In this document: positions 1 through 59,580 of the stretch, piece after piece
Layout of the letters: each line of letters begins with the position of its first letter
Position numbering within the stretch: position 1 is the first letter of the stretch
Program-made: the position numbers and the translations under genes
Notes under the pieces: model-generated
Told to the model about the DNA's origin: nothing
The model's database searches: none
The model's input: only the letters and a program-made list of their open reading frames with translations
IMG/VR virus record: IMGVR_UViG_3300037785_000020
Coordinates: 1-59,580 of that record
Reading direction: 5' to 3' (one strand)
Source of the DNA: a virus
Taxonomy: Duplodnaviria > Caudoviricetes
DNA: 59,580 nt

Positions 1-235
1 AGCTCAGGCTAGACACTTGTTCGGTGCAGAAGACCAGAAGAAGGCTATGTAGATATGAACAACACTATCAAGAAATTAACTAAGCATGATTTTGAGGTAT
101 TGTACACTCCCCGCCCAACTAACGACCAGAAAAGATTGAAACTCTTAGAAAAACAAGTTGACATCTTATCTAGGAAACTGCTAGAATTAACACATCCAGA
201 GGATGAATAACATCCCCTAGTGCCGTACAAAACTA
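1..235. repeat. Terminal direct repeat / circular overlap, copy 1
   Basis: 1-235 matches 59346-59580 with 4 substitutions; implies a unit length of 59345 bp. Confidence 0.95.
55..210 (+). CDS. Hypothetical 51-aa protein (last gene of the plus arm)
   Basis: ATG at 55, MNNTIKKLTKHDFEVLYTPR...THPEDE, stop at 208-210; follows the 105-aa ORF across the circular junction; below the ORF-track cutoff. Confidence 0.65.
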   Translation: MNNTIKKLTKHDFEVLYTPRPTNDQKRLKLLEKQVDILSRKLLELTHPEDE

Positions 236-271
236 AACCCCTAGGGATACTCTCCTTAGGGGTTCTTTTTG
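236..271 (+). terminator. Rho-independent terminator between the convergent arms
   Basis: AACCCCTAGGGA / TCCTTAGGGGTT stem followed by CTTTTTG. Confidence 0.8.
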
Positions 272-333
272 CTTAGATATATTACAGTATATATTCTGAC
301 AAAGTTATATAGAATTACACATCGTATGCTGTA

Positions 334-561
334 TCACACTCTGTCTAGGCAAGCACGGATACTCTTCCTAGTAATAGCATAATCGTCAATTAGTCTTTTG
401 CTCTTAGCGGGGCTGTTATCATAGTCGATAGCAGCTTCGGACATAAAATCCTCAGAGTATTCAAATAATACCCCGCAGTTAGAAGTCTCCATCTTTGAGC
501 AGCTTGCCAGCATTAGTACGCTCAGCAGACAAAAGCCTAATCTGTTCGTTCTTGATGTCAT
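334..561 (-). CDS. o-spanin (Rz1-like lipoprotein)
   Basis: Signal peptide with lipobox LASC; overlaps the 3' end of the i-spanin; last gene of the lysis cassette. Confidence 0.7.
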   Translation of the reverse strand: MTSRTNRLGFCLLSVLMLASCSKMETSNCGVLFEYSEDFMSEAAIDYDNSPAKSKRLIDDYAITRKSIRACLDRV

Positions 562-688
562 TAGATGTCCTCAGTCGCTTTGTTATTTCTCTGTATTTAG
601 TGATCTCTTTCCTGCGAAGTTGCCATTGGAAATACCCAAAACCACCCCCTAGGAGGGCTACAAGCCCAAAGATAATATTATATGTCAT
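479..688 (-). CDS. i-spanin (Rz-like)
   Basis: N-terminal TM helix followed by a coiled-coil segment; overlaps the lipoprotein gene. Confidence 0.7.
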   Translation of the reverse strand: MTYNIIFGLVALLGGGFGYFQWQLRRKEITKYREITKRLRTSNDIKNEQIRLLSAERTNAGKLLKDGDF

Positions 689-1053
689 TAAGTCTTCTTC
701 TTAAACCCGTACGCAGTGTAGGTAAAGGCACTACCTGTACCGGATTTCACAGCTAAATTATGTAAATTAGTATTCATAGGTATCTCTACATCTAAGAAGT
801 CAAAGGAGTTGCCTGCCATATCAACTTCATAGGCAAGTGCTGTGGTCTGGTCATAGGTAGTACCGTCAGCATCGTGGTACACACTATAGTTAGCAGAACT
901 ACCCGAGGTGTTTGCTACCACCAGTTGGGTTACAATAAATATTTCACTAGCACTGGGGGACAGGAGAGACACAGCAGAAGTACCACTGGGCCTCGCCTGA
1001 GCCAGTTGTCTAAAGTCAAAGGTAGATAAATCTATATTAAGATTCGCTGGCAT
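688..1053 (-). CDS. Hypothetical beta-rich, possibly virion-associated protein inside the lysis cassette
   Basis: 121-aa S/T/A-rich ORF translationally coupled to both neighbours. Confidence 0.55.
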   Translation of the reverse strand: MPANLNIDLSTFDFRQLAQARPSGTSAVSLLSPSASEIFIVTQLVVANTSGSSANYSVYHDADGTTYDQTTALAYEVDMAGNSFDFLDVEIPMNTNLHNLAVKSGTGSAFTYTAYGFKKKT

Positions 1054-1228
1054 CGCCTTTTTCCTTCAGGAAGAAAGCAGCTAAGCCTGCAATACCAGCA
1101 CCTACATAAGCAAGGGCTTGGCCAGAGCCATCTAACATAGGTACTGCACCTACTAAGGCAGCAGTGATAGCAGCCCAGCTTGAAGGTTCTTTGAATCGTT
1201 GTAGTAGTCCAAGTAAGAGTTCTTTCAT
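1037..1228 (-). CDS. Holin (2 TM)
   Basis: RFKEPSSWAA motif plus two hydrophobic helices and a charged tail; GGAGGT RBS favours ATG at 1228 over 1243. Confidence 0.75.
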   Translation of the reverse strand: MKELLLGLLQRFKEPSSWAAITAALVGAVPMLDGSGQALAYVGAGIAGLAAFFLKEKGDASES

Positions 1229-1233
1229 TTGGA

Positions 1234-1785
1234 TTACCTCCATGGTTGGTTAGTTATTTCTAAAGTAAAATTGTCGGGCAAAGTATTGCGTAGCATTTTT
1301 AGTGCAACTTTGGAGTGTAGGATAGCAGGTTTATTACCTAGCTTGCCGTAGAATTGACCTACTAAGATACAACCCTCTGTGTTATCCTCAGTGTTACCTG
1401 CATGGATCAGAATAGCTGCTCTGTTAGGCACATCTTCTAAAATCCAGACATCCTTGTACTTCGCGCCGTTGTGTTTCCTCACCTTGTAGATACCTGTCGG
1501 TATGCAGGAGATGTTTCTTTGATTATTATTATCTGGGTCTTCTAAGGTTACACACAAAGGTAGACCTTCAGTGTCTAGGAGTACGCCAAAGGTACCATCC
1601 TCTGTGTAGGTAACTCGTACAACCTTATAGGTAGTCTTTGGCTTCACGGAGCTTGGCTTCCATTTGCTTAAGATAGGCTTGCTCGGTTTCTTCCCAGTTG
1701 TAGGGTCTTCCTGTTTTTTCGTCGTAGAAGTATTTTTTAGCAGGCTGTTCTGTAACTTTCTTAGCCACTGGAGTAAGTTTGTCAT
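1234..1785 (-). CDS. Endolysin, DUF5675 / L,D-transpeptidase-like
   Basis: CVTLED, SCIPTGIY, ILIHAGN and TEGCILVG motifs; adjacent to holin. Confidence 0.8.
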   Translation of the reverse strand: MTNLLQWLRKLQNSLLKNTSTTKKQEDPTTGKKPSKPILSKWKPSSVKPKTTYKVVRVTYTEDGTFGVLLDTEGLPLCVTLEDPDNNNQRNISCIPTGIYKVRKHNGAKYKDVWILEDVPNRAAILIHAGNTEDNTEGCILVGQFYGKLGNKPAILHSKVALKMLRNTLPDNFTLEITNQPWR

Positions 1786-4700
1786 CTTGTTCCTTTAATT
1801 TTCGCCATTGTTTGTAGCCTGTCATACCCATAGAGTATGTCATGTATAGTTCATGGATACGTGGAGCTTCACCAAAGTTTTTCTTGAAGTCACTGATAAG
1901 TTTCTTTAGGTAAACAGCACCGCCTAAGATGTTATCACGAAGGCTTTGAGTGCGATTACCCGGCTGTAAACCGTACTTATCCCCGGCAAAGGCTATCGCA
2001 TCTTTGTAGGCGGGGGAGAATATCTGCATAGGGTTTTTAGGGGCCAACTTACCCATAGAGCTTTCTGCGGCTAAGGTGGTTAATACTACCCAGTCAGGTA
2101 GGCCAACTTCTTTGGCAACCTCTTTACCTACCATAGCTACTTCTTTAGGTGCGTAGTTCTTTCCTGTTAAGGGGCGTCCTCCCTCTTCCCCTGCATAAGC
2201 GGGTGGGATAATGGTATCCCTAACTGCACCGGCCACATCACCAATAGTATCCATAATAGAGCTTTGTTCATCTTCTACCTCAGGTTGTACAGGTGTAGTT
2301 TCCTCGTCTTCAAATATAATATCATCTTGCGAGTACCCGCCCTGTTTAAGATTCTCTGTTTCCACAGCTTCTCGGATAGGCTCTTCAGATAGAATAGATG
2401 CGCCACCTAAGTAGATAGGTACAGAGAGGCTCTCGAAACTGTCGATCAAAGCACGTTGGTTCATTGCACTAGGATTCTGCGCCATTTGAAGGAACCGCAT
2501 AGCACTTTCTGGTGTGGCGAGAATGTTTTGGACAACCTCACTGGTTCTATTCCTCTGGAAGAGTCTAGTTAACACCCCGAAACGGGTGGCCTCCGCAGGG
2601 TCAAGAGCACGGGTTAAGATAGCACCTAGTTCAAGTGCAGCACTCTGTATAGGTGGTTCATCAGGTATTTTACCTCGCAGATTCGCCGCTTCAACGGAGC
2701 GTCTCATAAGCTTAATAGCATCTTCGATAGGCTTACGCTCGGCGGGAGTGTACAACATCTCGAAGATTTCCCGCTGAGGCTGGAGTTTCTTATTTGGATC
2801 TACCAGAGAACTTGTAATATCATCAAGCTGCTTTAAGACGTCTGCGGCCTCATCAACCTCAGATGTAGTGCTGCTCTTTGACAACGTGCTAATTTTGTTC
2901 CACAAACGATCCCTGTATAGGTTTTTAACATCTTGGGCAGCACCGTTTCTATACGCAAAACCTAAGACTGCTTTCATAGTCGCAGGGTTGTCTAGGATTG
3001 TGTCTGGGTTATCTAGCGCCTTCCTGATAGTGGATAAACCTTCGTCGCCTGCCTGTTGAGATAGTTTCCGCTTTGTTCGTGCTAATTCCGATTTCCGCCG
3101 AGCCAAAGCAGCTCTAGCCTCTTTTGACCTGAGAAAATCATCCATATCTTGCTTATACTGTGCAGAGGAGATACTCTTCTCTTTTTCTAATGTGTCTTGG
3201 ATTGTGTCTAAGCGACGGTTAACCCCAGCCAGATACGGGCTAGAGAGCACATCTTTGTTGTCTACTCTGTATTTTTGAAGGGTTTTTAAACTTAACCCCG
3301 CAGGGCTTTCAGCCTTTTTAGCTATATCTGCGAGGATAACTTCTTCCAAGTCAGGTACAACAGAAGGGTAGTTCCCAGCCACAGTATCTAAGTCTTTTCT
3401 CGACCTAAGTAACGTGCGTGCAAGTTTGTCGGACATGGCAGTCACATCAGTGGAGCCTTTGACGCCCTGTGCTGTGTTAATAGCTGCTTGCTGTGTGGTA
3501 CCAATTACATCATCAAATTCACGGGCTTTATCGCGAAACTCTTTGTACTGACGCATAACATCAGCACGTTCTTGTAACAACTCTGACCCACCCCGAGTGT
3601 CAATTATGCGATTTTGCACACTCTGTGGGTTGACGATAGCTGCCTGCCCTTTATCCAGAAGTGTATAATCTTTCACATCAGACGCACCGAAGAAATCGCG
3701 AACTTGGCGAACTAAGCCCTCGTTAGCACCCCACTGGGAGGTATCTTTCTTATTAAGAGACTCTGTTAATTGTGTTACTAAGTTGTTTATATCCGCGTAT
3801 TTAATAGTTGCGTTGGTAGGGTATTGGATTTCCCATGTCTCAGGGTTAAATTGTATTGTCTTCCCTAGGCGAGAGTTCGCAATAATATTAGCTGCGGCAT
3901 CCATGTCTGTAACAGCTCTTTTACCTAAGGTGCCCATCAACTCGTCTAGGTAACCAGATAGTTCTGTTTCAGCTATAGGTAATTGGTCAATCTTGGTTGT
4001 GAACGCGCCGTACCGCTGCTGTGCTTTATTACCTTCCTCGGAGACTCTTCGTAAGAAGTTCGTACCTAGTTGCTGCCTAGCGGCTTGGGGGGTAAATGGG
4101 GCATCTTCAATCGCAGTTAACCTAGCATCAGAGGGTGCCACTGGCTTTGTGGGTGTATCCTCCATCAACGCCGCCATCTTTTCATCAAGTTCTAGCAGCT
4201 CCTTTTCAGTACGCTTACCCTCTTTAAAGATACGATCTACCTCTTTTTCAAGGGACTTAGGAGAGTTCTTAGCGTTGTCTGCGAATATCTTTCGGTATTC
4301 ATCTGCGTTGTTGGGGCCACCTAAGAGTTCCGCTAAAGGTGTTGTTGTACTCTTATCAAACCTACGAAGAAAGGCAGTGAAATGGGGTGCCTCAATCAGC
4401 ACCTCAGGAGGTAATGCCACATTAGCACCATACTCTTTATTGATACGGGCAACCTCATTCACCCACTCATCCATATCAGCAATAGCTCTATGTATAGGCA
4501 TAGCTGGGAGGCCTTGCTGAAGGCGCTGCTGGTTGATGCGCTCAGTTATGAGGTAAAACTCTTCAGCCAAACCTTTTTCTAGGTACTCATTAGATGGCTT
4601 TAAAATATTCTTTACAGTCTTACCTACCGCTGGAACAATCTCAAATACACCCTTGAGGCCAGCACTAAACATAGCACCTAATTCTGCGGCTTCCTCCCTA

Positions 4701-5572
4701 GCCACTTGCCTGCTCTCAAATGTCTCTTCTCCTCGGGGGGTAGTAAGCCCTAAGACGTACCCTGCGCCAGCAATAGCGGGGGCACCTATTAACAGACGTT
4801 TAGCCAAAGATGGTCTGCTCGCACCTTGGATTATGCTTGTGTATGGCCCTGCGACATCACCTTTAGGCACCCGTGAGAATTGACCTTGCATCCACCTAGT
4901 AGCTTTTCGCATTAGTGGGGAGTCCGATGCTGTGCCGAACTTTTTAATATCGTTAAGTTTTTTATACGCCTTGGCAGCACCAGCTAGTGGTACAATATTT
5001 TCCCCGACTACCTGCGTGACCTCACCCATAAACAGGTTATCCACAAGTTCCTGACGCTTAGCCTCTGTTTCCTGAAACCATTTTTGTGTCTCGGGCAGGA
5101 ACTCTTTACCACCAATAGTCGCTATACCAGCTTGTACAGTACCCAAAACAGGGGCAGCAGCACTGCGGAGAGCTAACTCAGTATCAGCAGACACACCGAA
5201 GATTGGGTGGCCTATGTACCAACCCTCACCTTTGTCCATACGCTCTTTTTTAAACTTCTCAGCGTCAACTAAAGAACCACTTAGGTAATCCCCAAGCTGG
5301 GCACCCTGCTCTAATACAAAGTCTGCGATGTCTTCCTGTACACCGGCTAAGCCACCTAAGCTGTAATCCGTAGGCTCTGTGGTAGGTTCTGGGGCAGTTG
5401 CCTCAGTAGGCGTAACCTCTTCACCAGCAGGCACCCACTCAACCTCTACAGGTTCAGCAGGAGCCGACCTAAGGCGCTCCTTCAAGGTGCTTAAATCCAC
5501 CTTTGAGGTAGGCGCAGTAGCAGAAGTAGGGTTTAACCTGTTTTTAAGTGCTTGTAAATCAGTCATTAGCAA
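1625..5572 (-). CDS. Large internal virion (ejection) protein with C-terminal lytic transglycosylase domain
   Basis: 1315 aa, helical composition; C-terminal AESS..NPMQI..DNILGGAVYL..Y.MG SLT motifs. Confidence 0.8.
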   Translation of the reverse strand: MLMTDLQALKNRLNPTSATAPTSKVDLSTLKERLRSAPAEPVEVEWVPAGEEVTPTEATAPEPTTEPTDYSLGGLAGVQEDIADFVLEQGAQLGDYLSGSLVDAEKFKKERMDKGEGWYIGHPIFGVSADTELALRSAAAPVLGTVQAGIATIGGKEFLPETQKWFQETEAKRQELVDNLFMGEVTQVVGENIVPLAGAAKAYKKLNDIKKFGTASDSPLMRKATRWMQGQFSRVPKGDVAGPYTSIIQGASRPSLAKRLLIGAPAIAGAGYVLGLTTPRGEETFESRQVAREEAAELGAMFSAGLKGVFEIVPAVGKTVKNILKPSNEYLEKGLAEEFYLITERINQQRLQQGLPAMPIHRAIADMDEWVNEVARINKEYGANVALPPEVLIEAPHFTAFLRRFDKSTTTPLAELLGGPNNADEYRKIFADNAKNSPKSLEKEVDRIFKEGKRTEKELLELDEKMAALMEDTPTKPVAPSDARLTAIEDAPFTPQAARQQLGTNFLRRVSEEGNKAQQRYGAFTTKIDQLPIAETELSGYLDELMGTLGKRAVTDMDAAANIIANSRLGKTIQFNPETWEIQYPTNATIKYADINNLVTQLTESLNKKDTSQWGANEGLVRQVRDFFGASDVKDYTLLDKGQAAIVNPQSVQNRIIDTRGGSELLQERADVMRQYKEFRDKAREFDDVIGTTQQAAINTAQGVKGSTDVTAMSDKLARTLLRSRKDLDTVAGNYPSVVPDLEEVILADIAKKAESPAGLSLKTLQKYRVDNKDVLSSPYLAGVNRRLDTIQDTLEKEKSISSAQYKQDMDDFLRSKEARAALARRKSELARTKRKLSQQAGDEGLSTIRKALDNPDTILDNPATMKAVLGFAYRNGAAQDVKNLYRDRLWNKISTLSKSSTTSEVDEAADVLKQLDDITSSLVDPNKKLQPQREIFEMLYTPAERKPIEDAIKLMRRSVEAANLRGKIPDEPPIQSAALELGAILTRALDPAEATRFGVLTRLFQRNRTSEVVQNILATPESAMRFLQMAQNPSAMNQRALIDSFESLSVPIYLGGASILSEEPIREAVETENLKQGGYSQDDIIFEDEETTPVQPEVEDEQSSIMDTIGDVAGAVRDTIIPPAYAGEEGGRPLTGKNYAPKEVAMVGKEVAKEVGLPDWVVLTTLAAESSMGKLAPKNPMQIFSPAYKDAIAFAGDKYGLQPGNRTQSLRDNILGGAVYLKKLISDFKKNFGEAPRIHELYMTYSMGMTGYKQWRKLKEQDDKLTPVAKKVTEQPAKKYFYDEKTGRPYNWEETEQAYLKQMEAKLREAKDYL

Positions 5573-7043
5573 CTTTCATGATTTCTTTTTTATCTTCAAT
5601 AGATAGTTTTGTATGCCATGTCCTCTTTATCTCCTCAGGGGAAGCTTCTGGGTAGATTGCTTTTAAAGCTCTGTACTCAGCAAAACCGGGGATAAAGGGC
5701 ACACCATCTTTGTCTTTTATCGCAAATGCAGGCACTTCCTCACCTGTTTTGGCGTTGGTGTAGGTGGCGGATAGTGGGAAGGTGTTAGCATAATCTTTCC
5801 AAGCGGCGTCAAATGCAGGTAAATTCCCTTGGCTGAAGGTTTGTACAAATTTATCCTTCGCTTCATAGTATGCTTCAGCACGCTGGAGTGATGTATCCAT
5901 GAAGTTAACCCATTCAAGGTTACTCTTCATAGGCACGCCGATACCTATAGTGGTACCTTGTTGGAGTTTAATATCCCTATCAGACTGCGGGCCGGACAAT
6001 AACTGGTTTCCAAAGTCATCAAATTTAGATTGAAGTGTTGATTGATTAGTTTGGCGGGCAAAGTTGGAATACTCTGCTGGTAACATAGTAGCCCGTAGAA
6101 AATCCCCTATCGTCTGGTTAGATTGAACCCAACCACTCAAGCCACCTGTTTCAATCTTGCCTAAAATTCTACGGATTTCTGAGACACTTTGCCTTTTGTT
6201 ACCAATAGTGGCGAGGGTTTCTTTCGATCCAGTTATACTAGCAGGGTCAGTCTTACTCTTTAGGAATGTCTCCTCATTACCTGCGTTAGCTAGGGCGTCT
6301 TCAGACAAGCCATACACAGAGTTAATAGGGTCTTGAACAGCTTGGTTAAACCCTTCTATCTGGTCAGGGAAGAACCGGCCTTGAATAGACCGCTCAAAGC
6401 TACGGGTTTTCTTAGCTTGAGTACGTTCAGCTTCAGCGGTTTCAATGTCCTGTATGGCCTTAAACAGATCACTCTCTCTACGAGTGTCATTGGAGTCTTT
6501 TAAACTAGAGGGTATTCTTTGAAGCTCCTCATACTCTTGACGTAGTTTTTGAAGACGGGGGTTAACTGCAACTTCAGGAGTTTCCTGAGGCATGGGTGTC
6601 GGCTGGTCTAAATCCACTACAGGCATAGTGCTGGCAGACAGAGGCTCAGTAGACTCAACAGGAGACATTGCCTGAAGTTCTTTCATGTATTGGTCTTGGG
6701 GCTGCGCCATTCTGTCTAGTTCAGAAGTAAGTCCTTCGCGTGTTGTTTCACCTGAAGCCCACTCAGATAAAGGCACCGGAACACCTCCAGCGCGGTATGT
6801 CGATCTACGATAATCATCATAGGCAGCTTGTTTTTGTTCCAGCTCAAACTCCCGTTCCATCTCCGCTAGCTTATTTTTCTGCTTAATCTCGTACTCTTGC
6901 TCAAGTAATTCAGCTTTGTGTTTTTTATTGATTTTAGCAGTGGCCGCAGCCTTTTTTATAGCACTTTCCTGCTCTAACTCAGCTCTACCAATTTCAGCAG
7001 AAGCACCTAAGAATCCCCTAGCAAAACTTTCAAAAAATGCCAT
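5559..7043 (-). CDS. Internal virion protein
   Basis: MAFFESFARGF N-terminus and coiled coil; position before the large ejection protein. Confidence 0.6.
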   Translation of the reverse strand: MAFFESFARGFLGASAEIGRAELEQESAIKKAAATAKINKKHKAELLEQEYEIKQKNKLAEMEREFELEQKQAAYDDYRRSTYRAGGVPVPLSEWASGETTREGLTSELDRMAQPQDQYMKELQAMSPVESTEPLSASTMPVVDLDQPTPMPQETPEVAVNPRLQKLRQEYEELQRIPSSLKDSNDTRRESDLFKAIQDIETAEAERTQAKKTRSFERSIQGRFFPDQIEGFNQAVQDPINSVYGLSEDALANAGNEETFLKSKTDPASITGSKETLATIGNKRQSVSEIRRILGKIETGGLSGWVQSNQTIGDFLRATMLPAEYSNFARQTNQSTLQSKFDDFGNQLLSGPQSDRDIKLQQGTTIGIGVPMKSNLEWVNFMDTSLQRAEAYYEAKDKFVQTFSQGNLPAFDAAWKDYANTFPLSATYTNAKTGEEVPAFAIKDKDGVPFIPGFAEYRALKAIYPEASPEEIKRTWHTKLSIEDKKEIMKVAND

Positions 7044-7546
7044 TACTCAAACCCTTCTATCTTCATAATTGGTTCCTCAGGTGTGCTACTAATATCACTC
7101 AGACCGGAGAATATGCCCGCAGCAAACTTCTCCTCAGGGGTGTCAATAGCTGCACCCTCCTCTTCTAAGGTAGGTAGCAGAGTTTCCATAAATTCTTCAT
7201 ACTCTTCGTCTGGGTTCTTAGCTTTGACGTTATCTACACCACCAACACGGGCGATAGCCAATACTAGGTAATAGACATCTCTAGCGGTCAATAGCATTAG
7301 ATCAGGTGTGTATAAACCCTCAATAACCCCAGTGTACAGAAAGGTTCTTGCTAAACTCTCAGCAGTAGCACCCTTCCTAAGTAGTACGATAATACGTTTA
7401 AATGTCTTCTCAGCGGTTAATGCAGAGAAAAAGAAATCTTGGAGGTCTTCCCGTTTAACAAAGCGTGGTGGTTGCTCCATAGGAGAGGATTTCGGCGGGC
7501 GAGTAAGACTTTGCCCCGGAATAGGTGCATCAAGTAAGTTGGGCAT
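7043..7546 (-). CDS. Conserved phage structural-region protein
   Basis: DAPIPGQSLT..P.E.PP N-terminal motif that I recall from HMO-2011-type phages. Confidence 0.6.
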   Translation of the reverse strand: MPNLLDAPIPGQSLTRPPKSSPMEQPPRFVKREDLQDFFFSALTAEKTFKRIIVLLRKGATAESLARTFLYTGVIEGLYTPDLMLLTARDVYYLVLAIARVGGVDNVKAKNPDEEYEEFMETLLPTLEEEGAAIDTPEEKFAAGIFSGLSDISSTPEEPIMKIEGFE

Positions 7547-7549
7547 AGT

Positions 7550-7912
7550 TTATCCTGTAATTTGTCGTTGTACCGAGTTGAATGATGGGACATCCCCGGC
7601 TGCTGGGCGTACTGCGGTACCTTCAGCTTGAGATATATACGCAGCAATCATAGACTTCCACCTAGCTTCTAGCTGCTCGGGGGACATAGCTACGGCAGGT
7701 TTACTGGTAGACGGTTTGTACGCATCTCGGATACTGGAGGAGCTACCTATGTTAGCGGCAGTGGTTTTGGCTTTAGCCACACGTGCTTGATCTTCTTCCA
7801 CAAAGGCTGCACCCTTATCTATGAAAGAGGCAACGTCAGATAAGTCTATATCACCTACCCAATCAGTTAAGGACTCAGACACACCATCAAATACTTTAGC
7901 AAATATATCCAT
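7550..7912 (-). CDS. Hypothetical protein (internal virion cluster)
   Basis: 120-aa ORF tightly packed in the operon. Confidence 0.6.
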   Translation of the reverse strand: MDIFAKVFDGVSESLTDWVGDIDLSDVASFIDKGAAFVEEDQARVAKAKTTAANIGSSSSIRDAYKPSTSKPAVAMSPEQLEARWKSMIAAYISQAEGTAVRPAAGDVPSFNSVQRQITG

Positions 7913-7914
7913 AA

Positions 7915-9372
7915 TTATTCCTCTGTAGTTTCTGCGGCAGTGCTACCAATTACAGCGGGGGCAGCTCGTAAGGCATACTTAGCAGCAGCACCTAGATATT
8001 GTGTTATATCTGCCTCGTTAACAGACTCCGCAAACTTCTGCTGGTTGGCTAAGTACGCATATTGGAAGTCACGATCTTTTTGATTCTCTACTGCTGTGTT
8101 CAGCCATGCTTCATCATCACGTAGTTGCTGCCAGATATTGTTAAGCGCGTTAGCAGATAAATTAAACGCATTTTGAGCATTGGCTTGGTTGGCGGCATTG
8201 AAACCGGCAGTGTTAGCTGTGTTAATACCTCTGCGCCAGAGAACATTAGATTGTTCAATAGCAAAAGCATTGGTAGCATTAAATTGCTGGCGTTGTAACT
8301 CTACCTGACCATTAAATGCTTTGATCTGCTCTTTAATCTGTGTATTAAACTGGTTAACACCTACGTTAAGGTTCGCTTCCAGTTCTTTGAATCTGTTGTC
8401 AGATGCAGCATTTACCTGAGATATAGCACTCATTCGGGCGGCGTTCTGCTCTTTGATTTGTGATACCAACGAAGCCATGAACTGCTGTGTCTGATTCTCA
8501 CTCTGAGCGTTAAACTGGGCAGCGGCATTTTGAGCAGCAGCGTCAGTTAGCAGAGCTTGTTGGCGTAGCTGAGTGTTTTGTAGTTCTGTTTGTTGCCTAT
8601 TCTCTAGGTTCCTAATATCCATCTGGAAATAGGTAGTAGCATCTTGGGAGGCAATAGGTAATGCAGATTGTTGAATAGCTGCGGCGATAGCCTGACTACC
8701 AATGCTGGAATTAGCTAACCCCCTCGCTGCCATAACGTCATTGGCGTTGGTAACAGCACCCCGAGCCCAAGCAGGTACTTCCCCCGGTTGAGCTTCAGCG
8801 TATAAATCTTCTAGTTGACCTTTAACTGTGGCTTCCCTAGACACTTCACCTTGCTGTGCTACAGCCTGAGGAGTTTCCTCTGTTATAGTCATAGCTTCGT
8901 ATTGACCAGTCTCAGGGTTAAAGATGTTTAATACACCTTGTTCATCTACTGTGTAGGCTTGTGCCTGAGCAGCGGGACCCATCTGTACTTGCTCTACTTG
9001 CTCTGGGGCAGCTAGTTGTACACCCTGTATTTGGGTGCCTTGGCCAGTCATTAACTGGTCTGGAGTGATCTCCTGAGGAGTATAACCTTGAATTGCCTGA
9101 GAGGGTATGCTAGGATTCTGTACCTGCTCAGACATTACCTGAGTAACAGGTTTAGGTGCCTGCGAAGTTTGGTACGCCTGTCTGATGTTCTTAAGGGCAG
9201 TAGGATCGGTGACAGCCCCAGCGTTAGCTACAGCCATATCTAAGGCGGCTTTTTGGCCTGTTTGCTGGGCGCGCTGAGTTAACAACCCACCCGTAGCCTT
9301 TTCACCGGGCTTCAATAAGCCTTGCTTAATACCCCACTCTGTAGCGGTATCTACATTCCATGTGTTTGCCAT
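7915..9372 (-). CDS. Gln/Ala/Asn-rich internal virion protein
   Basis: 485 aa; VPAWARGA..AARGL..SS motif, QFNA repeats; GGAG-like context and own promoter upstream. Confidence 0.65.
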   Translation of the reverse strand: MANTWNVDTATEWGIKQGLLKPGEKATGGLLTQRAQQTGQKAALDMAVANAGAVTDPTALKNIRQAYQTSQAPKPVTQVMSEQVQNPSIPSQAIQGYTPQEITPDQLMTGQGTQIQGVQLAAPEQVEQVQMGPAAQAQAYTVDEQGVLNIFNPETGQYEAMTITEETPQAVAQQGEVSREATVKGQLEDLYAEAQPGEVPAWARGAVTNANDVMAARGLANSSIGSQAIAAAIQQSALPIASQDATTYFQMDIRNLENRQQTELQNTQLRQQALLTDAAAQNAAAQFNAQSENQTQQFMASLVSQIKEQNAARMSAISQVNAASDNRFKELEANLNVGVNQFNTQIKEQIKAFNGQVELQRQQFNATNAFAIEQSNVLWRRGINTANTAGFNAANQANAQNAFNLSANALNNIWQQLRDDEAWLNTAVENQKDRDFQYAYLANQQKFAESVNEADITQYLGAAAKYALRAAPAVIGSTAAETTEE

Positions 9373-9431
9373 TTTGGAGAATTTCCTATACTCTGGTAGT
9401 ACAGTCTAAATAGTAGAATTACTATAAAGGT

Positions 9432-9460
9432 ATTATACCATAGTTTATGTTATTTGTCAA
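9432..9460 (-). promoter_or_regulatory. sigma70 promoter, perfect consensus
   Basis: TTGACA-N17-TATAAT with extended -10 TG on the minus strand. Confidence 0.85.
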
Positions 9461-9573
9461 GTAAAATACGCTAGTAAATTAAATTACTATTTCAGTAAGT
9501 TTTCTAGGTGGGAGGTCCATATAACTAAACTCTTGACCCGTGGCTATGTTAGCTATGAGAATTATGGTTGCGG

Positions 9574-10119
9574 CTATAGCGGTAAAGAAAAGGTAGTCTG
9601 GCCCTTGGTTACTAGTTTTGCAACCTCGTAAATCACCCAAGCTACAATCGGCACAAGAACTGTGAGCACTTTCCAAGCATCCTTCATCCAAGTTAACCAA
9701 GACCAAGCCTTTGGGGATGCGGTAGGCACCGATAATTTCTGTACTTTTGGTGCGTCTACTATCCGACTGACAAAGAAGTCGAAGTCCCCGTTTTCCGTGA
9801 AAATCCCTACGACCATTAGCAATACCCTCACTTCGCGGCCATCCCTGAATAGGTAGGACTTTTCCATTAGATACCCCGGCGACAACCCCTTCATGACTAG
9901 TTGGGCATTGTGTAGATCCAGTTCCCTGTCCTTCTTGGCTGTCACATCTGTGAACTTGCTCTCCAGAACTTCCGCAGGTGTTATCCCCAGAATCTCGCAG
10001 AACTGTTCGTTGACCGCTGTTATCTCCAGCTTTTCGTTTACTATTGCTTTCCCGACAAAGTCCGGGTTCCAGCTTGCTAACCATGCTGCTGCCCTTTGCC
10101 TGTTTGTGAGTCCATCCAC
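9574..10119 (-). CDS. PAS-domain protein with C-terminal membrane anchor
   Basis: VGKAIV..ITAVNEQFCEILG.T..E....F.DVT...DR...EKSY..RDG..V.V......E.G....FVS.IVD fits the PAS/PAC pattern; hydrophobic VLTVLVPIVAWVIY tail; GTG start with AGGA. Confidence 0.8.
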   Translation of the reverse strand: MDGLTNRQRAAAWLASWNPDFVGKAIVNEKLEITAVNEQFCEILGITPAEVLESKFTDVTAKKDRELDLHNAQLVMKGLSPGYLMEKSYLFRDGREVRVLLMVVGIFTENGDFDFFVSRIVDAPKVQKLSVPTASPKAWSWLTWMKDAWKVLTVLVPIVAWVIYEVAKLVTKGQTTFSLPL

Positions 10120-10123
10120 ATCA

Positions 10124-10666
10124 TTATCCTACTAATTTTACTAGGGCTAAGAGGAGTCCTGCTGCGGCTGTGCCACCTAGCACACCGTTACCTAAGGTTT
10201 CTACCATAGCCCTTGCTTTTCGTTCATCCTTACGGGCGTGGTTCTCGTCTAATCGAGTCAGTGCTGCAATGAACACTGTTACACCTACAAGTACAGGGAG
10301 CAATCCTGCTAATACCCATTGTTGGGACACTAATATAGGTACAATACAGACTCCTACAGGGAGGAGGTACTGTTTGGCTATGTTTAATAAATCGTAATCC
10401 TTGACACGATACATGTAGCTCAGTTCGGCGTGAGCTTGGCGGCTTGATCTAAAACCAAACCAGTAAATCGGTGATACTAAGGCTCCTGTTAGCCCCCACC
10501 ACCCAATGTTTAAATAACCTAACGCTGCGCCTAAAACGGCCATAGCAGCAACATAATACCCCTTAGACTCATACCATTGTTTGACTAAGTCGGGGCCATC
10601 TCCTCTGCCGTGCATATAAGAGAAGAACATCGTTACTGGTATTAGAAGATAGACTAGGTATTCCAT
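10124..10666 (-). CDS. Multi-pass membrane protein
   Basis: About 5-6 hydrophobic segments in 180 aa; ends 4 nt before the PAS gene. Confidence 0.7.
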   Translation of the reverse strand: MEYLVYLLIPVTMFFSYMHGRGDGPDLVKQWYESKGYYVAAMAVLGAALGYLNIGWWGLTGALVSPIYWFGFRSSRQAHAELSYMYRVKDYDLLNIAKQYLLPVGVCIVPILVSQQWVLAGLLPVLVGVTVFIAALTRLDENHARKDERKARAMVETLGNGVLGGTAAAGLLLALVKLVG

Positions 10667-10668
10667 AA

Positions 10669-11430
10669 TTAATCCTTCGGGGTATCTGTCGCGCTGCCTA
10701 ACACCCCTACAATAGTTAGGTCATCACCCGCCCCTCTGTTCTGCCCAAAGGTGTATTTGCCACCTTCTAAATATAAAATGGGGGTGCTGCCCGTGGGTGT
10801 GCTACCGTCTGCACCTAAATCAACAGGTTTCCCGCTAGTGTCAATAAATTTACGGCGGTTCGATGTGCTGGATATGTCAAGGAGGTTTTGATCCCACCAG
10901 TAATTAAACATGCTACCATTAAAGATTGCAGCATTGGACCCGTTTGCACCGATGCGGAAATCATCACTGTCGTGGCTTATTACGTCGCTTCGCCACACAT
11001 CCCTAACCAAAGTGGGTTGTGTTTCCACTAAAGTCCCAGCGTTACTATGACTTATATAACAATCATCAAAGGTATCTGGGTCGGTTGCGTACAGGACATG
11101 ATACCAACGGCCTGTGGTGTATAATGTGCTAAAGTTGGCTATGTAATGTCTCGCGCTCACCTGTGACCCTAACTGGTCGAGGAATATGAACTCCAATCTG
11201 TCTGTACCGGAGTTATAAGCTACCTCGTGATCCGATGTCAAAGAGGAGTTGCCTGTGAATATAGCAAAGCTACTAGCAAAGCTACTAAACTTAACCCAGA
11301 AAGACATTGTAGTCCCTGTATAGGACGTAACCAAGTTTGACCCTAAGCTCCCAGTTAAATAAGTTGTGCTACCATCAAACAGCACAGGGAAGTCTTGACT
11401 AGGAGGGGGTGTAATTGGGGTCAAACTCAT
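10669..11430 (-). CDS. LamG / concanavalin-like tail or receptor-binding protein
   Basis: FDGSTTYL, TMSFWVK, GRWYHV, IGA..FNGSM motifs. Confidence 0.7.
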   Translation of the reverse strand: MSLTPITPPPSQDFPVLFDGSTTYLTGSLGSNLVTSYTGTTMSFWVKFSSFASSFAIFTGNSSLTSDHEVAYNSGTDRLEFIFLDQLGSQVSARHYIANFSTLYTTGRWYHVLYATDPDTFDDCYISHSNAGTLVETQPTLVRDVWRSDVISHDSDDFRIGANGSNAAIFNGSMFNYWWDQNLLDISSTSNRRKFIDTSGKPVDLGADGSTPTGSTPILYLEGGKYTFGQNRGAGDDLTIVGVLGSATDTPKD

Positions 11431-11431
11431 G

Positions 11432-12499
11432 CTACTGCAACCGGACGATGTTTAGGTATGAGAAGGAGTTACACACAGTAATGTAGCAGAGGAAGTCGTC
11501 ACCATTGGTAGTGGTGAAAGCGCCGTCTACTTTGGTAAAACCAGAGGTTGTGATAGCCCCTGCGCTGGCATTATTAGTATATTGAATCACCATAGTACAG
11601 CTAGATGCGGGTGGGGCTAGAGTGTGTGCTCCGCCATTAACTGCGTACTGTTGGTTGCCATCTGCGGGGTCTGGGGTGTAGGTGCCACTAGATTTAGTAC
11701 CTGCGTTGTGGTCAGTGACGTTAAAACCTGCTGTCAGTGTGTCTGCTGTGTCAGCAAACAAGGTATCTGCATCATAAGCCTGTACGTCTGAGCCGATAGC
11801 TACACCTAAGTTAGTTCTTGCGGTAGCAGCATTGGCTAGGTCTGATAGGTTATTGGTGGTTAAGACTACAGTGTTAGTAGCCACCGAGCTATCTACAGCG
11901 TCACCGTCGGCGTTCCACTGAATAAGGTTACCATTAGTGCCCGCTGTACCGGAGACTAGAGTAACATCAGAGCCGGTTGTACCTGTGTGGGTTACACCGT
12001 CAAAGACAAAGTTTGCAGAAGCAGTTAATTGGCCTGCAATCGTCACACCACCAGCGAAGGATACACCTGTGCCAGCACCACCACCTGCGGTTATAACATT
12101 TGTACCACCAGAGTTCTTAATGATAACCCCGGCTGAGCCTGTTGCCTGTACATCGGTAGTTAATACATCAGTAAAAGTGCCGCCAGTAAGAGTTGCATCA
12201 CCACCTGTGATAGTAACTGCGCTAGCATCCTGTGTAGCAATACTACCTAGGCCTAGAGCAGTTCTTGCACCACCTTCGGTTGTGGCGTTGGTACCACCAT
12301 TAGCAATAGGTAACGTACCTGTTACTGAGGTGGTTAAATTAATCTGGGGGCCTTCACCTGAGGTGCCATCATGGCTGTGCCCGGTAGAAGAGTTAAACGC
12401 AGCTTCTAATTGGTTAAACTCAGCGTTAAGGTCGGAAGCCTCGATGGTAAGACCATCTTGGATACCTGCGGCTGACTGACGGGTATATGACGAGCCCAT
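11432..12499 (-). CDS. Tail fibre protein
   Basis: YTRQS..I.DG..I.ASDLN.EFNQL..AF...GH.HDG N-terminal anchor; GTLPIANGGT and NNLSDL..AATARTNLG fibre repeats. Confidence 0.85.
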   Translation of the reverse strand: MGSSYTRQSAAGIQDGLTIEASDLNAEFNQLEAAFNSSTGHSHDGTSGEGPQINLTTSVTGTLPIANGGTNATTEGGARTALGLGSIATQDASAVTITGGDATLTGGTFTDVLTTDVQATGSAGVIIKNSGGTNVITAGGGAGTGVSFAGGVTIAGQLTASANFVFDGVTHTGTTGSDVTLVSGTAGTNGNLIQWNADGDAVDSSVATNTVVLTTNNLSDLANAATARTNLGVAIGSDVQAYDADTLFADTADTLTAGFNVTDHNAGTKSSGTYTPDPADGNQQYAVNGGAHTLAPPASSCTMVIQYTNNASAGAITTSGFTKVDGAFTTTNGDDFLCYITVCNSFSYLNIVRLQ

Positions 12500-12502
12500 G
12501 TG

Positions 12503-14038
12503 TTATCTCCTCGCTTTCTGCGCTATAGTGATGTCTAATGTGTCTATTCTATGTGGGGGGTTAGAGTCCTCCCCAGATATTCTGAATTGTGCTGTGAATC
12601 CTGAACCAATAAGGTTCTCTTTAAACACAGGAAAGGTAACTGAGCTGTAGGTAGCTGTGCCATAGGTTGAGCCTGAACCACCATAGGTAAATACACCAGC
12701 ATCAGTGGTTAAATTAACACAAGGCGGTTGTAGTACACCTGAGGCAGAGAAATCATACTTCACACATAATTGTGCGTTCATCGCCCCGCTTACCTGAGTA
12801 AACACATCTACCTTTTGTAGAACTTTTCTAAGGGTAGCGTTACCGAAGGTCATATAAGGGCTATGCCAAGCGTAGGCAATGTCTGTACCGTCGAAGCTGT
12901 TACCTTGCTCAAACTTGTAAACATAGCCATCATCAGCATCAGCAAAGTAGGCACCATTAGATACACAACATGTACCTGCGGCACTCACTCGCATACCTTG
13001 TAACTTAGCCCACTCGTAGATGCCTTTGGGGTCAATCGGAGTATCAGTTAATTTACCTAAGAAGTTGACAGTATCCTCAGCAGGGGTATTACTGTCGAAG
13101 AAGAAGCAACGATACTGGTTTTTATCAGGAATAAGTACAGAGGAGTAATCGTCTTCATCCAAACTGATCTTAGGAGTAAGAATACTCTGAATACCTGAGG
13201 ACACATTACCCAGCTCTAAATCGTTAAATCGCTCAGTTTTAGCCAGAGAACGAAATCCGGTAGGTGAGAGATAAATAATATCCCCGCCGAGTTCCTGAAT
13301 TGTGTCGTGGCTAACACAGCCAATGTCTGTGGTAATATCCTGAATCTGGAAATTGCTGGCAGTGTCGCCTACAAGCTTATGGATAGAGCCTGAGCAGAAG
13401 ATGTATAATTCACCACGGAAAGTAGCCAACCCTCTAATAGTACCGTCCACACGAATCTCAATAGCACCGTCCTGACCGTCAAAGTTCTCATCATCTGCGG
13501 GGGCAGAGAGTACAAAACTAGAGGAGGTGGAACCGGGGGCTAAGACTAGTCTGTTTTTGAAGGTGGTAGCGTACTTTGGAGCCGTCGGCGCACCCGCACC
13601 ATTAAGGTGTACATAATTAGAACCGTCATACTTACCTGCCGGGTTTACACCATCGGTGATGACAATGGCGGGCTCAGTGATGTTGTAACTCTTAATACGA
13701 GCCTTGGTAGGTGAGCCAGTCCTAGCTGTAGTATTTAGTATAGAACCCCAGCTTGTACCAGTACCATAGTAAAGGGCGTTATCTGTGCCAGTTTTACGGA
13801 TAACAAACACACCACCTAAGGCGGGTTGTACCGCTAGGATATTACCTGTACCCGGTACTTGGGTAGAGCTAAACTTGGCGTAGCCCTTAATTCTTTGATA
13901 GCCACCATCTACAGAGGGCTCATAGTTGAACAGCTCAATAGCCGCACCGGGGAATTGCGTACCTAGGACTTGCCGTTCTATGTCTAATCTCAACCCGCCA
14001 CGGCAAATTACAGGTTGGTTATTCCAGCGATCAGGCAT
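12503..14038 (-). CDS. Tail tubular protein B / nozzle
   Basis: 511-aa beta-propeller-like sequence, GCVSHDTIQELGGDIIYL motif, position after the adaptor. Confidence 0.75.
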   Translation of the reverse strand: MPDRWNNQPVICRGGLRLDIERQVLGTQFPGAAIELFNYEPSVDGGYQRIKGYAKFSSTQVPGTGNILAVQPALGGVFVIRKTGTDNALYYGTGTSWGSILNTTARTGSPTKARIKSYNITEPAIVITDGVNPAGKYDGSNYVHLNGAGAPTAPKYATTFKNRLVLAPGSTSSSFVLSAPADDENFDGQDGAIEIRVDGTIRGLATFRGELYIFCSGSIHKLVGDTASNFQIQDITTDIGCVSHDTIQELGGDIIYLSPTGFRSLAKTERFNDLELGNVSSGIQSILTPKISLDEDDYSSVLIPDKNQYRCFFFDSNTPAEDTVNFLGKLTDTPIDPKGIYEWAKLQGMRVSAAGTCCVSNGAYFADADDGYVYKFEQGNSFDGTDIAYAWHSPYMTFGNATLRKVLQKVDVFTQVSGAMNAQLCVKYDFSASGVLQPPCVNLTTDAGVFTYGGSGSTYGTATYSSVTFPVFKENLIGSGFTAQFRISGEDSNPPHRIDTLDITIAQKARR

Positions 14039-14937
14039 TAGCTATGTTGCATGTAAATAGGTTTATGGATAAGGATACGGCGAAGTTTATTCGCATTATC
14101 TTTGTAGCGGTCTTGTGCGTAGTCTGCCTGCTCCAGATTATCACGGAACATATAGGCATAGTGTAATGTCTTATCTACGACCAACTGTACAAACTTGTCG
14201 GGTACAGCCAAAGTATCGTCGTAAGCAGACAAAGCGTTAGGAATAAGGAAACCTTCATATACAATCGGGTAGACTCGGTCTGGTTTAGGTGTGATTAGGA
14301 AAGAGTTATCAGAGCGGCGAACAACTCGTTCCGGTTTTTCATAATTCTCTGGGTTAACAGTATTTCTGTCTTTTTCTAGGTAACCCTTTTGACGATACTG
14401 ATCCCAGCCCATAAATTCTAGGTATTCTTCGTCGAAAGGTGGGTAACAATAGATAGTACCTGTGGCGGGGCTGGTAGTAGAAGAATCCACAGAATACGTA
14501 AATTCCGTAGTTGAGTTAACTGTAACTGAGTGCTCCCCATTGTAAGCAGCTTGGTCTGCACCATAGATAGAAACCGTATCGCCTGTGACTAGGTAATGAT
14601 TACTAGATGTGGTAACTGTAGCAGTGCCACCAGCCTGTGTAATACTAGATACAGTAACTTGGGGCTTCTGGATTCGGAATGATTCCCAATCTGCTGTGGT
14701 GACAGAAGAATCTAAGGTGTAGGTTTGCGTACCCGCAGCAGTATCTACAGAGACTTCAGCCCACGCAAAAGGCCATTCATTATTCTCCTCAGTATAAAGG
14801 TCGAATATAGCTCTGTTAACGGAGTCTCTCACATGTGCATGAAAACCTGTGGAAGAGGAGAAGTTTGACGAAGTAAGTTCTACTTCGTTTAGTGCTTTAA
14901 GAACTTCGTTAACAACTGAAAGATAAGTAGTAGCCAT
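14038..14937 (-). CDS. Tail tubular protein A / head-tail adaptor with inserted beta domain
   Basis: TYLSVVNEVL..LNEV N-terminus, WPF and P.PD..Y motifs; ~68-aa S/T-rich insertion. Confidence 0.75.
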   Translation of the reverse strand: MATTYLSVVNEVLKALNEVELTSSNFSSSTGFHAHVRDSVNRAIFDLYTEENNEWPFAWAEVSVDTAAGTQTYTLDSSVTTADWESFRIQKPQVTVSSITQAGGTATVTTSSNHYLVTGDTVSIYGADQAAYNGEHSVTVNSTTEFTYSVDSSTTSPATGTIYCYPPFDEEYLEFMGWDQYRQKGYLEKDRNTVNPENYEKPERVVRRSDNSFLITPKPDRVYPIVYEGFLIPNALSAYDDTLAVPDKFVQLVVDKTLHYAYMFRDNLEQADYAQDRYKDNANKLRRILIHKPIYMQHS

Positions 14938-14950
14938 ATCAACCTTTATA

Positions 14951-14980
14951 CAAAGGAGGGGGACATAAAGCCCCCACTCC
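14951..14980 (-). terminator. Hairpin/terminator after the capsid genes
   Basis: GGAGTGGGGGC-TTTAT-GTCCCCCTCC-TTTG on the minus strand. Confidence 0.6.
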
Positions 14981-14990
14981 AGAGTTTAGT

Positions 14991-15473
14991 TTACAGAGTG
15001 ATGGTGTCCATCGGAGCATTACGCGCCGTGTCGTGCATCTTGAATACGAAGCGAATCGTACCAGTAGCAGAACCATCAGTGATTTTGTCACCAGTCAGCT
15101 TGAGATACACAGTATCCGAAGCAGAGATAACTTGACCACCTGTAAAGGTTTGTTTTGCGATGGTGTGGTTAGTACCAGCAGCTTCAGTGGTAGCAGCGGC
15201 AACGAACTCGTCGTCATCAGTACCATCACCTACGTCGATTTGCTGGGAAGAACCGCTGTCAAGATCAAGCGCCGTAGCGTTCTCTACTTGCAGAAGCTTA
15301 AAGAAGCTATCAGCAGGTACAGTAACCACAGCGAATTGATCGCCAGTAGTAGCCGTGGAGTTATTAGTCAACGCATCGGCAATGTTAATCTCATGTGTGA
15401 AGATGTCGTTACCTACGTGACCATGATAACCAGCAACGGTACCACCAGCGCGTGTGTTAGTAAAAGTAGCCAT
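14991..15473 (-). CDS. Probable head decoration / minor capsid protein
   Basis: Directly after MCP; IDVGDGTDDDEFV motif, beta-rich. Confidence 0.65.
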   Translation of the reverse strand: MATFTNTRAGGTVAGYHGHVGNDIFTHEINIADALTNNSTATTGDQFAVVTVPADSFFKLLQVENATALDLDSGSSQQIDVGDGTDDDEFVAAATTEAAGTNHTIAKQTFTGGQVISASDTVYLKLTGDKITDGSATGTIRFVFKMHDTARNAPMDTITL

Positions 15474-15492
15474 AATATAATTCTCCTATAGC

Positions 15493-16407
15493 TTAAGACG
15501 TTGCAATGTCAGTAATCATAGCAGCCAGTGCAGTCGGGCGCAGAACCTTACGACCCCAGATAGCCAGACCAGAGAACTGTTGGGCGAATTGGCCTTCCAG
15601 ATCATCTACTTTGGACTTAACGAGAGTGTGAGCTGCTGCGGTAGCCGATTTGTGGCCAGCCAGAAGAACTGCTTTGCTGGTGTCAGTTACAGCGTTGTTA
15701 GTGATGTAGACATCTACACCGTTCAGCATACGTCCGAAGAACTGCGGAGGACGCATTAGCGGAGACTCAGAGGTGCCCATAACGGAAGCGTCGATGAACT
15801 TAGAGTCTTCTTTCTTCAGAAGTTGCAGGAAGCGCGGGTTAGCTACGAAGAAGATTTCGTCCATAGGAACGTCATCAATCATCAGAGTAGTTACCAACTC
15901 GTCAATAGCTTCAAGCGGAGTGAAGTCATCGGAGCTGGTGTCGTAACCGATTGCTTTCGGAGCACCAGTGGTACCAATAACGTTACCGCTGTCAACACCT
16001 GCGTACATTGCATCCAGTACGTTGGTTTCAAAGCGTTGTGCCAGTTTATAGGCAGCGCGGTCAACCAGCATACCTTCGTAATCTACGTGGGATTGCTGAA
16101 CTTCGATGTCTTCCAGACGGAAGCTGTAAGCTGCATCTTGGTCAACGGTGAGGGTGATTTCCTCGTCGATGATGTCTTGTGGTACAAGCTTCTTACCACG
16201 TGCGTAGTCTTGCAGCGTGATGTCTGGTTCTTTAATAATATGTACGGTGTCACCGAATTTCTGAATTTCACCGTAGTAGTCAGTAGTTACAACTTCGTTA
16301 ATAAACGTCTTCCGGCGGAAACCGAGCTGGACCTGTGCGGAATAAATCTCGGGTACAAATACACCGTTTGGAAGATTGTTATAACCAGATGTGCTAGCGT
16401 AAGCCAT
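15493..16407 (-). CDS. Major capsid protein
   Basis: LPNG.FVPEIYS, DY.GEI..FGDTVHIIKEP, GL.IWGRKVLRP.AL motifs. Confidence 0.92.
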   Translation of the reverse strand: MAYASTSGYNNLPNGVFVPEIYSAQVQLGFRRKTFINEVVTTDYYGEIQKFGDTVHIIKEPDITLQDYARGKKLVPQDIIDEEITLTVDQDAAYSFRLEDIEVQQSHVDYEGMLVDRAAYKLAQRFETNVLDAMYAGVDSGNVIGTTGAPKAIGYDTSSDDFTPLEAIDELVTTLMIDDVPMDEIFFVANPRFLQLLKKEDSKFIDASVMGTSESPLMRPPQFFGRMLNGVDVYITNNAVTDTSKAVLLAGHKSATAAAHTLVKSKVDDLEGQFAQQFSGLAIWGRKVLRPTALAAMITDIATS

Positions 16408-16427
16408 AGTTATAATCCTTTAGTTAA

Positions 16428-17342
16428 TTATCTGTTAAAATCAATTTTGTCTTCAGCTTTAGCTTTTTCATACCAAGCAACATACTCTTCCAGCTTCTTA
16501 CCACCTCGCTTCGTTAATTCAGCCATCTTGGCGCGAATCTCGGACATAGGGGTTTTCGGTGGGGTTGTAGTTGCAGCCTTTGTAGGTGATTTGGTGTCTA
16601 CTGCGGCTGAAGCATCCAGTTTTTTCTCTTTATCTGACTTGATACCGCGTTCTAACTTGTAATAATCCAAACACCGTGCAATCTCAGCTACACTGGAGTT
16701 GTTTGAAATAAGTCTTTGAACGCCTTGAGGTTGCGATTGGTACCACTGAATAAAATCAGGGTCGTGCTCTAACTTCTCAAAGTCAGGATGAAGTTTGCGT
16801 AATTGCTCTTTTGCAGTGAGTTCCTTACTTTTACCAAGTTCCGCCTTCAATGCCTGAAGTTCATCATACAGAGGGGCGGATAACTCTTCGTAAATTTGCA
16901 TTGCCCGTTGCTGAGCAATCTTATCTACGTTGGGGAAGTCTGTTGCCAGAGAATTAAACTCTTCTTCGGAAAGCGGCGCCTTTGGTTTTGGTTTATTGAG
17001 CTCTCGGACTAATTTTTCCAACTCCATGTTTTGTTGCATGGTCTGGTCTAACTGTGCCTTAAGGTCGTTATACCGCTTATCAGAGTATGACTGGAGGTCT
17101 TGACGCCGTTTACGTTCTTTCTCCAATTCGGAGGCTAGATCGTCTTGTTCAGGAGCCTTGGTAGGAGTATCTTCCGGGGTATCCTGTGTTTCTTGGTTAG
17201 CTTCAGTATCCGTAGGCTGTTGACCAGCTTGTTTTTTCATCTCTTCGATTCGCTGTTCAAGCTCCTCGGGAGTTGCTTTTAACGGGTTGAAACTGGGGCG
17301 TACCTTAGCGTCGTCAGGTACTTGTTGTGCATCTGTGCTCAT
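16428..17342 (-). CDS. Capsid scaffolding protein
   Basis: Acidic coiled coil, KRY.DL and LHPDF......F..W...QP motifs, immediately upstream of MCP. Confidence 0.85.
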   Translation of the reverse strand: MSTDAQQVPDDAKVRPSFNPLKATPEELEQRIEEMKKQAGQQPTDTEANQETQDTPEDTPTKAPEQDDLASELEKERKRRQDLQSYSDKRYNDLKAQLDQTMQQNMELEKLVRELNKPKPKAPLSEEEFNSLATDFPNVDKIAQQRAMQIYEELSAPLYDELQALKAELGKSKELTAKEQLRKLHPDFEKLEHDPDFIQWYQSQPQGVQRLISNNSSVAEIARCLDYYKLERGIKSDKEKKLDASAAVDTKSPTKAATTTPPKTPMSEIRAKMAELTKRGGKKLEEYVAWYEKAKAEDKIDFNR

Positions 17343-17415
17343 TGTTTATCCTTTGGGGTTTCTGTTATAGAAGTATCCCAGACTATCAGGGGCCGATTAC
17401 TCGGGTAGCCTAGAA

Positions 17416-17868
17416 TTAGGTAATGGCTGGCTGCATGATACCACCACTCTGTGCTGGGGGTTGCCCTGCTGGGGCGGCTGGCGCAGCTTGTGCCATATTC
17501 GGTTGGGGAGGTGCCATCTGCTCTTGTGGGACGTCTTGTACTACCACAGTCTTGGAGGGATCGGCATACCTCATGAAATACTCACCCACTTCGGGGCCGT
17601 TAATAATCCCAATAGCAGTTGCAAACTCGGGGGTTACTGCGTACTGAGATAGAAATTCTTTTGCTTCATCTGGGAGGCTGTTCAGGTGTGCTTCAAGATT
17701 CTCGAGGATGTCTTCTTTATACTCCTCTTCGTCAACACCACCATCATCAGGGATCATCATACCACCTGAAGAGGGTTCTTCCATAGACGGCTCCATGATT
17801 GACCCACCTTCAGACGGCATTGCGCCTTCTTGTACTACTTCTTCTTCGGAAATGTTCATTAAAGCCAT
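17416..17868 (-). CDS. Hypothetical acidic/Pro-rich protein
   Basis: 150-aa ORF with AGGA RBS in the head operon. Confidence 0.6.
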   Translation of the reverse strand: MALMNISEEEVVQEGAMPSEGGSIMEPSMEEPSSGGMMIPDDGGVDEEEYKEDILENLEAHLNSLPDEAKEFLSQYAVTPEFATAIGIINGPEVGEYFMRYADPSKTVVVQDVPQEQMAPPQPNMAQAAPAAPAGQPPAQSGGIMQPAIT

Positions 17869-17877
17869 TGTATGTTC

Positions 17878-19218
17878 CTACATCATAGGTTTAAGTTGTT
17901 CTTTTTGCTCAGGTGTCATATTAGCCAAACCCTGAAATATAGTCTTACCAAGCCCTGAGGTTGGTTGTGTGTTAACCTGCCCACCTGTACGCCCACCTAA
18001 GGCTCCTGTAGAGGATTGCGGGGCTATTTTGGGTTGTACTTGTTGGTTTTTTGCAGCGGCACCAGTAGCGTTAGGCATAGATTTTGCTTTACGCTGAGCT
18101 TCCAGCTCTAGTTTACGCTGCATGAAATCGTCCCAGTTTGTATTCTGTCTACCTGCGACCATCGGAGTAGGTGTGCCCATTTGCTGTTGCTGGGTAGCTG
18201 CGGAACTGCCGTGAATATTCTGGTAGGCACCGAGCACTTTATTCGGGTCGATGTTGAGTTTACCGGCAAGTTCTGCCAGCTTCTCTGGTGTGTTACCACT
18301 AGTGAAGTCTGTAGTAGCCAGTGCATTACGCTGGTCTTGGCTGAGGCGTTCACCGAATCTCTCTGTGAAATCATCAAAGAACCCGTTGAGGAACTCTCCT
18401 TCACTCTTAAAGTTCTTGACTCGCTGGTCAAAGTCTTTTACTTCTCTGTCAGGGGCGTTACTACCATAAGAGAAGCCTAAACCTCTCAGGTTATCGGCTG
18501 TTATACCTACACCCTGCTCTTTCTCACCGAACACACCTAAGCCTGAGGTAATACTACCTAAGAGGTTGGCATAACCTTTGGATAGTTTGTCGTTACGATC
18601 AGAGAATTTCCCTTCCATATAACCAGTATCTAGGATGTTGGCATTAGAGAAGTCAAATGAGGCTGTGTGGCGCTTGGAGCTTGGTTTTTTATTGCCAAAC
18701 ATTGAACCAATACCACCACCTATAAAAGAGCCTAGTGCTGTTCCTACGAACGGGATAGGTATAAAGGAGCCTGCGATACCACCTATAGCAGAGCCTACAT
18801 TGGTTCCTGTACCACCACCAAATACTGCATTGGCTGCTAAACCTCCCGCTACACCACCTGCTATGTTGGCTGGGCTAAAATTAGTGCTTAGGCCACCTTC
18901 CACACCTGTCCCGGCAGGCGCGGGGCCTACAAAACCGGGGGTAGGAGGTCCCTGCAAAGGCACAACATTACCTACACCTAGTACAGATTGCCCGAAATTA
19001 TCTACTGCGTTGGCAACACCTGTGGGAAGTACCGTAGGGTTGTTACTGGTCAAACCTTTATATAATGTCTTCCCGGTCTGGGCTATATCTACAGGGTCAC
19101 TGGCAGGCTGTGCTAACTGGGGTGCGTTTACCTGAGGAGGGGGTTGCATATTATATCCACCACCGATCTGTACTGAAGGTGTTGTAACCCATTGGCCGTC
19201 TACTTGCATAACAGTCAT
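17878..19218 (-). CDS. Gly-rich probable internal virion / DNA-pilot protein
   Basis: Glycine-zipper hydrophobic segment (GSAIGGIAGSFIPIPFVGTALGSFIGG). Confidence 0.55.
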   Translation of the reverse strand: MTVMQVDGQWVTTPSVQIGGGYNMQPPPQVNAPQLAQPASDPVDIAQTGKTLYKGLTSNNPTVLPTGVANAVDNFGQSVLGVGNVVPLQGPPTPGFVGPAPAGTGVEGGLSTNFSPANIAGGVAGGLAANAVFGGGTGTNVGSAIGGIAGSFIPIPFVGTALGSFIGGGIGSMFGNKKPSSKRHTASFDFSNANILDTGYMEGKFSDRNDKLSKGYANLLGSITSGLGVFGEKEQGVGITADNLRGLGFSYGSNAPDREVKDFDQRVKNFKSEGEFLNGFFDDFTERFGERLSQDQRNALATTDFTSGNTPEKLAELAGKLNIDPNKVLGAYQNIHGSSAATQQQQMGTPTPMVAGRQNTNWDDFMQRKLELEAQRKAKSMPNATGAAAKNQQVQPKIAPQSSTGALGGRTGGQVNTQPTSGLGKTIFQGLANMTPEQKEQLKPMM

Positions 19219-19269
19219 AATGTTAACTATACTTTCCGTTATCGGGGTTTTTGGATACTATACTTTGCA

Positions 19270-19497
19270 TTAAGCTCTGCCTTTGAGGGCGGCTTCAATG
19301 TCTTTGGTGAGGTTACTGAGCTGGTGAACCGCTTTGATTTGGCCCGAAGCTTTCAGGATTTCCAACTCCGATGTTGCCGCCGCCTGATCCCGATTGATCT
19401 TGTGGGTTAACACCTCCAGTGCTCGGTTGAGAGCCACCTTGACCTCCTCCCGGCATAGGATTTCCATTGGCTTGGCCTGTTCCTTGGTTAATAGCAT
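19270..19497 (-). CDS. Small protein overlapping the portal 3' end
   Basis: RBS GGAAAGGTG before ATG; helical EI.KASGQIKAV..L motif typical of post-portal genes. Confidence 0.65.
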   Translation of the reverse strand: MLLTKEQAKPMEILCREEVKVALNRALEVLTHKINRDQAAATSELEILKASGQIKAVHQLSNLTKDIEAALKGRA

Positions 19498-21469
19498 TAT
19501 TCACCTTTCCCATTAATTCTGCGTAGAGCATTGCTTTGGTGGGGTCGTTAATGACATCATCCACTTCTAAGCCAGTTGACTTAGCAAACTCTTTAATAAT
19601 CTTTTCCCAGTTAATCAGCGGAGCAAGAGCAGGGTTGGTACCTACTTGCATGAATGACAATAGTCGCTGTGACTGGATTTCTTTTTGTTGATAGGCTTGG
19701 GTGCCCTTGGCTCGGATACGAACATCACCACGGATTTCAGTAATCTCTTCGTTGAACTGCATATTCCAGTGGAAGAGAGCTTCACCTAAGGGTTCTAATA
19801 GATACTGGTCTAAGTTCTTAACGATAGATTTCAGGTGCGTGGTAGCAGCGTTCATCAGCATAGACATACCTGAGGCAGTCCGTGTTTGGCCGGTTGTGTA
19901 CTGACCATAGGAGTAGGATGGTTGGCCGGTTTCCTCATCAGCATACTGTCTGGCTTTGTCAGCTAACTGCATGTTGCTAGGTGCTACGTTCGGTGTGGTA
20001 ATAGAGTACACACTTTGGCCGGGAGCACCGCCATTGGTATAGAATATCTTACCGTTGTAGATGTCCATGTTCTGACCGGCAGAGAGATTATTCTCATTCA
20101 CCTCGAACATGACAGAGCCAGCAAACTTCAGGTTATCTACGGCCATACGCATAGAGCCGTTAATAATCATCTGAGAGTTACGCATATTGCGTGGTAGACC
20201 TTTGCCCCACATCTGGTTGGGATGTTCCTCATACGGTACAGCGTAGTACCAAGGTGCGTCATACACGTCAAAGGGGTTCAGAATAACTTTAAGAACTTCA
20301 TCTCCAGAAATCCATACATTCACAGGTACAAGATCAGAGAACTTTTCGATTTCCTCCTTACTAATACCGTCGATGTTCTCGAGCTGTTCTTGGGTTAGGT
20401 AGCCAGTAAATTCTAAGACTTCCCACTCCTCATTAGGGCCAAGAGACTCATTCTGGTTATCAAGCAGAGAGGTGGCTTCCCACCATTTATCTACATAATT
20501 ACCTTTGCCTTGGAGTAGGCGGTCAATAGCGTCTTTGAAGAAGAATGGCTGGTCTTTGAGGCGGCGAAGTTTGTGTCTGCTAAGCTTGTGGCGTTCGATA
20601 ACATAGGAAGCCTCTTCCATACGCCGTACATGCGGGTCAGGATAGACATTCCAAAGAGTAACAAACTCTGCCTTAGGTACAATTTTAATAATAGGTGAGT
20701 GTACTAAGCCCTCTTCACTATTTTCCCATTTGTGGATGGTTTGTCTGTGGGTCATAGGGCGCTTAACTACACCAGTGCCCATAGCACACATCTCAAGGAT
20801 CATAGCTCGGATTTCACGCTCAGTCTTCTGCTCTACTAGCTGATCTTGAATAACCTTGTTTAGCTTAGCAGCAGTCTCCTCAGCAGGAGAAATAGTTGGT
20901 GCGCCCGGTACATTACCCTCAACGAGCTTTTTACCTGCACCAATAAATTGTGATACACGGTCTTTTAATCCACCGAGAAGCGTAGCTTGGGTAGTGCCCG
21001 GCTCAATAACCCTGCCATCACCTTCATACCCGTAAGGGTCTTCCATTTCCTCAGGAACTATCGAGACTTCCTCGGCAATTCCCTCAGGTACAGGTGTAGG
21101 TTCTACATGGACAGGGAAAGTATCGTCACCAAAGAGGATTTCACATAGCTGCCCGTAGGAAGCCATAGTTTTTGTCTTGGTGATAGGTACTGTCAGGGCG
21201 GATGCAGTGGCGTTACGTTGCCTAGCAGCTTCTACAGCACGTTTCTCGTCATCAGATAACTCTCCGTTGAACTGTTTCCAGTCTTCAAGCCAGATTTGTT
21301 CCTGTGGACGTCTTGCATCCTCAGCCATCGTCTGTTTTTGCTTGATGTCATAGATCAGACCTTCTAACGCACTCTGCTTTTTGTACAGAGAATCGTTACT
21401 CAGGCGATCTTGAGCCTCACCGTCAGGTACAGCGGAGAGTATATCTGTTTTTGGATCAAAGATTTGCAA
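19313..21469 (-). CDS. Portal protein
   Basis: 718 aa; ITKTKT.A.YGQ, GTGV.K, W..YPDP, PYE..P...WG.G, TRTASGMSML motifs; follows TerL. Confidence 0.92.
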   Translation of the reverse strand: MQIFDPKTDILSAVPDGEAQDRLSNDSLYKKQSALEGLIYDIKQKQTMAEDARRPQEQIWLEDWKQFNGELSDDEKRAVEAARQRNATASALTVPITKTKTMASYGQLCEILFGDDTFPVHVEPTPVPEGIAEEVSIVPEEMEDPYGYEGDGRVIEPGTTQATLLGGLKDRVSQFIGAGKKLVEGNVPGAPTISPAEETAAKLNKVIQDQLVEQKTEREIRAMILEMCAMGTGVVKRPMTHRQTIHKWENSEEGLVHSPIIKIVPKAEFVTLWNVYPDPHVRRMEEASYVIERHKLSRHKLRRLKDQPFFFKDAIDRLLQGKGNYVDKWWEATSLLDNQNESLGPNEEWEVLEFTGYLTQEQLENIDGISKEEIEKFSDLVPVNVWISGDEVLKVILNPFDVYDAPWYYAVPYEEHPNQMWGKGLPRNMRNSQMIINGSMRMAVDNLKFAGSVMFEVNENNLSAGQNMDIYNGKIFYTNGGAPGQSVYSITTPNVAPSNMQLADKARQYADEETGQPSYSYGQYTTGQTRTASGMSMLMNAATTHLKSIVKNLDQYLLEPLGEALFHWNMQFNEEITEIRGDVRIRAKGTQAYQQKEIQSQRLLSFMQVGTNPALAPLINWEKIIKEFAKSTGLEVDDVINDPTKAMLYAELMGKVNNAINQGTGQANGNPMPGGGQGGSQPSTGGVNPQDQSGSGGGNIGVGNPESFGPNQSGSPAQ

Positions 21470-21470
21470 T

Positions 21471-21695
21471 TTACTTGCCTTTTTTACCGCAATTTTTGCC
21501 TGAAACCGGGATCATACCGTCTTCAAATTTGTGAGACATCAGCTTGTTAGGCATGGATTTTTCATTTTTGAAGGTAGCAGACAGAGACAGGTCATTCTTC
21601 GGGGTCATAACTGATTTGTCTTTTGTAGCTTCCATGTTATTCTTCATAACCTGCCCGCGAACAGGGACAGTTTCTCGTACGTTTTTCATTTTCAT
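21471..21695 (-). CDS. Small basic hypothetical protein
   Basis: AAGGAAAC RBS; 74 aa, K/M-rich. Confidence 0.6.
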   Translation of the reverse strand: MKMKNVRETVPVRGQVMKNNMEATKDKSVMTPKNDLSLSATFKNEKSMPNKLMSHKFEDGMIPVSGKNCGKKGK

Positions 21696-21758
21696 AGTAG
21701 TTTCCTTAAGGTTGGTTAATATTCCCTAGACAGATTGAGCTCGTTGCCTTAGGAAATT

Positions 21759-23879
21759 CTAATAGCCAAACACCGAGTTGATTACGGGTGGGGGCTTTTT
21801 ATACTCTGGTTTATCAAAGAATGATGTGTAGCGTGGGCGGGACAGTAAGAAGAAACGTATGGCGTCCCACGGGTGGTCGTTCTTATGTTTGGTGTCCACA
21901 TCATCTGGGTTTTTGTCATCTGCGGGGAGGGTAGATAAGGAGTCTATAGTCTCGGTGCAGGTGTCAAATATCTGTATTTTAGGTTCGCCTAGGAGTTGGT
22001 CGTCTGCTAAGGCTTGGTGCATAAGCATTTTACCTGCGAGGCGGGAGCCTTGGGATTTATCAGCGTAGCGCCAGATACAGCCCTCTTTACGCATTAACTG
22101 CTCAATACTCATAGGTTGGCCACGTTTATCACCTACTGAGCCATCGATTACACCGTACTGTACATGCTCGCCTTTTTCTAGCTCGAGAACTTTTCTGGCG
22201 TAGACATCAGCGTTAACATCTGTCGCACAATACTCCCGGTAGATATAAGCAACCTCATTTTGGTCTAAAGCAAACCAAAGTGTTACAGCTCTTGTGCTAT
22301 ATCCCCAGTCACACGCTCTAAACCGAGGCCAACTGTGGGGGATAGAGAAGGGTTTAACTACATGCCTAGCACGATCAAACTCGGGGAAAGCCATGCCATC
22401 ACCACCATCCCACGTGCCTTCTAACCATCTCTTTCTTTTATCTTCAGGTAGGGCGGCGAGAGATGCAACGTAAGAATCTTTAATAAGCGGATTATCCATG
22501 AAGTTGGATGTGATCCACTTGCGAGTAGTATAATGGGTCTTCCCGGTATAATCATTTTTGTACTTTACAACGATAGTGGAGTTTTCAGGTCCTTGGTTAA
22601 TAAACCTGTTCTTAACCCATTGAAAGCCAACACCGTAAGGGTTGGTTGTGCAAAGCACTTGTGCAGGTAGGTCTGGGTCGGTAGTACGGACTGAGGAGAT
22701 CAATGCAATATACATATCCTCCTCCGCAATCATCGTCAATTCGTCCACTGCTAGGATACAAAATTCACGACCACGGTACCGTTCTACGTCATCCTTGCCC
22801 TCACAATAACCAAACTCTAGGAAGGCACCTGAAGGGAAATATATTCTATTCTCGGAAGCTCGCCACTTTGTACCGGGTACAGCATCCTTACACATTGCCT
22901 TGGCTTTGGAGATAAGGTCTTGTAACTCTCGCATGGTACGACGGATTACAAGGGCTCGATAGTTGCGATTACCTATATATTCCGGTCTTAGGAGTGCTGC
23001 GATGAGTGCACTCGATTTACCTGAGTTGTGGGTTATAATACCACTATTAGTTTTAAAAAGCGAATCCTCTGCACTTACTGTTATACACCTAACAGGGTGT
23101 ACTCCTATCGCACGGATGTCACTTATAGATTGCCTAGTTAATACTGGTTGCCACCCATCCATTATAGTCTCTTGTAGCAACTCCACCGTGCTGCCATTTA
23201 ACCAATAATCTTGGATAGTGAAGGCCGGTAGGAGTTTTTTGGTGCCGTCCACATAAACTGGGTACAGATGCGCTTCCCCACATCGGGTAACAAGGCCGGT
23301 TTCTGTAGTAAGTTCAAGACAATCATCTAACCCCTCATACGGTATGTCAGTGATGACTGTTTTTCTATTACTCAAATGGTCTATACAGTCACCCACACGC
23401 AACTGCTCAATAGGAACTTCTTTACCGTCAACGAGGACGCTTTCTCCACACACCAGCGGGCCGCGCCCGCCGCTAAGGAGAACTTCATCTTCACCTGCTT
23501 CTAGGAACTCTGTTTGAGGTGAGCGGCCTGTAGTTGGGTTGACAAGAGGTTCAAATAACTTAGGTGTGTTCTTAAGATCGGTGCGGGCAGCTTCCGGTAG
23601 TTCTGGGTCGTCTAAGAGACTAGCATCTATGATGCCGACTTCTTTGTCTATAACTTCTTTAACACCCTTGAGCTTATTCTTCGTTGCTTGGGCTTTCTGC
23701 TTCTCCTCCCAGTTTTTCTGGGCTTCCTCCGTAGTCTTCGATCTGTAGCTCGAGCTCTTCAAGCGTCTTTCCGCCTTTTCTGCCTCGCGGATTTTCTTGT
23801 TTAAGGTGGTCTTCGTATGCTTCTTGCGCGTTTGTTTCTGCTTCTGCGAGGGCAGATCGGTAAAGCCTTTCCCTTTCAT
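21759..23879 (-). CDS. terL: Terminase large subunit (intein-containing)
   Basis: Walker A GGRG|SGKS split by an intein, Walker B LAVDEL, TTNP coupling motif, DWGY nuclease motif, DH.WDA.RF. Confidence 0.95.
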   Translation of the reverse strand: MKGKGFTDLPSQKQKQTRKKHTKTTLNKKIREAEKAERRLKSSSYRSKTTEEAQKNWEEKQKAQATKNKLKGVKEVIDKEVGIIDASLLDDPELPEAARTDLKNTPKLFEPLVNPTTGRSPQTEFLEAGEDEVLLSGGRGPLVCGESVLVDGKEVPIEQLRVGDCIDHLSNRKTVITDIPYEGLDDCLELTTETGLVTRCGEAHLYPVYVDGTKKLLPAFTIQDYWLNGSTVELLQETIMDGWQPVLTRQSISDIRAIGVHPVRCITVSAEDSLFKTNSGIITHNSGKSSALIAALLRPEYIGNRNYRALVIRRTMRELQDLISKAKAMCKDAVPGTKWRASENRIYFPSGAFLEFGYCEGKDDVERYRGREFCILAVDELTMIAEEDMYIALISSVRTTDPDLPAQVLCTTNPYGVGFQWVKNRFINQGPENSTIVVKYKNDYTGKTHYTTRKWITSNFMDNPLIKDSYVASLAALPEDKRKRWLEGTWDGGDGMAFPEFDRARHVVKPFSIPHSWPRFRACDWGYSTRAVTLWFALDQNEVAYIYREYCATDVNADVYARKVLELEKGEHVQYGVIDGSVGDKRGQPMSIEQLMRKEGCIWRYADKSQGSRLAGKMLMHQALADDQLLGEPKIQIFDTCTETIDSLSTLPADDKNPDDVDTKHKNDHPWDAIRFFLLSRPRYTSFFDKPEYKKPPPVINSVFGY
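23025..23459 (-). mobile_element. Class 3-like mini-intein (145 aa) in TerL
   Basis: Starts with Pro (PLVCGESVLV), block F VRCITV, ends ITHN/S; no endonuclease. Confidence 0.85.
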
Positions 23880-24225
23880 GTAATGGTTCCTCTATTTCTT
23901 TGAACACAGGGCGGGAGTGGTACAGCCTAGAGAAAGTATCTGTTCGTAAGGCGTAGCCTGTATTCTCTTTGTACCATTCTACCAGTACGGGGCCTGTGTA
24001 ACCGTCATTAAATGCTTTGTACGCTACCCGAAGTGCTCTAAGGAGTCTTACATTAGGTAGCATCAATCTTTCGTTGTATGGAGAGCGGTAGTAGCCGAAA
24101 GGAGGGTTATTGTAGACTCTATCTGCGATGATAGGTAGCCCATAGGCCATACGGAGCATTTCTATTGCTTTTCTGGCCCGCTTAGGTTCGTATTGTCCTC
24201 GCCTTGCACGTTTAAACGTCGTCAT
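23674..24225 (-). CDS. Conserved protein upstream of TerL (PFGY motif)
   Basis: NNPPFGY followed by a helical/HTH-like region ending W....TG; overlaps the TerL start. Confidence 0.65.
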   Translation of the reverse strand: MTTFKRARRGQYEPKRARKAIEMLRMAYGLPIIADRVYNNPPFGYYRSPYNERLMLPNVRLLRALRVAYKAFNDGYTGPVLVEWYKENTGYALRTDTFSRLYHSRPVFKEIEEPLHERERLYRSALAEAETNAQEAYEDHLKQENPRGRKGGKTLEELELQIEDYGGSPEKLGGEAESPSNEE

Positions 24226-24628
24226 CTTCTATGCTGATTTCTACTTTCTTCTTCGCAGGTAAGACGATAACACCATTAGGTGCTTCAATCTGCTGGTCAC
24301 CACCTTTGTACGGGATAGTGCTTGCATCCAAAACGGCTTGGGCGGCTGAAAGTTGGAGTTTACCCTCTTTGTTGGAGGGGTTACGCATGACGTTGAGCAT
24401 GGTTGAAAATGCCTCAAGACCGTATAGAGATACATGATTCTTATAGCCCTCGTAGATAGCATCACGAATTACTTTGTACTTTACGATGTTTGTCCAGTGG
24501 TCTGTGTAGCCTGCATGTTTAGCAGCGTCGTCTAGGAGCTTCGGGCCGTAGGGCACACCTTCGTGCATTGCACCGAACAGGTACTCAATAAATGCTTTTT
24601 GCTTTTCGTTTAATTCCTGCTTACTCAT
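24212..24628 (-). CDS. terS: Terminase small subunit
   Basis: ELNEKQKAFIEYLF..AAKHAGY..AAQAVLD..VIVLPAK; start most likely MSKQEL at 24628. Confidence 0.75.
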   Translation of the reverse strand: MSKQELNEKQKAFIEYLFGAMHEGVPYGPKLLDDAAKHAGYTDHWTNIVKYKVIRDAIYEGYKNHVSLYGLEAFSTMLNVMRNPSNKEGKLQLSAAQAVLDASTIPYKGGDQQIEAPNGVIVLPAKKKVEISIEDDDV

Positions 24629-25019
24629 TGCCTGCCCCTTCACTCAATCCCATTGCATCCATCGCTATAGATGCGGCGCTGCCAGTGTTTTCCAATGTCA
24701 TGTATAAAATCTTTGTTGATCTGGCTGCGCGGTTCAGATGATTGCGCTCCTGCAAAATATCAAAAGCCGCTTGTGCTGCTTGCTGGTCCACAGTGAAATC
24801 TACGGTGTTTTCAGGAAAAGAGGAGAGGCCGGAAAGAAATGTGCTGGATACTGGGAAGCATACGAACGAAAACAAATCACCCAAAGAGTTTTCCCATTTG
24901 CAAAGCTTAAAGGTCCTTTTATCTGCCTCTTTGCCATTCATGATAGCCACAAGGCTATTCATGCCGCTCATGTGATTTTCCGGCACTGCAAAGGCTATCT
25001 GGCTTGTAAAATCCGTCAT
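24621..25019 (-). CDS. Hypothetical protein, possible fibre-associated chaperone
   Basis: 132 aa, starts 2 nt after the lectin-like gene and shares its composition. Confidence 0.55.
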   Translation of the reverse strand: MTDFTSQIAFAVPENHMSGMNSLVAIMNGKEADKRTFKLCKWENSLGDLFSFVCFPVSSTFLSGLSSFPENTVDFTVDQQAAQAAFDILQERNHLNRAARSTKILYMTLENTGSAASIAMDAMGLSEGAGNE

Positions 25020-25021
25020 GA

Positions 25022-26200
25022 TTACATTCTCGCGTTTAACCAGTTATGGATTGCCGCAATCTCCCCTGCGGTCGGGCTTTCTGTGCGAACCACCCATGCG
25101 CTTGCGTAAAGGTTCATCGCTCCATAGAAGCCGGAAAAGTTCCCGGAAAAGCCAATTATCCAGTCCTCTCCAGTAGGCGGCGTTCCAGCAGTAGCATCCC
25201 AAGTTACATCTAAAACAACGGTTGTCTTTCCTTCACCAACAAATGTGTTACCCAAAGCCAGTCGATCATCTTTTGCGCCGGTAGTATCAAGAGAACCATT
25301 AATATACACATTGTTAATTGTGCCATTGGCAATTGGAGTGTTAGGCCCCCCTCCGGTGCTCCACGCAAATATAGACGAACCAGCGTTCGTTTCGCCCCAT
25401 AAGGGTATTCTTGTATCGGAAGTCTCGATAGCATGCCCAAGCAACATATTCTTGCTGCTAAGGTCCAGTGCGCCTGAGCCGGTCGCCAAAATGTGATTGG
25501 TTCCGTTGAACTCAAGATAGTTGTTGGTTCCATCATTGCGAAGCACCGGGCGGTCTGCGCTGGTGATCTGGTTCCACATATCATTGACTTCAGTCACGCT
25601 GATAGAATCAATGCTGAGTGTGGAGCCTGCGCTGGCTGCTCCGCCAATGCCTGCGCCAACAAGTCTGGCGGTTGAATCTGCGCGGCGGTAAAAAGTATAG
25701 GTTCCGGGTGTGTTGCCAAAAGGGTAATTCACGTTAAAAGCTGTAATAAAGCAATTACCCGCATCTACCGAAACGCCGGTGATGACCACTTCTACTTTAT
25801 ACCATCGGCCTACTTCAAGCCCCGTAACTGATTGCTGAAGCGCGAGACCAGTGCCTGTACTCAATCTCTCCAACGTCACCACCCCGCCAGACACCGTTGC
25901 TGACAAGCCATCGCCAACAGACCAATCAGTAGCGTCCGTGTCAAAATCCCCGTTGCTTTCAAGCCGAGAGCCTTTATATATCGCCCCGCCATTGGGAAGC
26001 ACCAGCCCTACCGGGTCACCGGCGCTGGCTGCGGTCTGGTCGTCATCCTGAAAAACCACGCCGGAAAGAGTGGTAAGATCAAGTAAGCTGCCGGGGTTTG
26101 CGCCGTCATTGAATAAGGAGAAAATATCCACACCTCTGCCGCCGCCATTCATAAAGTTGAAAAAGTTGCCGTAGAGAGTCAAGTTACATGCCTCGAGCAA
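25022..26200 (-). CDS. Carbohydrate-binding / LamG-like fibre protein
   Basis: FQDD..T.....GDPVGL, NGDF.....W, IDSISV.EV, Q.T...RP, YLEFNG motifs; start uncertain. Confidence 0.65.
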   Translation of the reverse strand: MLEACNLTLYGNFFNFMNGGGRGVDIFSLFNDGANPGSLLDLTTLSGVVFQDDDQTAASAGDPVGLVLPNGGAIYKGSRLESNGDFDTDATDWSVGDGLSATVSGGVVTLERLSTGTGLALQQSVTGLEVGRWYKVEVVITGVSVDAGNCFITAFNVNYPFGNTPGTYTFYRRADSTARLVGAGIGGAASAGSTLSIDSISVTEVNDMWNQITSADRPVLRNDGTNNYLEFNGTNHILATGSGALDLSSKNMLLGHAIETSDTRIPLWGETNAGSSIFAWSTGGGPNTPIANGTINNVYINGSLDTTGAKDDRLALGNTFVGEGKTTVVLDVTWDATAGTPPTGEDWIIGFSGNFSGFYGAMNLYASAWVVRTESPTAGEIAAIHNWLNARM

Positions 26201-26525
26201 CTAAGGTTAGATCAATAGCGCCTGTCTGGGTGCCAACTACCGGTTTGATATAGCGAATACCCGCAACTTTGCTTGGGTCGATAGGTATATATTTACTTGC
26301 GCCGATTGTACCGTCAGGTGTGTATTCTACAGCCAGATAAGTACCATCTAGGGTTGTCGAGGCTGTGAATGTCAGAGTAGAACCATCAAAACCAGACGGG
26401 ATATGTACTCCGCATAGTGTTTTACTACCTAAGTCGATACCGGCAGACGTAGTAGTACCACTGTCAGCAATAGAAGCTGTAAAAGCCTCAATCGCGCCGT
26501 TTTCTAGGTTTACTTTCGTTACCAT
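26184..26525 (-). CDS. Small beta-rich virion protein
   Basis: AAGGA RBS; IDL....L.G..IP..F....LTF..S...GTY pattern. Confidence 0.6.
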   Translation of the reverse strand: MVTKVNLENGAIEAFTASIADSGTTTSAGIDLGSKTLCGVHIPSGFDGSTLTFTASTTLDGTYLAVEYTPDGTIGASKYIPIDPSKVAGIRYIKPVVGTQTGAIDLTLVARGM

Positions 26526-26556
26526 CTTTAATAATTCCTTGTGTTAACCATACTAT

Positions 26557-26599
26557 ACTCAGGAGGGGGTAATTCTCCTTTGGAACTACCCCACCTGAG
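26557..26599 (-). terminator. Long intergenic stem-loop
   Basis: CTCAGG-TGGGGTAGTTC / GAATTACCCC-CT-CCTGAG; no clear U-tract. Confidence 0.5.
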
Positions 26600-26621
26600 A
26601 TGGTTTTTACTTGCTTAGGCA

Positions 26622-27164
26622 TTAAGCAGCGGTCGTAATAGTGATTGCATCCTGTACAGAGCAATATGCAGTCATGAACCAGTTTGTACCATCAGAGATG
26701 ACTCGTACACGATCACCAACTACGGCTTTGGAATCAACCAAAGTAATAGTATCACCACCAGAAGCTTCAAAATCACCAGAGCCAGCAGCATCTTCGCTGG
26801 ATACAACATGACCTACAATAATATTATCCCCACCATTGGTTACGATGGTGTAGGAAGCACCGGAAGGGGCAGCAGCTACGAAGAACTCAAACTCAAGACC
26901 AGCAGCAGGTGCAGGAAGAGTGCTCACAAACTCAGTAGCAGAGCTCAGGAAGAAAGTAGTACCTGTCTCAGCAGCGGTGATTACATTAGTAGCAGTTACG
27001 GTTTCAGTAGTTTTAGTGCCCGCGCCAACAGTAATAGTACCACCAGACTCACTGATAGTGATGTTGTTACCTGCGGTGAGGGTGTTAATAGAGCCCTTAA
27101 CTCGACGGGTATCCCCGAGCAAGGAGGTGCCTGTTGTAGCGGCATCGGATAGACGATAAGACAT
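26622..27164 (-). CDS. Virion structural (head fibre/decoration-like) protein
   Basis: TLPAPAAGLEFEFFV and VGDRV.VISDGTNW motifs; T/A/G-rich. Confidence 0.65.
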   Translation of the reverse strand: MSYRLSDAATTGTSLLGDTRRVKGSINTLTAGNNITISESGGTITVGAGTKTTETVTATNVITAAETGTTFFLSSATEFVSTLPAPAAGLEFEFFVAAAPSGASYTIVTNGGDNIIVGHVVSSEDAAGSGDFEASGGDTITLVDSKAVVGDRVRVISDGTNWFMTAYCSVQDAITITTAA

Positions 27165-27247
27165 TTTGTTTTCTCTTTCTAATTTCTGAAAATGTTTAGT
27201 TAACCGGTCTGTATGCAGACTCTTCTTGCTCTTGGCTAAGGTGGGTG

Positions 27248-27304
27248 TTATTTACCCTTCTTACCGTAGCCTTTAGACTTTTTACCTTTACACATTGAAG
27301 CCAT
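27248..27304 (-). CDS. 18-aa basic peptide MASMCKGKKSKGYGKKGK
   Basis: AGGT RBS, ATG, in-frame TAA. Confidence 0.45.
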   Translation of the reverse strand: MASMCKGKKSKGYGKKGK

Positions 27305-27334
27305 TTGGATTACCTATCTTTCTTAGTTGGGGGT

Positions 27335-27670
27335 TTAATCTCCACATAGGAGTTCTAAAAAATAATCTTTACTACAATGGGGGCAGAGAGTACCGTCGGA
27401 GTAGCTTATGTCAAAACCGATACCCTCTACCATCTCAGGTATCAACTGCTCCCAGTCGTAAATATCTCGTACAAACTTCAGGAGAGGTTCATCACATCCG
27501 GGACAGCTGAATAACTCACCCTCAGTGCGAATAATATTAGGATTTTTTGACACTGCGTCTCCCCGCTTAGTTCCGGGGTAGCTTACACGTTTATGTGTCT
27601 TACCCTCAGAATCCTTGTAGGTGGTGCCATCCCGATATTTGGTATCTGCTGAAACTTTCTTCTTAGTCAT
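27335..27670 (-). CDS. Zinc-ribbon protein with basic N-terminus
   Basis: CPGC...CPHC; ATG at 27670. Confidence 0.55.
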   Translation of the reverse strand: MTKKKVSADTKYRDGTTYKDSEGKTHKRVSYPGTKRGDAVSKNPNIIRTEGELFSCPGCDEPLLKFVRDIYDWEQLIPEMVEGIGFDISYSDGTLCPHCSKDYFLELLCGD

Positions 27671-27860
27671 ACCTAGCACGCTTACCTTTAGACATACGGT
27701 TCTGCTTATTCTTAGCCGCTTCTTTCTTACGCTTCTCTTTTTCCTTAGGGGAGCGGATGGGTAAACTGGATATATCCTTAGTCTCAGCCCTGAACTCTTC
27801 GTAGAGGTCTGGACGATTCTCTTTCATCCATTGTGCTTGCTTGTGTGAGGAAAATGGCAT
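27663..27860 (-). CDS. Small basic phage protein (MPF.S.KQ..WM type)
   Basis: N-terminal motif common in aquatic phages. Confidence 0.65.
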   Translation of the reverse strand: MPFSSHKQAQWMKENRPDLYEEFRAETKDISSLPIRSPKEKEKRKKEAAKNKQNRMSKGKRARYD

Positions 27861-27985
27861 AGGGGTAATACGACACCCCCTGTTGGCGCAAGGGGTGGCC
27901 TTTGGTAAGGTCTTAATTGGGATGGTATGAACAGAGCCCAGTTAGTAGAACTCTAGGAATGAAGAAGTTTTACTTAATATGTACT

Positions 27986-28014
27986 ATTATACCATAGATA
28001 AATAGTAATGTCAA
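27986..28014 (-). promoter_or_regulatory. sigma70 promoter, perfect consensus
   Basis: TTGACA-N17-TATAAT with TG extension. Confidence 0.85.
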
Positions 28015-28055
28015 GCTTTTTCTTTACTTTTCTTAGTTTTTTATTAAGTTTTTTA

Positions 28056-28277
28056 CTAAGGGTTTGTTTTGTAAGGTTCTATTTCTTTATATTTATCCTC
28101 AGGGAAGACTACAGTACCTTCATTGTGCATAAACTGGATAAATCTATGGTATAGATCAGTCTTACCCGCCTTAGCATAGGTCTTTAGCTTAAGGTACACC
28201 ATAAACTCCTGCTCAGGCTTACCTTCGTAGGTATCCAGTAGACTCTTGAGGTACTTTAATTCTGAGGTATGTAACAT
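28056..28277 (-). CDS. Hypothetical protein, probably leaderless
   Basis: 73 aa; only 6 nt separate TATAAT from the ATG. Confidence 0.65.
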   Translation of the reverse strand: MLHTSELKYLKSLLDTYEGKPEQEFMVYLKLKTYAKAGKTDLYHRFIQFMHNEGTVVFPEDKYKEIEPYKTNP

Positions 28278-28283
28278 AAGTGT

Positions 28284-28312
28284 ATTATATCATAGTTAAA
28301 CACCTATGTCAA
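28284..28312 (-). promoter_or_regulatory. sigma70 promoter, perfect consensus
   Basis: TTGACA-N17-TATAAT with TG extension. Confidence 0.85.
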
Positions 28313-28494
28313 GTATTAATGATTAACTTAGTTAAGTCTTAGGTAATTTATTATTTTTTATCTTAGTTAATCTTTAGTAGATACACCTACCCCCTTTCGT
28401 ACTGTGGTAAACTCACTCAGCAAAAGATTAAAAAAATAATCTTAGTGAATATTTAAATAATTACCTTAGGTCTGGGCTAAGTTAGTTATCAAAA

Positions 28495-29168
28495 TATTCT
28501 CCCGGTCAACTTCCTTCGGAAGGTTGCCCTGCACCAAAGCTAACGCTTCGGAGCCGCAAGCCGGGTCTGCTAAATAAGTAATACCACTAGGCATGTCACG
28601 CCTCGGCCGAAGCCGGTACTACTCGTAATCTTTTCACCTACGCTCAGTTGTTTTTCATTGCCTTCCTAAATCAATCTACCTTAGGCGATGGTCTAAGCTT
28701 ACGCTGCATCTATTAAGGTTTCTTAACTTAAGTCGACTTAATGTTAACTAAGTCTTACTAAGCTACTCCCAGTTCCATTGTGCTCGTGCTAAATATTAGT
28801 TAGCCACTGCCCGCGATGGGGAACCCGCAAGTGCTCGGGTATAGGTCTTGGAACTCGTACTGTGCTGCCTACATGACAGAACCGGATACCTACGACATGA
28901 CCTATTCAGTATCCAGTTGTCCTAGCTTCCACTAGGGGGCGTCTATAGGAATGTTCTATCCACCGTAGCTAAGCCTTAGGTCTATTACTAGGTTTCCTAT
29001 AGATTTCACTGAGCAAGGCTACCCCCACCCAATGCCTAGGTCATTTCTGCCTAGGTACTCTCCCTTTCCCTTACATCATCTCCGACAATATCCTTTTCAG
29101 GAATACGGTACTCCGGGGTCCACAGGTTCATGTTGTCGTACGGGTGTGACAGTGCATGAACGATTAGA
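28495..29168 (-). ncRNA. Candidate large structured non-coding RNA (~680 nt)
   Basis: No ORF of 60 aa or more; dedicated perfect promoter; more than ten helices with GAAA and UUCG loops; G-U pairs favour the minus strand. Confidence 0.7.
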
Positions 29169-29174
29169 AACACC

Positions 29175-29203
29175 ATTATAACATAACTTAAAACTTATGT
29201 CAA
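29175..29203 (-). promoter_or_regulatory. sigma70 promoter driving the candidate ncRNA
   Basis: TTGACA-taagttttaagttatgt-TATAAT. Confidence 0.85.
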
Positions 29204-29834
29204 GAACTTTTTTAACTTTAGGAAAAAATAATTTATAAAAAATCAGGCTAAGTGCGGGGACCTACTACCTAAACACTGACTTTATACCGCTTTTACCCTA
29301 AAGTCAAGCAGAAATAGCTTTGCCGCCCGCTTTGGTAAGTTATTGATTTATAAGAAACACAACTATGCCTAGAAAAACCACCTAAACTTACATAATAGCC
29401 TTAGCCTATCAAAAACTTAACTACGATAGGCCGTCTTACCAACGGAACGATCATAGACCCACGGATTTTACCACTTCTTCCTGTGTATAAAACCCTTCAA
29501 AAGCTATTCTACAAATTAAGTATGTGAATTATACTACAACTATGAGTAGAATATCTAAGTATCTGATCTATATACCCCAATTTCAAAATTAACATTTTTT
29601 CTCGGTTGGGCATCCGCAACCATACACCCCCCATTGCCCCCCGCCTACCCCCATAACTGTGACATAAATACCACTGTCAAGCAAAAAGTTAATGCCCAGC
29701 CAGATAATTCCTGAGAAAAGTTTTACCTGTGACATATTTATCACACTACGTTAATTAATATTAACAACGTGTTAATACTACCCACGGTGGAGGCCTTGCT
29801 AAGTTATACCACCCACGGTATAGTATGGGCTATC

Positions 29835-29870
29835 TTAGGAAATATCCTAATGGATTAGGAAATATCTTAA
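29835..29870. repeat. Tandem palindromic operator-like sites
   Basis: TTAGGAAATATCCTAA-tgga-TTAGGAAATATCTTAA. Confidence 0.6.
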
Positions 29871-30165
29871 CACTTGAGGGGAAATAAATAAAAATTTGAC
29901 TTTGTGGCGGGGGTGTGGATTCAAAATGGGCTGAGCGGAGGTATTTTCTATGATAAAAACTATTGACAACGGCGGGAAAATATTGCATGCGCGCCTGCGT
30001 TATCTATTGATAAAGTGCAAGTTAAGGCGTGACTTAACTAGGGGCCTTATAATACCAAGCAAAGCTGAAACTTTTTTCAATTTAATTGCATTTTATGCTT
30101 TACAAAGTTTTTAAAATGGGTAAAGTGAAGATGTAAGCACAACACAACGCAAAAAGGAAAACACA

Positions 30166-30348
30166 ATGACTACTATCTTCTCAGTATTATTTACGGCGCT
30201 TTTCATCACTATTGCAACCGTGGGTACTATCGCTTTTCATACTTTTATCGGTACTGCATTAACTGTGGTAGTAGCTGTTACAAGTCCAGTGTGGGCCTTG
30301 CTTTTAATGCTGCCTATCCTTCACCTAACATCGACGCTAATCCATTAA
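30166..30348 (+). CDS. Small 2-TM early membrane protein
   Basis: AAAGGAAAACACA RBS; almost entirely hydrophobic. Confidence 0.65.
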   Translation: MTTIFSVLFTALFITIATVGTIAFHTFIGTALTVVVAVTSPVWALLLMLPILHLTSTLIH

Positions 30349-30367
30349 AACAAAGGAAAACAAAACA

Positions 30368-30529
30368 ATGTTTGAAGTCATAGAATATAATCACCGCCTA
30401 AAAACAGAGAGGGTTATTGAGGGTCATGAAAATGAAACTGATGCGCTACAATCAATTATAGAACATACACAAGGCCTGCCGCTTGATTGCGTGGAGTATA
30501 TCGCCTACAACTACAAAAGGAGTAACTAA
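30368..30529 (+). CDS. Hypothetical 53-aa early protein
   Basis: AAAGGAAAACAAAACA-ATG; MFEVIEYNHR... Confidence 0.6.
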   Translation: MFEVIEYNHRLKTERVIEGHENETDALQSIIEHTQGLPLDCVEYIAYNYKRSN

Positions 30530-30531
30530 AA

Positions 30532-30720
30532 ATGCGACACTTCAAAGAAACACAAGGGAAAAACCCTTATATCATTAGTGAGAGTAAACCTATCACGAAG
30601 CCAGTGCATGACTATAGAAAAGACTTTGCAAAGCTACTTGATACAGCTTGTAACTATATGCTAGTTGTGTCATTGCTAGGGCTAGCTACTATTTTAACCT
30701 ATCAATATTTTATCAGATAA
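30532..30720 (+). CDS. Small early protein with C-terminal TM helix
   Basis: AAGGAG RBS. Confidence 0.6.
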   Translation: MRHFKETQGKNPYIISESKPITKPVHDYRKDFAKLLDTACNYMLVVSLLGLATILTYQYFIR

Positions 30721-30749
30721 CATTAAACTAAATTAAAGGAGTATTAACC

Positions 30750-31000
30750 ATGAAAAACTATAACTTAGCAGCAAGCGGCTTGCATAGTCACAGCGCGCCA
30801 CATAAGTCACTATTGATCGTCATGCAATTAAAGCTTGCCTAGGTAAAGAATATCACAAGGGCGGCGCACTATCACCTACCCCGAAACGATATAAACAGGC
30901 TGAAAAGCTTTATAAACGCTTAGCAGAGCGTGAGGGATTACTGCCGCATGAATTGCAAGCTATTGTCTGGTGCACCTATAAAAGGATTAACGCAGTATGA
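30750..31000 (+). pseudogene. Frameshifted/deleted remnant of an HhH-GPD glycosylase-like phage protein
   Basis: Strong RBS and ATG give 30 aa; the -1 frame 30806-31000 reads VTIDRHA...LQAIVW with a stop just before it. Confidence 0.55.
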
Positions 31001-31209
31001 TTAAGTTTTTCGAGCTTAGAGAGCAAAGCGTTACCGCTTACCGTGCAAAGGTTGGGGCTAGTCCCTGCCGATACTGCGGGGAAGCTGTAGACGATACCAA
31101 CGGCAAGTTAACAGGTGAGGCGTGGGGCTATGTTATACCTGCGCATCACACTTGCTTTAGTGCAGCACCTCATCCAATTATCAGGAGCAAAACCAATGTT
31201 AGAAATTGA
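30997..31209 (+). CDS. Small Cys/His zinc-binding protein
   Basis: CRYC...HHTC; ATGA coupling to the upstream stop. Confidence 0.55.
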   Translation: MIKFFELREQSVTAYRAKVGASPCRYCGEAVDDTNGKLTGEAWGYVIPAHHTCFSAAPHPIIRSKTNVRN

Positions 31210-31354
31210 ATTAACTAATGCACAAGCTGAAACGCTACGCATCACGTTGTATGGGTACCTAAACTCGCTCAACTTTGAAGAGTTAGAACCAGCAGCCCGG
31301 CACGTTATTGACGGTGATTTATCACAAATATTGAACCAATTAGAGGGAGAGTAA
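31196..31354 (+). CDS. Hypothetical early protein
   Basis: AGGAG RBS before ATG at 31196 (MLEIELTN...). Confidence 0.6.
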   Translation: MLEIELTNAQAETLRITLYGYLNSLNFEELEPAARHVIDGDLSQILNQLEGE

Positions 31355-31535
31355 TTCACATGTTAATTATAATTATAATATTCTGGTTTATATGGCCTTG
31401 GCTATGGCCTTTATGGTTATTATTACTTATAGTAATGTTAGCTGATGGTTAGGCAATAACCTTATATAAAACAACTATAACTTATTTAACCCTTAGATAA
31501 CAAAACCTTAAGACTTAACTTAGGAGGTTGAGAAA

Positions 31536-31727
31536 ATGACTTTAGTAGAAAACAGTAGTCCTATTTGGGGCGTACTAATACAAAATATCTTAGATGATGC
31601 AACCTTAGGAGAAAATGGGAAGTATGAAGCTATCTTTAACTTAGAAGCGCCAGAGGATATAATCAAAGACACCTTAGGTACGGACTATAGAGAATATGTT
31701 TGGTGGACTTATATCAACCTTAAATAA
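31536..31727 (+). CDS. Hypothetical protein
   Basis: AGGAGGT RBS. Confidence 0.6.
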   Translation: MTLVENSSPIWGVLIQNILDDATLGENGKYEAIFNLEAPEDIIKDTLGTDYREYVWWTYINLK

Positions 31728-31937
31728 AGGCTTAGAAGATGAAAGATTATGATTTTAGATTTAACGAACCCGCCGAAGATTGGCAGGACGTAGAGAGAGA
31801 CTTAGCACTGGACATACCTACACTTGATAGGCGATATATCCACAATGTTATACAACCATTAGATGAAACAGAATTTTACTCAGATTAGGTTTGGCACGGG
31901 CTGGCGAGAGCCAGCTTATGCCATGGTGCGAAGCAAC

Positions 31938-31954
31938 TTGGCACGGTTCTTGCT
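31938..31954 (+). promoter_or_regulatory. sigma54 (-24/-12) promoter consensus
   Basis: TTGGCACGGTTCTTGCT: GG-N10-GC with a full TGGCAC-N5-TTGC match. Confidence 0.6.
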
Positions 31955-32090
31955 ATTACCTAAGGTAATATATAGACTAAGATAATAATTATAACTTACC
32001 TTAGGTAATGATATATACTTTACCTTAGATAAAGCCTTAGGTAATATTTAATAAACTTACCTTAGGGAGGCTTACCTAAGTTAAGGCTTA
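31955..32090. repeat. Cluster of TTACCTWAGGTAA-type palindromic repeats, candidate replication origin
   Basis: About six full or partial copies in AT-rich non-coding DNA upstream of primase. Confidence 0.6.
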
Positions 32091-32238
32091 GAGAGGAGAA
32101 AAATCTTATGTTAGAAAATTTAAACGGGGAGAGCTTTTATACCTACTTAGGTAGTCTGTTATACCTAAAGGGTGACTTGGCTCTCCTAGGTACCTTAAAA
32201 TCAATCCTAAGGCTATCCTATGGGTATTCGGAGGGTGT

Positions 32239-33021
32239 ATGTTAGCTGATTTGATAAAAGAGGTACCTGAGGGTGCTACTAGATACTTTACCTGCCCTGA
32301 GTGTGGCTCGCCTAAGAAGTCTTTTGGTATTACGGTAGTGGATGACTCAGCTAAGTTTGGTTGCTTTAGGGCTAGTTGTGGTTATAGGGGTGTTGTACCA
32401 CTTAAGGCTGATCTTACCCGCTTAGAGGGTAGAATCACCTCCCCGCCAAGCCTGAGACAAGTCGCGGGGGAGAAGACTACTTCTTTTGAAGTACCTAAGG
32501 AATGGCTTAGGGGTGCTGCTACTGCTGATGCCTATTCTATGCTTAGTCGGTACCATTGTCTACCTGCCTACAGGAACAAGCTATTCACCTGCTATTATGA
32601 CTTAGCTCAGGAACGCTTAGTAATACTGGTTAAAGACCTTAACGGGAAGGTAACTGGTGGCGTAGGAAGGTTAGTTATACCTAAGAAGGGACAACCTAAG
32701 GTTTATAATTATGGTGATGTTTCTATCCCTTTTAGGTGTGGTAATTCACCTACGGCGGTCATAGTGGAGGATTGCTTTAGTGCCATTGCCTGCGCAAATT
32801 ATAACTTGACAGGGGTAGCCTTGTTAGGTACAAATATTAAGGAGGGGTACTGGCCTTACTTTGATACCTATAGCAAGCTTTATGTTGCCTTAGATAAGGA
32901 TGCAAGGGCTAAGTCGATCAAGTTATGGGGGCAAATGAAAAGCCGTGGCTACGATGCAGATATAATCTTCTTAGAAGAGGATATTAAGAATAACCCAGAA
33001 CAGCTAAAGGATCTAACATGA
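32239..33021 (+). CDS. DNA primase (zinc finger + TOPRIM)
   Basis: CPEC...CFRASC, VIVED..SA, ALLGT, VALDKDA. Confidence 0.9.
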   Translation: MLADLIKEVPEGATRYFTCPECGSPKKSFGITVVDDSAKFGCFRASCGYRGVVPLKADLTRLEGRITSPPSLRQVAGEKTTSFEVPKEWLRGAATADAYSMLSRYHCLPAYRNKLFTCYYDLAQERLVILVKDLNGKVTGGVGRLVIPKKGQPKVYNYGDVSIPFRCGNSPTAVIVEDCFSAIACANYNLTGVALLGTNIKEGYWPYFDTYSKLYVALDKDARAKSIKLWGQMKSRGYDADIIFLEEDIKNNPEQLKDLT

Positions 33022-33212
33022 TAGCACTGGTAGGCACAGGATTAGTAATCTTTTTAATAACACTTTTAGATGAGGGCGTATGAGCTTAGAGCAGAAACTA
33101 CAGAAGATTAAAGACGCCATTGGGCACCTGATTATGTATGACTTGACACACACAGACGATGAGGGTAACAGATTTATAGACCCAATCGGGCAAGAACTAT
33201 TGGAGATTATCA

Positions 33213-33500
33213 ATGACTAAAGAGTATATTATTATCTATCAGAATAACGATGTCTGGTCTGAGGCTAACTTTATGACTTATCAGGAGGAGGCTTTTACTG
33301 ATCTTAGTGAAGCGCAGGAACTAGCAGCAGATACCGAGGATGCTATTATGATTTTAGCTATTGACAAAGGTAATGTTAGTGTGGTAACCTCACAAGAGAA
33401 GTTAGATAAGATTCGTGATGAGTTGGAAGCAGACCGTATAGCTGAGGCTAAGCATATCCAGTCCGAGTCGTTAACTAGTATATTTGTAGATATGGGATAA
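33213..33500 (+). CDS. Hypothetical acidic protein
   Basis: GGAG RBS, 95 aa. Confidence 0.6.
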   Translation: MTKEYIIIYQNNDVWSEANFMTYQEEAFTDLSEAQELAADTEDAIMILAIDKGNVSVVTSQEKLDKIRDELEADRIAEAKHIQSESLTSIFVDMG

Positions 33501-33502
33501 TA

Positions 33503-33982
33503 ATGACAAAAGACAAGATACAAAAACCCCCATCTGATAACTATGATTTCAGCATGGGGCCTAAAGATGCACCAGAGGGCCAAGCTTATTTTAAAGACGA
33601 AGCGCGCAAGGCGTTTGAAGATTGGTTGGTTTCACTAGGTGCGGCTGGAATAGTAAAAGCTAAAATGGAAGATCATTTCAAAGCAGGCCGCGAATCCAGA
33701 CAGCCGGAAGTCGAAGACCTGCGAAGCAGTCTTGACGACCAGTTGCTACATGCGAAGCATTTGCAACAGGAGATTGATAGGCTATCTTCAGAGTTAGCGG
33801 AGCTAACTAAGAAGAATAACAGCATTTCTGAAAGAAATGACTGTATGCGGGAGGTTTTGGCCGATGTTGACCAATTACTTTATGAGGCAATCGTATTGAG
33901 TAGCGCAGAGCAAGCTCATGATTCAATTACTGACCGTCTAAAGAAAGTCAAACAAGCCCTAAACCAAGGAGAAAACCGATGA
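33503..33982 (+). CDS. Hypothetical coiled-coil protein
   Basis: 159 aa, coupled to neighbours. Confidence 0.6.
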   Translation: MTKDKIQKPPSDNYDFSMGPKDAPEGQAYFKDEARKAFEDWLVSLGAAGIVKAKMEDHFKAGRESRQPEVEDLRSSLDDQLLHAKHLQQEIDRLSSELAELTKKNNSISERNDCMREVLADVDQLLYEAIVLSSAEQAHDSITDRLKKVKQALNQGENR

Positions 33983-34425
33983 ATAAGCAAGAAGCACTAG
34001 AGAAGATTAAAGAACTGCAAGCCTATATTAAGCAATGCGACAAAGAGCAGGGGAATGGCACAGGGGTTTTTGTGTGTAATGACCCTGCTAAGACAATGTG
34101 GATAGTGGAGCAAGGTGGCGAAGGCAAATGGCAAACGATAAACGTTGACGGCAGCGCCTACGAAGCTGACTATCCCGCCTTCCGCACCAAAGAACACGCC
34201 GAAGCATGGGCAGAGTTTAACGAAACTATGATGATGTTGCGTAATCAGCCGGGAGCTGGGTTGGGAGAAGTAAAAAATGCTGTATGGGGAACGTGTAGGG
34301 CTGGGCATAATATTCGTTTTTGCTGTTTTCCTGACGAGGCTAGCTTTATTAGTGCCAGAAGTGCAGTCACCCAAGAACGTCTCAACCGCGCCGCTGACAT
34401 TCTCATGTGCGGAGGACTGCAATGA
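33979..34425 (+). CDS. Hypothetical protein
   Basis: AAGGAG RBS; FRTKEHAE motif. Confidence 0.6.
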   Translation: MNKQEALEKIKELQAYIKQCDKEQGNGTGVFVCNDPAKTMWIVEQGGEGKWQTINVDGSAYEADYPAFRTKEHAEAWAEFNETMMMLRNQPGAGLGEVKNAVWGTCRAGHNIRFCCFPDEASFISARSAVTQERLNRAADILMCGGLQ

Positions 34426-34561
34426 AATTGCTCCCCGAACCTGAGTATATACACCGCCGCCCTCAAACAATAACAATACCGCTGTTAAAATGGGTGGAGA
34501 GCTCTGAAGGGCGAACAGACAAACGGCTGCTAACCGAAAACGCAGGAACAGTTATTAGGGA

Positions 34562-34945
34562 ATGTCCCAGAAAGAAAGACCAATGAGCATTGACCTGTTA
34601 GCCTGCGCCTATGTCATCCAGCGCTTAGCCAATACCACACTGGACTATTGCGAGGATGATATTCACCTAGCCAGCCCAAAGGTGACAGAATCGCGGGGCT
34701 GTGGTGATTGTGAGGACTTGGCGCTATGGCGCTATGTGAAGATGAAAGAGGCGTGTGACTCAGAGAACCAGATGCAGATCAGTGCTTTTATAGATGAAGG
34801 CCATGTTGCGTTAGAGTTCTGCGATAGTTGGCAACGCTGCTACCGCATGGAGCATGGGCGTAACGATATATTCAGGATTGATGGGCTATCAAATGTGTTT
34901 TTTAATCCAGATGATAAACAACTTTATGAGAGGATTTACCAATGA
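34562..34945 (+). CDS. Transglutaminase-like cysteine protease (BTLCP/LapG family)
   Basis: Y..D....SP..T..RGCGDCEDLA..Y and GHVAL motifs. Confidence 0.65.
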   Translation: MSQKERPMSIDLLACAYVIQRLANTTLDYCEDDIHLASPKVTESRGCGDCEDLALWRYVKMKEACDSENQMQISAFIDEGHVALEFCDSWQRCYRMEHGRNDIFRIDGLSNVFFNPDDKQLYERIYQ

Positions 34946-35166
34946 TTAAACTACTAACAATCGCAGCGGTATTAGTGCCGCTATCTGCCAGTGCTCAGTT
35001 TACAGACCACTTTGCAAACTGGCGTCAGGCAACACAGGCAAACCAAGCCAAATATAGCGCTATAGAAAGCGCCAGAGCGGCAAAGCGTGAGGCTATGTAT
35101 AGCAACCGTAAGCCAAGCAACAGCAAACATCGTGCAGCTAGTCGGCGTGTGACGGGGAGGAAGTGA
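34942..35166 (+). CDS. Small secreted basic protein
   Basis: Signal peptide ending ASA-Q. Confidence 0.55.
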   Translation: MIKLLTIAAVLVPLSASAQFTDHFANWRQATQANQAKYSAIESARAAKREAMYSNRKPSNSKHRAASRRVTGRK

Positions 35167-35591
35167 TGAGTGATAAGATTAAAGTTACAGTAGAGAAAAT
35201 CAACGGCGCGGAATATACGGTTGTTTGGCATGAAGATACTGAGCTGGGGTACTGGCACCCAACATATATGGGCGGCCATGAAAAGTATTTGGCGCATGTA
35301 AATATACGCGGGTGCGACAAAGATAACCAATGCCGATTACGCCACATAGCAACCGCCCTCCCCGCCCTGCCGCGATATCCGAAGCCAAAAGACATAATGA
35401 AGTATTACGAGCATGATTTAATTATTTATGGTGAGAGTGAAACCGGCGATGAAGGCATCGTAGTCGCTAGCACCGTAAATGATGATTGCTGGTTGTCCAC
35501 GGAAGGAGAGCTTTTCCCTGACGGTATGTTTAAAGTCACCCACGCCAACATGAACGGCGAACGGTGCGAGATTGCGATAAAGGAGATGTGA
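35163..35591 (+). CDS. Hypothetical protein
   Basis: GGAGG RBS, 142 aa. Confidence 0.6.
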   Translation: MMSDKIKVTVEKINGAEYTVVWHEDTELGYWHPTYMGGHEKYLAHVNIRGCDKDNQCRLRHIATALPALPRYPKPKDIMKYYEHDLIIYGESETGDEGIVVASTVNDDCWLSTEGELFPDGMFKVTHANMNGERCEIAIKEM

Positions 35592-35665
35592 TGATATTTT
35601 CTTGGCAAGTAAAAGAATGGCTCGGCGCACCTCCGGCCCGCCCGAATATTAAAAGGACAAAACCA

Positions 35666-35890
35666 ATGACCAATAACGACAAAGAACAGCTATGCCTTTA
35701 TCGAACATGGACAGAAAAAATCAACGGGCAACCGCAAAAAATGCAAGCTTGTTACCCTCATAATGGTGGGGGTGCGAATATAAGCTGTAGTCTGGACGGC
35801 AAAGAGCTATCCGTTGGCGAAAACATAAAAGGCTTTCTGGACGGGAAAACCTACCAAGTAGTTAAATGCAAATATCCGAGGTGTGTATGA
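35666..35890 (+). CDS. Hypothetical protein (MTNNDKE...)
   Basis: AAAGGA RBS before ATG at 35666. Confidence 0.55.
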   Translation: MTNNDKEQLCLYRTWTEKINGQPQKMQACYPHNGGGANISCSLDGKELSVGENIKGFLDGKTYQVVKCKYPRCV

Positions 35891-36387
35891 TTAATAACGA
35901 CAAAGAACACACACAAGATGCTAACGCATCGAGTGTTAAGGATTCGTTGCGTAGCAACTCATCCGAGTTGGAGCGGGTGGCTAGGGATATCACAGGCTGC
36001 AGTATCGAGGATGGCGAGTGCTTAGGCGTTCCAACGGCTACAGTTGACCACTACACGGCAGCAAAAGCCGCGATTGATGCTCACGAATCCCACCTCGCAA
36101 AGGAAAACGAGCAGTTGAAGGCTGCACTAGAAGCGGAGTCATCAGGACGTGAGGCAGCTTGGGATGAGTATTGCAAAGAGAAAGAGCGCCGCAAAAAGGC
36201 TGAGGCAGAAATTGAGGAGTTGGTGGAGGCTTTAGCAAGCGTAAAGTGTGATATGTATGACAGCACCCCTTTATGCGGGGAGGTATGTGAAGAAGTTGAG
36301 CAAGCCCTAGCCAAGCACCGGAAACCCAACCGCGAACCCGTTAAATATACGGACGGAACTGTTAGCCGTGAATTGCGGGAGGAGTAA
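35887..36387 (+). CDS. Hypothetical coiled-coil protein (MINNDKE...)
   Basis: GAGGTG RBS before ATG at 35887. Confidence 0.6.
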   Translation: MINNDKEHTQDANASSVKDSLRSNSSELERVARDITGCSIEDGECLGVPTATVDHYTAAKAAIDAHESHLAKENEQLKAALEAESSGREAAWDEYCKEKERRKKAEAEIEELVEALASVKCDMYDSTPLCGEVCEEVEQALAKHRKPNREPVKYTDGTVSRELREE

Positions 36388-36642
36388 TTATCTACGGTAA
36401 GTTTCAGGTGGACAAAGGGTAGCAGAACAGCTACTCTGGGACTTCCACCAAGTACCCTGCTCTTTACCAGTGTACAATTTAGCTAAAGAAAAGGATTGAC
36501 TTGGTTGAGTACAAGATGTTAGGATGAGTAGTGATAAGGCCGTCAGTAATCGCATAGGTATCTCCGATATTTGTGTGTATTATCTTACCGCCGAAACTAC
36601 CTGTCAACTGTTAATATTACAACTTAGATATGAGGAAATAAC

Positions 36643-36915
36643 ATGGTTAAGAAAACAAATAAAGACTACGAAAATAGTAATGTAACTGTAGAAGAGTTAC
36701 CCGGCGGGGAGAATGTACGAATTAACTACTCCCGCTCTATGTCACTAGGCTTTGGTGCTTTTAGTGCTCAACTTAGCTACGCAGCAGACTTCCCTGTTGG
36801 AGAACTGGAGGATAAGATTCCTCAGGTTGTCAAATATGTAAACGCTAAGGTAGCAAACGAGGTCAAAACTCAGATCGACAATGCACCTGAATGGGTTAAA
36901 GCAAACCGTAAATAG
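36643..36915 (+). CDS. Hypothetical protein
   Basis: GAGGA RBS, 90 aa. Confidence 0.65.
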   Translation: MVKKTNKDYENSNVTVEELPGGENVRINYSRSMSLGFGAFSAQLSYAADFPVGELEDKIPQVVKYVNAKVANEVKTQIDNAPEWVKANRK

Positions 36916-36925
36916 GGGCTACATT

Positions 36926-37123
36926 ATGTCGTTAGGTATAAACTTTGCAATGGATCACGCTGGCACATCTTTGCTGGTAAAAGGAGACAAGGCCGAGATG
37001 GTTGTTGGCAAGAAGCTGACTCTAACCCAGATAGCGGATGCTGATTTCATTGTGTACGAAGGGGTGATTATAAAAGATAAATTAGGTGTAACCATAGAAT
37101 CAAGACAGGTAAAAGAGGTTTAA
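36926..37123 (+). CDS. Hypothetical protein
   Basis: AGGGG RBS before ATG at 36926 (MSLGINF...). Confidence 0.55.
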   Translation: MSLGINFAMDHAGTSLLVKGDKAEMVVGKKLTLTQIADADFIVYEGVIIKDKLGVTIESRQVKEV

Positions 37124-37124
37124 T

Positions 37125-37364
37125 ATGAAGATTTGGTGTTTATTTAGCATAGAAAATAACTATGACCAGCCCTCGCACAACCTAGAGGCGTGGTGGGTAG
37201 AAAAACCTACATTTGAAAAAATAGCTAGTGTGTTAAACACATCCTTCCCTGCTAATAATAATGACACAACCTTGGGTATATGTAATATATGGCAAGGCCA
37301 AGAGCACCGCCATAATAACACAGACTATTGGCTAGAGGAAGTGGAAGAGGGTATAATTGAATGA
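37125..37364 (+). CDS. Hypothetical protein
   Basis: GAGGT RBS; N.YDQP..NL.AWW..KP. Confidence 0.6.
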   Translation: MKIWCLFSIENNYDQPSHNLEAWWVEKPTFEKIASVLNTSFPANNNDTTLGICNIWQGQEHRHNNTDYWLEEVEEGIIE

Positions 37365-38593
37365 GTGTTGAACTATTAAAACACTGTCTGAGTTACGAGT
37401 TCTATGAAAAGAACCGTGATCTGATAGAGGATGATTTCTTTGACTCAGACCAGCTCAAGCTATACACCTGCCTCAAGGAGCACTTTGCTGAGCATGAGAG
37501 TGATGTGCTCCCGAGCGAATTATATACTTTGTTCAAAGCACGTTACCCCGCTCAGACAAGTGCTTCTATTCAGGCAGTAGCCTCAGTGGTAGATCACCTC
37601 CGTGAGGTGGAGAGTTCCCCTGATGTGGCTGAGAGTCTTATTAAGATGGAGAAGATCAAACTCTTGTCTACGACTCTGGCTCAGGAGGCTTTCCACCTAG
37701 CTGATGGTAAGCACAGGGATATAGAAAAGATTGACTTACTTATCCGAGACATCCAGACTACCTTTGCTGATACCTCTGGTTATGACTTTGAGCCTATCAC
37801 AGATGACTTAGACGAGCTTTTAGAGCTGGGTAAGATGCCCTGCCAGTGGAAGTTTCACCTAGAACCTTTTAAAGAGCAAGCGGAGGGTATTGGGCCGGGG
37901 ACGTTATCTCTTATCGGTGCCAGACCAAATGCGGGTAAGACTCTATTTATCACCAGCTTAATATTCCAACCCGGTGGGTGGGCTTCTCAAGGTGCTAAAA
38001 TATTATACCTAGGTAATGAGGAATCTGCCGCCCGGACTAAGCTTAGAGGTGTATCTTCCTACACAGGCATGGATATGCGGGAGGTACATTCTGATACACC
38101 TGAGATGGAGAAGGCTAAGGAGTTGTACGCAGAGATCGCTAAGAATGTTACGGTTATTGACGTAGTAGGTATGAGCTTTGCTAAGTTAGAGGAGTTAATT
38201 CATAAGCACAAGCCAGACATTGTAGTAATAGATCAGCTTGACAAAGTGAAAGTTTCTGGTAAGTTTAATGGTAAGCATGAGGAGTATGGTGCTATCTATG
38301 TTACTGCTAGGGAGATTGCTAAGAAGCATAAATGTGCTGTGGTAGGTGTATCTCAGGCTAGTGCTGATGCAGATGGTAAACTATATTACTCCTATGACTT
38401 ACTCGCTGGTTCTAAGACAGACAAGGCGGCGGAGTGTGATTTAATTATTACCATAGGTAAAGAGGGTTATGGTAAAACACAAGGGAATGATAATGGGTTA
38501 AGAGTAGCAAACTTCTGTAAGAATAAATTAACAGGTAATGAAGGACATGTAGCCTTTACAATCCAGCCAGAAATTAGTAGAATAGACCTATAA
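37361..38593 (+). CDS. Replicative DnaB-like (SF4) helicase
   Basis: Walker A ARPNAGKT, NEE, VVIDQLDK, SQAS..A, SKTDKAAE.DLII, KNKL.G. Confidence 0.92.
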   Translation: MSVELLKHCLSYEFYEKNRDLIEDDFFDSDQLKLYTCLKEHFAEHESDVLPSELYTLFKARYPAQTSASIQAVASVVDHLREVESSPDVAESLIKMEKIKLLSTTLAQEAFHLADGKHRDIEKIDLLIRDIQTTFADTSGYDFEPITDDLDELLELGKMPCQWKFHLEPFKEQAEGIGPGTLSLIGARPNAGKTLFITSLIFQPGGWASQGAKILYLGNEESAARTKLRGVSSYTGMDMREVHSDTPEMEKAKELYAEIAKNVTVIDVVGMSFAKLEELIHKHKPDIVVIDQLDKVKVSGKFNGKHEEYGAIYVTAREIAKKHKCAVVGVSQASADADGKLYYSYDLLAGSKTDKAAECDLIITIGKEGYGKTQGNDNGLRVANFCKNKLTGNEGHVAFTIQPEISRIDL

Positions 38594-38608
38594 CCAAGGG
38601 GTGTCTAA

Positions 38609-38875
38609 ATGTATCAAATTATTAAATCAGGGGATAACTTCCTCGTAGTAGAAGCAGATGAATACACAGACGAGGTTGAACATAAGATACCTGTGACGTT
38701 GATGGGTAACTCAGAGGAGGATGTTCTGTGCTTAGTTAGGGAAATCTATCATGACACCCGCCTACAGTATAAATACAAGACTAGGCAAAAAGTAAGTAAC
38801 GAGTATAAATCTTATCTGGAACACTTTGACGAGGATGAAGATTATATACCTGATGTAACGGAGTTGTTTGAATGA
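38609..38875 (+). CDS. Hypothetical protein
   Basis: RBS and ORF packing. Confidence 0.55.
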   Translation: MYQIIKSGDNFLVVEADEYTDEVEHKIPVTLMGNSEEDVLCLVREIYHDTRLQYKYKTRQKVSNEYKSYLEHFDEDEDYIPDVTELFE

Positions 38876-39180
38876 GTATGCTATTTTCTGGCGGTAGTTC
38901 ACCTATGCTACTACCCAACCCTAGCCCTCGTAATTATAAGGTTACTAAGCACATACCAGTAGGGCGGTTTCACCTTTATGAGATAAAGTATAAGGATTGT
39001 ACTAACTTTGAGGGTATTAAATTAGTGGTGACAAGTAGTCCTATAGATACATCAGATAACTTCGATCCGCACTTTCTCGAGGGTAATACTGTTCTAGCCC
39101 GTTTTCGCCCCGGCTTATGGGAGGAGGCGCTTGCGTTTGTGCATATGGTGAATAACGCGTATACTAAGGGGAACTTATGA
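38872..39180 (+). CDS. Hypothetical phage protein
   Basis: PNPSP.NY, Y.DCTNFEG.K, DPHF, ARF.P motifs. Confidence 0.6.
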   Translation: MSMLFSGGSSPMLLPNPSPRNYKVTKHIPVGRFHLYEIKYKDCTNFEGIKLVVTSSPIDTSDNFDPHFLEGNTVLARFRPGLWEEALAFVHMVNNAYTKGNL

Positions 39181-39410
39181 TTAAAATTAACTTAGAATTT
39201 AATACTAACCTAGATGAAGCCCCTGATGATACCCCGCTGTACCTCGTAGTGGATGGCAAGATTGAGCAAGGCTTCAGAGGGTATGACTACTTCCTAGAGG
39301 ACTCTTATGGTTTCTACTATGGAGATGGGGATGAATGGAGCACAGGATATTATTTCACCCCGTGTGAACCTGAAGGCTGGACTTATTTAAAAAATATTAC
39401 CGTGCAGTAG
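39177..39410 (+). CDS. Hypothetical protein
   Basis: APDDTP..L..DG...W pattern. Confidence 0.55.
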   Translation: MIKINLEFNTNLDEAPDDTPLYLVVDGKIEQGFRGYDYFLEDSYGFYYGDGDEWSTGYYFTPCEPEGWTYLKNITVQ

Positions 39411-39464
39411 TATTACTACCATTATAGTATCAAAAGCAAAGAAGTATTACCGATAAGTAACATT

Positions 39465-42400
39465 ATGGAATTAGTTTTAGACGTAGAAACCACCACCACC
39501 CGCGAAGGTTGGGTTGAGGGTAAAAGCCTTTTAGGTGGCACACCAAGCCCGTATCACCCAGAGAATAAGCTGGTGATGGTACAATACAAGTTCGTAGGTA
39601 GAGACACCCCCGTCAAGTCACCCCATAACGGCGGGGAGGATATTGCACCTGAGGGGTACTTCTGGTTTAACCATGAGAAGTTTAATGGTGGTGATTCTAT
39701 TAGGGAAAACTTCCGTAAGGTACAAGACATCCTGATGATTACTACTCGTATGATCGGGCACAACCTTAAGTTCGATTTATCTTGGTTGTATGAGTGTGGC
39801 TTTACCTATGAGGGTAGTGTCTGGGATACGATGATCTTTGAATACCTACAGGCCAAGGGCTTAAAACCCGGTTTAGGTCTACAAGATTGTGCGGAGCGTA
39901 GAGAGTGTACCTTTGCTAAAACTGACTTTCTCAAAGACAGCCTTAAAGCAGGTATTAATACTGACAAGATGGACCCTGAGGAGTTGATTATCTATGGTAT
40001 GGCAGATATTTATACCACAGAGGAATTGTACCTAAAGCAAAAAGACCTACTCGCCACAGACCAAGACACCAAAACCATGAAGCCTGCCCTAGATTTGATG
40101 AATGAGATGTGCCTTGCCTTGACAGACATGGAACGTAACGGTTGTGCTATTGATGTGGAAGCCTTGGATAACCTAGAGCGTGAGTACAAAGCTGAGCAGG
40201 AGAAGCTGCAGGAGCGTATCGAAGAGATTGTACAGACCGTCATGGGGGATAAGCCTTACAATGTAGGATCACCTGAGCAACTATCCCAGATTATCTACTC
40301 TTTCAGATTCCGTGATGCTGAGTGTAAGAAAGCATGGTCACAAGCCTTTGACATAGGTACAGAGGTACGCAACGGGGTGAAGAAGAAGAAATATCCTATG
40401 CGGTTGTCCGACCATAAGATCACCAAACTTATGCACGAATTAACAGAGGATGTGTACAAAACTGAAGCCAGACATTGCCTAGCTTGTGATGGGCGGGGAC
40501 ATTATTACAAAACAAAGAAGAACGGGGAGCTGTACAAGAAACCCACCACCTGCAAAGAGTGTGACGGCTTAGGTATTCAATATGTTGAGACTGGTGAGAA
40601 GGCTGGGTTTAACCTTCACCACCCCGGAAGTTGGTATGCCACGGCTAACGGCTTTGCTGGGTCAAAGGATGTCATCGACGTACTGCTAAAACGGGCAGAG
40701 GAGAAGGAGCGGCTTAATGCAAAAGGTCAATTAGCTGTGGAGTTTCTTAGTGCTTGCCAGCGACTTAGCGCAATTAGCAGCTATCTAAACTCAGTCATGG
40801 GGGGTATTCGCAGGGGGATGTACCACGGAATCCTGCACACATCCTTTCAGCAGACTGTGGCGGCTACGGGTCGCCTAAGCTCCACGTCACCTAACTGCTT
40901 CCCCCCGGAGGTTGAGGTCTTGACTGCTCGTGGGTTTGTCTCTTGGGCAGATGTTAACAATGATGACATCCTAGCCCAGTGGGATAAACAAAGTCGTGTT
41001 ATTACATATACTCAACCGACTAAGTTGATAAAATATAACTATGATGGGGAGTTAATACACCTAAGTAAGTCTAGATACCAAGCCAATCCCGCTCTGTCTA
41101 TGGTGTGTACCCCAGACCACAGATTCCAATTAATCAACAGGAAGACTGGTAAACAGAACTCCTACACAGCAGATTGCTACCTCAAAGATGCGCTACAACC
41201 GCAGTCTGGCTTTAAGAGCGACACAGGGTGGACTCTACCCGATGATGAGCTTATACTTTGGTGCGCCTTACAAGCAGATGGTTCTAGATCACAGTGGGGG
41301 CAAGTACGTTTTAAGTTCCAAAAACTACGCAAGATAGAAAGGCTGCGTAAAACATTAGATAACCTAGGCATCATATATCAAGATAAGGCTTACACTACTT
41401 TTGGACATGGTAAGACCCAGCACGGAAGAGAGATTTATATCCGTAGGGAGGAGGCTGCCAAATTTAGCCACTTGACAAAGATGTTTGACCCACGACAGAT
41501 AACGTCTATGTCAGGAAGCACCGTGAGGAAGTTTGCGGAAGAGATACTCTTCTGGGACGGATGCTACACACGCAGTAGCCAGTATTGCTCGGAGCACAAA
41601 CAAAATGCTGAGGCTGTACTTGTCGCACAGATAATGGCGGGGCACACAGCTAAAATGCGTATGTACAAAAATAAGTATTATATAGTGGATATTATCAGGG
41701 ACAAGGTAGGCAATCTCACCTCTAATATGAAACATACTCGAATCCCCTACCAAGGGCTTGTGTATTGTGCGACTATGCCTAAAGGCACTGTTATCGTTAG
41801 GCACAAAGGTACTGTTTGGTTGACAGAGAACTGCCAAAATATGCCCCGGGGTAATACGTTCCCTATCAGAAAAGTGTTTGTGTCTAAGTTTGAAGGTGGT
41901 AAAATACTCTCCCGCGATTTGTCCCAGCTGGAGTTCCGTGTGGCGGCTTTCCTGAGTGGCTGTGAGAAAGCGTACCAGTTTATTGAATCGGGGCAGGATA
42001 TTCACATGGTATCTGGTGAGTTTTATTTCCCTGAGATTACTACCGTAGATGCCACGACTAAGAAGCTTCTTCGCACTAAAGCCAAATCTGAAACCTTCGG
42101 GCCTTTATATGGTAAATTGAATGAGTATGCAGAACACTTCTACGACACATTCCCCGGCATCAGGGAGTGGCATAAAAGACTAGGTGAAGAAGCACTACGA
42201 CATAAGCAAGTAACCATACCTAGCGGGAGGATATATGCTTTCCCCGGAGCTAGGCGTGATATGGATAAGTATGGTAGACCTATTGTTATGCCTACAACCC
42301 AGATTTACAACTATCCCGTACAAGGGTTTGCCACGGCTGATATTGTACCTGTGGTATTGATAACACTGTGGCGACTATTTAAGCAAAGTAATTTAAAAAG

Positions 42401-42602
42401 CTACTTGATGTTGACAGTGCACGATGATATAACAGCAGATGTCCACCCCGAGGAGATAGAAGATGTGAAGAAACTATTTGACACAGCATTTGGTATGGTA
42501 TATGATGAGTGCCGACGACGTTTTGGAGTAGAGATAGATATTCCGCTTGACTCAGAGATGTCGATAGGGGATAATTGGCTTGAACAGGAGGAGATAAGCT
42601 GA
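39465..42602 (+). CDS. polA: Family A DNA polymerase, HMO-2011 type, with DnaJ-like Zn insert and intein
   Basis: Exo LDVET / HNLKFD; two CxxCxGxG; TGRLSS; motif A DLSQLEFR, motif B KSETFGPLYG, motif C VHDD. Confidence 0.95.
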   Translation: MELVLDVETTTTREGWVEGKSLLGGTPSPYHPENKLVMVQYKFVGRDTPVKSPHNGGEDIAPEGYFWFNHEKFNGGDSIRENFRKVQDILMITTRMIGHNLKFDLSWLYECGFTYEGSVWDTMIFEYLQAKGLKPGLGLQDCAERRECTFAKTDFLKDSLKAGINTDKMDPEELIIYGMADIYTTEELYLKQKDLLATDQDTKTMKPALDLMNEMCLALTDMERNGCAIDVEALDNLEREYKAEQEKLQERIEEIVQTVMGDKPYNVGSPEQLSQIIYSFRFRDAECKKAWSQAFDIGTEVRNGVKKKKYPMRLSDHKITKLMHELTEDVYKTEARHCLACDGRGHYYKTKKNGELYKKPTTCKECDGLGIQYVETGEKAGFNLHHPGSWYATANGFAGSKDVIDVLLKRAEEKERLNAKGQLAVEFLSACQRLSAISSYLNSVMGGIRRGMYHGILHTSFQQTVAATGRLSSTSPNCFPPEVEVLTARGFVSWADVNNDDILAQWDKQSRVITYTQPTKLIKYNYDGELIHLSKSRYQANPALSMVCTPDHRFQLINRKTGKQNSYTADCYLKDALQPQSGFKSDTGWTLPDDELILWCALQADGSRSQWGQVRFKFQKLRKIERLRKTLDNLGIIYQDKAYTTFGHGKTQHGREIYIRREEAAKFSHLTKMFDPRQITSMSGSTVRKFAEEILFWDGCYTRSSQYCSEHKQNAEAVLVAQIMAGHTAKMRMYKNKYYIVDIIRDKVGNLTSNMKHTRIPYQGLVYCATMPKGTVIVRHKGTVWLTENCQNMPRGNTFPIRKVFVSKFEGGKILSRDLSQLEFRVAAFLSGCEKAYQFIESGQDIHMVSGEFYFPEITTVDATTKKLLRTKAKSETFGPLYGKLNEYAEHFYDTFPGIREWHKRLGEEALRHKQVTIPSGRIYAFPGARRDMDKYGRPIVMPTTQIYNYPVQGFATADIVPVVLITLWRLFKQSNLKSYLMLTVHDDITADVHPEEIEDVKKLFDTAFGMVYDECRRRFGVEIDIPLDSEMSIGDNWLEQEEIS
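40896..41831 (+). mobile_element. Intein (312 aa) with LAGLIDADG-like endonuclease in DNA polymerase
   Basis: PN|CFPPEVEVLT...CTPDHRF...WLTEN|CQNMP; ALQADG and LFWDG helices. Confidence 0.88.
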
Positions 42603-42859
42603 TGAGTTTTGAGGTAATAACAGCCACAAACATAGAGGAAGTACCTGAAGGTATCCGTGACAAGGTTATGGATTGTTTTGGCAACTACGGGGAGTACACC
42701 GTGTTGTTGGTCATCCGTAACGGGGTGGTCATCCTTCAAGAGTGGGATGGTGGCGAACCTGAGGACAACTCCTTTAGTAGGGATTGGAGCTGGGTGCCGG
42801 AGACGATAGAAAACGCGTATAACCTAGGTTTCAAAGATGGCCTACAGGATGGGAGGTGA
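42602..42859 (+). CDS. Hypothetical protein
   Basis: DGGEPEDN.F.RDW.W motif; coupled to the polymerase stop. Confidence 0.6.
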   Translation: MSFEVITATNIEEVPEGIRDKVMDCFGNYGEYTVLLVIRNGVVILQEWDGGEPEDNSFSRDWSWVPETIENAYNLGFKDGLQDGR

Positions 42860-43172
42860 AATAATGGAAGCGTTACGCATAGTAATGTCGGTGTTTATTG
42901 TAATTACCGTGGTGGTAAGTTCACTGGCATGGTTAGTATTACCAGTAGTGGTAATCTTAGATATTTTTAACTTAATCTAAAAGGAGATTAACAATGGATG
43001 AAGCATTACAGGTGTTACTAGGGGTGGCTGTTATCTTAGCCGTTCTGTTGACAGCCGTAGTATACATCAACCAAGTGACGACAGAGGCTAAGATACAGGC
43101 AATACAAGCTGGGGCTGACCCACTTGAAATAAACTGCCTACTTAACAAATAACCAAAGAGAAGGAATTAACA

Positions 43173-43979
43173 ATGGGTAAAGCACTAACTAAAGAACAGC
43201 AGGAACGACTTGCTAATATGACAACTAAGCCAAAACAGGCAGCTAGCTCCTCTGAGCGTAAACAGTTTGATAAGCTTAATGTACTCAATGTGAGTATCAA
43301 CAACCGTAAAGGGCAGTTCACTATCTATAAAGACGGTGAAAAGACTCTCCTAGGTGATAGTCTTAAAGTACGCCCAATTATGTTTGCTAACAAGTTTATG
43401 CGACAAGCAAAGAACGGCTCTGGCTGGGCTGTAGAATCTGAGTCTGTACTAGATAACCCAGCTATGACGGGGCACCTAGTATCTAACGACGGTACTATTG
43501 CCTGTGGTCGGTTGTTAGGTAAAGCAGCCAAAGGTCTGGATGGGGCTGAGGCAGAAATCAATAAGAACAAGGCTACGTTCTACGGTGTACTCTATGCTAT
43601 CTATGATGGTGACTTGGTTGCTATTAAGATGCCTAGTGGTAAAGCAATGGCTATGCAGCAGTTCATGCAGGAGTCAGAAGACCTACCTGTGTCCACTGAG
43701 ATTGAACTTATCTTAGGTGACCCTCACATGACTATTAACACTTCTAAGCTTGGCCTTAAAGTAACTGAGGATGAACTGGCTGCGGCTGAGATGGCTCAGG
43801 AGCATATTGACCAGTATAACTTCTTTACGGTGATTGCCTATAATCGTAGCGAGGAGCGTGCTGCAGGCCCAGTAGATATGGTTGAGTATGTGTCTGCTGA
43901 CTTTGCTGAGAAGTATGGTATTAAGAAGTATGAACCTAAGACTAACGAATCTTACGAGGCTGAGGATATTCCTAGCTAG
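43173..43979 (+). CDS. Probable single-stranded DNA-binding protein
   Basis: Between polymerase and exonuclease; G..ACGR motif; acidic EDIP C-terminus; AAGGA RBS. Confidence 0.6.
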   Translation: MGKALTKEQQERLANMTTKPKQAASSSERKQFDKLNVLNVSINNRKGQFTIYKDGEKTLLGDSLKVRPIMFANKFMRQAKNGSGWAVESESVLDNPAMTGHLVSNDGTIACGRLLGKAAKGLDGAEAEINKNKATFYGVLYAIYDGDLVAIKMPSGKAMAMQQFMQESEDLPVSTEIELILGDPHMTINTSKLGLKVTEDELAAAEMAQEHIDQYNFFTVIAYNRSEERAAGPVDMVEYVSADFAEKYGIKKYEPKTNESYEAEDIPS

Positions 43980-43995
43980 GTTTAATATTAACTCT

Positions 43996-44020
43996 GTGGG
44001 GGTACTCTAAGTACCCCTAC
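43996..44020 (+). terminator. Stem-loop after the SSB gene
   Basis: GTGGGGGTAC-TCTAA-GTACCCCTAC; weak U-tract. Confidence 0.5.
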
Positions 44021-44039
44021 TATTCTCAGGATAAACTTT

Positions 44040-44297
44040 ATGGAAAGTACAGCACCTCTATATAATTACCCCTCAATAGCTGAGGCTATTATGCAGCAAG
44101 ACTTACCCAAGTGGAAGAAGTACTTACTCAGGAAGCTGTTACCAGCTAAGTTATGGGAATCCCGACCAGAGCAGCTAGTTTCCTTGCCTGCGGGCACACT
44201 ATTTCAGGTACGAATAGACATGGAGCCTATCAACACTGATGCAGAGATAGACCTGCGCCTCACTGGAGACGACGACAACTTTATTACAAAGAATTAA
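44040..44297 (+). CDS. Hypothetical protein
   Basis: AGGA RBS, 85 aa. Confidence 0.55.
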   Translation: MESTAPLYNYPSIAEAIMQQDLPKWKKYLLRKLLPAKLWESRPEQLVSLPAGTLFQVRIDMEPINTDAEIDLRLTGDDDNFITKN

Positions 44298-44301
44298 TCT
44301 T

Positions 44302-45171
44302 ATGACAGCACCATTCGAGCAGAAACTACTTGACTTCTTGTCCAAGATATGCGATAATACTCTCCCTCAAAAAACAGTGGAAGCATTGTGCGCCGACATT
44401 GGGCAGTCAGTACAGGAGAAGTGTTTAGACACTTACCTGCGGGATAACTCAGAAGAGTTCCGCCTTCGTATGTCTGCTATGGGTAAAGACCTCCGCCGAC
44501 TTCTCTTAGAGAAGAAGCACGGTAAGGAGAAAGTAACACCGTCTATGATGATGAGATTTACCTACGGGCATCTCTACGAGGCGGTGTTTTTTTCTCTGAT
44601 GAAACATGCAGGTGTGGAGTTTATACCTAATGTCAAGGTTGAGCTGCCACTGGCTAATGGTGAGGTGATTCGCGGGGAGTTGGATCTAGTCTTTGAGGCT
44701 GACGGGCTTATCTGGGATGTTAAAACCTGTTCTCCCTACGCTTTTAAGAACAAATGGATTGATTGGCAGACCGTAGAAGAAAAAGACGAGTTTGGCTACT
44801 TTGCCCAGTTGTTTGGTTATTCGGAGGCTACTAGTATGCCTGCGGGTGGGTGGATTGTTATAGATAAGTCCTCTGGTACTTGGAAGGTTGTTGCTATACC
44901 TCAGGCAGAGCATAAAAGACTCCGCGAAAAGTATGTTAAAGAGATCGAAGCAAAGGCAGACCATATCATAAACCGACCTGATGAAATACCACCATGCACA
45001 GGTGTGGTAGATGAATACTTCAACAGGAAAAAGACTGGCTATAAGATACTAGACTATAACTGCTCCTACTGCCCATACAAAGATGGTATCTGTCATAAGA
45101 AAGTATCTGCTGAGCCGTGTAGACATAGCAAAGCAAAAGATAAGAAGATTAAATACTATGTGGAGGATTAG
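44302..45171 (+). CDS. PD-(D/E)XK Cas4-like exonuclease
   Basis: LRMS..GK, GELDL....IWDVKT, GY..QL..Y, C..CPYK..C. Confidence 0.85.
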   Translation: MTAPFEQKLLDFLSKICDNTLPQKTVEALCADIGQSVQEKCLDTYLRDNSEEFRLRMSAMGKDLRRLLLEKKHGKEKVTPSMMMRFTYGHLYEAVFFSLMKHAGVEFIPNVKVELPLANGEVIRGELDLVFEADGLIWDVKTCSPYAFKNKWIDWQTVEEKDEFGYFAQLFGYSEATSMPAGGWIVIDKSSGTWKVVAIPQAEHKRLREKYVKEIEAKADHIINRPDEIPPCTGVVDEYFNRKKTGYKILDYNCSYCPYKDGICHKKVSAEPCRHSKAKDKKIKYYVED

Positions 45172-45540
45172 GTGTTAAAGACAATTAATACACAAACAGA
45201 AGAAGACCCTAATGTAGTAGGTGAAGTGTTCCGTGAATATACCTTTGTAGGTGAGGGTACCGGCTGCTACAGCAATTTTACTCTTCGTGAAAGCTTTGAA
45301 CCCTTAGAGTATAAAGACATCCCACAGCACGTCCACGAACTTGTCGGTGGTGGTATTATAACTGAAAATGAGTATGATCGCAGGGCCTACGCTTCCAGAG
45401 TCCAGATGTACAAGTGCAACCTTTCAGATATTATTGTTGTCTGGTTTTGGGATGGGGACGGTACACTTTACTTCCGCGAAGGCGATGTCGAGGTGCTTAA
45501 TGATGACTGTAAAAAGAACTACACTTGGGAATTTGTATGA
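45172..45540 (+). CDS. Hypothetical protein
   Basis: GGAGG RBS, GTG start; WFWDGDGTL motif. Confidence 0.6.
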   Translation: MLKTINTQTEEDPNVVGEVFREYTFVGEGTGCYSNFTLRESFEPLEYKDIPQHVHELVGGGIITENEYDRRAYASRVQMYKCNLSDIIVVWFWDGDGTLYFREGDVEVLNDDCKKNYTWEFV

Positions 45541-45854
45541 AATACCTACGAAGAATTAAATGGTGGTTGACTAGTTCTTGGTATAGAAAACACGGCTGGC
45601 TACCACACTGGAGCTTAGATCATTATATCCTAATGAATACTTTACCCCACCTAAAGCTACTCAAAGAAAACCCTATAGGTTACCCTTGTGTTTTTGATGA
45701 TGTTACTGAGTGGCAAGAAGTTCTAGGCACTATAATCGAGGGTTTTGAGTATTACCTAGAGGATGATTGGTTCCACGAAGCACCAGAGAAGCGAGCTAAA
45801 TATGAAGAAGCTAAGGAATTATTCTTTGACTACTTTGAAGACTTATGGGATTAA
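45537..45854 (+). CDS. Hypothetical phage protein
   Basis: WSLD, GYP, W..VL..II.GFE, LF..YF..LWD motifs; ATGA start at 45537. Confidence 0.65.
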   Translation: MKYLRRIKWWLTSSWYRKHGWLPHWSLDHYILMNTLPHLKLLKENPIGYPCVFDDVTEWQEVLGTIIEGFEYYLEDDWFHEAPEKRAKYEEAKELFFDYFEDLWD

Positions 45855-45859
45855 AAATT

Positions 45860-46852
45860 ATGACACTACCAAGAATTAAAACACCAAAAACTACCTACAC
45901 TATTGACTACCCCGAGGCAATCGAGTTCTGCCGCCAGCAAAACTCGGTCTTCTGGACTGATGATGAAATCAATGTAGAAAAAGATGTACAAGACATCATG
46001 GTAAACATGGGTGACGAAGCCAAGCACGGTGTTATCACAGTGTTGAAACTCTTCACCCTTTATGAACTTATCGCAGGCAATGAATACTGGGGAGAACGTG
46101 TAGTTAAGATGTTCCCTCGCCCAGATATTCAACGTATGGCAAACTGCTTTTCTTACTTTGAGTTAAATATACACGCCCCGTTTTACAATAAACTAAACGA
46201 AGCCTTAGGTCTGGCTACAGACGAGTTTTATAATTCCTATACCGACGATGCAGTTTTGCAAGAACGTATGGAGTTCGTAGATAGTTATGTAAACCACCAT
46301 GACGACCTACTCTCCTTAGGTGTGTTTTCTATGGTTGAGGGGGCTATCTTATACTCTTCCTTTGCCTATCTAAAACATTTCCAAGCTGGTGGTAAGAACC
46401 AATTACTCAATGTAGTGCGTGGAATCAATTTTTCAGTGCGTGATGAGAATCTGCACTCGGAAGGTGGGGCGTGGCTGTACCGCACCTTGAAGCGGGAAGG
46501 TTTGGAGTTAGGTACCTACGATGAAGATTACATCGCTACTGTAGAGAACCAGATCAAAGAGGCCGCACATAAACTTTATGAACATGAAGCCCGTATTGCA
46601 GATATGATCTTTGAGAAAGGTAAGATTGAAGGTATCACTGACCTACAGTTGAAGAACTTTGTACAAAGTCGAATTAATCTGTGCTTGCGTAATTTAGAGA
46701 TTGACCCGATCTTCGAGGTGAAGTATAATCCCATCAAAGACTGGTTCTATAAGAATATCAACTCTGTACAGTTTCACGACTTTTTCACAGGTATTGGTAA
46801 TTCATATAACAGAACTTGGGATGAAGGTAATTTTACTTGGGGTAGCAAATGA
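45860..46852 (+). CDS. nrdB: Ribonucleotide reductase class I, beta subunit
   Basis: FWT..EI, E..IH..FY, EGAILYSSFA, RDENLH diiron ligands, DFF C-terminus. Confidence 0.92.
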   Translation: MTLPRIKTPKTTYTIDYPEAIEFCRQQNSVFWTDDEINVEKDVQDIMVNMGDEAKHGVITVLKLFTLYELIAGNEYWGERVVKMFPRPDIQRMANCFSYFELNIHAPFYNKLNEALGLATDEFYNSYTDDAVLQERMEFVDSYVNHHDDLLSLGVFSMVEGAILYSSFAYLKHFQAGGKNQLLNVVRGINFSVRDENLHSEGGAWLYRTLKREGLELGTYDEDYIATVENQIKEAAHKLYEHEARIADMIFEKGKIEGITDLQLKNFVQSRINLCLRNLEIDPIFEVKYNPIKDWFYKNINSVQFHDFFTGIGNSYNRTWDEGNFTWGSK

Positions 46853-47058
46853 GCGATAAGGTAGAGTATTTGGATATAGCCACTCGACTTGATGTCCCAG
46901 TAGAGAGGGTTCTGGATGGGTTAGAAGAGACGTTAGAATCTGTAGTTGTCATAGGTTGGGATAAAGAGGGTGAGATGGTCTTTGCTTCTTCTATGGCTGA
47001 TGGAGGAGATGTGCTATGGCTACTAGAGAAGGCTAAAAATTTGTTATTGGAGTATTAG
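46849..47058 (+). CDS. Hypothetical protein between nrdB and nrdA
   Basis: T.LD.P.ERVL...VV.GW....FASS.....LWLLE. Confidence 0.65.
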   Translation: MSDKVEYLDIATRLDVPVERVLDGLEETLESVVVIGWDKEGEMVFASSMADGGDVLWLLEKAKNLLLEY

Positions 47059-47110
47059 TGTTCTATGAACAGAGCACAAGACCCTTTCATGATCTATTAA
47101 TGGAGCAGAA

Positions 47111-49282
47111 ATGACTAAAACAATCAAAGAACAATTATCAGAAGAACGTAAAGAACTACAGGCAAAAGGTTTACTACCTGACTGGTTTATCACACCGGGC
47201 TGGCAGATGTTTAAGCAGAAATACCTGTATGAAGCAGAGGGTTTGTCAGATACCTATGAGCGTATTGCTAAGACTGCTGCTAAGCACATGCCAGACTCAG
47301 AAAAGTGGGAAAAGAAGTTTTACGACATCCTATGGAAAGGGTGGCTTGCCTGCTCCACGCCAGTGTTAGCTAATATGGGGCTACCTAAGCGCGGTTGCCC
47401 AGTCTCCTGCTCAGGCCAGTATATCGGGGATTCTGTGTATGAGTTCTATGCTAACAGGCTTGAGACAGCTATGCTAACTAAAAACGGCTTTGGCACCTCT
47501 GCCTACTTAGGCGATATTCGCCCTCGTGGCGCTAATATCGGCAATGGTAACGGTAAAGCCTCAGGCACTTTACCTGTTTTTAAGATGTTTGTACGGGATA
47601 TGGTGGACGTCGCACAGGGTGGAGTCAGACGCGGAAGTTGGGCTGGGTATATTCCTATTGACCACGGGGATTTCTATGAAGTGTGCACCTACCTGCTAAA
47701 CCAACCAGACGACCTTAACATCGGGTGGAATGTTTCAGAAGAATTTATTAACCGGTTGGAGGCAGGTGACGAAGATGCTATTACTCGTTTCCAGAAAGCT
47801 ATGAAGACTAAGGCTGTCACAGGCAAGGGGTATTTCAACTTTGTAGATAAGACTCATGCCCAGCAACCTCAGATGTACCATGACCTAGGACTGCGAGCTA
47901 AAGCATCAAATCTATGCGTATCCCCTGAGACAATGCTTACTGTACGCAAAGACTTTGTAGGTGCAACCCAGATTAAAATTGCTGACCTTAAGGATGAGTG
48001 GGTCGATGTGTGGAATGGTGAAGAGTGGAGCCACGTTCAGGTGCGTCAGACCTCAGAAGATTCCGCTCTGATTCGGGTGGAGTTTCAAGACGGCAACTAC
48101 CTTGATTGTACGGCATACCACAAGTTCTATTTAGACGGGAGCAATAATAAACCTACCCGAGCTTGGGATTTGAAATCAGGAGATGTACTAGAGTCATGGT
48201 ATAAAGCAGGCAGCGCCACAGACGACCTTACCAAATTAATACCGGGACAACTATGGCCTACTCGCCCTATGGAACGCTCTATTGTAAAGCGCCTAATTTG
48301 GCTGGATAGGCGGGCACCTACGTACTGTGTCACTGAACCTAAGCGTGGTAGAGCTATGTTTAACGGGGTGGTCACGGGCAACTGTACCGAAATTACTCTA
48401 CACTCAGATGAGGAGCATAGTTTTACGTGTGTATTATCCTCAATGAACCTCCATAAATACGATGAGTGGAAGGATACCGATGCTGTGTTTACTGCTACAG
48501 TATTCCTAGATTGTGTGGCGCAGGAGTTTATTGAAATCGGGCGGGGAATCCCCGGCCTAGAAAAATCTGTACGTTTCACTGAGAAAGGTCGAGCCTTAGG
48601 TTTAGGCACACTAGGATTCCATTCATACCTACAGAAACACATGATCCCTATGGAAAGTCTGGAAGCTAACTTGATTAACACTAAGATATTTAAGAATATC
48701 AAGGAGCAGGCAGACAAAGCTACCCGCTGGTTGGCTGAGGAACTAGGTGAACCCGAGTGGTGCAAAGGTTACGGGGTCAGGAATACCCATCTGCTCGCGA
48801 TTGCGCCAAACACCACCTCAGCACTTATCTGTGGTGGAGTATCTCAAGGTATTGAACCAGTAGTTGCCAATGCCTACACCCAGCCGGGGGCAGCAGGTGA
48901 GCTAGATCGTATCAACCCTGAGTTTATTAAGCTGCTTGAGTCTAAAGGTAAGTACAATGATAGGGTCATCGAGAATGTATCAGAGAACTTAGGTAGTGTA
49001 CAACATCTGGATTTCCTAACTGACGAAGAGAAACTAGTATTTAAAACTGCCTATGAGATTGACCAGAAGGTATTAGTTCGCTTAGCATCTAACCGCCAGC
49101 CGTATATCTGTCAAGGCCAGTCTCTTAACCTATTCTTTGCCGCAGACGAGGATGAAGCCTATATTGCTGAGGTACACAGAGAAGCTTTCCTTGACAAGAA
49201 CATAAAATCGTTGTATTATATGCGTACATTGGCTGGTGTTCAAGCAAGTAAAGATGATGAGTGCCTTTCATGCGAAGGCTAA
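47111..49282 (+). CDS. nrdA: Ribonucleotide reductase class I, alpha subunit (intein-containing)
   Basis: STPVLAN, PVSC, QGGVRRG, SNL|CTEI, AIAPNTTS, QGQS.NLF, SLYY, C-terminal CLSCEG. Confidence 0.95.
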   Translation: MTKTIKEQLSEERKELQAKGLLPDWFITPGWQMFKQKYLYEAEGLSDTYERIAKTAAKHMPDSEKWEKKFYDILWKGWLACSTPVLANMGLPKRGCPVSCSGQYIGDSVYEFYANRLETAMLTKNGFGTSAYLGDIRPRGANIGNGNGKASGTLPVFKMFVRDMVDVAQGGVRRGSWAGYIPIDHGDFYEVCTYLLNQPDDLNIGWNVSEEFINRLEAGDEDAITRFQKAMKTKAVTGKGYFNFVDKTHAQQPQMYHDLGLRAKASNLCVSPETMLTVRKDFVGATQIKIADLKDEWVDVWNGEEWSHVQVRQTSEDSALIRVEFQDGNYLDCTAYHKFYLDGSNNKPTRAWDLKSGDVLESWYKAGSATDDLTKLIPGQLWPTRPMERSIVKRLIWLDRRAPTYCVTEPKRGRAMFNGVVTGNCTEITLHSDEEHSFTCVLSSMNLHKYDEWKDTDAVFTATVFLDCVAQEFIEIGRGIPGLEKSVRFTEKGRALGLGTLGFHSYLQKHMIPMESLEANLINTKIFKNIKEQADKATRWLAEELGEPEWCKGYGVRNTHLLAIAPNTTSALICGGVSQGIEPVVANAYTQPGAAGELDRINPEFIKLLESKGKYNDRVIENVSENLGSVQHLDFLTDEEKLVFKTAYEIDQKVLVRLASNRQPYICQGQSLNLFFAADEDEAYIAEVHREAFLDKNIKSLYYMRTLAGVQASKDDECLSCEG
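47915..48382 (+). mobile_element. Mini-intein (156 aa) in RNR alpha at the catalytic Cys
   Basis: SNL|CVSPETML...CTAYHKF...TYCVTEP...VTGN|CTEI. Confidence 0.9.
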
Positions 49283-49299
49283 ACTATTGATACATAAGG

Positions 49300-49785
49300 A
49301 TGTTTATTATGTTTAAATCTGCATATGCTAAATTAAAAGGTAACTTAATTGAGGCGCTTGACTTATCAGAGTGGTCTGAGGAGCCTAGCATCTTGTCTAG
49401 GATACGGGACTTGAAGAACGGGTTAGAACGAGCCAAGGCACATCACGAAAGTCAAGGTGTGTCTTTACGCAGGTTGAAAGTTGTAGGTAACGACACTGAC
49501 GGTTGGGAAGTTAACTTTACTACAGTATCTTATTATGGAATAGTAGAACGTGTGCTTTACAAAGTGTACAAGAGAGGTATCAAAGATGATAAATTAACAG
49601 CTTGGGAATTTACTGAGTACACAGACCTTATGGATAAGAGGATAGATAAGGTAGAGGTATACGGCAAAGCAGGGGAGACAATAAAGAGGCCACTACTTAA
49701 GTACGAAAAAAAGTTTCCTACCAAAGAAGCTGCGTATACTGCCGCCCTTGAAAACCTCGAGTTTTTTGTAATTACTGAAATATAA
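49300..49785 (+). CDS. Hypothetical protein, paralog A1
   Basis: C-terminus similar to the next ORF. Confidence 0.65.
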   Translation: MFIMFKSAYAKLKGNLIEALDLSEWSEEPSILSRIRDLKNGLERAKAHHESQGVSLRRLKVVGNDTDGWEVNFTTVSYYGIVERVLYKVYKRGIKDDKLTAWEFTEYTDLMDKRIDKVEVYGKAGETIKRPLLKYEKKFPTKEAAYTAALENLEFFVITEI

Positions 49786-49796
49786 GGAGAATTGTT

Positions 49797-50429
49797 ATGT
49801 GGGGTAAGAAAAAAGAAGAAGAAAGTAGGCGACCTGTAAGTATTATGGATGTTGTAACTGGTCTAGATAAAGTACGTACACTGACCGAACACCTAAGGGA
49901 TTATTATGACCCACCGCTCGGGTATATGGATTTATACACACGCAGAAAATGTACCAACCTAGACAGGGTACGTGCGAAGTACGAGTATCTACCCCTCCCT
50001 ACTACGCTAGAGAAGATAGTAGAGGACTCCAAGGATTACATAACCCAACTAAAGGCTAGACTATCTACGCTTGAAAAAGAACTTAGCCGAGCCGAGAAAA
50101 AACCCCGACTTGTTAAGGTTGAGCAACATGAGGACAAGGAATCGTCTTGCTATGGTCAATATTTCCCTGTTGTTATCTGTGATTCGACGCACAACCAGAC
50201 GTTACATAAACGGTACACTAGACACGTAACAGTTAATGATACACTTTCTGATTGGGTGGATGTGGGTGTTGGCCCGCATTACTGGAGTACAGATATTGAA
50301 AAAGTAGAAATTGCCGCAGAGAAAGGTAAAACAGTACACCGATCTCTGGTTCGCTATGAAGGTTTTGACACGGAAGAAGAAGCTGTACTCGCGGCATATA
50401 AGTACCTGAAGGAGAACGCTAATGGCTAA
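49797..50429 (+). CDS. Hypothetical protein, paralog A2
   Basis: AAGGAG RBS; C-terminus similar to the previous ORF. Confidence 0.65.
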   Translation: MWGKKKEEESRRPVSIMDVVTGLDKVRTLTEHLRDYYDPPLGYMDLYTRRKCTNLDRVRAKYEYLPLPTTLEKIVEDSKDYITQLKARLSTLEKELSRAEKKPRLVKVEQHEDKESSCYGQYFPVVICDSTHNQTLHKRYTRHVTVNDTLSDWVDVGVGPHYWSTDIEKVEIAAEKGKTVHRSLVRYEGFDTEEEAVLAAYKYLKENANG

Positions 50430-50661
50430 AATGTTATCTATAATGAAGGATAGAGGCGACGAACAGCTAATATCTTATCTAAAACTACTTGAGGGTATGT
50501 CTACCGAAGAGCTAGTCGGGGAGCTGTTTTCCTACCTAGATGCTGTAGAGGAGAGCGACTCCGGTAGAGAATTTCATCCTGTGACTATTTCTAGTTGTAG
50601 GGTGGGGTATCAACAAACACTAGGCGCAGTGCTTAGAAAACTAAGAGAGGTTGCAGTATAA
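50422..50661 (+). CDS. Hypothetical protein, paralog B1
   Basis: S.EELV.ELF..LD..E motif. Confidence 0.65.
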   Translation: MAKMLSIMKDRGDEQLISYLKLLEGMSTEELVGELFSYLDAVEESDSGREFHPVTISSCRVGYQQTLGAVLRKLREVAV

Positions 50662-50843
50662 TGTGGGTGTACCAACAAGTAGGCCGCATCAAACAGATGT
50701 TGAGCTATTACACAAACAACCCGTCCCAGTATATAACCGACAGCCAAGGCAGACCTCTCCCTGCGGAGATACAACAACAACTACAGGGTATCGTGGTTGA
50801 ATTAGAGAAATTGGAACATTACACGAGAGGAAGGCAAATATGA
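50661..50843 (+). CDS. Hypothetical protein
   Basis: 60-aa coupled ORF. Confidence 0.55.
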   Translation: MWVYQQVGRIKQMLSYYTNNPSQYITDSQGRPLPAEIQQQLQGIVVELEKLEHYTRGRQI

Positions 50844-51082
50844 AAAAACTACCTAAGCCACAGAAAGAATATGAGGAGGGTCTTATGGCGTACCGAGAAG
50901 AGGTTAAGAAGCTTAGTCTGGAGGAGCTGGTCTATGAACTATTCACATTTCTAGACTATGAGGAGCAGATGCCCAACTCAAAATACCCAGATAAACCAAC
51001 ACACTTGCTTTGCTCTGATAAAGAGATTATGGGGCCGCTATACACCCTAGTGAATGAGTTAAGAAAGAGAGTAGGTGCGTGA
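50840..51082 (+). CDS. Hypothetical protein, paralog B2
   Basis: S.EELV.ELF..LD.EE motif. Confidence 0.65.
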   Translation: MKKLPKPQKEYEEGLMAYREEVKKLSLEELVYELFTFLDYEEQMPNSKYPDKPTHLLCSDKEIMGPLYTLVNELRKRVGA

Positions 51083-51178
51083 TGTGTGTACTAATTTCTA
51101 GTTTTATGGGTGTATTGATAGGTGGTTTTCTAACAGCACTATTTATCATGAGCGGGTTTCCACCGGAGGATTTCTAAC

Positions 51179-51454
51179 ATGCTTACTGAGGATAAAATAT
51201 TGGCGAAGGCTGTGGCTACGGCAGTGAAGGTATTGGGTGTACCTGAGCATATCGCCTTAGCAGTACCTTTATCCTGCGTAGTTATTTATCAATATCTACA
51301 CACTCTGCTTGGGGGTGACACTGACCGTATCAAAGAGTGGATGCACACACCTAACAAAGCCTTTGAGGGTAAGTCTGCTGTGGAGTTGTTGGAAGCGGAT
51401 GAACTTAATATAGAAGTGATAAAGAATTACCTAGGAGCAATTATTTATGGATAA
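51179..51454 (+). CDS. Xre/MbcA/ParS-type antitoxin C-terminal domain protein
   Basis: IY..L..LLGGD....KEWMHTPNKAFEG.S..ELL...I..I..YL. Confidence 0.7.
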   Translation: MLTEDKILAKAVATAVKVLGVPEHIALAVPLSCVVIYQYLHTLLGGDTDRIKEWMHTPNKAFEGKSAVELLEADELNIEVIKNYLGAIIYG

Positions 51455-51806
51455 GACAGATATAAACATAGGTGAGGAGCTCACCAAACTCTTGGCGGAT
51501 ACTGTTGAGTTTGAAGAGAGGATTGCTAAGGATCTGTCGCAGCTTCGTATGCAAAATAGGGATTTATGGGCTCGCGTAGAGAAGAAAGACTCAGTAACTA
51601 TTGTAGACCAAGGTGTCTTAGCTATGCGCGGTTCTGACCGTATAAGAGACGGCAAAGCTTTATTAACTATTCGCGCACAGGACTGCACACAGGATGTGCA
51701 ATTATGGCTTAGCGGCCCCGCCCTGCTACGTCTTCAATCAGAGATTGGTATTGCCTATAGTAAATTACAGAGGGTTATAGACGATGGCAAAAACCCCACA
51801 AAGTAG
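51447..51806 (+). CDS. Hypothetical protein
   Basis: AGGAG RBS, 119 aa. Confidence 0.6.
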   Translation: MDKTDINIGEELTKLLADTVEFEERIAKDLSQLRMQNRDLWARVEKKDSVTIVDQGVLAMRGSDRIRDGKALLTIRAQDCTQDVQLWLSGPALLRLQSEIGIAYSKLQRVIDDGKNPTK

Positions 51807-52122
51807 AAAATCCAAAGGCCGTCGTTTCCAGCAGTTTATCAGGGATGCTATCCTAGAGAAGTTCCCTCAATTAACTGAGCGGGATGTAGAATCTACAGGT
51901 ATGGGTCAAAGCGGGGCAGATATTAAATTATCCCAAGCTGCTGTAGAGAAGTTCCCCTACTCAGTAGAAGCCAAGAATCAGGAGACAGTATCTTTGTGGG
52001 CTTGGTGGCGACAAACAGAATCTAACGTAGACAAAGACACAAAACCACTCTTAGTAATAAAAAAGAATAGACAAGAGCCTTTGGCTGTGCTAAGATTTAA
52101 AGACTTTATGGATTTATTATAA
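51784..52122 (+). CDS. Holliday junction resolvase (Hjc-like PD-(D/E)XK)
   Basis: SRKSKGRRFQQ, S..MG..G.DI.LS, YSVEAKNQE, PLLVIKKNR. Confidence 0.85.
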   Translation: MAKTPQSRKSKGRRFQQFIRDAILEKFPQLTERDVESTGMGQSGADIKLSQAAVEKFPYSVEAKNQETVSLWAWWRQTESNVDKDTKPLLVIKKNRQEPLAVLRFKDFMDLL

Positions 52123-52139
52123 CAACGAATGAGGTCCCC

Positions 52140-52892
52140 ATGAAAATTCTTATCTGGGACATAGAACTAAGTTACATGTTGGCGGCGGTGTTTTCGCTTA
52201 AGACGGACTATATATCACCTAAGAATATTGTCAAGGATCAAACAGTGCTCTGCGGTGCATGGAAATGGTTAGGGGATAAGACTACTCATGCGGTGTGTGT
52301 TGACCCCTCCGACCCTGATGATGACGTAGAAGTTGTGCAAACATTACGTGATGTAGTGTCTGAGGCAGATATTATTGTACACCACAACGGGGATCGCTTC
52401 GATATTAAGAAGCTTAACTCAAGGGTTATCTACCATAAGCTAGAACCTATGCCACCGGTCAGGATGATCGACACCTTAAAAGAGGTTCGCAAAGTAGCCT
52501 CATTCTCCTCTAATAAACTAGACTTCCTAGGAGATAGATTAGTGGATGACACAAAGATTGAGACATCTTACGCCCTGTGGTTTGACATCTTGACAGGCGA
52601 TTATTGTGCCCGCAAAGCTGCGCTCAAGGCCATGGTTACATATAATAAGAAGGATGTAACTTTGCTTGAGGATGTGTACCTACGCCTACGCCCTTACATG
52701 AAAAATCACCCAAATGCAGGCTTGTATTTACCCACAGAGGATGTTATATGTCCTAAGTGCAGCAGCATAGATATGCAGAAAAGAGGTTTCTTTATGACTA
52801 ACAAAGGTAAATACCAACGCTACCAGTGTAAGGATTGTGGTTCTTGGACTAAGGGTGGTAAAGCTTTAAAAACATCGGAGATTGGCGGATAA
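52140..52892 (+). CDS. RNase H-like (DEDD) exonuclease with C-terminal zinc ribbon
   Basis: IWDIE, HNGDRFD, IDTL, SNKLD, YNKKDV; CPKC...CKDC. Confidence 0.8.
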   Translation: MKILIWDIELSYMLAAVFSLKTDYISPKNIVKDQTVLCGAWKWLGDKTTHAVCVDPSDPDDDVEVVQTLRDVVSEADIIVHHNGDRFDIKKLNSRVIYHKLEPMPPVRMIDTLKEVRKVASFSSNKLDFLGDRLVDDTKIETSYALWFDILTGDYCARKAALKAMVTYNKKDVTLLEDVYLRLRPYMKNHPNAGLYLPTEDVICPKCSSIDMQKRGFFMTNKGKYQRYQCKDCGSWTKGGKALKTSEIGG

Positions 52893-53050
52893 TGGGGTAT
52901 AAAGATAGAACATGGTGTTGTGAGCCCACCTGCAGAGGTAAGTGTGGTAGGCCCTACTTCACAGAAGAAGACCGTAAAGCCGCAGAAAAGTGGTGGGGCG
53001 GAAAAGATTTCCCGATTTCATATTTAGTACATGAGGTAAAAGATGATTAG
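52892..53050 (+). CDS. 52-aa Cys-rich protein
   Basis: MGYKDRTWCCEPTCRGKCGR...; TAATG coupling. Confidence 0.55.
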   Translation: MGYKDRTWCCEPTCRGKCGRPYFTEEDRKAAEKWWGGKDFPISYLVHEVKDD

Positions 53051-53579
53051 AGTAGGTGATAAGATTAGGATTCTTGAGCACTGTGCCGAAGGGGCTCAGG
53101 TCGAAGTAGGGGATGTACTAACTGTTGCTTATACCTGCCCTGAGGATGGTGTTTTTGAGGCTGATGATTGGGAGTTTTCTCTATGTTTAGAGGGGCGTAC
53201 TTGGGAGAAAGTAAACCAAGGTAATACTATCACCAGTAAAGACTATCTTGCTGCATGGGAGAAGGTTCGCGCAGGGACAAGACCGGGGCAAGAGTTCACT
53301 AAACATGACCTTGGTAAAGACCAGTGGTCGTTAGTACCGTGGGAAGTGTTTGCACCTACAGTAAAAGTATTGACACAGGGCGCAGAAAAGTATAGTAAGC
53401 ATAACTGGCAGTTATGCGAAGACACGGATAGGTACAAAGACGCACTATTCAGGCACCTGATGGCATATATGTCTGGTGAAAAAACTGATGAAGAGTCTGG
53501 ACAACCACACCTAAATCATGTAATCTGTAACTGCCTGTTTCTGGCATGGTTTGACAAACAAGAAGAAAAGGATAAGTAA
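53043..53579 (+). CDS. dATP/dGTP diphosphohydrolase-like (DUF5664) protein
   Basis: KHD.GK..WSLVP, GAEKY..HNW, AL.RHL, D.ESG.PHL.H. Confidence 0.8.
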   Translation: MIRVGDKIRILEHCAEGAQVEVGDVLTVAYTCPEDGVFEADDWEFSLCLEGRTWEKVNQGNTITSKDYLAAWEKVRAGTRPGQEFTKHDLGKDQWSLVPWEVFAPTVKVLTQGAEKYSKHNWQLCEDTDRYKDALFRHLMAYMSGEKTDEESGQPHLNHVICNCLFLAWFDKQEEKDK

Positions 53580-53737
53580 TGGCATACCGAGGAAGATTCG
53601 ACATTGACTATGTTAAGGAGATTATGGTACCTGCACTCTTTCCTAGTGAAGAGGATGGGAACCCAGACAAATATGTAATAGGTATAGACTACGCAACTAA
53701 CCAAATTGTCTTAGAGGAGATTACTGATGAAACTTAA
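53579..53737 (+). CDS. Hypothetical 52-aa protein
   Basis: TAATG coupling; fills the gap to the Prs-like gene. Confidence 0.5.
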   Translation: MAYRGRFDIDYVKEIMVPALFPSEEDGNPDKYVIGIDYATNQIVLEEITDET

Positions 53738-54461
53738 TCACTACCCCTCAGGGGAGCTTCGTCTTGAGACAGAGGGATGCCTATACCTAACCGCTAAGAC
53801 ATCTGATGAGTTGGTGGCAACCCTGCTAACAGTAGCCGCAGAAAACTTACCGGTTGTGGATATCCCCTACTTCCCTTACGCTAGGGAGGATAAACCTGTA
53901 GATGGGCGGGTCAACACCCTTAAAGGTCTATGTAAGATATTAAACCTGCTGGGGTGCCACGTCAACACCTACGACTTGCACAGTTATGTACCGGAAATGC
54001 TCCTAAATAGCGTCACGAATACACCCCAGTGGCAGATACTCGACCGGTATTTCAAAAGGGAGGTAGCCGCTCTGGGGCCAAACACTGTCATAGTCGCCCC
54101 AGATAAGGGGGCTTCAGCTAAAGCAGCTAGGGCAGCAGAGATTTTTGGTCTTCCGTTAGTACAGGGGTACAAAGTTAGAAATACAGCAACAGGGGCTTTG
54201 TCGGGTTTTGAGGTAGACGATGTTGATTTGACAGGGAAGACAGCACTCGTCTTGGACGACATTTGTGATGGTGGTGGAACTTTTCTAGGTCTGGCTAAGA
54301 AGCTTAGAGAGAAGGGTGCTGAAACCCTTATATTGTATGTAACCCACGGGTTATTTACAAAAGGCTTAGAATCCTTGTTAAATACCTATAATTATATCTG
54401 GACAACAAACACAGTGTGTGATATACATAACACTAAAGTAATAGTAAAGGAAGTAGTATAA
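53727..54461 (+). CDS. PRPP-synthetase-like protein (ADPR-PP synthetase, Adps-like)
   Basis: YPSGE, PYFPYARED, DLHS, VAPDKGA, LDDICDGGGTF, VTHGLF. Confidence 0.85.
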   Translation: MKLNHYPSGELRLETEGCLYLTAKTSDELVATLLTVAAENLPVVDIPYFPYAREDKPVDGRVNTLKGLCKILNLLGCHVNTYDLHSYVPEMLLNSVTNTPQWQILDRYFKREVAALGPNTVIVAPDKGASAKAARAAEIFGLPLVQGYKVRNTATGALSGFEVDDVDLTGKTALVLDDICDGGGTFLGLAKKLREKGAETLILYVTHGLFTKGLESLLNTYNYIWTTNTVCDIHNTKVIVKEVV

Positions 54462-55891
54462 TGCGAATTAACCCGTTAACTGCCATAGATTTCTATAAAG
54501 CAGATCACCGACGCCAGTATCCAGAGGGTACTAACTTAGTTTACTCCAACTTCACTGCCCGGTCAGGTAAATATTCTAATCTACCTAAGGATTGGAACGG
54601 TAAGGTTGTTATGTTCGGGTTAACTTATTTTATTAAAGAGTTCCTAGACGAGACATTTAACGATATGTTCTTTAATATGCCTGAGGAAGCCGTTGTTGAA
54701 GCCTATAAGAAGCGCCTAGATACCGCACTTGGTGGGGACTGGGATGTATCACATATTAGAGCATTACACCAACTAGGATATCTACCACTGGAGATTAGGG
54801 CGTTACCGGAGCTCACAGAAGTACCCATCAAAGTACCAATGTTGACTGTACACAACACCCACCCAGACTTCTTTTGGTTAGTGAATTATATTGAAAGTGT
54901 TATGTCATGCTACCTGTGGAAATCATGCACCTCTGCAACAACAGCAAAATACTACCACGATCTTTTGTCTAAATACGCAGAGGAAACTACAGGAGACACT
55001 AGTTTCGTGCCATTTCAAGCCCACGACTTCAGCTTCCGTGGGATGGCAAGCCCCCAAGATGCTGCTATCTCAGGGGCCGCACATCTGCAATACTTTAAAG
55101 GTACTGACTCAGTATTAGCCATCGATCTCCTAGAACAGTATTACGGTAAGGACTGCACTAAGGAGCTAATAGGCTGCTCTGTCCCCGCTACGGAACACTC
55201 TGTTATGTGTATGGGCACAGAAGAAGGGGAGGTCGAGACCTTTAAGCGTCTAATTACAGAGCTCTACCCATCAGGTATTGTGTCTATTGTGTCTGATACA
55301 TGGGACTTCTGGCAGGTTATCTCCGAGTATACCAAGCGGCTGAAGGATGACATACTGGCTCGCGATGGGAAGGTAGTTTTCCGCCCAGACTCGGGTGATC
55401 CTGTTAAAATTATTTGCGGTGACCCTACAGCCCCGGAAGGTACACTTGAGCACAAAGGTGCTGTGGAAGTTTTGTGGGAAGAATTTGGCGGTGAAATTAC
55501 CAAACAGGGGTATAAGGTACTAGACTCTCATGTAGGCCTTATCTACGGCGATTCTATTACTCCTGAGGTAGCTAAATCTATGCTGGAGGCTCTAAGAGCT
55601 AAAGGGTACGCCTCTACTAATATTGTCCTAGGTGTGGGCTCATTCACTTACCAGTATGTCACACGGGATACCTACGGCTTTGCAGTAAAAGCCACCTATG
55701 GGGAGGTTGACGGAGTTGGCCGGGAGATTTACAAAGACCCCAAGACGGACTCAGGGATGAAGAAGTCGGCTAAAGGGCTGCTACATGTTCGCAACGAGGG
55801 TGGTGAGCTGGTCTTGGTGGATAGACACACATCCCTAGAGGATAGTGGGGAGTTAAAAACAGTATACAAAGATGGAGTTATCTATGTCTGA
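54461..55891 (+). CDS. NAMPT-like protein (nicotinamide ADPR transferase, Namat-like)
   Basis: DFYK..H..QYP, HDFSFRG, SVPATEHSVM, SIVSDTWD, RPDSGDP, IYGDSIT, KKSAKG. Confidence 0.9.
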   Translation: MRINPLTAIDFYKADHRRQYPEGTNLVYSNFTARSGKYSNLPKDWNGKVVMFGLTYFIKEFLDETFNDMFFNMPEEAVVEAYKKRLDTALGGDWDVSHIRALHQLGYLPLEIRALPELTEVPIKVPMLTVHNTHPDFFWLVNYIESVMSCYLWKSCTSATTAKYYHDLLSKYAEETTGDTSFVPFQAHDFSFRGMASPQDAAISGAAHLQYFKGTDSVLAIDLLEQYYGKDCTKELIGCSVPATEHSVMCMGTEEGEVETFKRLITELYPSGIVSIVSDTWDFWQVISEYTKRLKDDILARDGKVVFRPDSGDPVKIICGDPTAPEGTLEHKGAVEVLWEEFGGEITKQGYKVLDSHVGLIYGDSITPEVAKSMLEALRAKGYASTNIVLGVGSFTYQYVTRDTYGFAVKATYGEVDGVGREIYKDPKTDSGMKKSAKGLLHVRNEGGELVLVDRHTSLEDSGELKTVYKDGVIYV

Positions 55892-56514
55892 TATTATTAT
55901 TGAAGGTACCGTAGAGGAGTTTGAAGATTACCATATCCCTGTGGTAAAGATTAAGGGCTTAGACGATGGTGATGAAGAGAGTACACAAGAACTAGCCAGC
56001 ACACTTGCTGAGATGACTCATACCTTTTTAACTAAGGCTATTTCTGAGTTGGCTGCTAAAGAAGGGGTAGAACTCTAATGAAAAATACAAGTAGCCTTAA
56101 TGGGTATGTAGAGCAAGACGACGATGGCACCTACACAGCGGTGGTCACATTGGATAACCTACCGAATAAAACTATTGCCGAGGCGTACGCTGGGCATATC
56201 ATGGATCTACTGGATGCGTCTATTGAAAGTTATATGTACCAAGCTGTTGGTGGTACGTTGCAATGAGCTGGGACTACCGAGTGATTTGTAAGAACCCAGA
56301 TGACAAACACAACAGAGAGTTTGGTATCTACGAGGTGTATTACGATGATGATGGCATCATTGGTTGGGTGGATTTACCTGTAGTGCCCCTAGGAACACTT
56401 AACGTGGAATCCTTATATGACGAAGTTAGGAACATCAGGTATGCTATAGACAAACCAGTATTAAAAGTAAACGAAGATAAAAGCTTAGGAGTATGGCATG
56501 GATACGGCTACTGA
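55865..56514 (+). other. Three small hypothetical ORFs (about 55884-56078, 56078-56266, 56263-56514)
   Basis: Coupled starts/stops; the third has the W.YRV...I.EVYYD..G motif. Confidence 0.55.
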
Positions 56515-57274
56515 GATAGTTGTAGGTAGTAAAGCCTTAGAGTATTTTGGTGTATCTCCCCGCCAACCTAGGGACATTGATCTTTGGCGCTCAGGTGAGG
56601 AGGAGCCCCATAAAGACTTTGGGTATGAGATACACTATTTGCCCAAGGGTATTTTGGACAATGTACCTACACAGGACGGGTGCGCTACCCCTGAGGCGGT
56701 GCTAACTATCAAATGCTCCCACGCAAACTGGGATGTCCATTGGCGTAAGACAATGTCGGATATAGCATATCTACAAGGGTTAGGTTTTAAAAAGATACCT
56801 GAGTTATACCAAAAACTATATGCTTATTGGCCTAGGGTTCATGGGGGAAAAGATTATTTATCTCTGGATAAAACTAGACAAGAGTTTTTTACTGACGCTG
56901 TTACATATCATATTGATCATGATAGATTACATGAGTTAGTGACCAACCATGATAAACCTGTGTACACCGAGGTACTAAAAGATGGACAGGAGGTGTTGGT
57001 GGACAAAGATAAGTTTGCCGCATTACCTAGACAGAAACAGCTTGACATGTTTCATGAGGAGGTGTATGTTATTGCTGCTGAGCGATGGTTGATACCTAGA
57101 GAGTTTAAGATGTCAGCTTTAGAGGCGTACTATATGGCACTTAAGAAGACTATTGTGCATCTAACTAAGAATTGGGCGCATGAGTTTATGGTAGACAATT
57201 ATAGGTATTACCGATCAACAAAGAGCTTTAATTGGTTAATTAATTTAAAAGATGAGGTTAAGCATGTACGATAA
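56498..57274 (+). CDS. Nucleotidyltransferase-like phage protein
   Basis: VVGS.AL........P.DID N-terminal motif; TIK.SH..W, FF.D.V....DHD.LH. Confidence 0.6.
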   Translation: MDTATEIVVGSKALEYFGVSPRQPRDIDLWRSGEEEPHKDFGYEIHYLPKGILDNVPTQDGCATPEAVLTIKCSHANWDVHWRKTMSDIAYLQGLGFKKIPELYQKLYAYWPRVHGGKDYLSLDKTRQEFFTDAVTYHIDHDRLHELVTNHDKPVYTEVLKDGQEVLVDKDKFAALPRQKQLDMFHEEVYVIAAERWLIPREFKMSALEAYYMALKKTIVHLTKNWAHEFMVDNYRYYRSTKSFNWLINLKDEVKHVR

Positions 57275-57596
57275 CGTGGTTAAGATTTTTATTGAGGCAG
57301 GAATGGATGAGGATGAGGGTATGTTCTACTGCCTTGCTGATGACGATTTTTGGAGCGAAACGCAAAAGAAGGTTAGGGAGCGTCTAGTAGAAGAGTTAGG
57401 TTATGAGCATATCACCCAAGAGGGTGGCGGTGAAGGGGGTACGGAGTATTGCTACACTATTATGCGGTTTGGTAACACCTATTATAAAATGGAGTACAGT
57501 TATTACAGCTTTGACGGCTATGATTTCGGTGATGCTGATGACTGGGTAGAAGTTAAACCTGTGAAGAAGGAAATCATTGTTTATGTGGCTAAGTAA
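57264..57596 (+). CDS. Hypothetical acidic phage protein
   Basis: GAGGT RBS before ATG at 57264; EGGGEGG.EYC, Y.YYS..G. Confidence 0.65.
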   Translation: MYDNVVKIFIEAGMDEDEGMFYCLADDDFWSETQKKVRERLVEELGYEHITQEGGGEGGTEYCYTIMRFGNTYYKMEYSYYSFDGYDFGDADDWVEVKPVKKEIIVYVAK

Positions 57597-58029
57597 GTTA
57601 TTAAAATTCTCACAAGCAGAGCACCAGAACCCGTTTAGCTCGGTGAACTTCCTGTTTGAAGAGGCTAGGGAAACAGATCGTGCTATGCAGGCAGCAGAAT
57701 ATGCCCCCGGCGCTATCCTTGAAGTATTGGACGGGTTTGCTGATAGTGCTTTTGTTGCATTGTCCGGCCTTCGCAAGACTTTGCGGGAGGTTAAGATACC
57801 TAGTGTACTAGACCCCAAGTCTAATTTAGGTATTCCTGAAGATAGTATTGAGGCTGCCCTGAATGAGATTATGGATGCCGTGTGCACTGCTAACTTGGCT
57901 AAAGTAGGTAAGGACGGCCAATTCCTAAAAGATAAATCAGGTAAGATCAAGAAGCCCGAAGGTTGGGTTGACCCTAAGGAGAAAATTATGGATATTGTTA
58001 AGAAATACGCTAAGGAGGCAGGAGTATGA
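57583..58029 (+). CDS. MazG-like / PRA-PH family NTP pyrophosphohydrolase
   Basis: EE..E, EVLDG.AD..FV..G, V...NLAK, GKI.KPEGW..P. Confidence 0.75.
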   Translation: MWLSKLLKFSQAEHQNPFSSVNFLFEEARETDRAMQAAEYAPGAILEVLDGFADSAFVALSGLRKTLREVKIPSVLDPKSNLGIPEDSIEAALNEIMDAVCTANLAKVGKDGQFLKDKSGKIKKPEGWVDPKEKIMDIVKKYAKEAGV

Positions 58030-58392
58030 TTAAACTGAAATATTTACCAAATCAGCAACGATGTGACGAATGTCTTAACATGGTTGAGTTTGAACTAGAC
58101 GAGGAGATATGGGATAATAATGACCTAGCGCGGGTGCTAGAGAAATTCTTTAGTCTTATTGGGCATAACTTTGAGATTACTGTTAAACAGAGCGGCGAGC
58201 TAGGCTTAGATGAAACTGACGTATGAGTTAGCCGAGGAGTTCTCTTGGAACCTCTTAGAAGAACTGTTTAAAACCTTTCCTGAGTGGAAAAAGCAATGGG
58301 ATGACTTGACAGTAGAGAAGCAATGGGATATTTATACTAAGCTTGGTAGAAAATTAGAGATTTATGTAGAGGTAGCATTAGATGAAGGTTAA
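58026..58392 (+). other. Two small hypothetical ORFs (58026-58226, 58210-58392)
   Basis: Overlapping start/stop packing. Confidence 0.55.
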
Positions 58393-59077
58393 ACTAGTAA
58401 CAGAAACCAAAGGTGTTGGTGATTTAGAAGAGAAAGACCTTGAGGGTATTATTGCCTACATTGCAAGGGTTTCAAACCCTAAGAACCAGAACAATGAAAA
58501 GATTGACGGCTTACTGAAGTTCTGCACTAAGCATAAACACTGGTCAGTCTTTGAATCCTGCTACTTGGGCTTTGAGATTGAAACTACTATGCCTATTGCA
58601 GCGCAGCTACTTCGGCACCGCTCGGCTACGTTCCAACAGTTCTCAGGTAGATATTCGGAACATGCGGAGTTTGAATTAGTCCCCGCCAGACGTCAAGACC
58701 CTAAGAACAGACAAAACTCTATTGATGACCTACCTGACACAGTTAAGGACGATTGGGAGTGTATCCAAAAACAAGTGTGGGAGAAGTCTATCAATGCCTA
58801 CAACTGGGCGCTAGAGCAAGGTATAGCCAAGGAAGTAGCTCGTATGGTGCTACCTGCCAACACTAAGACTAAGCTGTATATGACTAACAATGTTCGTAAT
58901 TGGATTTTATACTTGACAGTACGCACCGCGCACGGTACACAGAGGGAACACATAGATGTGGCTAACGAGATTCAACGTATTATCACTGAGCGATACCCGT
59001 TGCTAGGTAAGCTTATTGAGCATACTAAGAAAGTAGATCAATATGCCTATGATTATTCAATAACTGAGGAGATTTAA
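58382..59077 (+). CDS. thyX: Flavin-dependent thymidylate synthase
   Basis: ARVSNP, HWSVFE, QLLRHRS.TFQQFS.RY, KEVARMVLP, TQREH. Confidence 0.95.
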   Translation: MKVKLVTETKGVGDLEEKDLEGIIAYIARVSNPKNQNNEKIDGLLKFCTKHKHWSVFESCYLGFEIETTMPIAAQLLRHRSATFQQFSGRYSEHAEFELVPARRQDPKNRQNSIDDLPDTVKDDWECIQKQVWEKSINAYNWALEQGIAKEVARMVLPANTKTKLYMTNNVRNWILYLTVRTAHGTQREHIDVANEIQRIITERYPLLGKLIEHTKKVDQYAYDYSITEEI

Positions 59078-59079
59078 TT

Positions 59080-59397
59080 ATGACCACAAAGACAAATAAA
59101 AAACCCCCCGCAGCTAAGAAAGCTACAGAGGTTAAACCAGACTATTCCAAAGAAGAAGTGCCAGCACCTACTAAGGTAGAAGTTACCTTCACTGAGGATG
59201 GTCAAGTAGACAAGATCGAGATTTCACCTAAAGAGTTCTACAGCCTGCCACTGGCAGTTCGCGGGGAGTTATTGATGAAGGCTAGGAATATTGTTGAGAA
59301 AGAATACCTGCATATCGTCAAAGAATACGCCCAGACAGAGAGTTTAGCTCAGGCTAGACACTTGTTCGGTGCAGAGGATCAGAAGAAGGCTATGTAG
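59080..59397 (+). CDS. Hypothetical protein
   Basis: GAGGAG RBS, 105 aa. Confidence 0.65.
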   Translation: MTTKTNKKPPAAKKATEVKPDYSKEEVPAPTKVEVTFTEDGQVDKIEISPKEFYSLPLAVRGELLMKARNIVEKEYLHIVKEYAQTESLAQARHLFGAEDQKKAM

Positions 59398-59580
59398 ATA
59401 TGAACAACACTATCAAGAAATTAACTAGGCATGATTTTGAGGTATTGTACACCCCCCGCCCAACTAACGACCAGAAAAGATTGAAACTCTTAGAAAAACA
59501 AGTTGACATCTTATCTAGGAAACTGCTAGAATTAACACATCCAGAGGATGAATAACATCCCCTAGTGCCGTACAAAACTA
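59346..59580. repeat. Terminal direct repeat / circular overlap, copy 2
   Basis: Matches 1-235. Confidence 0.95.

What the first reader, a model, noticed from the sequence alone, without database searches (positions are those of the whole stretch)
28495..29203. Candidate ~680-nt ornate non-coding RNA with its own perfect promoter
Seen: a perfect TTGACA-N17-TATAAT promoter (29175-29203, minus) points into ~680 nt with no ORF of 60 aa or more, clearly GC-richer than the AT-rich flanks. Helices found by eye (plus-strand coordinates): 29126-29132/29155-29161 at the 5' end; UCCU-GAAA-AGGA (29091-29102); CCUAGGCA-GAAA-UG(A)CCUAGG (29035-29055); a perfect 10-bp stem 28942-28951/28994-29003; 28880-28889/28909-28918; 28771-28777/28849-28855 closing a multibranch; a long-range helix 29008-29018/28637-28648 enclosing ~360 nt; a three-way junction 28576-28624 with a cUUCGg loop; and a terminal multibranch 28501-28565. 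Several stems contain G-U pairs on the minus strand that would be A-C mismatches on plus, agreeing with promoter orientation. Established: phages carry large ornate ncRNAs of unknown function (GOLLD, ROOL). Inference: this is a highly expressed large structured RNA, either a divergent member of those classes or a new class. It lies at the head of the packaging/virion arm, so a packaging, scaffold or decoy (anti-defence) role is conceivable. This is my best candidate for an undescribed system in the window.
Basis: partly seen in the sequence, partly recalled or inferred. Interest (0 to 1): 0.9.

Follow-up and report, generated by a model that had tools for sequence, protein, structure and literature searches.

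The report
Orphan promoter-driven untranslated phage RNA candidate
A freshwater phage has a consensus-strength promoter pointing into about 700 bases that code for no protein and fold somewhat better than chance on the transcribed strand, so it is probably a non-coding RNA, but no relative could be found to prove it.

Summary
The sequence features are real. A perfect TG-extended TTGACA-N17-TATAAT promoter (29203-29175, minus) faces about 690-740 nt with no ORF of 60 aa or more. No frame shows coding potential or a protein-family signal.

Structure on the minus strand is supported only modestly:
- Full-length z is -2.56 (1 of 100 shuffles), against -0.58 on the plus strand. All 12 coding controls lie at or above -1.86.
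- Three GNRA or cUUCGg hairpins lie on minus and none on plus (shuffle P 0.003).

It matches none of Rfam's 4227 families, so it is not GOLLD, ROOL, OLE, an intron, RNase P or tmRNA. The phage is a divergent freshwater HMO-2011-type podovirus, and its whole central ~12 kb is lineage-specific. I found no homologue in about 220 related loci, 18 related records, the phage database, or four probe scans. Covariation is therefore untested, and no RNA-seq run was listed.

My best reading (0.42) is a stand-alone early structured RNA. Rivals are a cis-acting leader, a transcribed remnant, a DNA-level element and a 42-aa peptide. Earlier notes describe similar promoter-driven RNAs in other phages, but none resembles this one in sequence. 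Interest is moderate.

The parts
29175..29203 (-). Promoter P1. The -35 TTGACA is at 29203-29198, the spacer is 17 nt, and TGT precedes the -10 TATAAT at 29180-29175. An A/T-rich tract lies upstream (29204-29225).
29168..29168 (-). Predicted transcription start, about 7 nt downstream of the -10. This is inferred, not measured.
   Evidence: Inference and general sigma-70 promoter geometry (recalled)
29119..29168 (-). 5' hairpin domain. GUUCAUG/CAUGAAC at 29161-29155/29132-29126 has pair probability 1.00. The inner UGUC/GACA pairs have 0.98.
29035..29102 (-). Two GAAA-loop hairpins. UCCU-GAAA-AGGA (29091-29102) has probability 0.44. CCUAGG...GAAA...CCUAGG (29035-29055) has probability 0.97. A purine-rich single strand lies between them.
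29007..29034 (-). A 12-bp G-U-rich hairpin with probability 0.99.
28942..29003 (-). Perfect 10-bp stem UCUAUAGGAA/UUCCUAUAGA enclosing a small branched insert. Probability 0.97.
28865..28936 (-). Three hairpins. CCUAGU-GGAA-GCUAGG is a GNRA hairpin at 28921-28936 (probability 0.98). An 11-bp stem lies at 28908-28918/28880-28890 (0.94; subdomain z -2.22, 5 of 200 shuffles). A small hairpin lies at 28865-28879.
28771..28855 (-). Weakly determined multibranch closed by AGUUCC/GGAACU (probability 0.58). Subdomain z is -0.18.
28642..28763 (-). Middle domain. It holds a 10-bp plus 6-bp plus 4-bp extended arm (28665-28732, probability 0.97-0.98) and a hairpin at 28735-28754. It is the best local fold: z -2.97, 0 of 200 shuffles.
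28576..28624 (-). Three-way junction. P1 is 10 bp with two G-U pairs (probability 0.93). The arms are GGC-UUCG-GCC (0.98) and AGGCGU-GAC-AUGCCU (0.93).
28501..28565 (-). 3' multibranch. It has a CCGAAGC-GUUA-GCUUUGG hairpin (probability 0.99) and a CUUCC-GAA-GGAAG hairpin (0.90). CCGGG at 28505-28501 pairs either locally or with CCCGG at 29117-29113 (0.81).
28466..28594 (-). A 42-aa ORF inside the 3' domain with GAGG-N6-AUG upstream. It reads ...YLADPACGSEALALV... and has coding-like codon usage (0.24, against a region mean of -0.09). It has no family.
28425..28499 (-). Likely 3' boundary. An AT-rich 23-bp imperfect hairpin (28499-28447) is followed by a 7-bp AU hairpin (28442-28425) and UUUG. 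It is a palindrome on both strands and carries a CCTAAGGTAAT operator-like word. It is not a canonical terminator.
28284..28312 (-). Next perfect promoter, P2. It drives an apparently leaderless 73-aa ORF (28277-28056) whose ATG lies 7 nt after the -10. This marks the end of the unit.

Best explanation
P1 is a consensus-strength host sigma-70 promoter. It transcribes a roughly 0.7-kb untranslated RNA (minus strand, about 29168 to about 28430) that folds into a chain of local domains: hairpins capped by GAAA, GGAA and cUUCGg loops, a three-way junction and two multibranch domains. Two equally perfect promoters, P2 and P3, lie just downstream and serve the following genes on their own. I therefore take the RNA itself to be P1's product, that is, a stand-alone, abundant structured RNA that works in trans. 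The most plausible role is binding or sequestering a host or phage macromolecule, as a decoy or scaffold. Shown here: the promoter, the absence of coding capacity, and the strand-specific folding and tetraloop excess. Inferred: transcription, the RNA's ends, its abundance and any function. It belongs to no described RNA family and has no detectable homologue in the data I could reach.
For: - **Promoter.** P1 is a perfect TG-extended promoter, one of four in the window and all on minus. It shares its architecture with P2 and P3.
- **No coding capacity.** There is no ORF of 60 aa or more. All 6 frames read through stops gave 0 Pfam and 0 PHROG families. Best-of-six codon-usage score averages -0.09, against a gene mean of 0.36 and a gene 5th percentile of 0.07. 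It is below that percentile in 9 of 11 windows.
- **Folding.** z is -2.56 on minus (1 of 100 shuffles) against -0.58 on plus. This is lower than all 12 coding controls. Minus beats plus in 10 of 12 local windows and in 5 of 6 subdomains. Three subdomains reach z -2.2 to -3.0.
- **Tetraloops.** Three hairpins with at least 4 bp and a GNRA or cUUCGg loop lie on minus and none on plus. The genome mean is 0.23 per 690 nt. Only 2 of 513 minus-strand windows reach 3, and both cover this region. Shuffle P is 0.003.
- **Real DNA.** The region is contiguous and identical in contigs of three pond metagenome runs.
- **Positional analogue.** In related phage record G002, a perfect promoter (L211:1669-1697) is also followed by about 620 nt without an ORF of 50 aa or more. 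That stretch has z -2.61 on the sense strand (1 of 100) against -1.38 antisense.
Against: - There is no homologue anywhere I could look, so covariation is untested.
- The folding excess is modest. No 200-nt window inside the region reaches z -2, while coding flanks reach -3.85.
- The 5' domain and the 28765-28860 domain fold no better than shuffles (z -0.68 and -0.18).
- The long-range helix is unsupported.
- There is no canonical terminator, so P1 transcripts may simply run on.
- A second region, on the plus strand at 30246-31050, shows the same tetraloop density, so that statistic is not unique to the candidate.
- In more distant relatives, the ORF-free stretches at this position are DNA-level control regions made of repeats, G-boxes and promoters, not RNA genes.
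- The 3' domain contains a 42-aa ORF with a Shine-Dalgarno-like GAGG and coding-like codon usage.
Confidence: 0.42

Rival explanations
1. The 0.7 kb is a cis-acting structured leader. It is the 5' untranslated part of a long leftward transcript that starts at P1 and continues through P2 and P3 into the virion genes. It would work in cis, for example by stabilising the transcript, resisting Rho or modifying RNA polymerase, as in HK022 put or rrn-leader antitermination.
For: - There is no canonical intrinsic terminator between P1 and P2.
- The transcript is G-rich relative to C (plus-strand GC skew -0.11 to -0.17). By general knowledge (recalled), that makes it a poor Rho substrate.
- Relatives have untranslated stretches of 110 to 620 nt behind their perfect promoter.
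- Earlier notes e1-340927 and e1-5358791 describe such leaders in other phages.
Against: - P2 and P3 are equally perfect promoters that lack this leader, so the downstream genes do not need it.
- No boxA-like or other motif is shared downstream of the four perfect promoters. Only scattered 8-mers appear in 3 of 4.
Confidence: 0.18
2. The region is a transcribed but functionless remnant. It would be a decayed moron or gene fragment, possibly with a DNA methyltransferase origin, left between two promoters in a hypervariable early region.
For: - GC equals coding GC.
- The region is unique to this lineage, as are its neighbours. Of 26 window proteins tested, 20 have no hit in the loci then held. 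These include all 9 small central ORFs and 11 of the 12 larger products encoded between 24.6 and 36.4 kb.
- The 392-aa and 260-aa neighbours have only 2 and 3 distant relatives in 5.8 billion proteins.
- One frame reads LADPACGSEALALV, which resembles methyltransferase motif I (LDPACGSGxFL). The same 20-mer occurs in 3 methyltransferase genes of the genome collection.
Against: - There is no residual coding potential outside about 28490-28610.
- No Pfam, PHROG or PDB hit appears even at E 1-10.
- The methyltransferase proteins align only 8-36 aa around the seeded motif (E 0.6-1.5).
- The opposite strand of the same 20-mer mimics an unrelated motif (TEPQAGS) found in 3 other hits, so the resemblance can be chance.
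- A neutral remnant would not be expected to show strand-specific folding or a tetraloop excess.
Confidence: 0.25
3. The element works at the DNA level or through an R-loop. It would be an origin or control region activated by transcription from P1, with the G-rich transcript acting as a primer precursor in the manner of ColE1 RNA II or the T4 origin transcripts.
For: - It lies 0.5-1.3 kb from the divergence point of the two gene arms, where cumulative GC skew reaches its minimum at about 29.7 kb.
- The transcript contains G runs such as GGGUGGGGG and GGGAAAGGGAG.
- In relatives, the ORF-free regions at this position are DNA-level control regions.
- Operator-like CCTAAGG words flank the region.
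Against: - The repeated operator-like words concentrate outside the candidate. There are 7 CCTAAGG in 31360-32238 against 0.28 expected, and only a modest CCTAG excess of 8 against 1.8 inside it.
- The G-box of the relatives is absent from the central region. Of 10 matches at up to 2 mismatches, none lies in 27.7-32.2 kb, and 11.7 are expected by chance.
- There are no internal repeats.
Confidence: 0.07
4. The functional product is the 42-aa peptide encoded at 28594-28466, and the upstream 570 nt is its leader.
For: - GAGG lies 6 nt before the AUG.
- The codon-usage score of 0.24 is near the lower quartile of real genes.
Against: - The start codon and the GAGG are buried in the three-way junction (probability 0.93).
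- In 1.84 billion representatives only 3 proteins match. One is the ORF itself and two are long repeat proteins hit 7-8 times by low-complexity similarity.
- There is no Pfam or PDB match.
Confidence: 0.05

Closest known systems
GOLLD (RF01998) and ROOL (RF03087), large ornate RNAs of phages and prophages
   Same: The size class matches: the ROOL example is 659 nt and GOLLD is often above 800 nt. Both are phage-encoded, have no protein-coding capacity, have many GNRA-capped helices and have no known function. These features come from passages of PMC12286853 read.
   Different: There is no covariance-model match even at E up to 10. There are no tRNA genes nearby or anywhere in the window, whereas both families are described as often lying near tRNA islands. 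No pseudoknots or covariation are shown here. This RNA is an orphan rather than a widespread family.
Untranslated leaders of phage and rRNA operons that act on RNA polymerase (HK022 put RNA; rrn boxA/boxB leaders). Features recalled; compare earlier notes e1-340927 and e1-5358791.
   Same: It lies directly behind a very strong host-type promoter at the head of a long operon. It is a folded, untranslated RNA with no strong terminator.
   Different: It is about ten times longer than put. No boxA-like word is shared behind the four perfect promoters. The next promoters, P2 and P3, bypass it.
ColE1 RNA II, a roughly 550-nt structured primer precursor (recalled)
   Same: It is of similar length, has a strong promoter, and gives a folded G-containing transcript near a putative replication control region.
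   Different: No origin is mapped, no antisense RNA I-type promoter was found, and there is no sequence similarity. The comparison is purely by analogy.
phi29 pRNA (packaging RNA)
   Same: It is a phage-encoded structured RNA encoded near the packaging genes.
   Different: pRNA is about 170 nt and restricted to phi29-like phages with terminal-protein genomes (recalled). No Rfam match was found. The terminase here is a standard large subunit.

Membership tests
GOLLD RNA (RF01998) | Match to the family covariance model, including its universally conserved 3' region | tested here: not met
   There were 0 matches at gathering score over the whole window. GOLLD was not among the 2 and 1 sub-threshold matches at E up to 10.
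GOLLD RNA (RF01998) | Encoded in phages or prophages, often beside tRNA islands (PMC12286853, passages) | tested here: not met
   The phage context holds, but ARAGORN finds 0 tRNA genes in the window.
ROOL RNA (RF03087) | Match to the family covariance model | tested here: not met
OLE, HEARO, raiA, group I/II introns, RNase P, tmRNA, 6S and known self-cleaving ribozymes (Rfam 15) | Match to any of the 4227 covariance models | tested here: not met
   Searches gave only chance-level hits: U4atac at 18.4 bits against a threshold of 53, MIR6217 at 12.8 against 110, and Xist_exon4 at 11.1 against 100. ARAGORN finds no tmRNA. There is no exon context for an intron, since a promoter lies upstream and a promoter lies downstream.
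Structured non-coding RNA gene (generic) | Own promoter | tested here: met
Structured non-coding RNA gene (generic) | Own terminator or defined 3' end | tested here: inconclusive
   No terminator-like site lies on the minus strand in 26000-32000. Only AT-rich hairpins followed by a short U run are present.
Structured non-coding RNA gene (generic) | No coding capacity | tested here: met
   The caveat is the 42-aa ORF.
Structured non-coding RNA gene (generic) | Folding energy below shuffles on the sense strand only | tested here: met
   The excess is modest: z -2.56 (1 of 100) against -0.58 on plus. The 12 coding controls lie at or above -1.86. Local windows are unremarkable.
Structured non-coding RNA gene (generic) | Compensatory base changes among homologues | not testable with these tools
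   No homologue was found. The three runs that hold the region are identical to it.
Structured non-coding RNA gene (generic) | Detected transcript | not testable with these tools
   No run on record as RNA was listed.
rrn/put-type antitermination leader | Conserved boxA-like or put-like element behind each promoter | tested here: not met
   No shared motif appears in the 200 nt downstream of the four perfect promoters. The host consensus is unknown, so this is a weak test.

The most novel reading that the evidence does not exclude
This is the founding member of a new class of roughly 0.7-kb ornate phage RNA, unrelated to GOLLD or ROOL. It would be made in large amounts from a consensus early promoter of a freshwater HMO-2011-type podovirus, and would act in trans as an RNA-only scaffold, cage or decoy against a host factor or defence. 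The differently sequenced ORF-free transcribed stretch at the same position in a related phage (L211:1698-2320) would then be a fast-evolving counterpart. In that case this phage group carries a hypervariable RNA gene slot at the head of its virion arm.
Probability: 0.2. Interest if true: 0.6.

Novelty: new variant of a known kind. Interest (0 to 1): 0.35.

Why it matters
Large structured RNAs of phages such as GOLLD and ROOL are abundant and form striking assemblies, yet their function is unknown. Each new, unrelated example with a clear promoter gives another tractable case. HMO-2011-type phages are among the most abundant aquatic viruses. A term search of one group-wide genomic study (PMC9038755) found no mention of non-coding RNA, intergenic regions or promoters. 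If this group carries RNA genes at the head of the virion arm, that would be a new element of their biology. As it stands, the candidate is a single-lineage orphan without covariation or expression data. It is therefore a lead for a targeted experiment, not a finding that changes current views.

Tried and rejected
**Known families.** Rfam was searched at gathering score over the window and at E up to 10 over 28100-29600 and 28425-29170. It returned only noise. ARAGORN found nothing.

**Protein remnants.** Six-frame read-through translations gave 0 of 6 frames with a Pfam hit and 0 of 6 with a PHROG hit. The 42-aa ORF had no Pfam family at E up to 10. A 59-aa read-through gave only PlyB_C at 13.3 bits against a cutoff of 27. 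There was no PDB match. The representative library returned 3 hits: the ORF itself and two repeat proteins.

**Homologues by synteny**
- Single-protein scans of the viral collection with the 392-aa neighbour and the terminase found no relative.
- The portal profile returned 80 loci. P0004 returned 47 metagenome loci with best identity 44%, and its own contig was not among them. P0004 returned 76 viral loci, and P0006 returned 3.
- nhmmer and blastn of the RNA against these loci found nothing beyond chance matches of 19 nt or less.
- The only relative with 56% portal identity and a long contig (G001) lacks exactly the central region, corresponding to about 27.5-35 kb of the window.
- The primase neighbour has no close relative.

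**Covariance model.** Model R1 covers the 3' domain. It found only itself in 2 x 100 sources, and nothing real in L209, L211, L212, L202 or L203.

**BLAST.** A search against 18 full related records gave only matches of 31 nt or less, with E of 0.01 or higher (2 further handles were not held). The 'distant' blastn against 50,697 phage records gave no match.

**Probe scans.** Three scans of the viral collection gave two chance hits in unrelated contigs and one blank. One scan of the genome collection gave 8 hits, all sharing only the 20-mer. Six lie in protein-coding genes (3 methyltransferase, 3 with the TEPQAGS motif) and 2 lie in unrelated open frames.

**Analogous gaps in relatives.** Clusters A and B are DNA-level control regions and not homologues. 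Eight of those loci have no Rfam hit at gathering score. The L211 analogue has no relative among the loci held and no Rfam hit.

**Antisense targets.** Complementarity between the RNA and sense transcripts of the phage was no better than chance. The best matches were 13 nt exact or 19 of 21, with E 0.5 or higher. The 15-nt match to ORF73 mRNA (pair I22) is at chance level by my estimate of about 0.5 expected.

**Neighbouring small proteins.** There were no Pfam hits above threshold and no informative PHROG.

**Expression.** No RNA holder was listed. The contigs of 3 DNA runs were identical to the window, so there is no microdiversity to use.

**Literature**
- Searches for 'HMO-2011' with 'noncoding RNA' found 0 papers, and with 'promoter' and 'intergenic' found 0 papers.
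- 'GOLLD', 'ROOL' and 'phage' from 2023 found 5 papers, of which 4 were listed.
- 'bacteriophage', 'large noncoding RNA' and 'covariation' found 2 papers, of which 1 was listed.
- For PMC9038755 I saw only the search listing and a term search with 0 occurrences.
- For PMC12286853 I saw the abstract and passages.
- Supplements were not opened.

**Earlier notes of this scan.** There are no look-alike stretches by sequence or by place.
Full report
**Context.** The window is one virus record of 59,580 bases, linear, with a CheckV completeness estimate of 92%. Virion and packaging genes run leftward on the minus strand from about 27.7 kb. These include the terminase large subunit (21759-23879) and the portal/adaptor (19313-21469). 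Replication genes run rightward from 32.2 kb, starting with a primase-like protein at 32239-33021. Between the arms lie about 4.5 kb with only small ORFs. The portal is about 41% identical to those of Puniceispirillum phage HMO-2011, Roseobacter CRP phages and Pelagibacter HTVC phages. It matched 39 phage records, all below 60% identity. The phage is therefore a divergent HMO-2011-type podovirus. The three runs that hold the region are pond metagenomes.

**The observation.** The promoter at 29203-29175 (minus) matches 12 of 12 consensus positions with a TG before the -10. It is one of four perfect copies in the window, all on the minus strand. At up to one mismatch there are 8 matches against 0.48 expected, and 0 of 100 shuffles reach 8. 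P1, P2 (28312-28284) and P3 (28014-27986) share an A-rich upstream tract and the core CTTGACAT...TATGnTATAAT. They look like a real promoter family. Downstream of P1 there is no ORF of 60 aa or more. The largest on the sense strand are 41 and 42 aa. GC is 0.43-0.49 against 0.33-0.39 in the flanks, but this only equals the window mean of 0.446.

**Coding or not.** Reading all six frames through stops gave no Pfam and no PHROG family (0 of 6 frames each). I trained a codon-usage log-odds score on 23 long genes of the window. The best-of-six score averages -0.09 across the region, against 0.36 in genes with a 5th percentile of 0.07. It is below that percentile in 9 of 11 windows. The exception is about 28490-28610, which scores 0.24. 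A 42-aa ORF lies there (28594-28466), preceded by GAGG-N6-AUG. That peptide has no Pfam or PDB match. In 1.84 billion representative proteins it hits only itself and two long repeat proteins matched 7-8 times by low-complexity similarity. A recently decayed gene is therefore unlikely. A small peptide cannot be excluded, but nothing supports it.

**RNA structure**
- Full length. The 689-nt sense strand folds with z -3.14 (0 of 20 shuffles) and -2.56 (1 of 100). The antisense strand gives -0.46 and -0.58.
- Controls. Twelve coding windows of the same length, on their sense strand, gave z from +2.98 to -1.86. The candidate is the lowest, but not by much.
- Local scan. In 200-nt windows, none of the 12 starting at 28450-29000 reaches -2 (range +0.60 to -1.97). 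Coding flanks reach -3.85. The -5.75 at 28400-28599 is matched by -5.09 on the other strand and comes from an AT-rich palindrome.
- Strand bias. The sense strand folds better than the antisense in 10 of these 12 windows and in 5 of 6 subdomains. Three subdomains are clearly better than shuffles: 28630-28770 (z -2.97, 0 of 200), 28485-28628 (-2.51, 3 of 200) and 28870-28925 (-2.22, 5 of 200). The 5' domain (-0.68) and 28765-28860 (-0.18) are not.
- Tetraloops. Hairpins with at least 4 bp closed by GNRA or cUUCGg occur three times on the sense strand and never on the antisense. The genome mean is 0.23 per 690 nt. Only 2 of 513 minus-strand windows reach three, and both cover the candidate. Shuffles give P 0.003. 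A plus-strand region at 30246-31050 reaches the same count.
- Ensemble. Most local helices are well determined, with 3 of the 5 reader helices measured at 0.94-1.00. The long-range helix enclosing about 360 nt has probability about 0.001, because both of its strands prefer local partners.
- Conclusion. I see a chain of local domains with a real but modest strand-specific signal. I do not see a demonstrated ornate global fold.

**Ends of the unit.** No terminator-like site lies on the minus strand. After the 3' multibranch come a 23-bp AT-rich imperfect hairpin (28499-28447) and a 7-bp AU hairpin followed by UUUG (28442-28425). P2 follows at 28312-28284. Its -10 lies 7 nt before the ATG of a 73-aa ORF, which therefore looks leaderless. 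A discrete RNA is thus not shown. Still, P2 and P3 make the downstream genes independent of P1, and this is my main reason to prefer a stand-alone RNA over a leader.

**Known families.** No Rfam 15 model matches at gathering score anywhere in the window. At E up to 10 only chance hits far below threshold appear. There is no tRNA or tmRNA. GOLLD and ROOL are described as phage or prophage RNAs that often lie near tRNA islands (PMC12286853, passages). Neither the model match nor the tRNA neighbourhood holds here.

**Search for relatives**
- The closest portals are 74, 61, 56, 55, 52 and 49% identical.
- From the viral, metagenome and genome collections I gathered about 220 loci.
- None holds a sequence or 3'-domain covariance-model match to the RNA. 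Nor do 18 full related records or the phage database.
- The 56% relative G001 is a contig whose two ends flank exactly the missing central region.
- The lack of homologues says little about function, because the whole centre of this genome is lineage-specific. Of 26 window proteins compared with the loci, 20 have no hit. These include all 9 small central ORFs and 11 of the 12 larger products encoded between 24.6 and 36.4 kb. The 392-aa and 260-aa neighbours have only 2 and 3 distant relatives in 5.8 billion proteins.
- The three pond runs carry the region without a single difference, so there is no microdiversity to use.

**Probe scans.** Two 19-mers hit one unrelated contig each, and one 20-mer hit nothing in the viral collection. 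A 20-mer from the 3' domain hit 8 bacterial genomes. All share only the 20-mer. Three lie in large methyltransferases, where it encodes LDPACGSG (motif I). Three lie on the other strand in proteins with TEPQAGS. The window's 42-aa ORF reads LADPACGSEAL at that spot. The methyltransferases align over only 8-36 residues around the seed (E 0.6-1.5), and no family model matches. I treat this as a probable coincidence and a weak lead for the remnant hypothesis.

**What relatives have at this position.** More distant relatives carry conserved ORF-free stretches 4-5 kb upstream of the portal. Alignments show that these are DNA-level control regions. They consist of a terminator, AT-rich repeated words, G-rich boxes and then a perfect sigma-70 promoter in front of the first gene. 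They are not homologous to the candidate, and the G-box is absent from the window's centre. In the window, similar palindromic words (TTACCTAAGGTAA) cluster outside the candidate, at 28320-28470 and especially 31360-32238. The latter stretch holds 7 CCTAAGG against 0.28 expected. One complete relative, G002, does resemble the window. A perfect promoter at L211:1669-1697 is followed by about 620 nt without an ORF of 50 aa or more. That stretch has z -2.61 on the sense strand (1 of 100) against -1.38 antisense. It shares no sequence with the candidate or with any other locus held.

**Mechanism.** No target emerged. Complementarity to the phage's own sense transcripts is at chance level. No boxA-like word is shared behind the four perfect promoters. 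The neighbouring small proteins have no family.
- I commit to a stand-alone, strongly transcribed structured RNA acting in trans as a decoy or scaffold, at confidence 0.42.
- The rivals are a cis-acting leader (0.18), a functionless transcribed remnant (0.25), a transcription-activated DNA or R-loop element (0.07) and the 42-aa peptide (0.05).
- Only the promoter, the lack of coding capacity and the strand-specific folding and tetraloop signals are shown. Transcription, the ends of the RNA, its abundance and its function are inferred.

**Novelty and score.** If real, this is a new family within a known kind, the large phage non-coding RNAs. It is known from one lineage only. Earlier notes of this scan describe comparable promoter-driven ORF-free RNAs in other phages, but none resembles this stretch in sequence. 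Without covariation or expression data, I rate interest at 0.35.

Noticed in passing
window 31360-32238, 28320-28470: Palindromic operator-like words (TTACCTAAGGTAA / CTTAGGTAAT) cluster in the non-coding stretch in front of the primase gene. That stretch holds 7 CCTAAGG against 0.28 expected. They also cluster between the candidate RNA and P2. They are probably binding sites of a phage regulator or initiator.
   Followed up: partly
window 28056-28312: The 73-aa ORF starts at an ATG 7 nt after the -10 of the perfect promoter P2, so its mRNA is probably leaderless. The protein has no Pfam or PHROG family.
   Followed up: partly
window 9432-9460 (minus): A fourth perfect TG-extended consensus promoter lies inside the virion arm, in front of the 485-aa gene at 7915-9372.
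   Followed up: no
window 30246-31050 (plus): The plus-strand small-ORF region has three GNRA-capped hairpins. This is the only other place in the window with that density.
   Followed up: no
L211:1669-2320: In a complete related phage record of 59,354 nt, a perfect sigma-70 promoter is followed by about 620 nt without an ORF of 50 aa or more. The stretch folds better on the sense strand and contains two GGACAGGGG boxes. It may be a positional counterpart of the candidate.
   Followed up: partly
L149:596-1271, L198:787-1490, L122:5279-5969, L109:1469-3059, L124:2619-4233, L202:1046-2267: Distant HMO-2011-type relatives share conserved ORF-free control regions upstream of the virion arm. These have G-rich boxes, repeated TACTTAAGTA or CTTAGGGTATAT words and a perfect promoter at their end. 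L109, L124 and L202 have no Rfam hit at gathering score. The cluster A loci were not searched.
   Followed up: partly
window 30604-30754 and 31196-31344: Run X1 holds low-depth contigs that match these two short stretches with 6 and 17 differences and then diverge (tables 7 and 8). A related phage in the same kind of sample shares pieces of the early region.
   Followed up: no
L130 / G001 (46,717 nt): The nearest long relative in the viral collection (portal 56% identical) is a contig whose ends flank exactly the central early region that holds the candidate. The assembly may break there.
   Followed up: partly
window 27335-27679 (minus): The 114-aa product has sub-threshold zinc-finger-like hits, including AdfA (anti-DarT factor A) at 18.5 bits against a cutoff of 27.
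   Followed up: no
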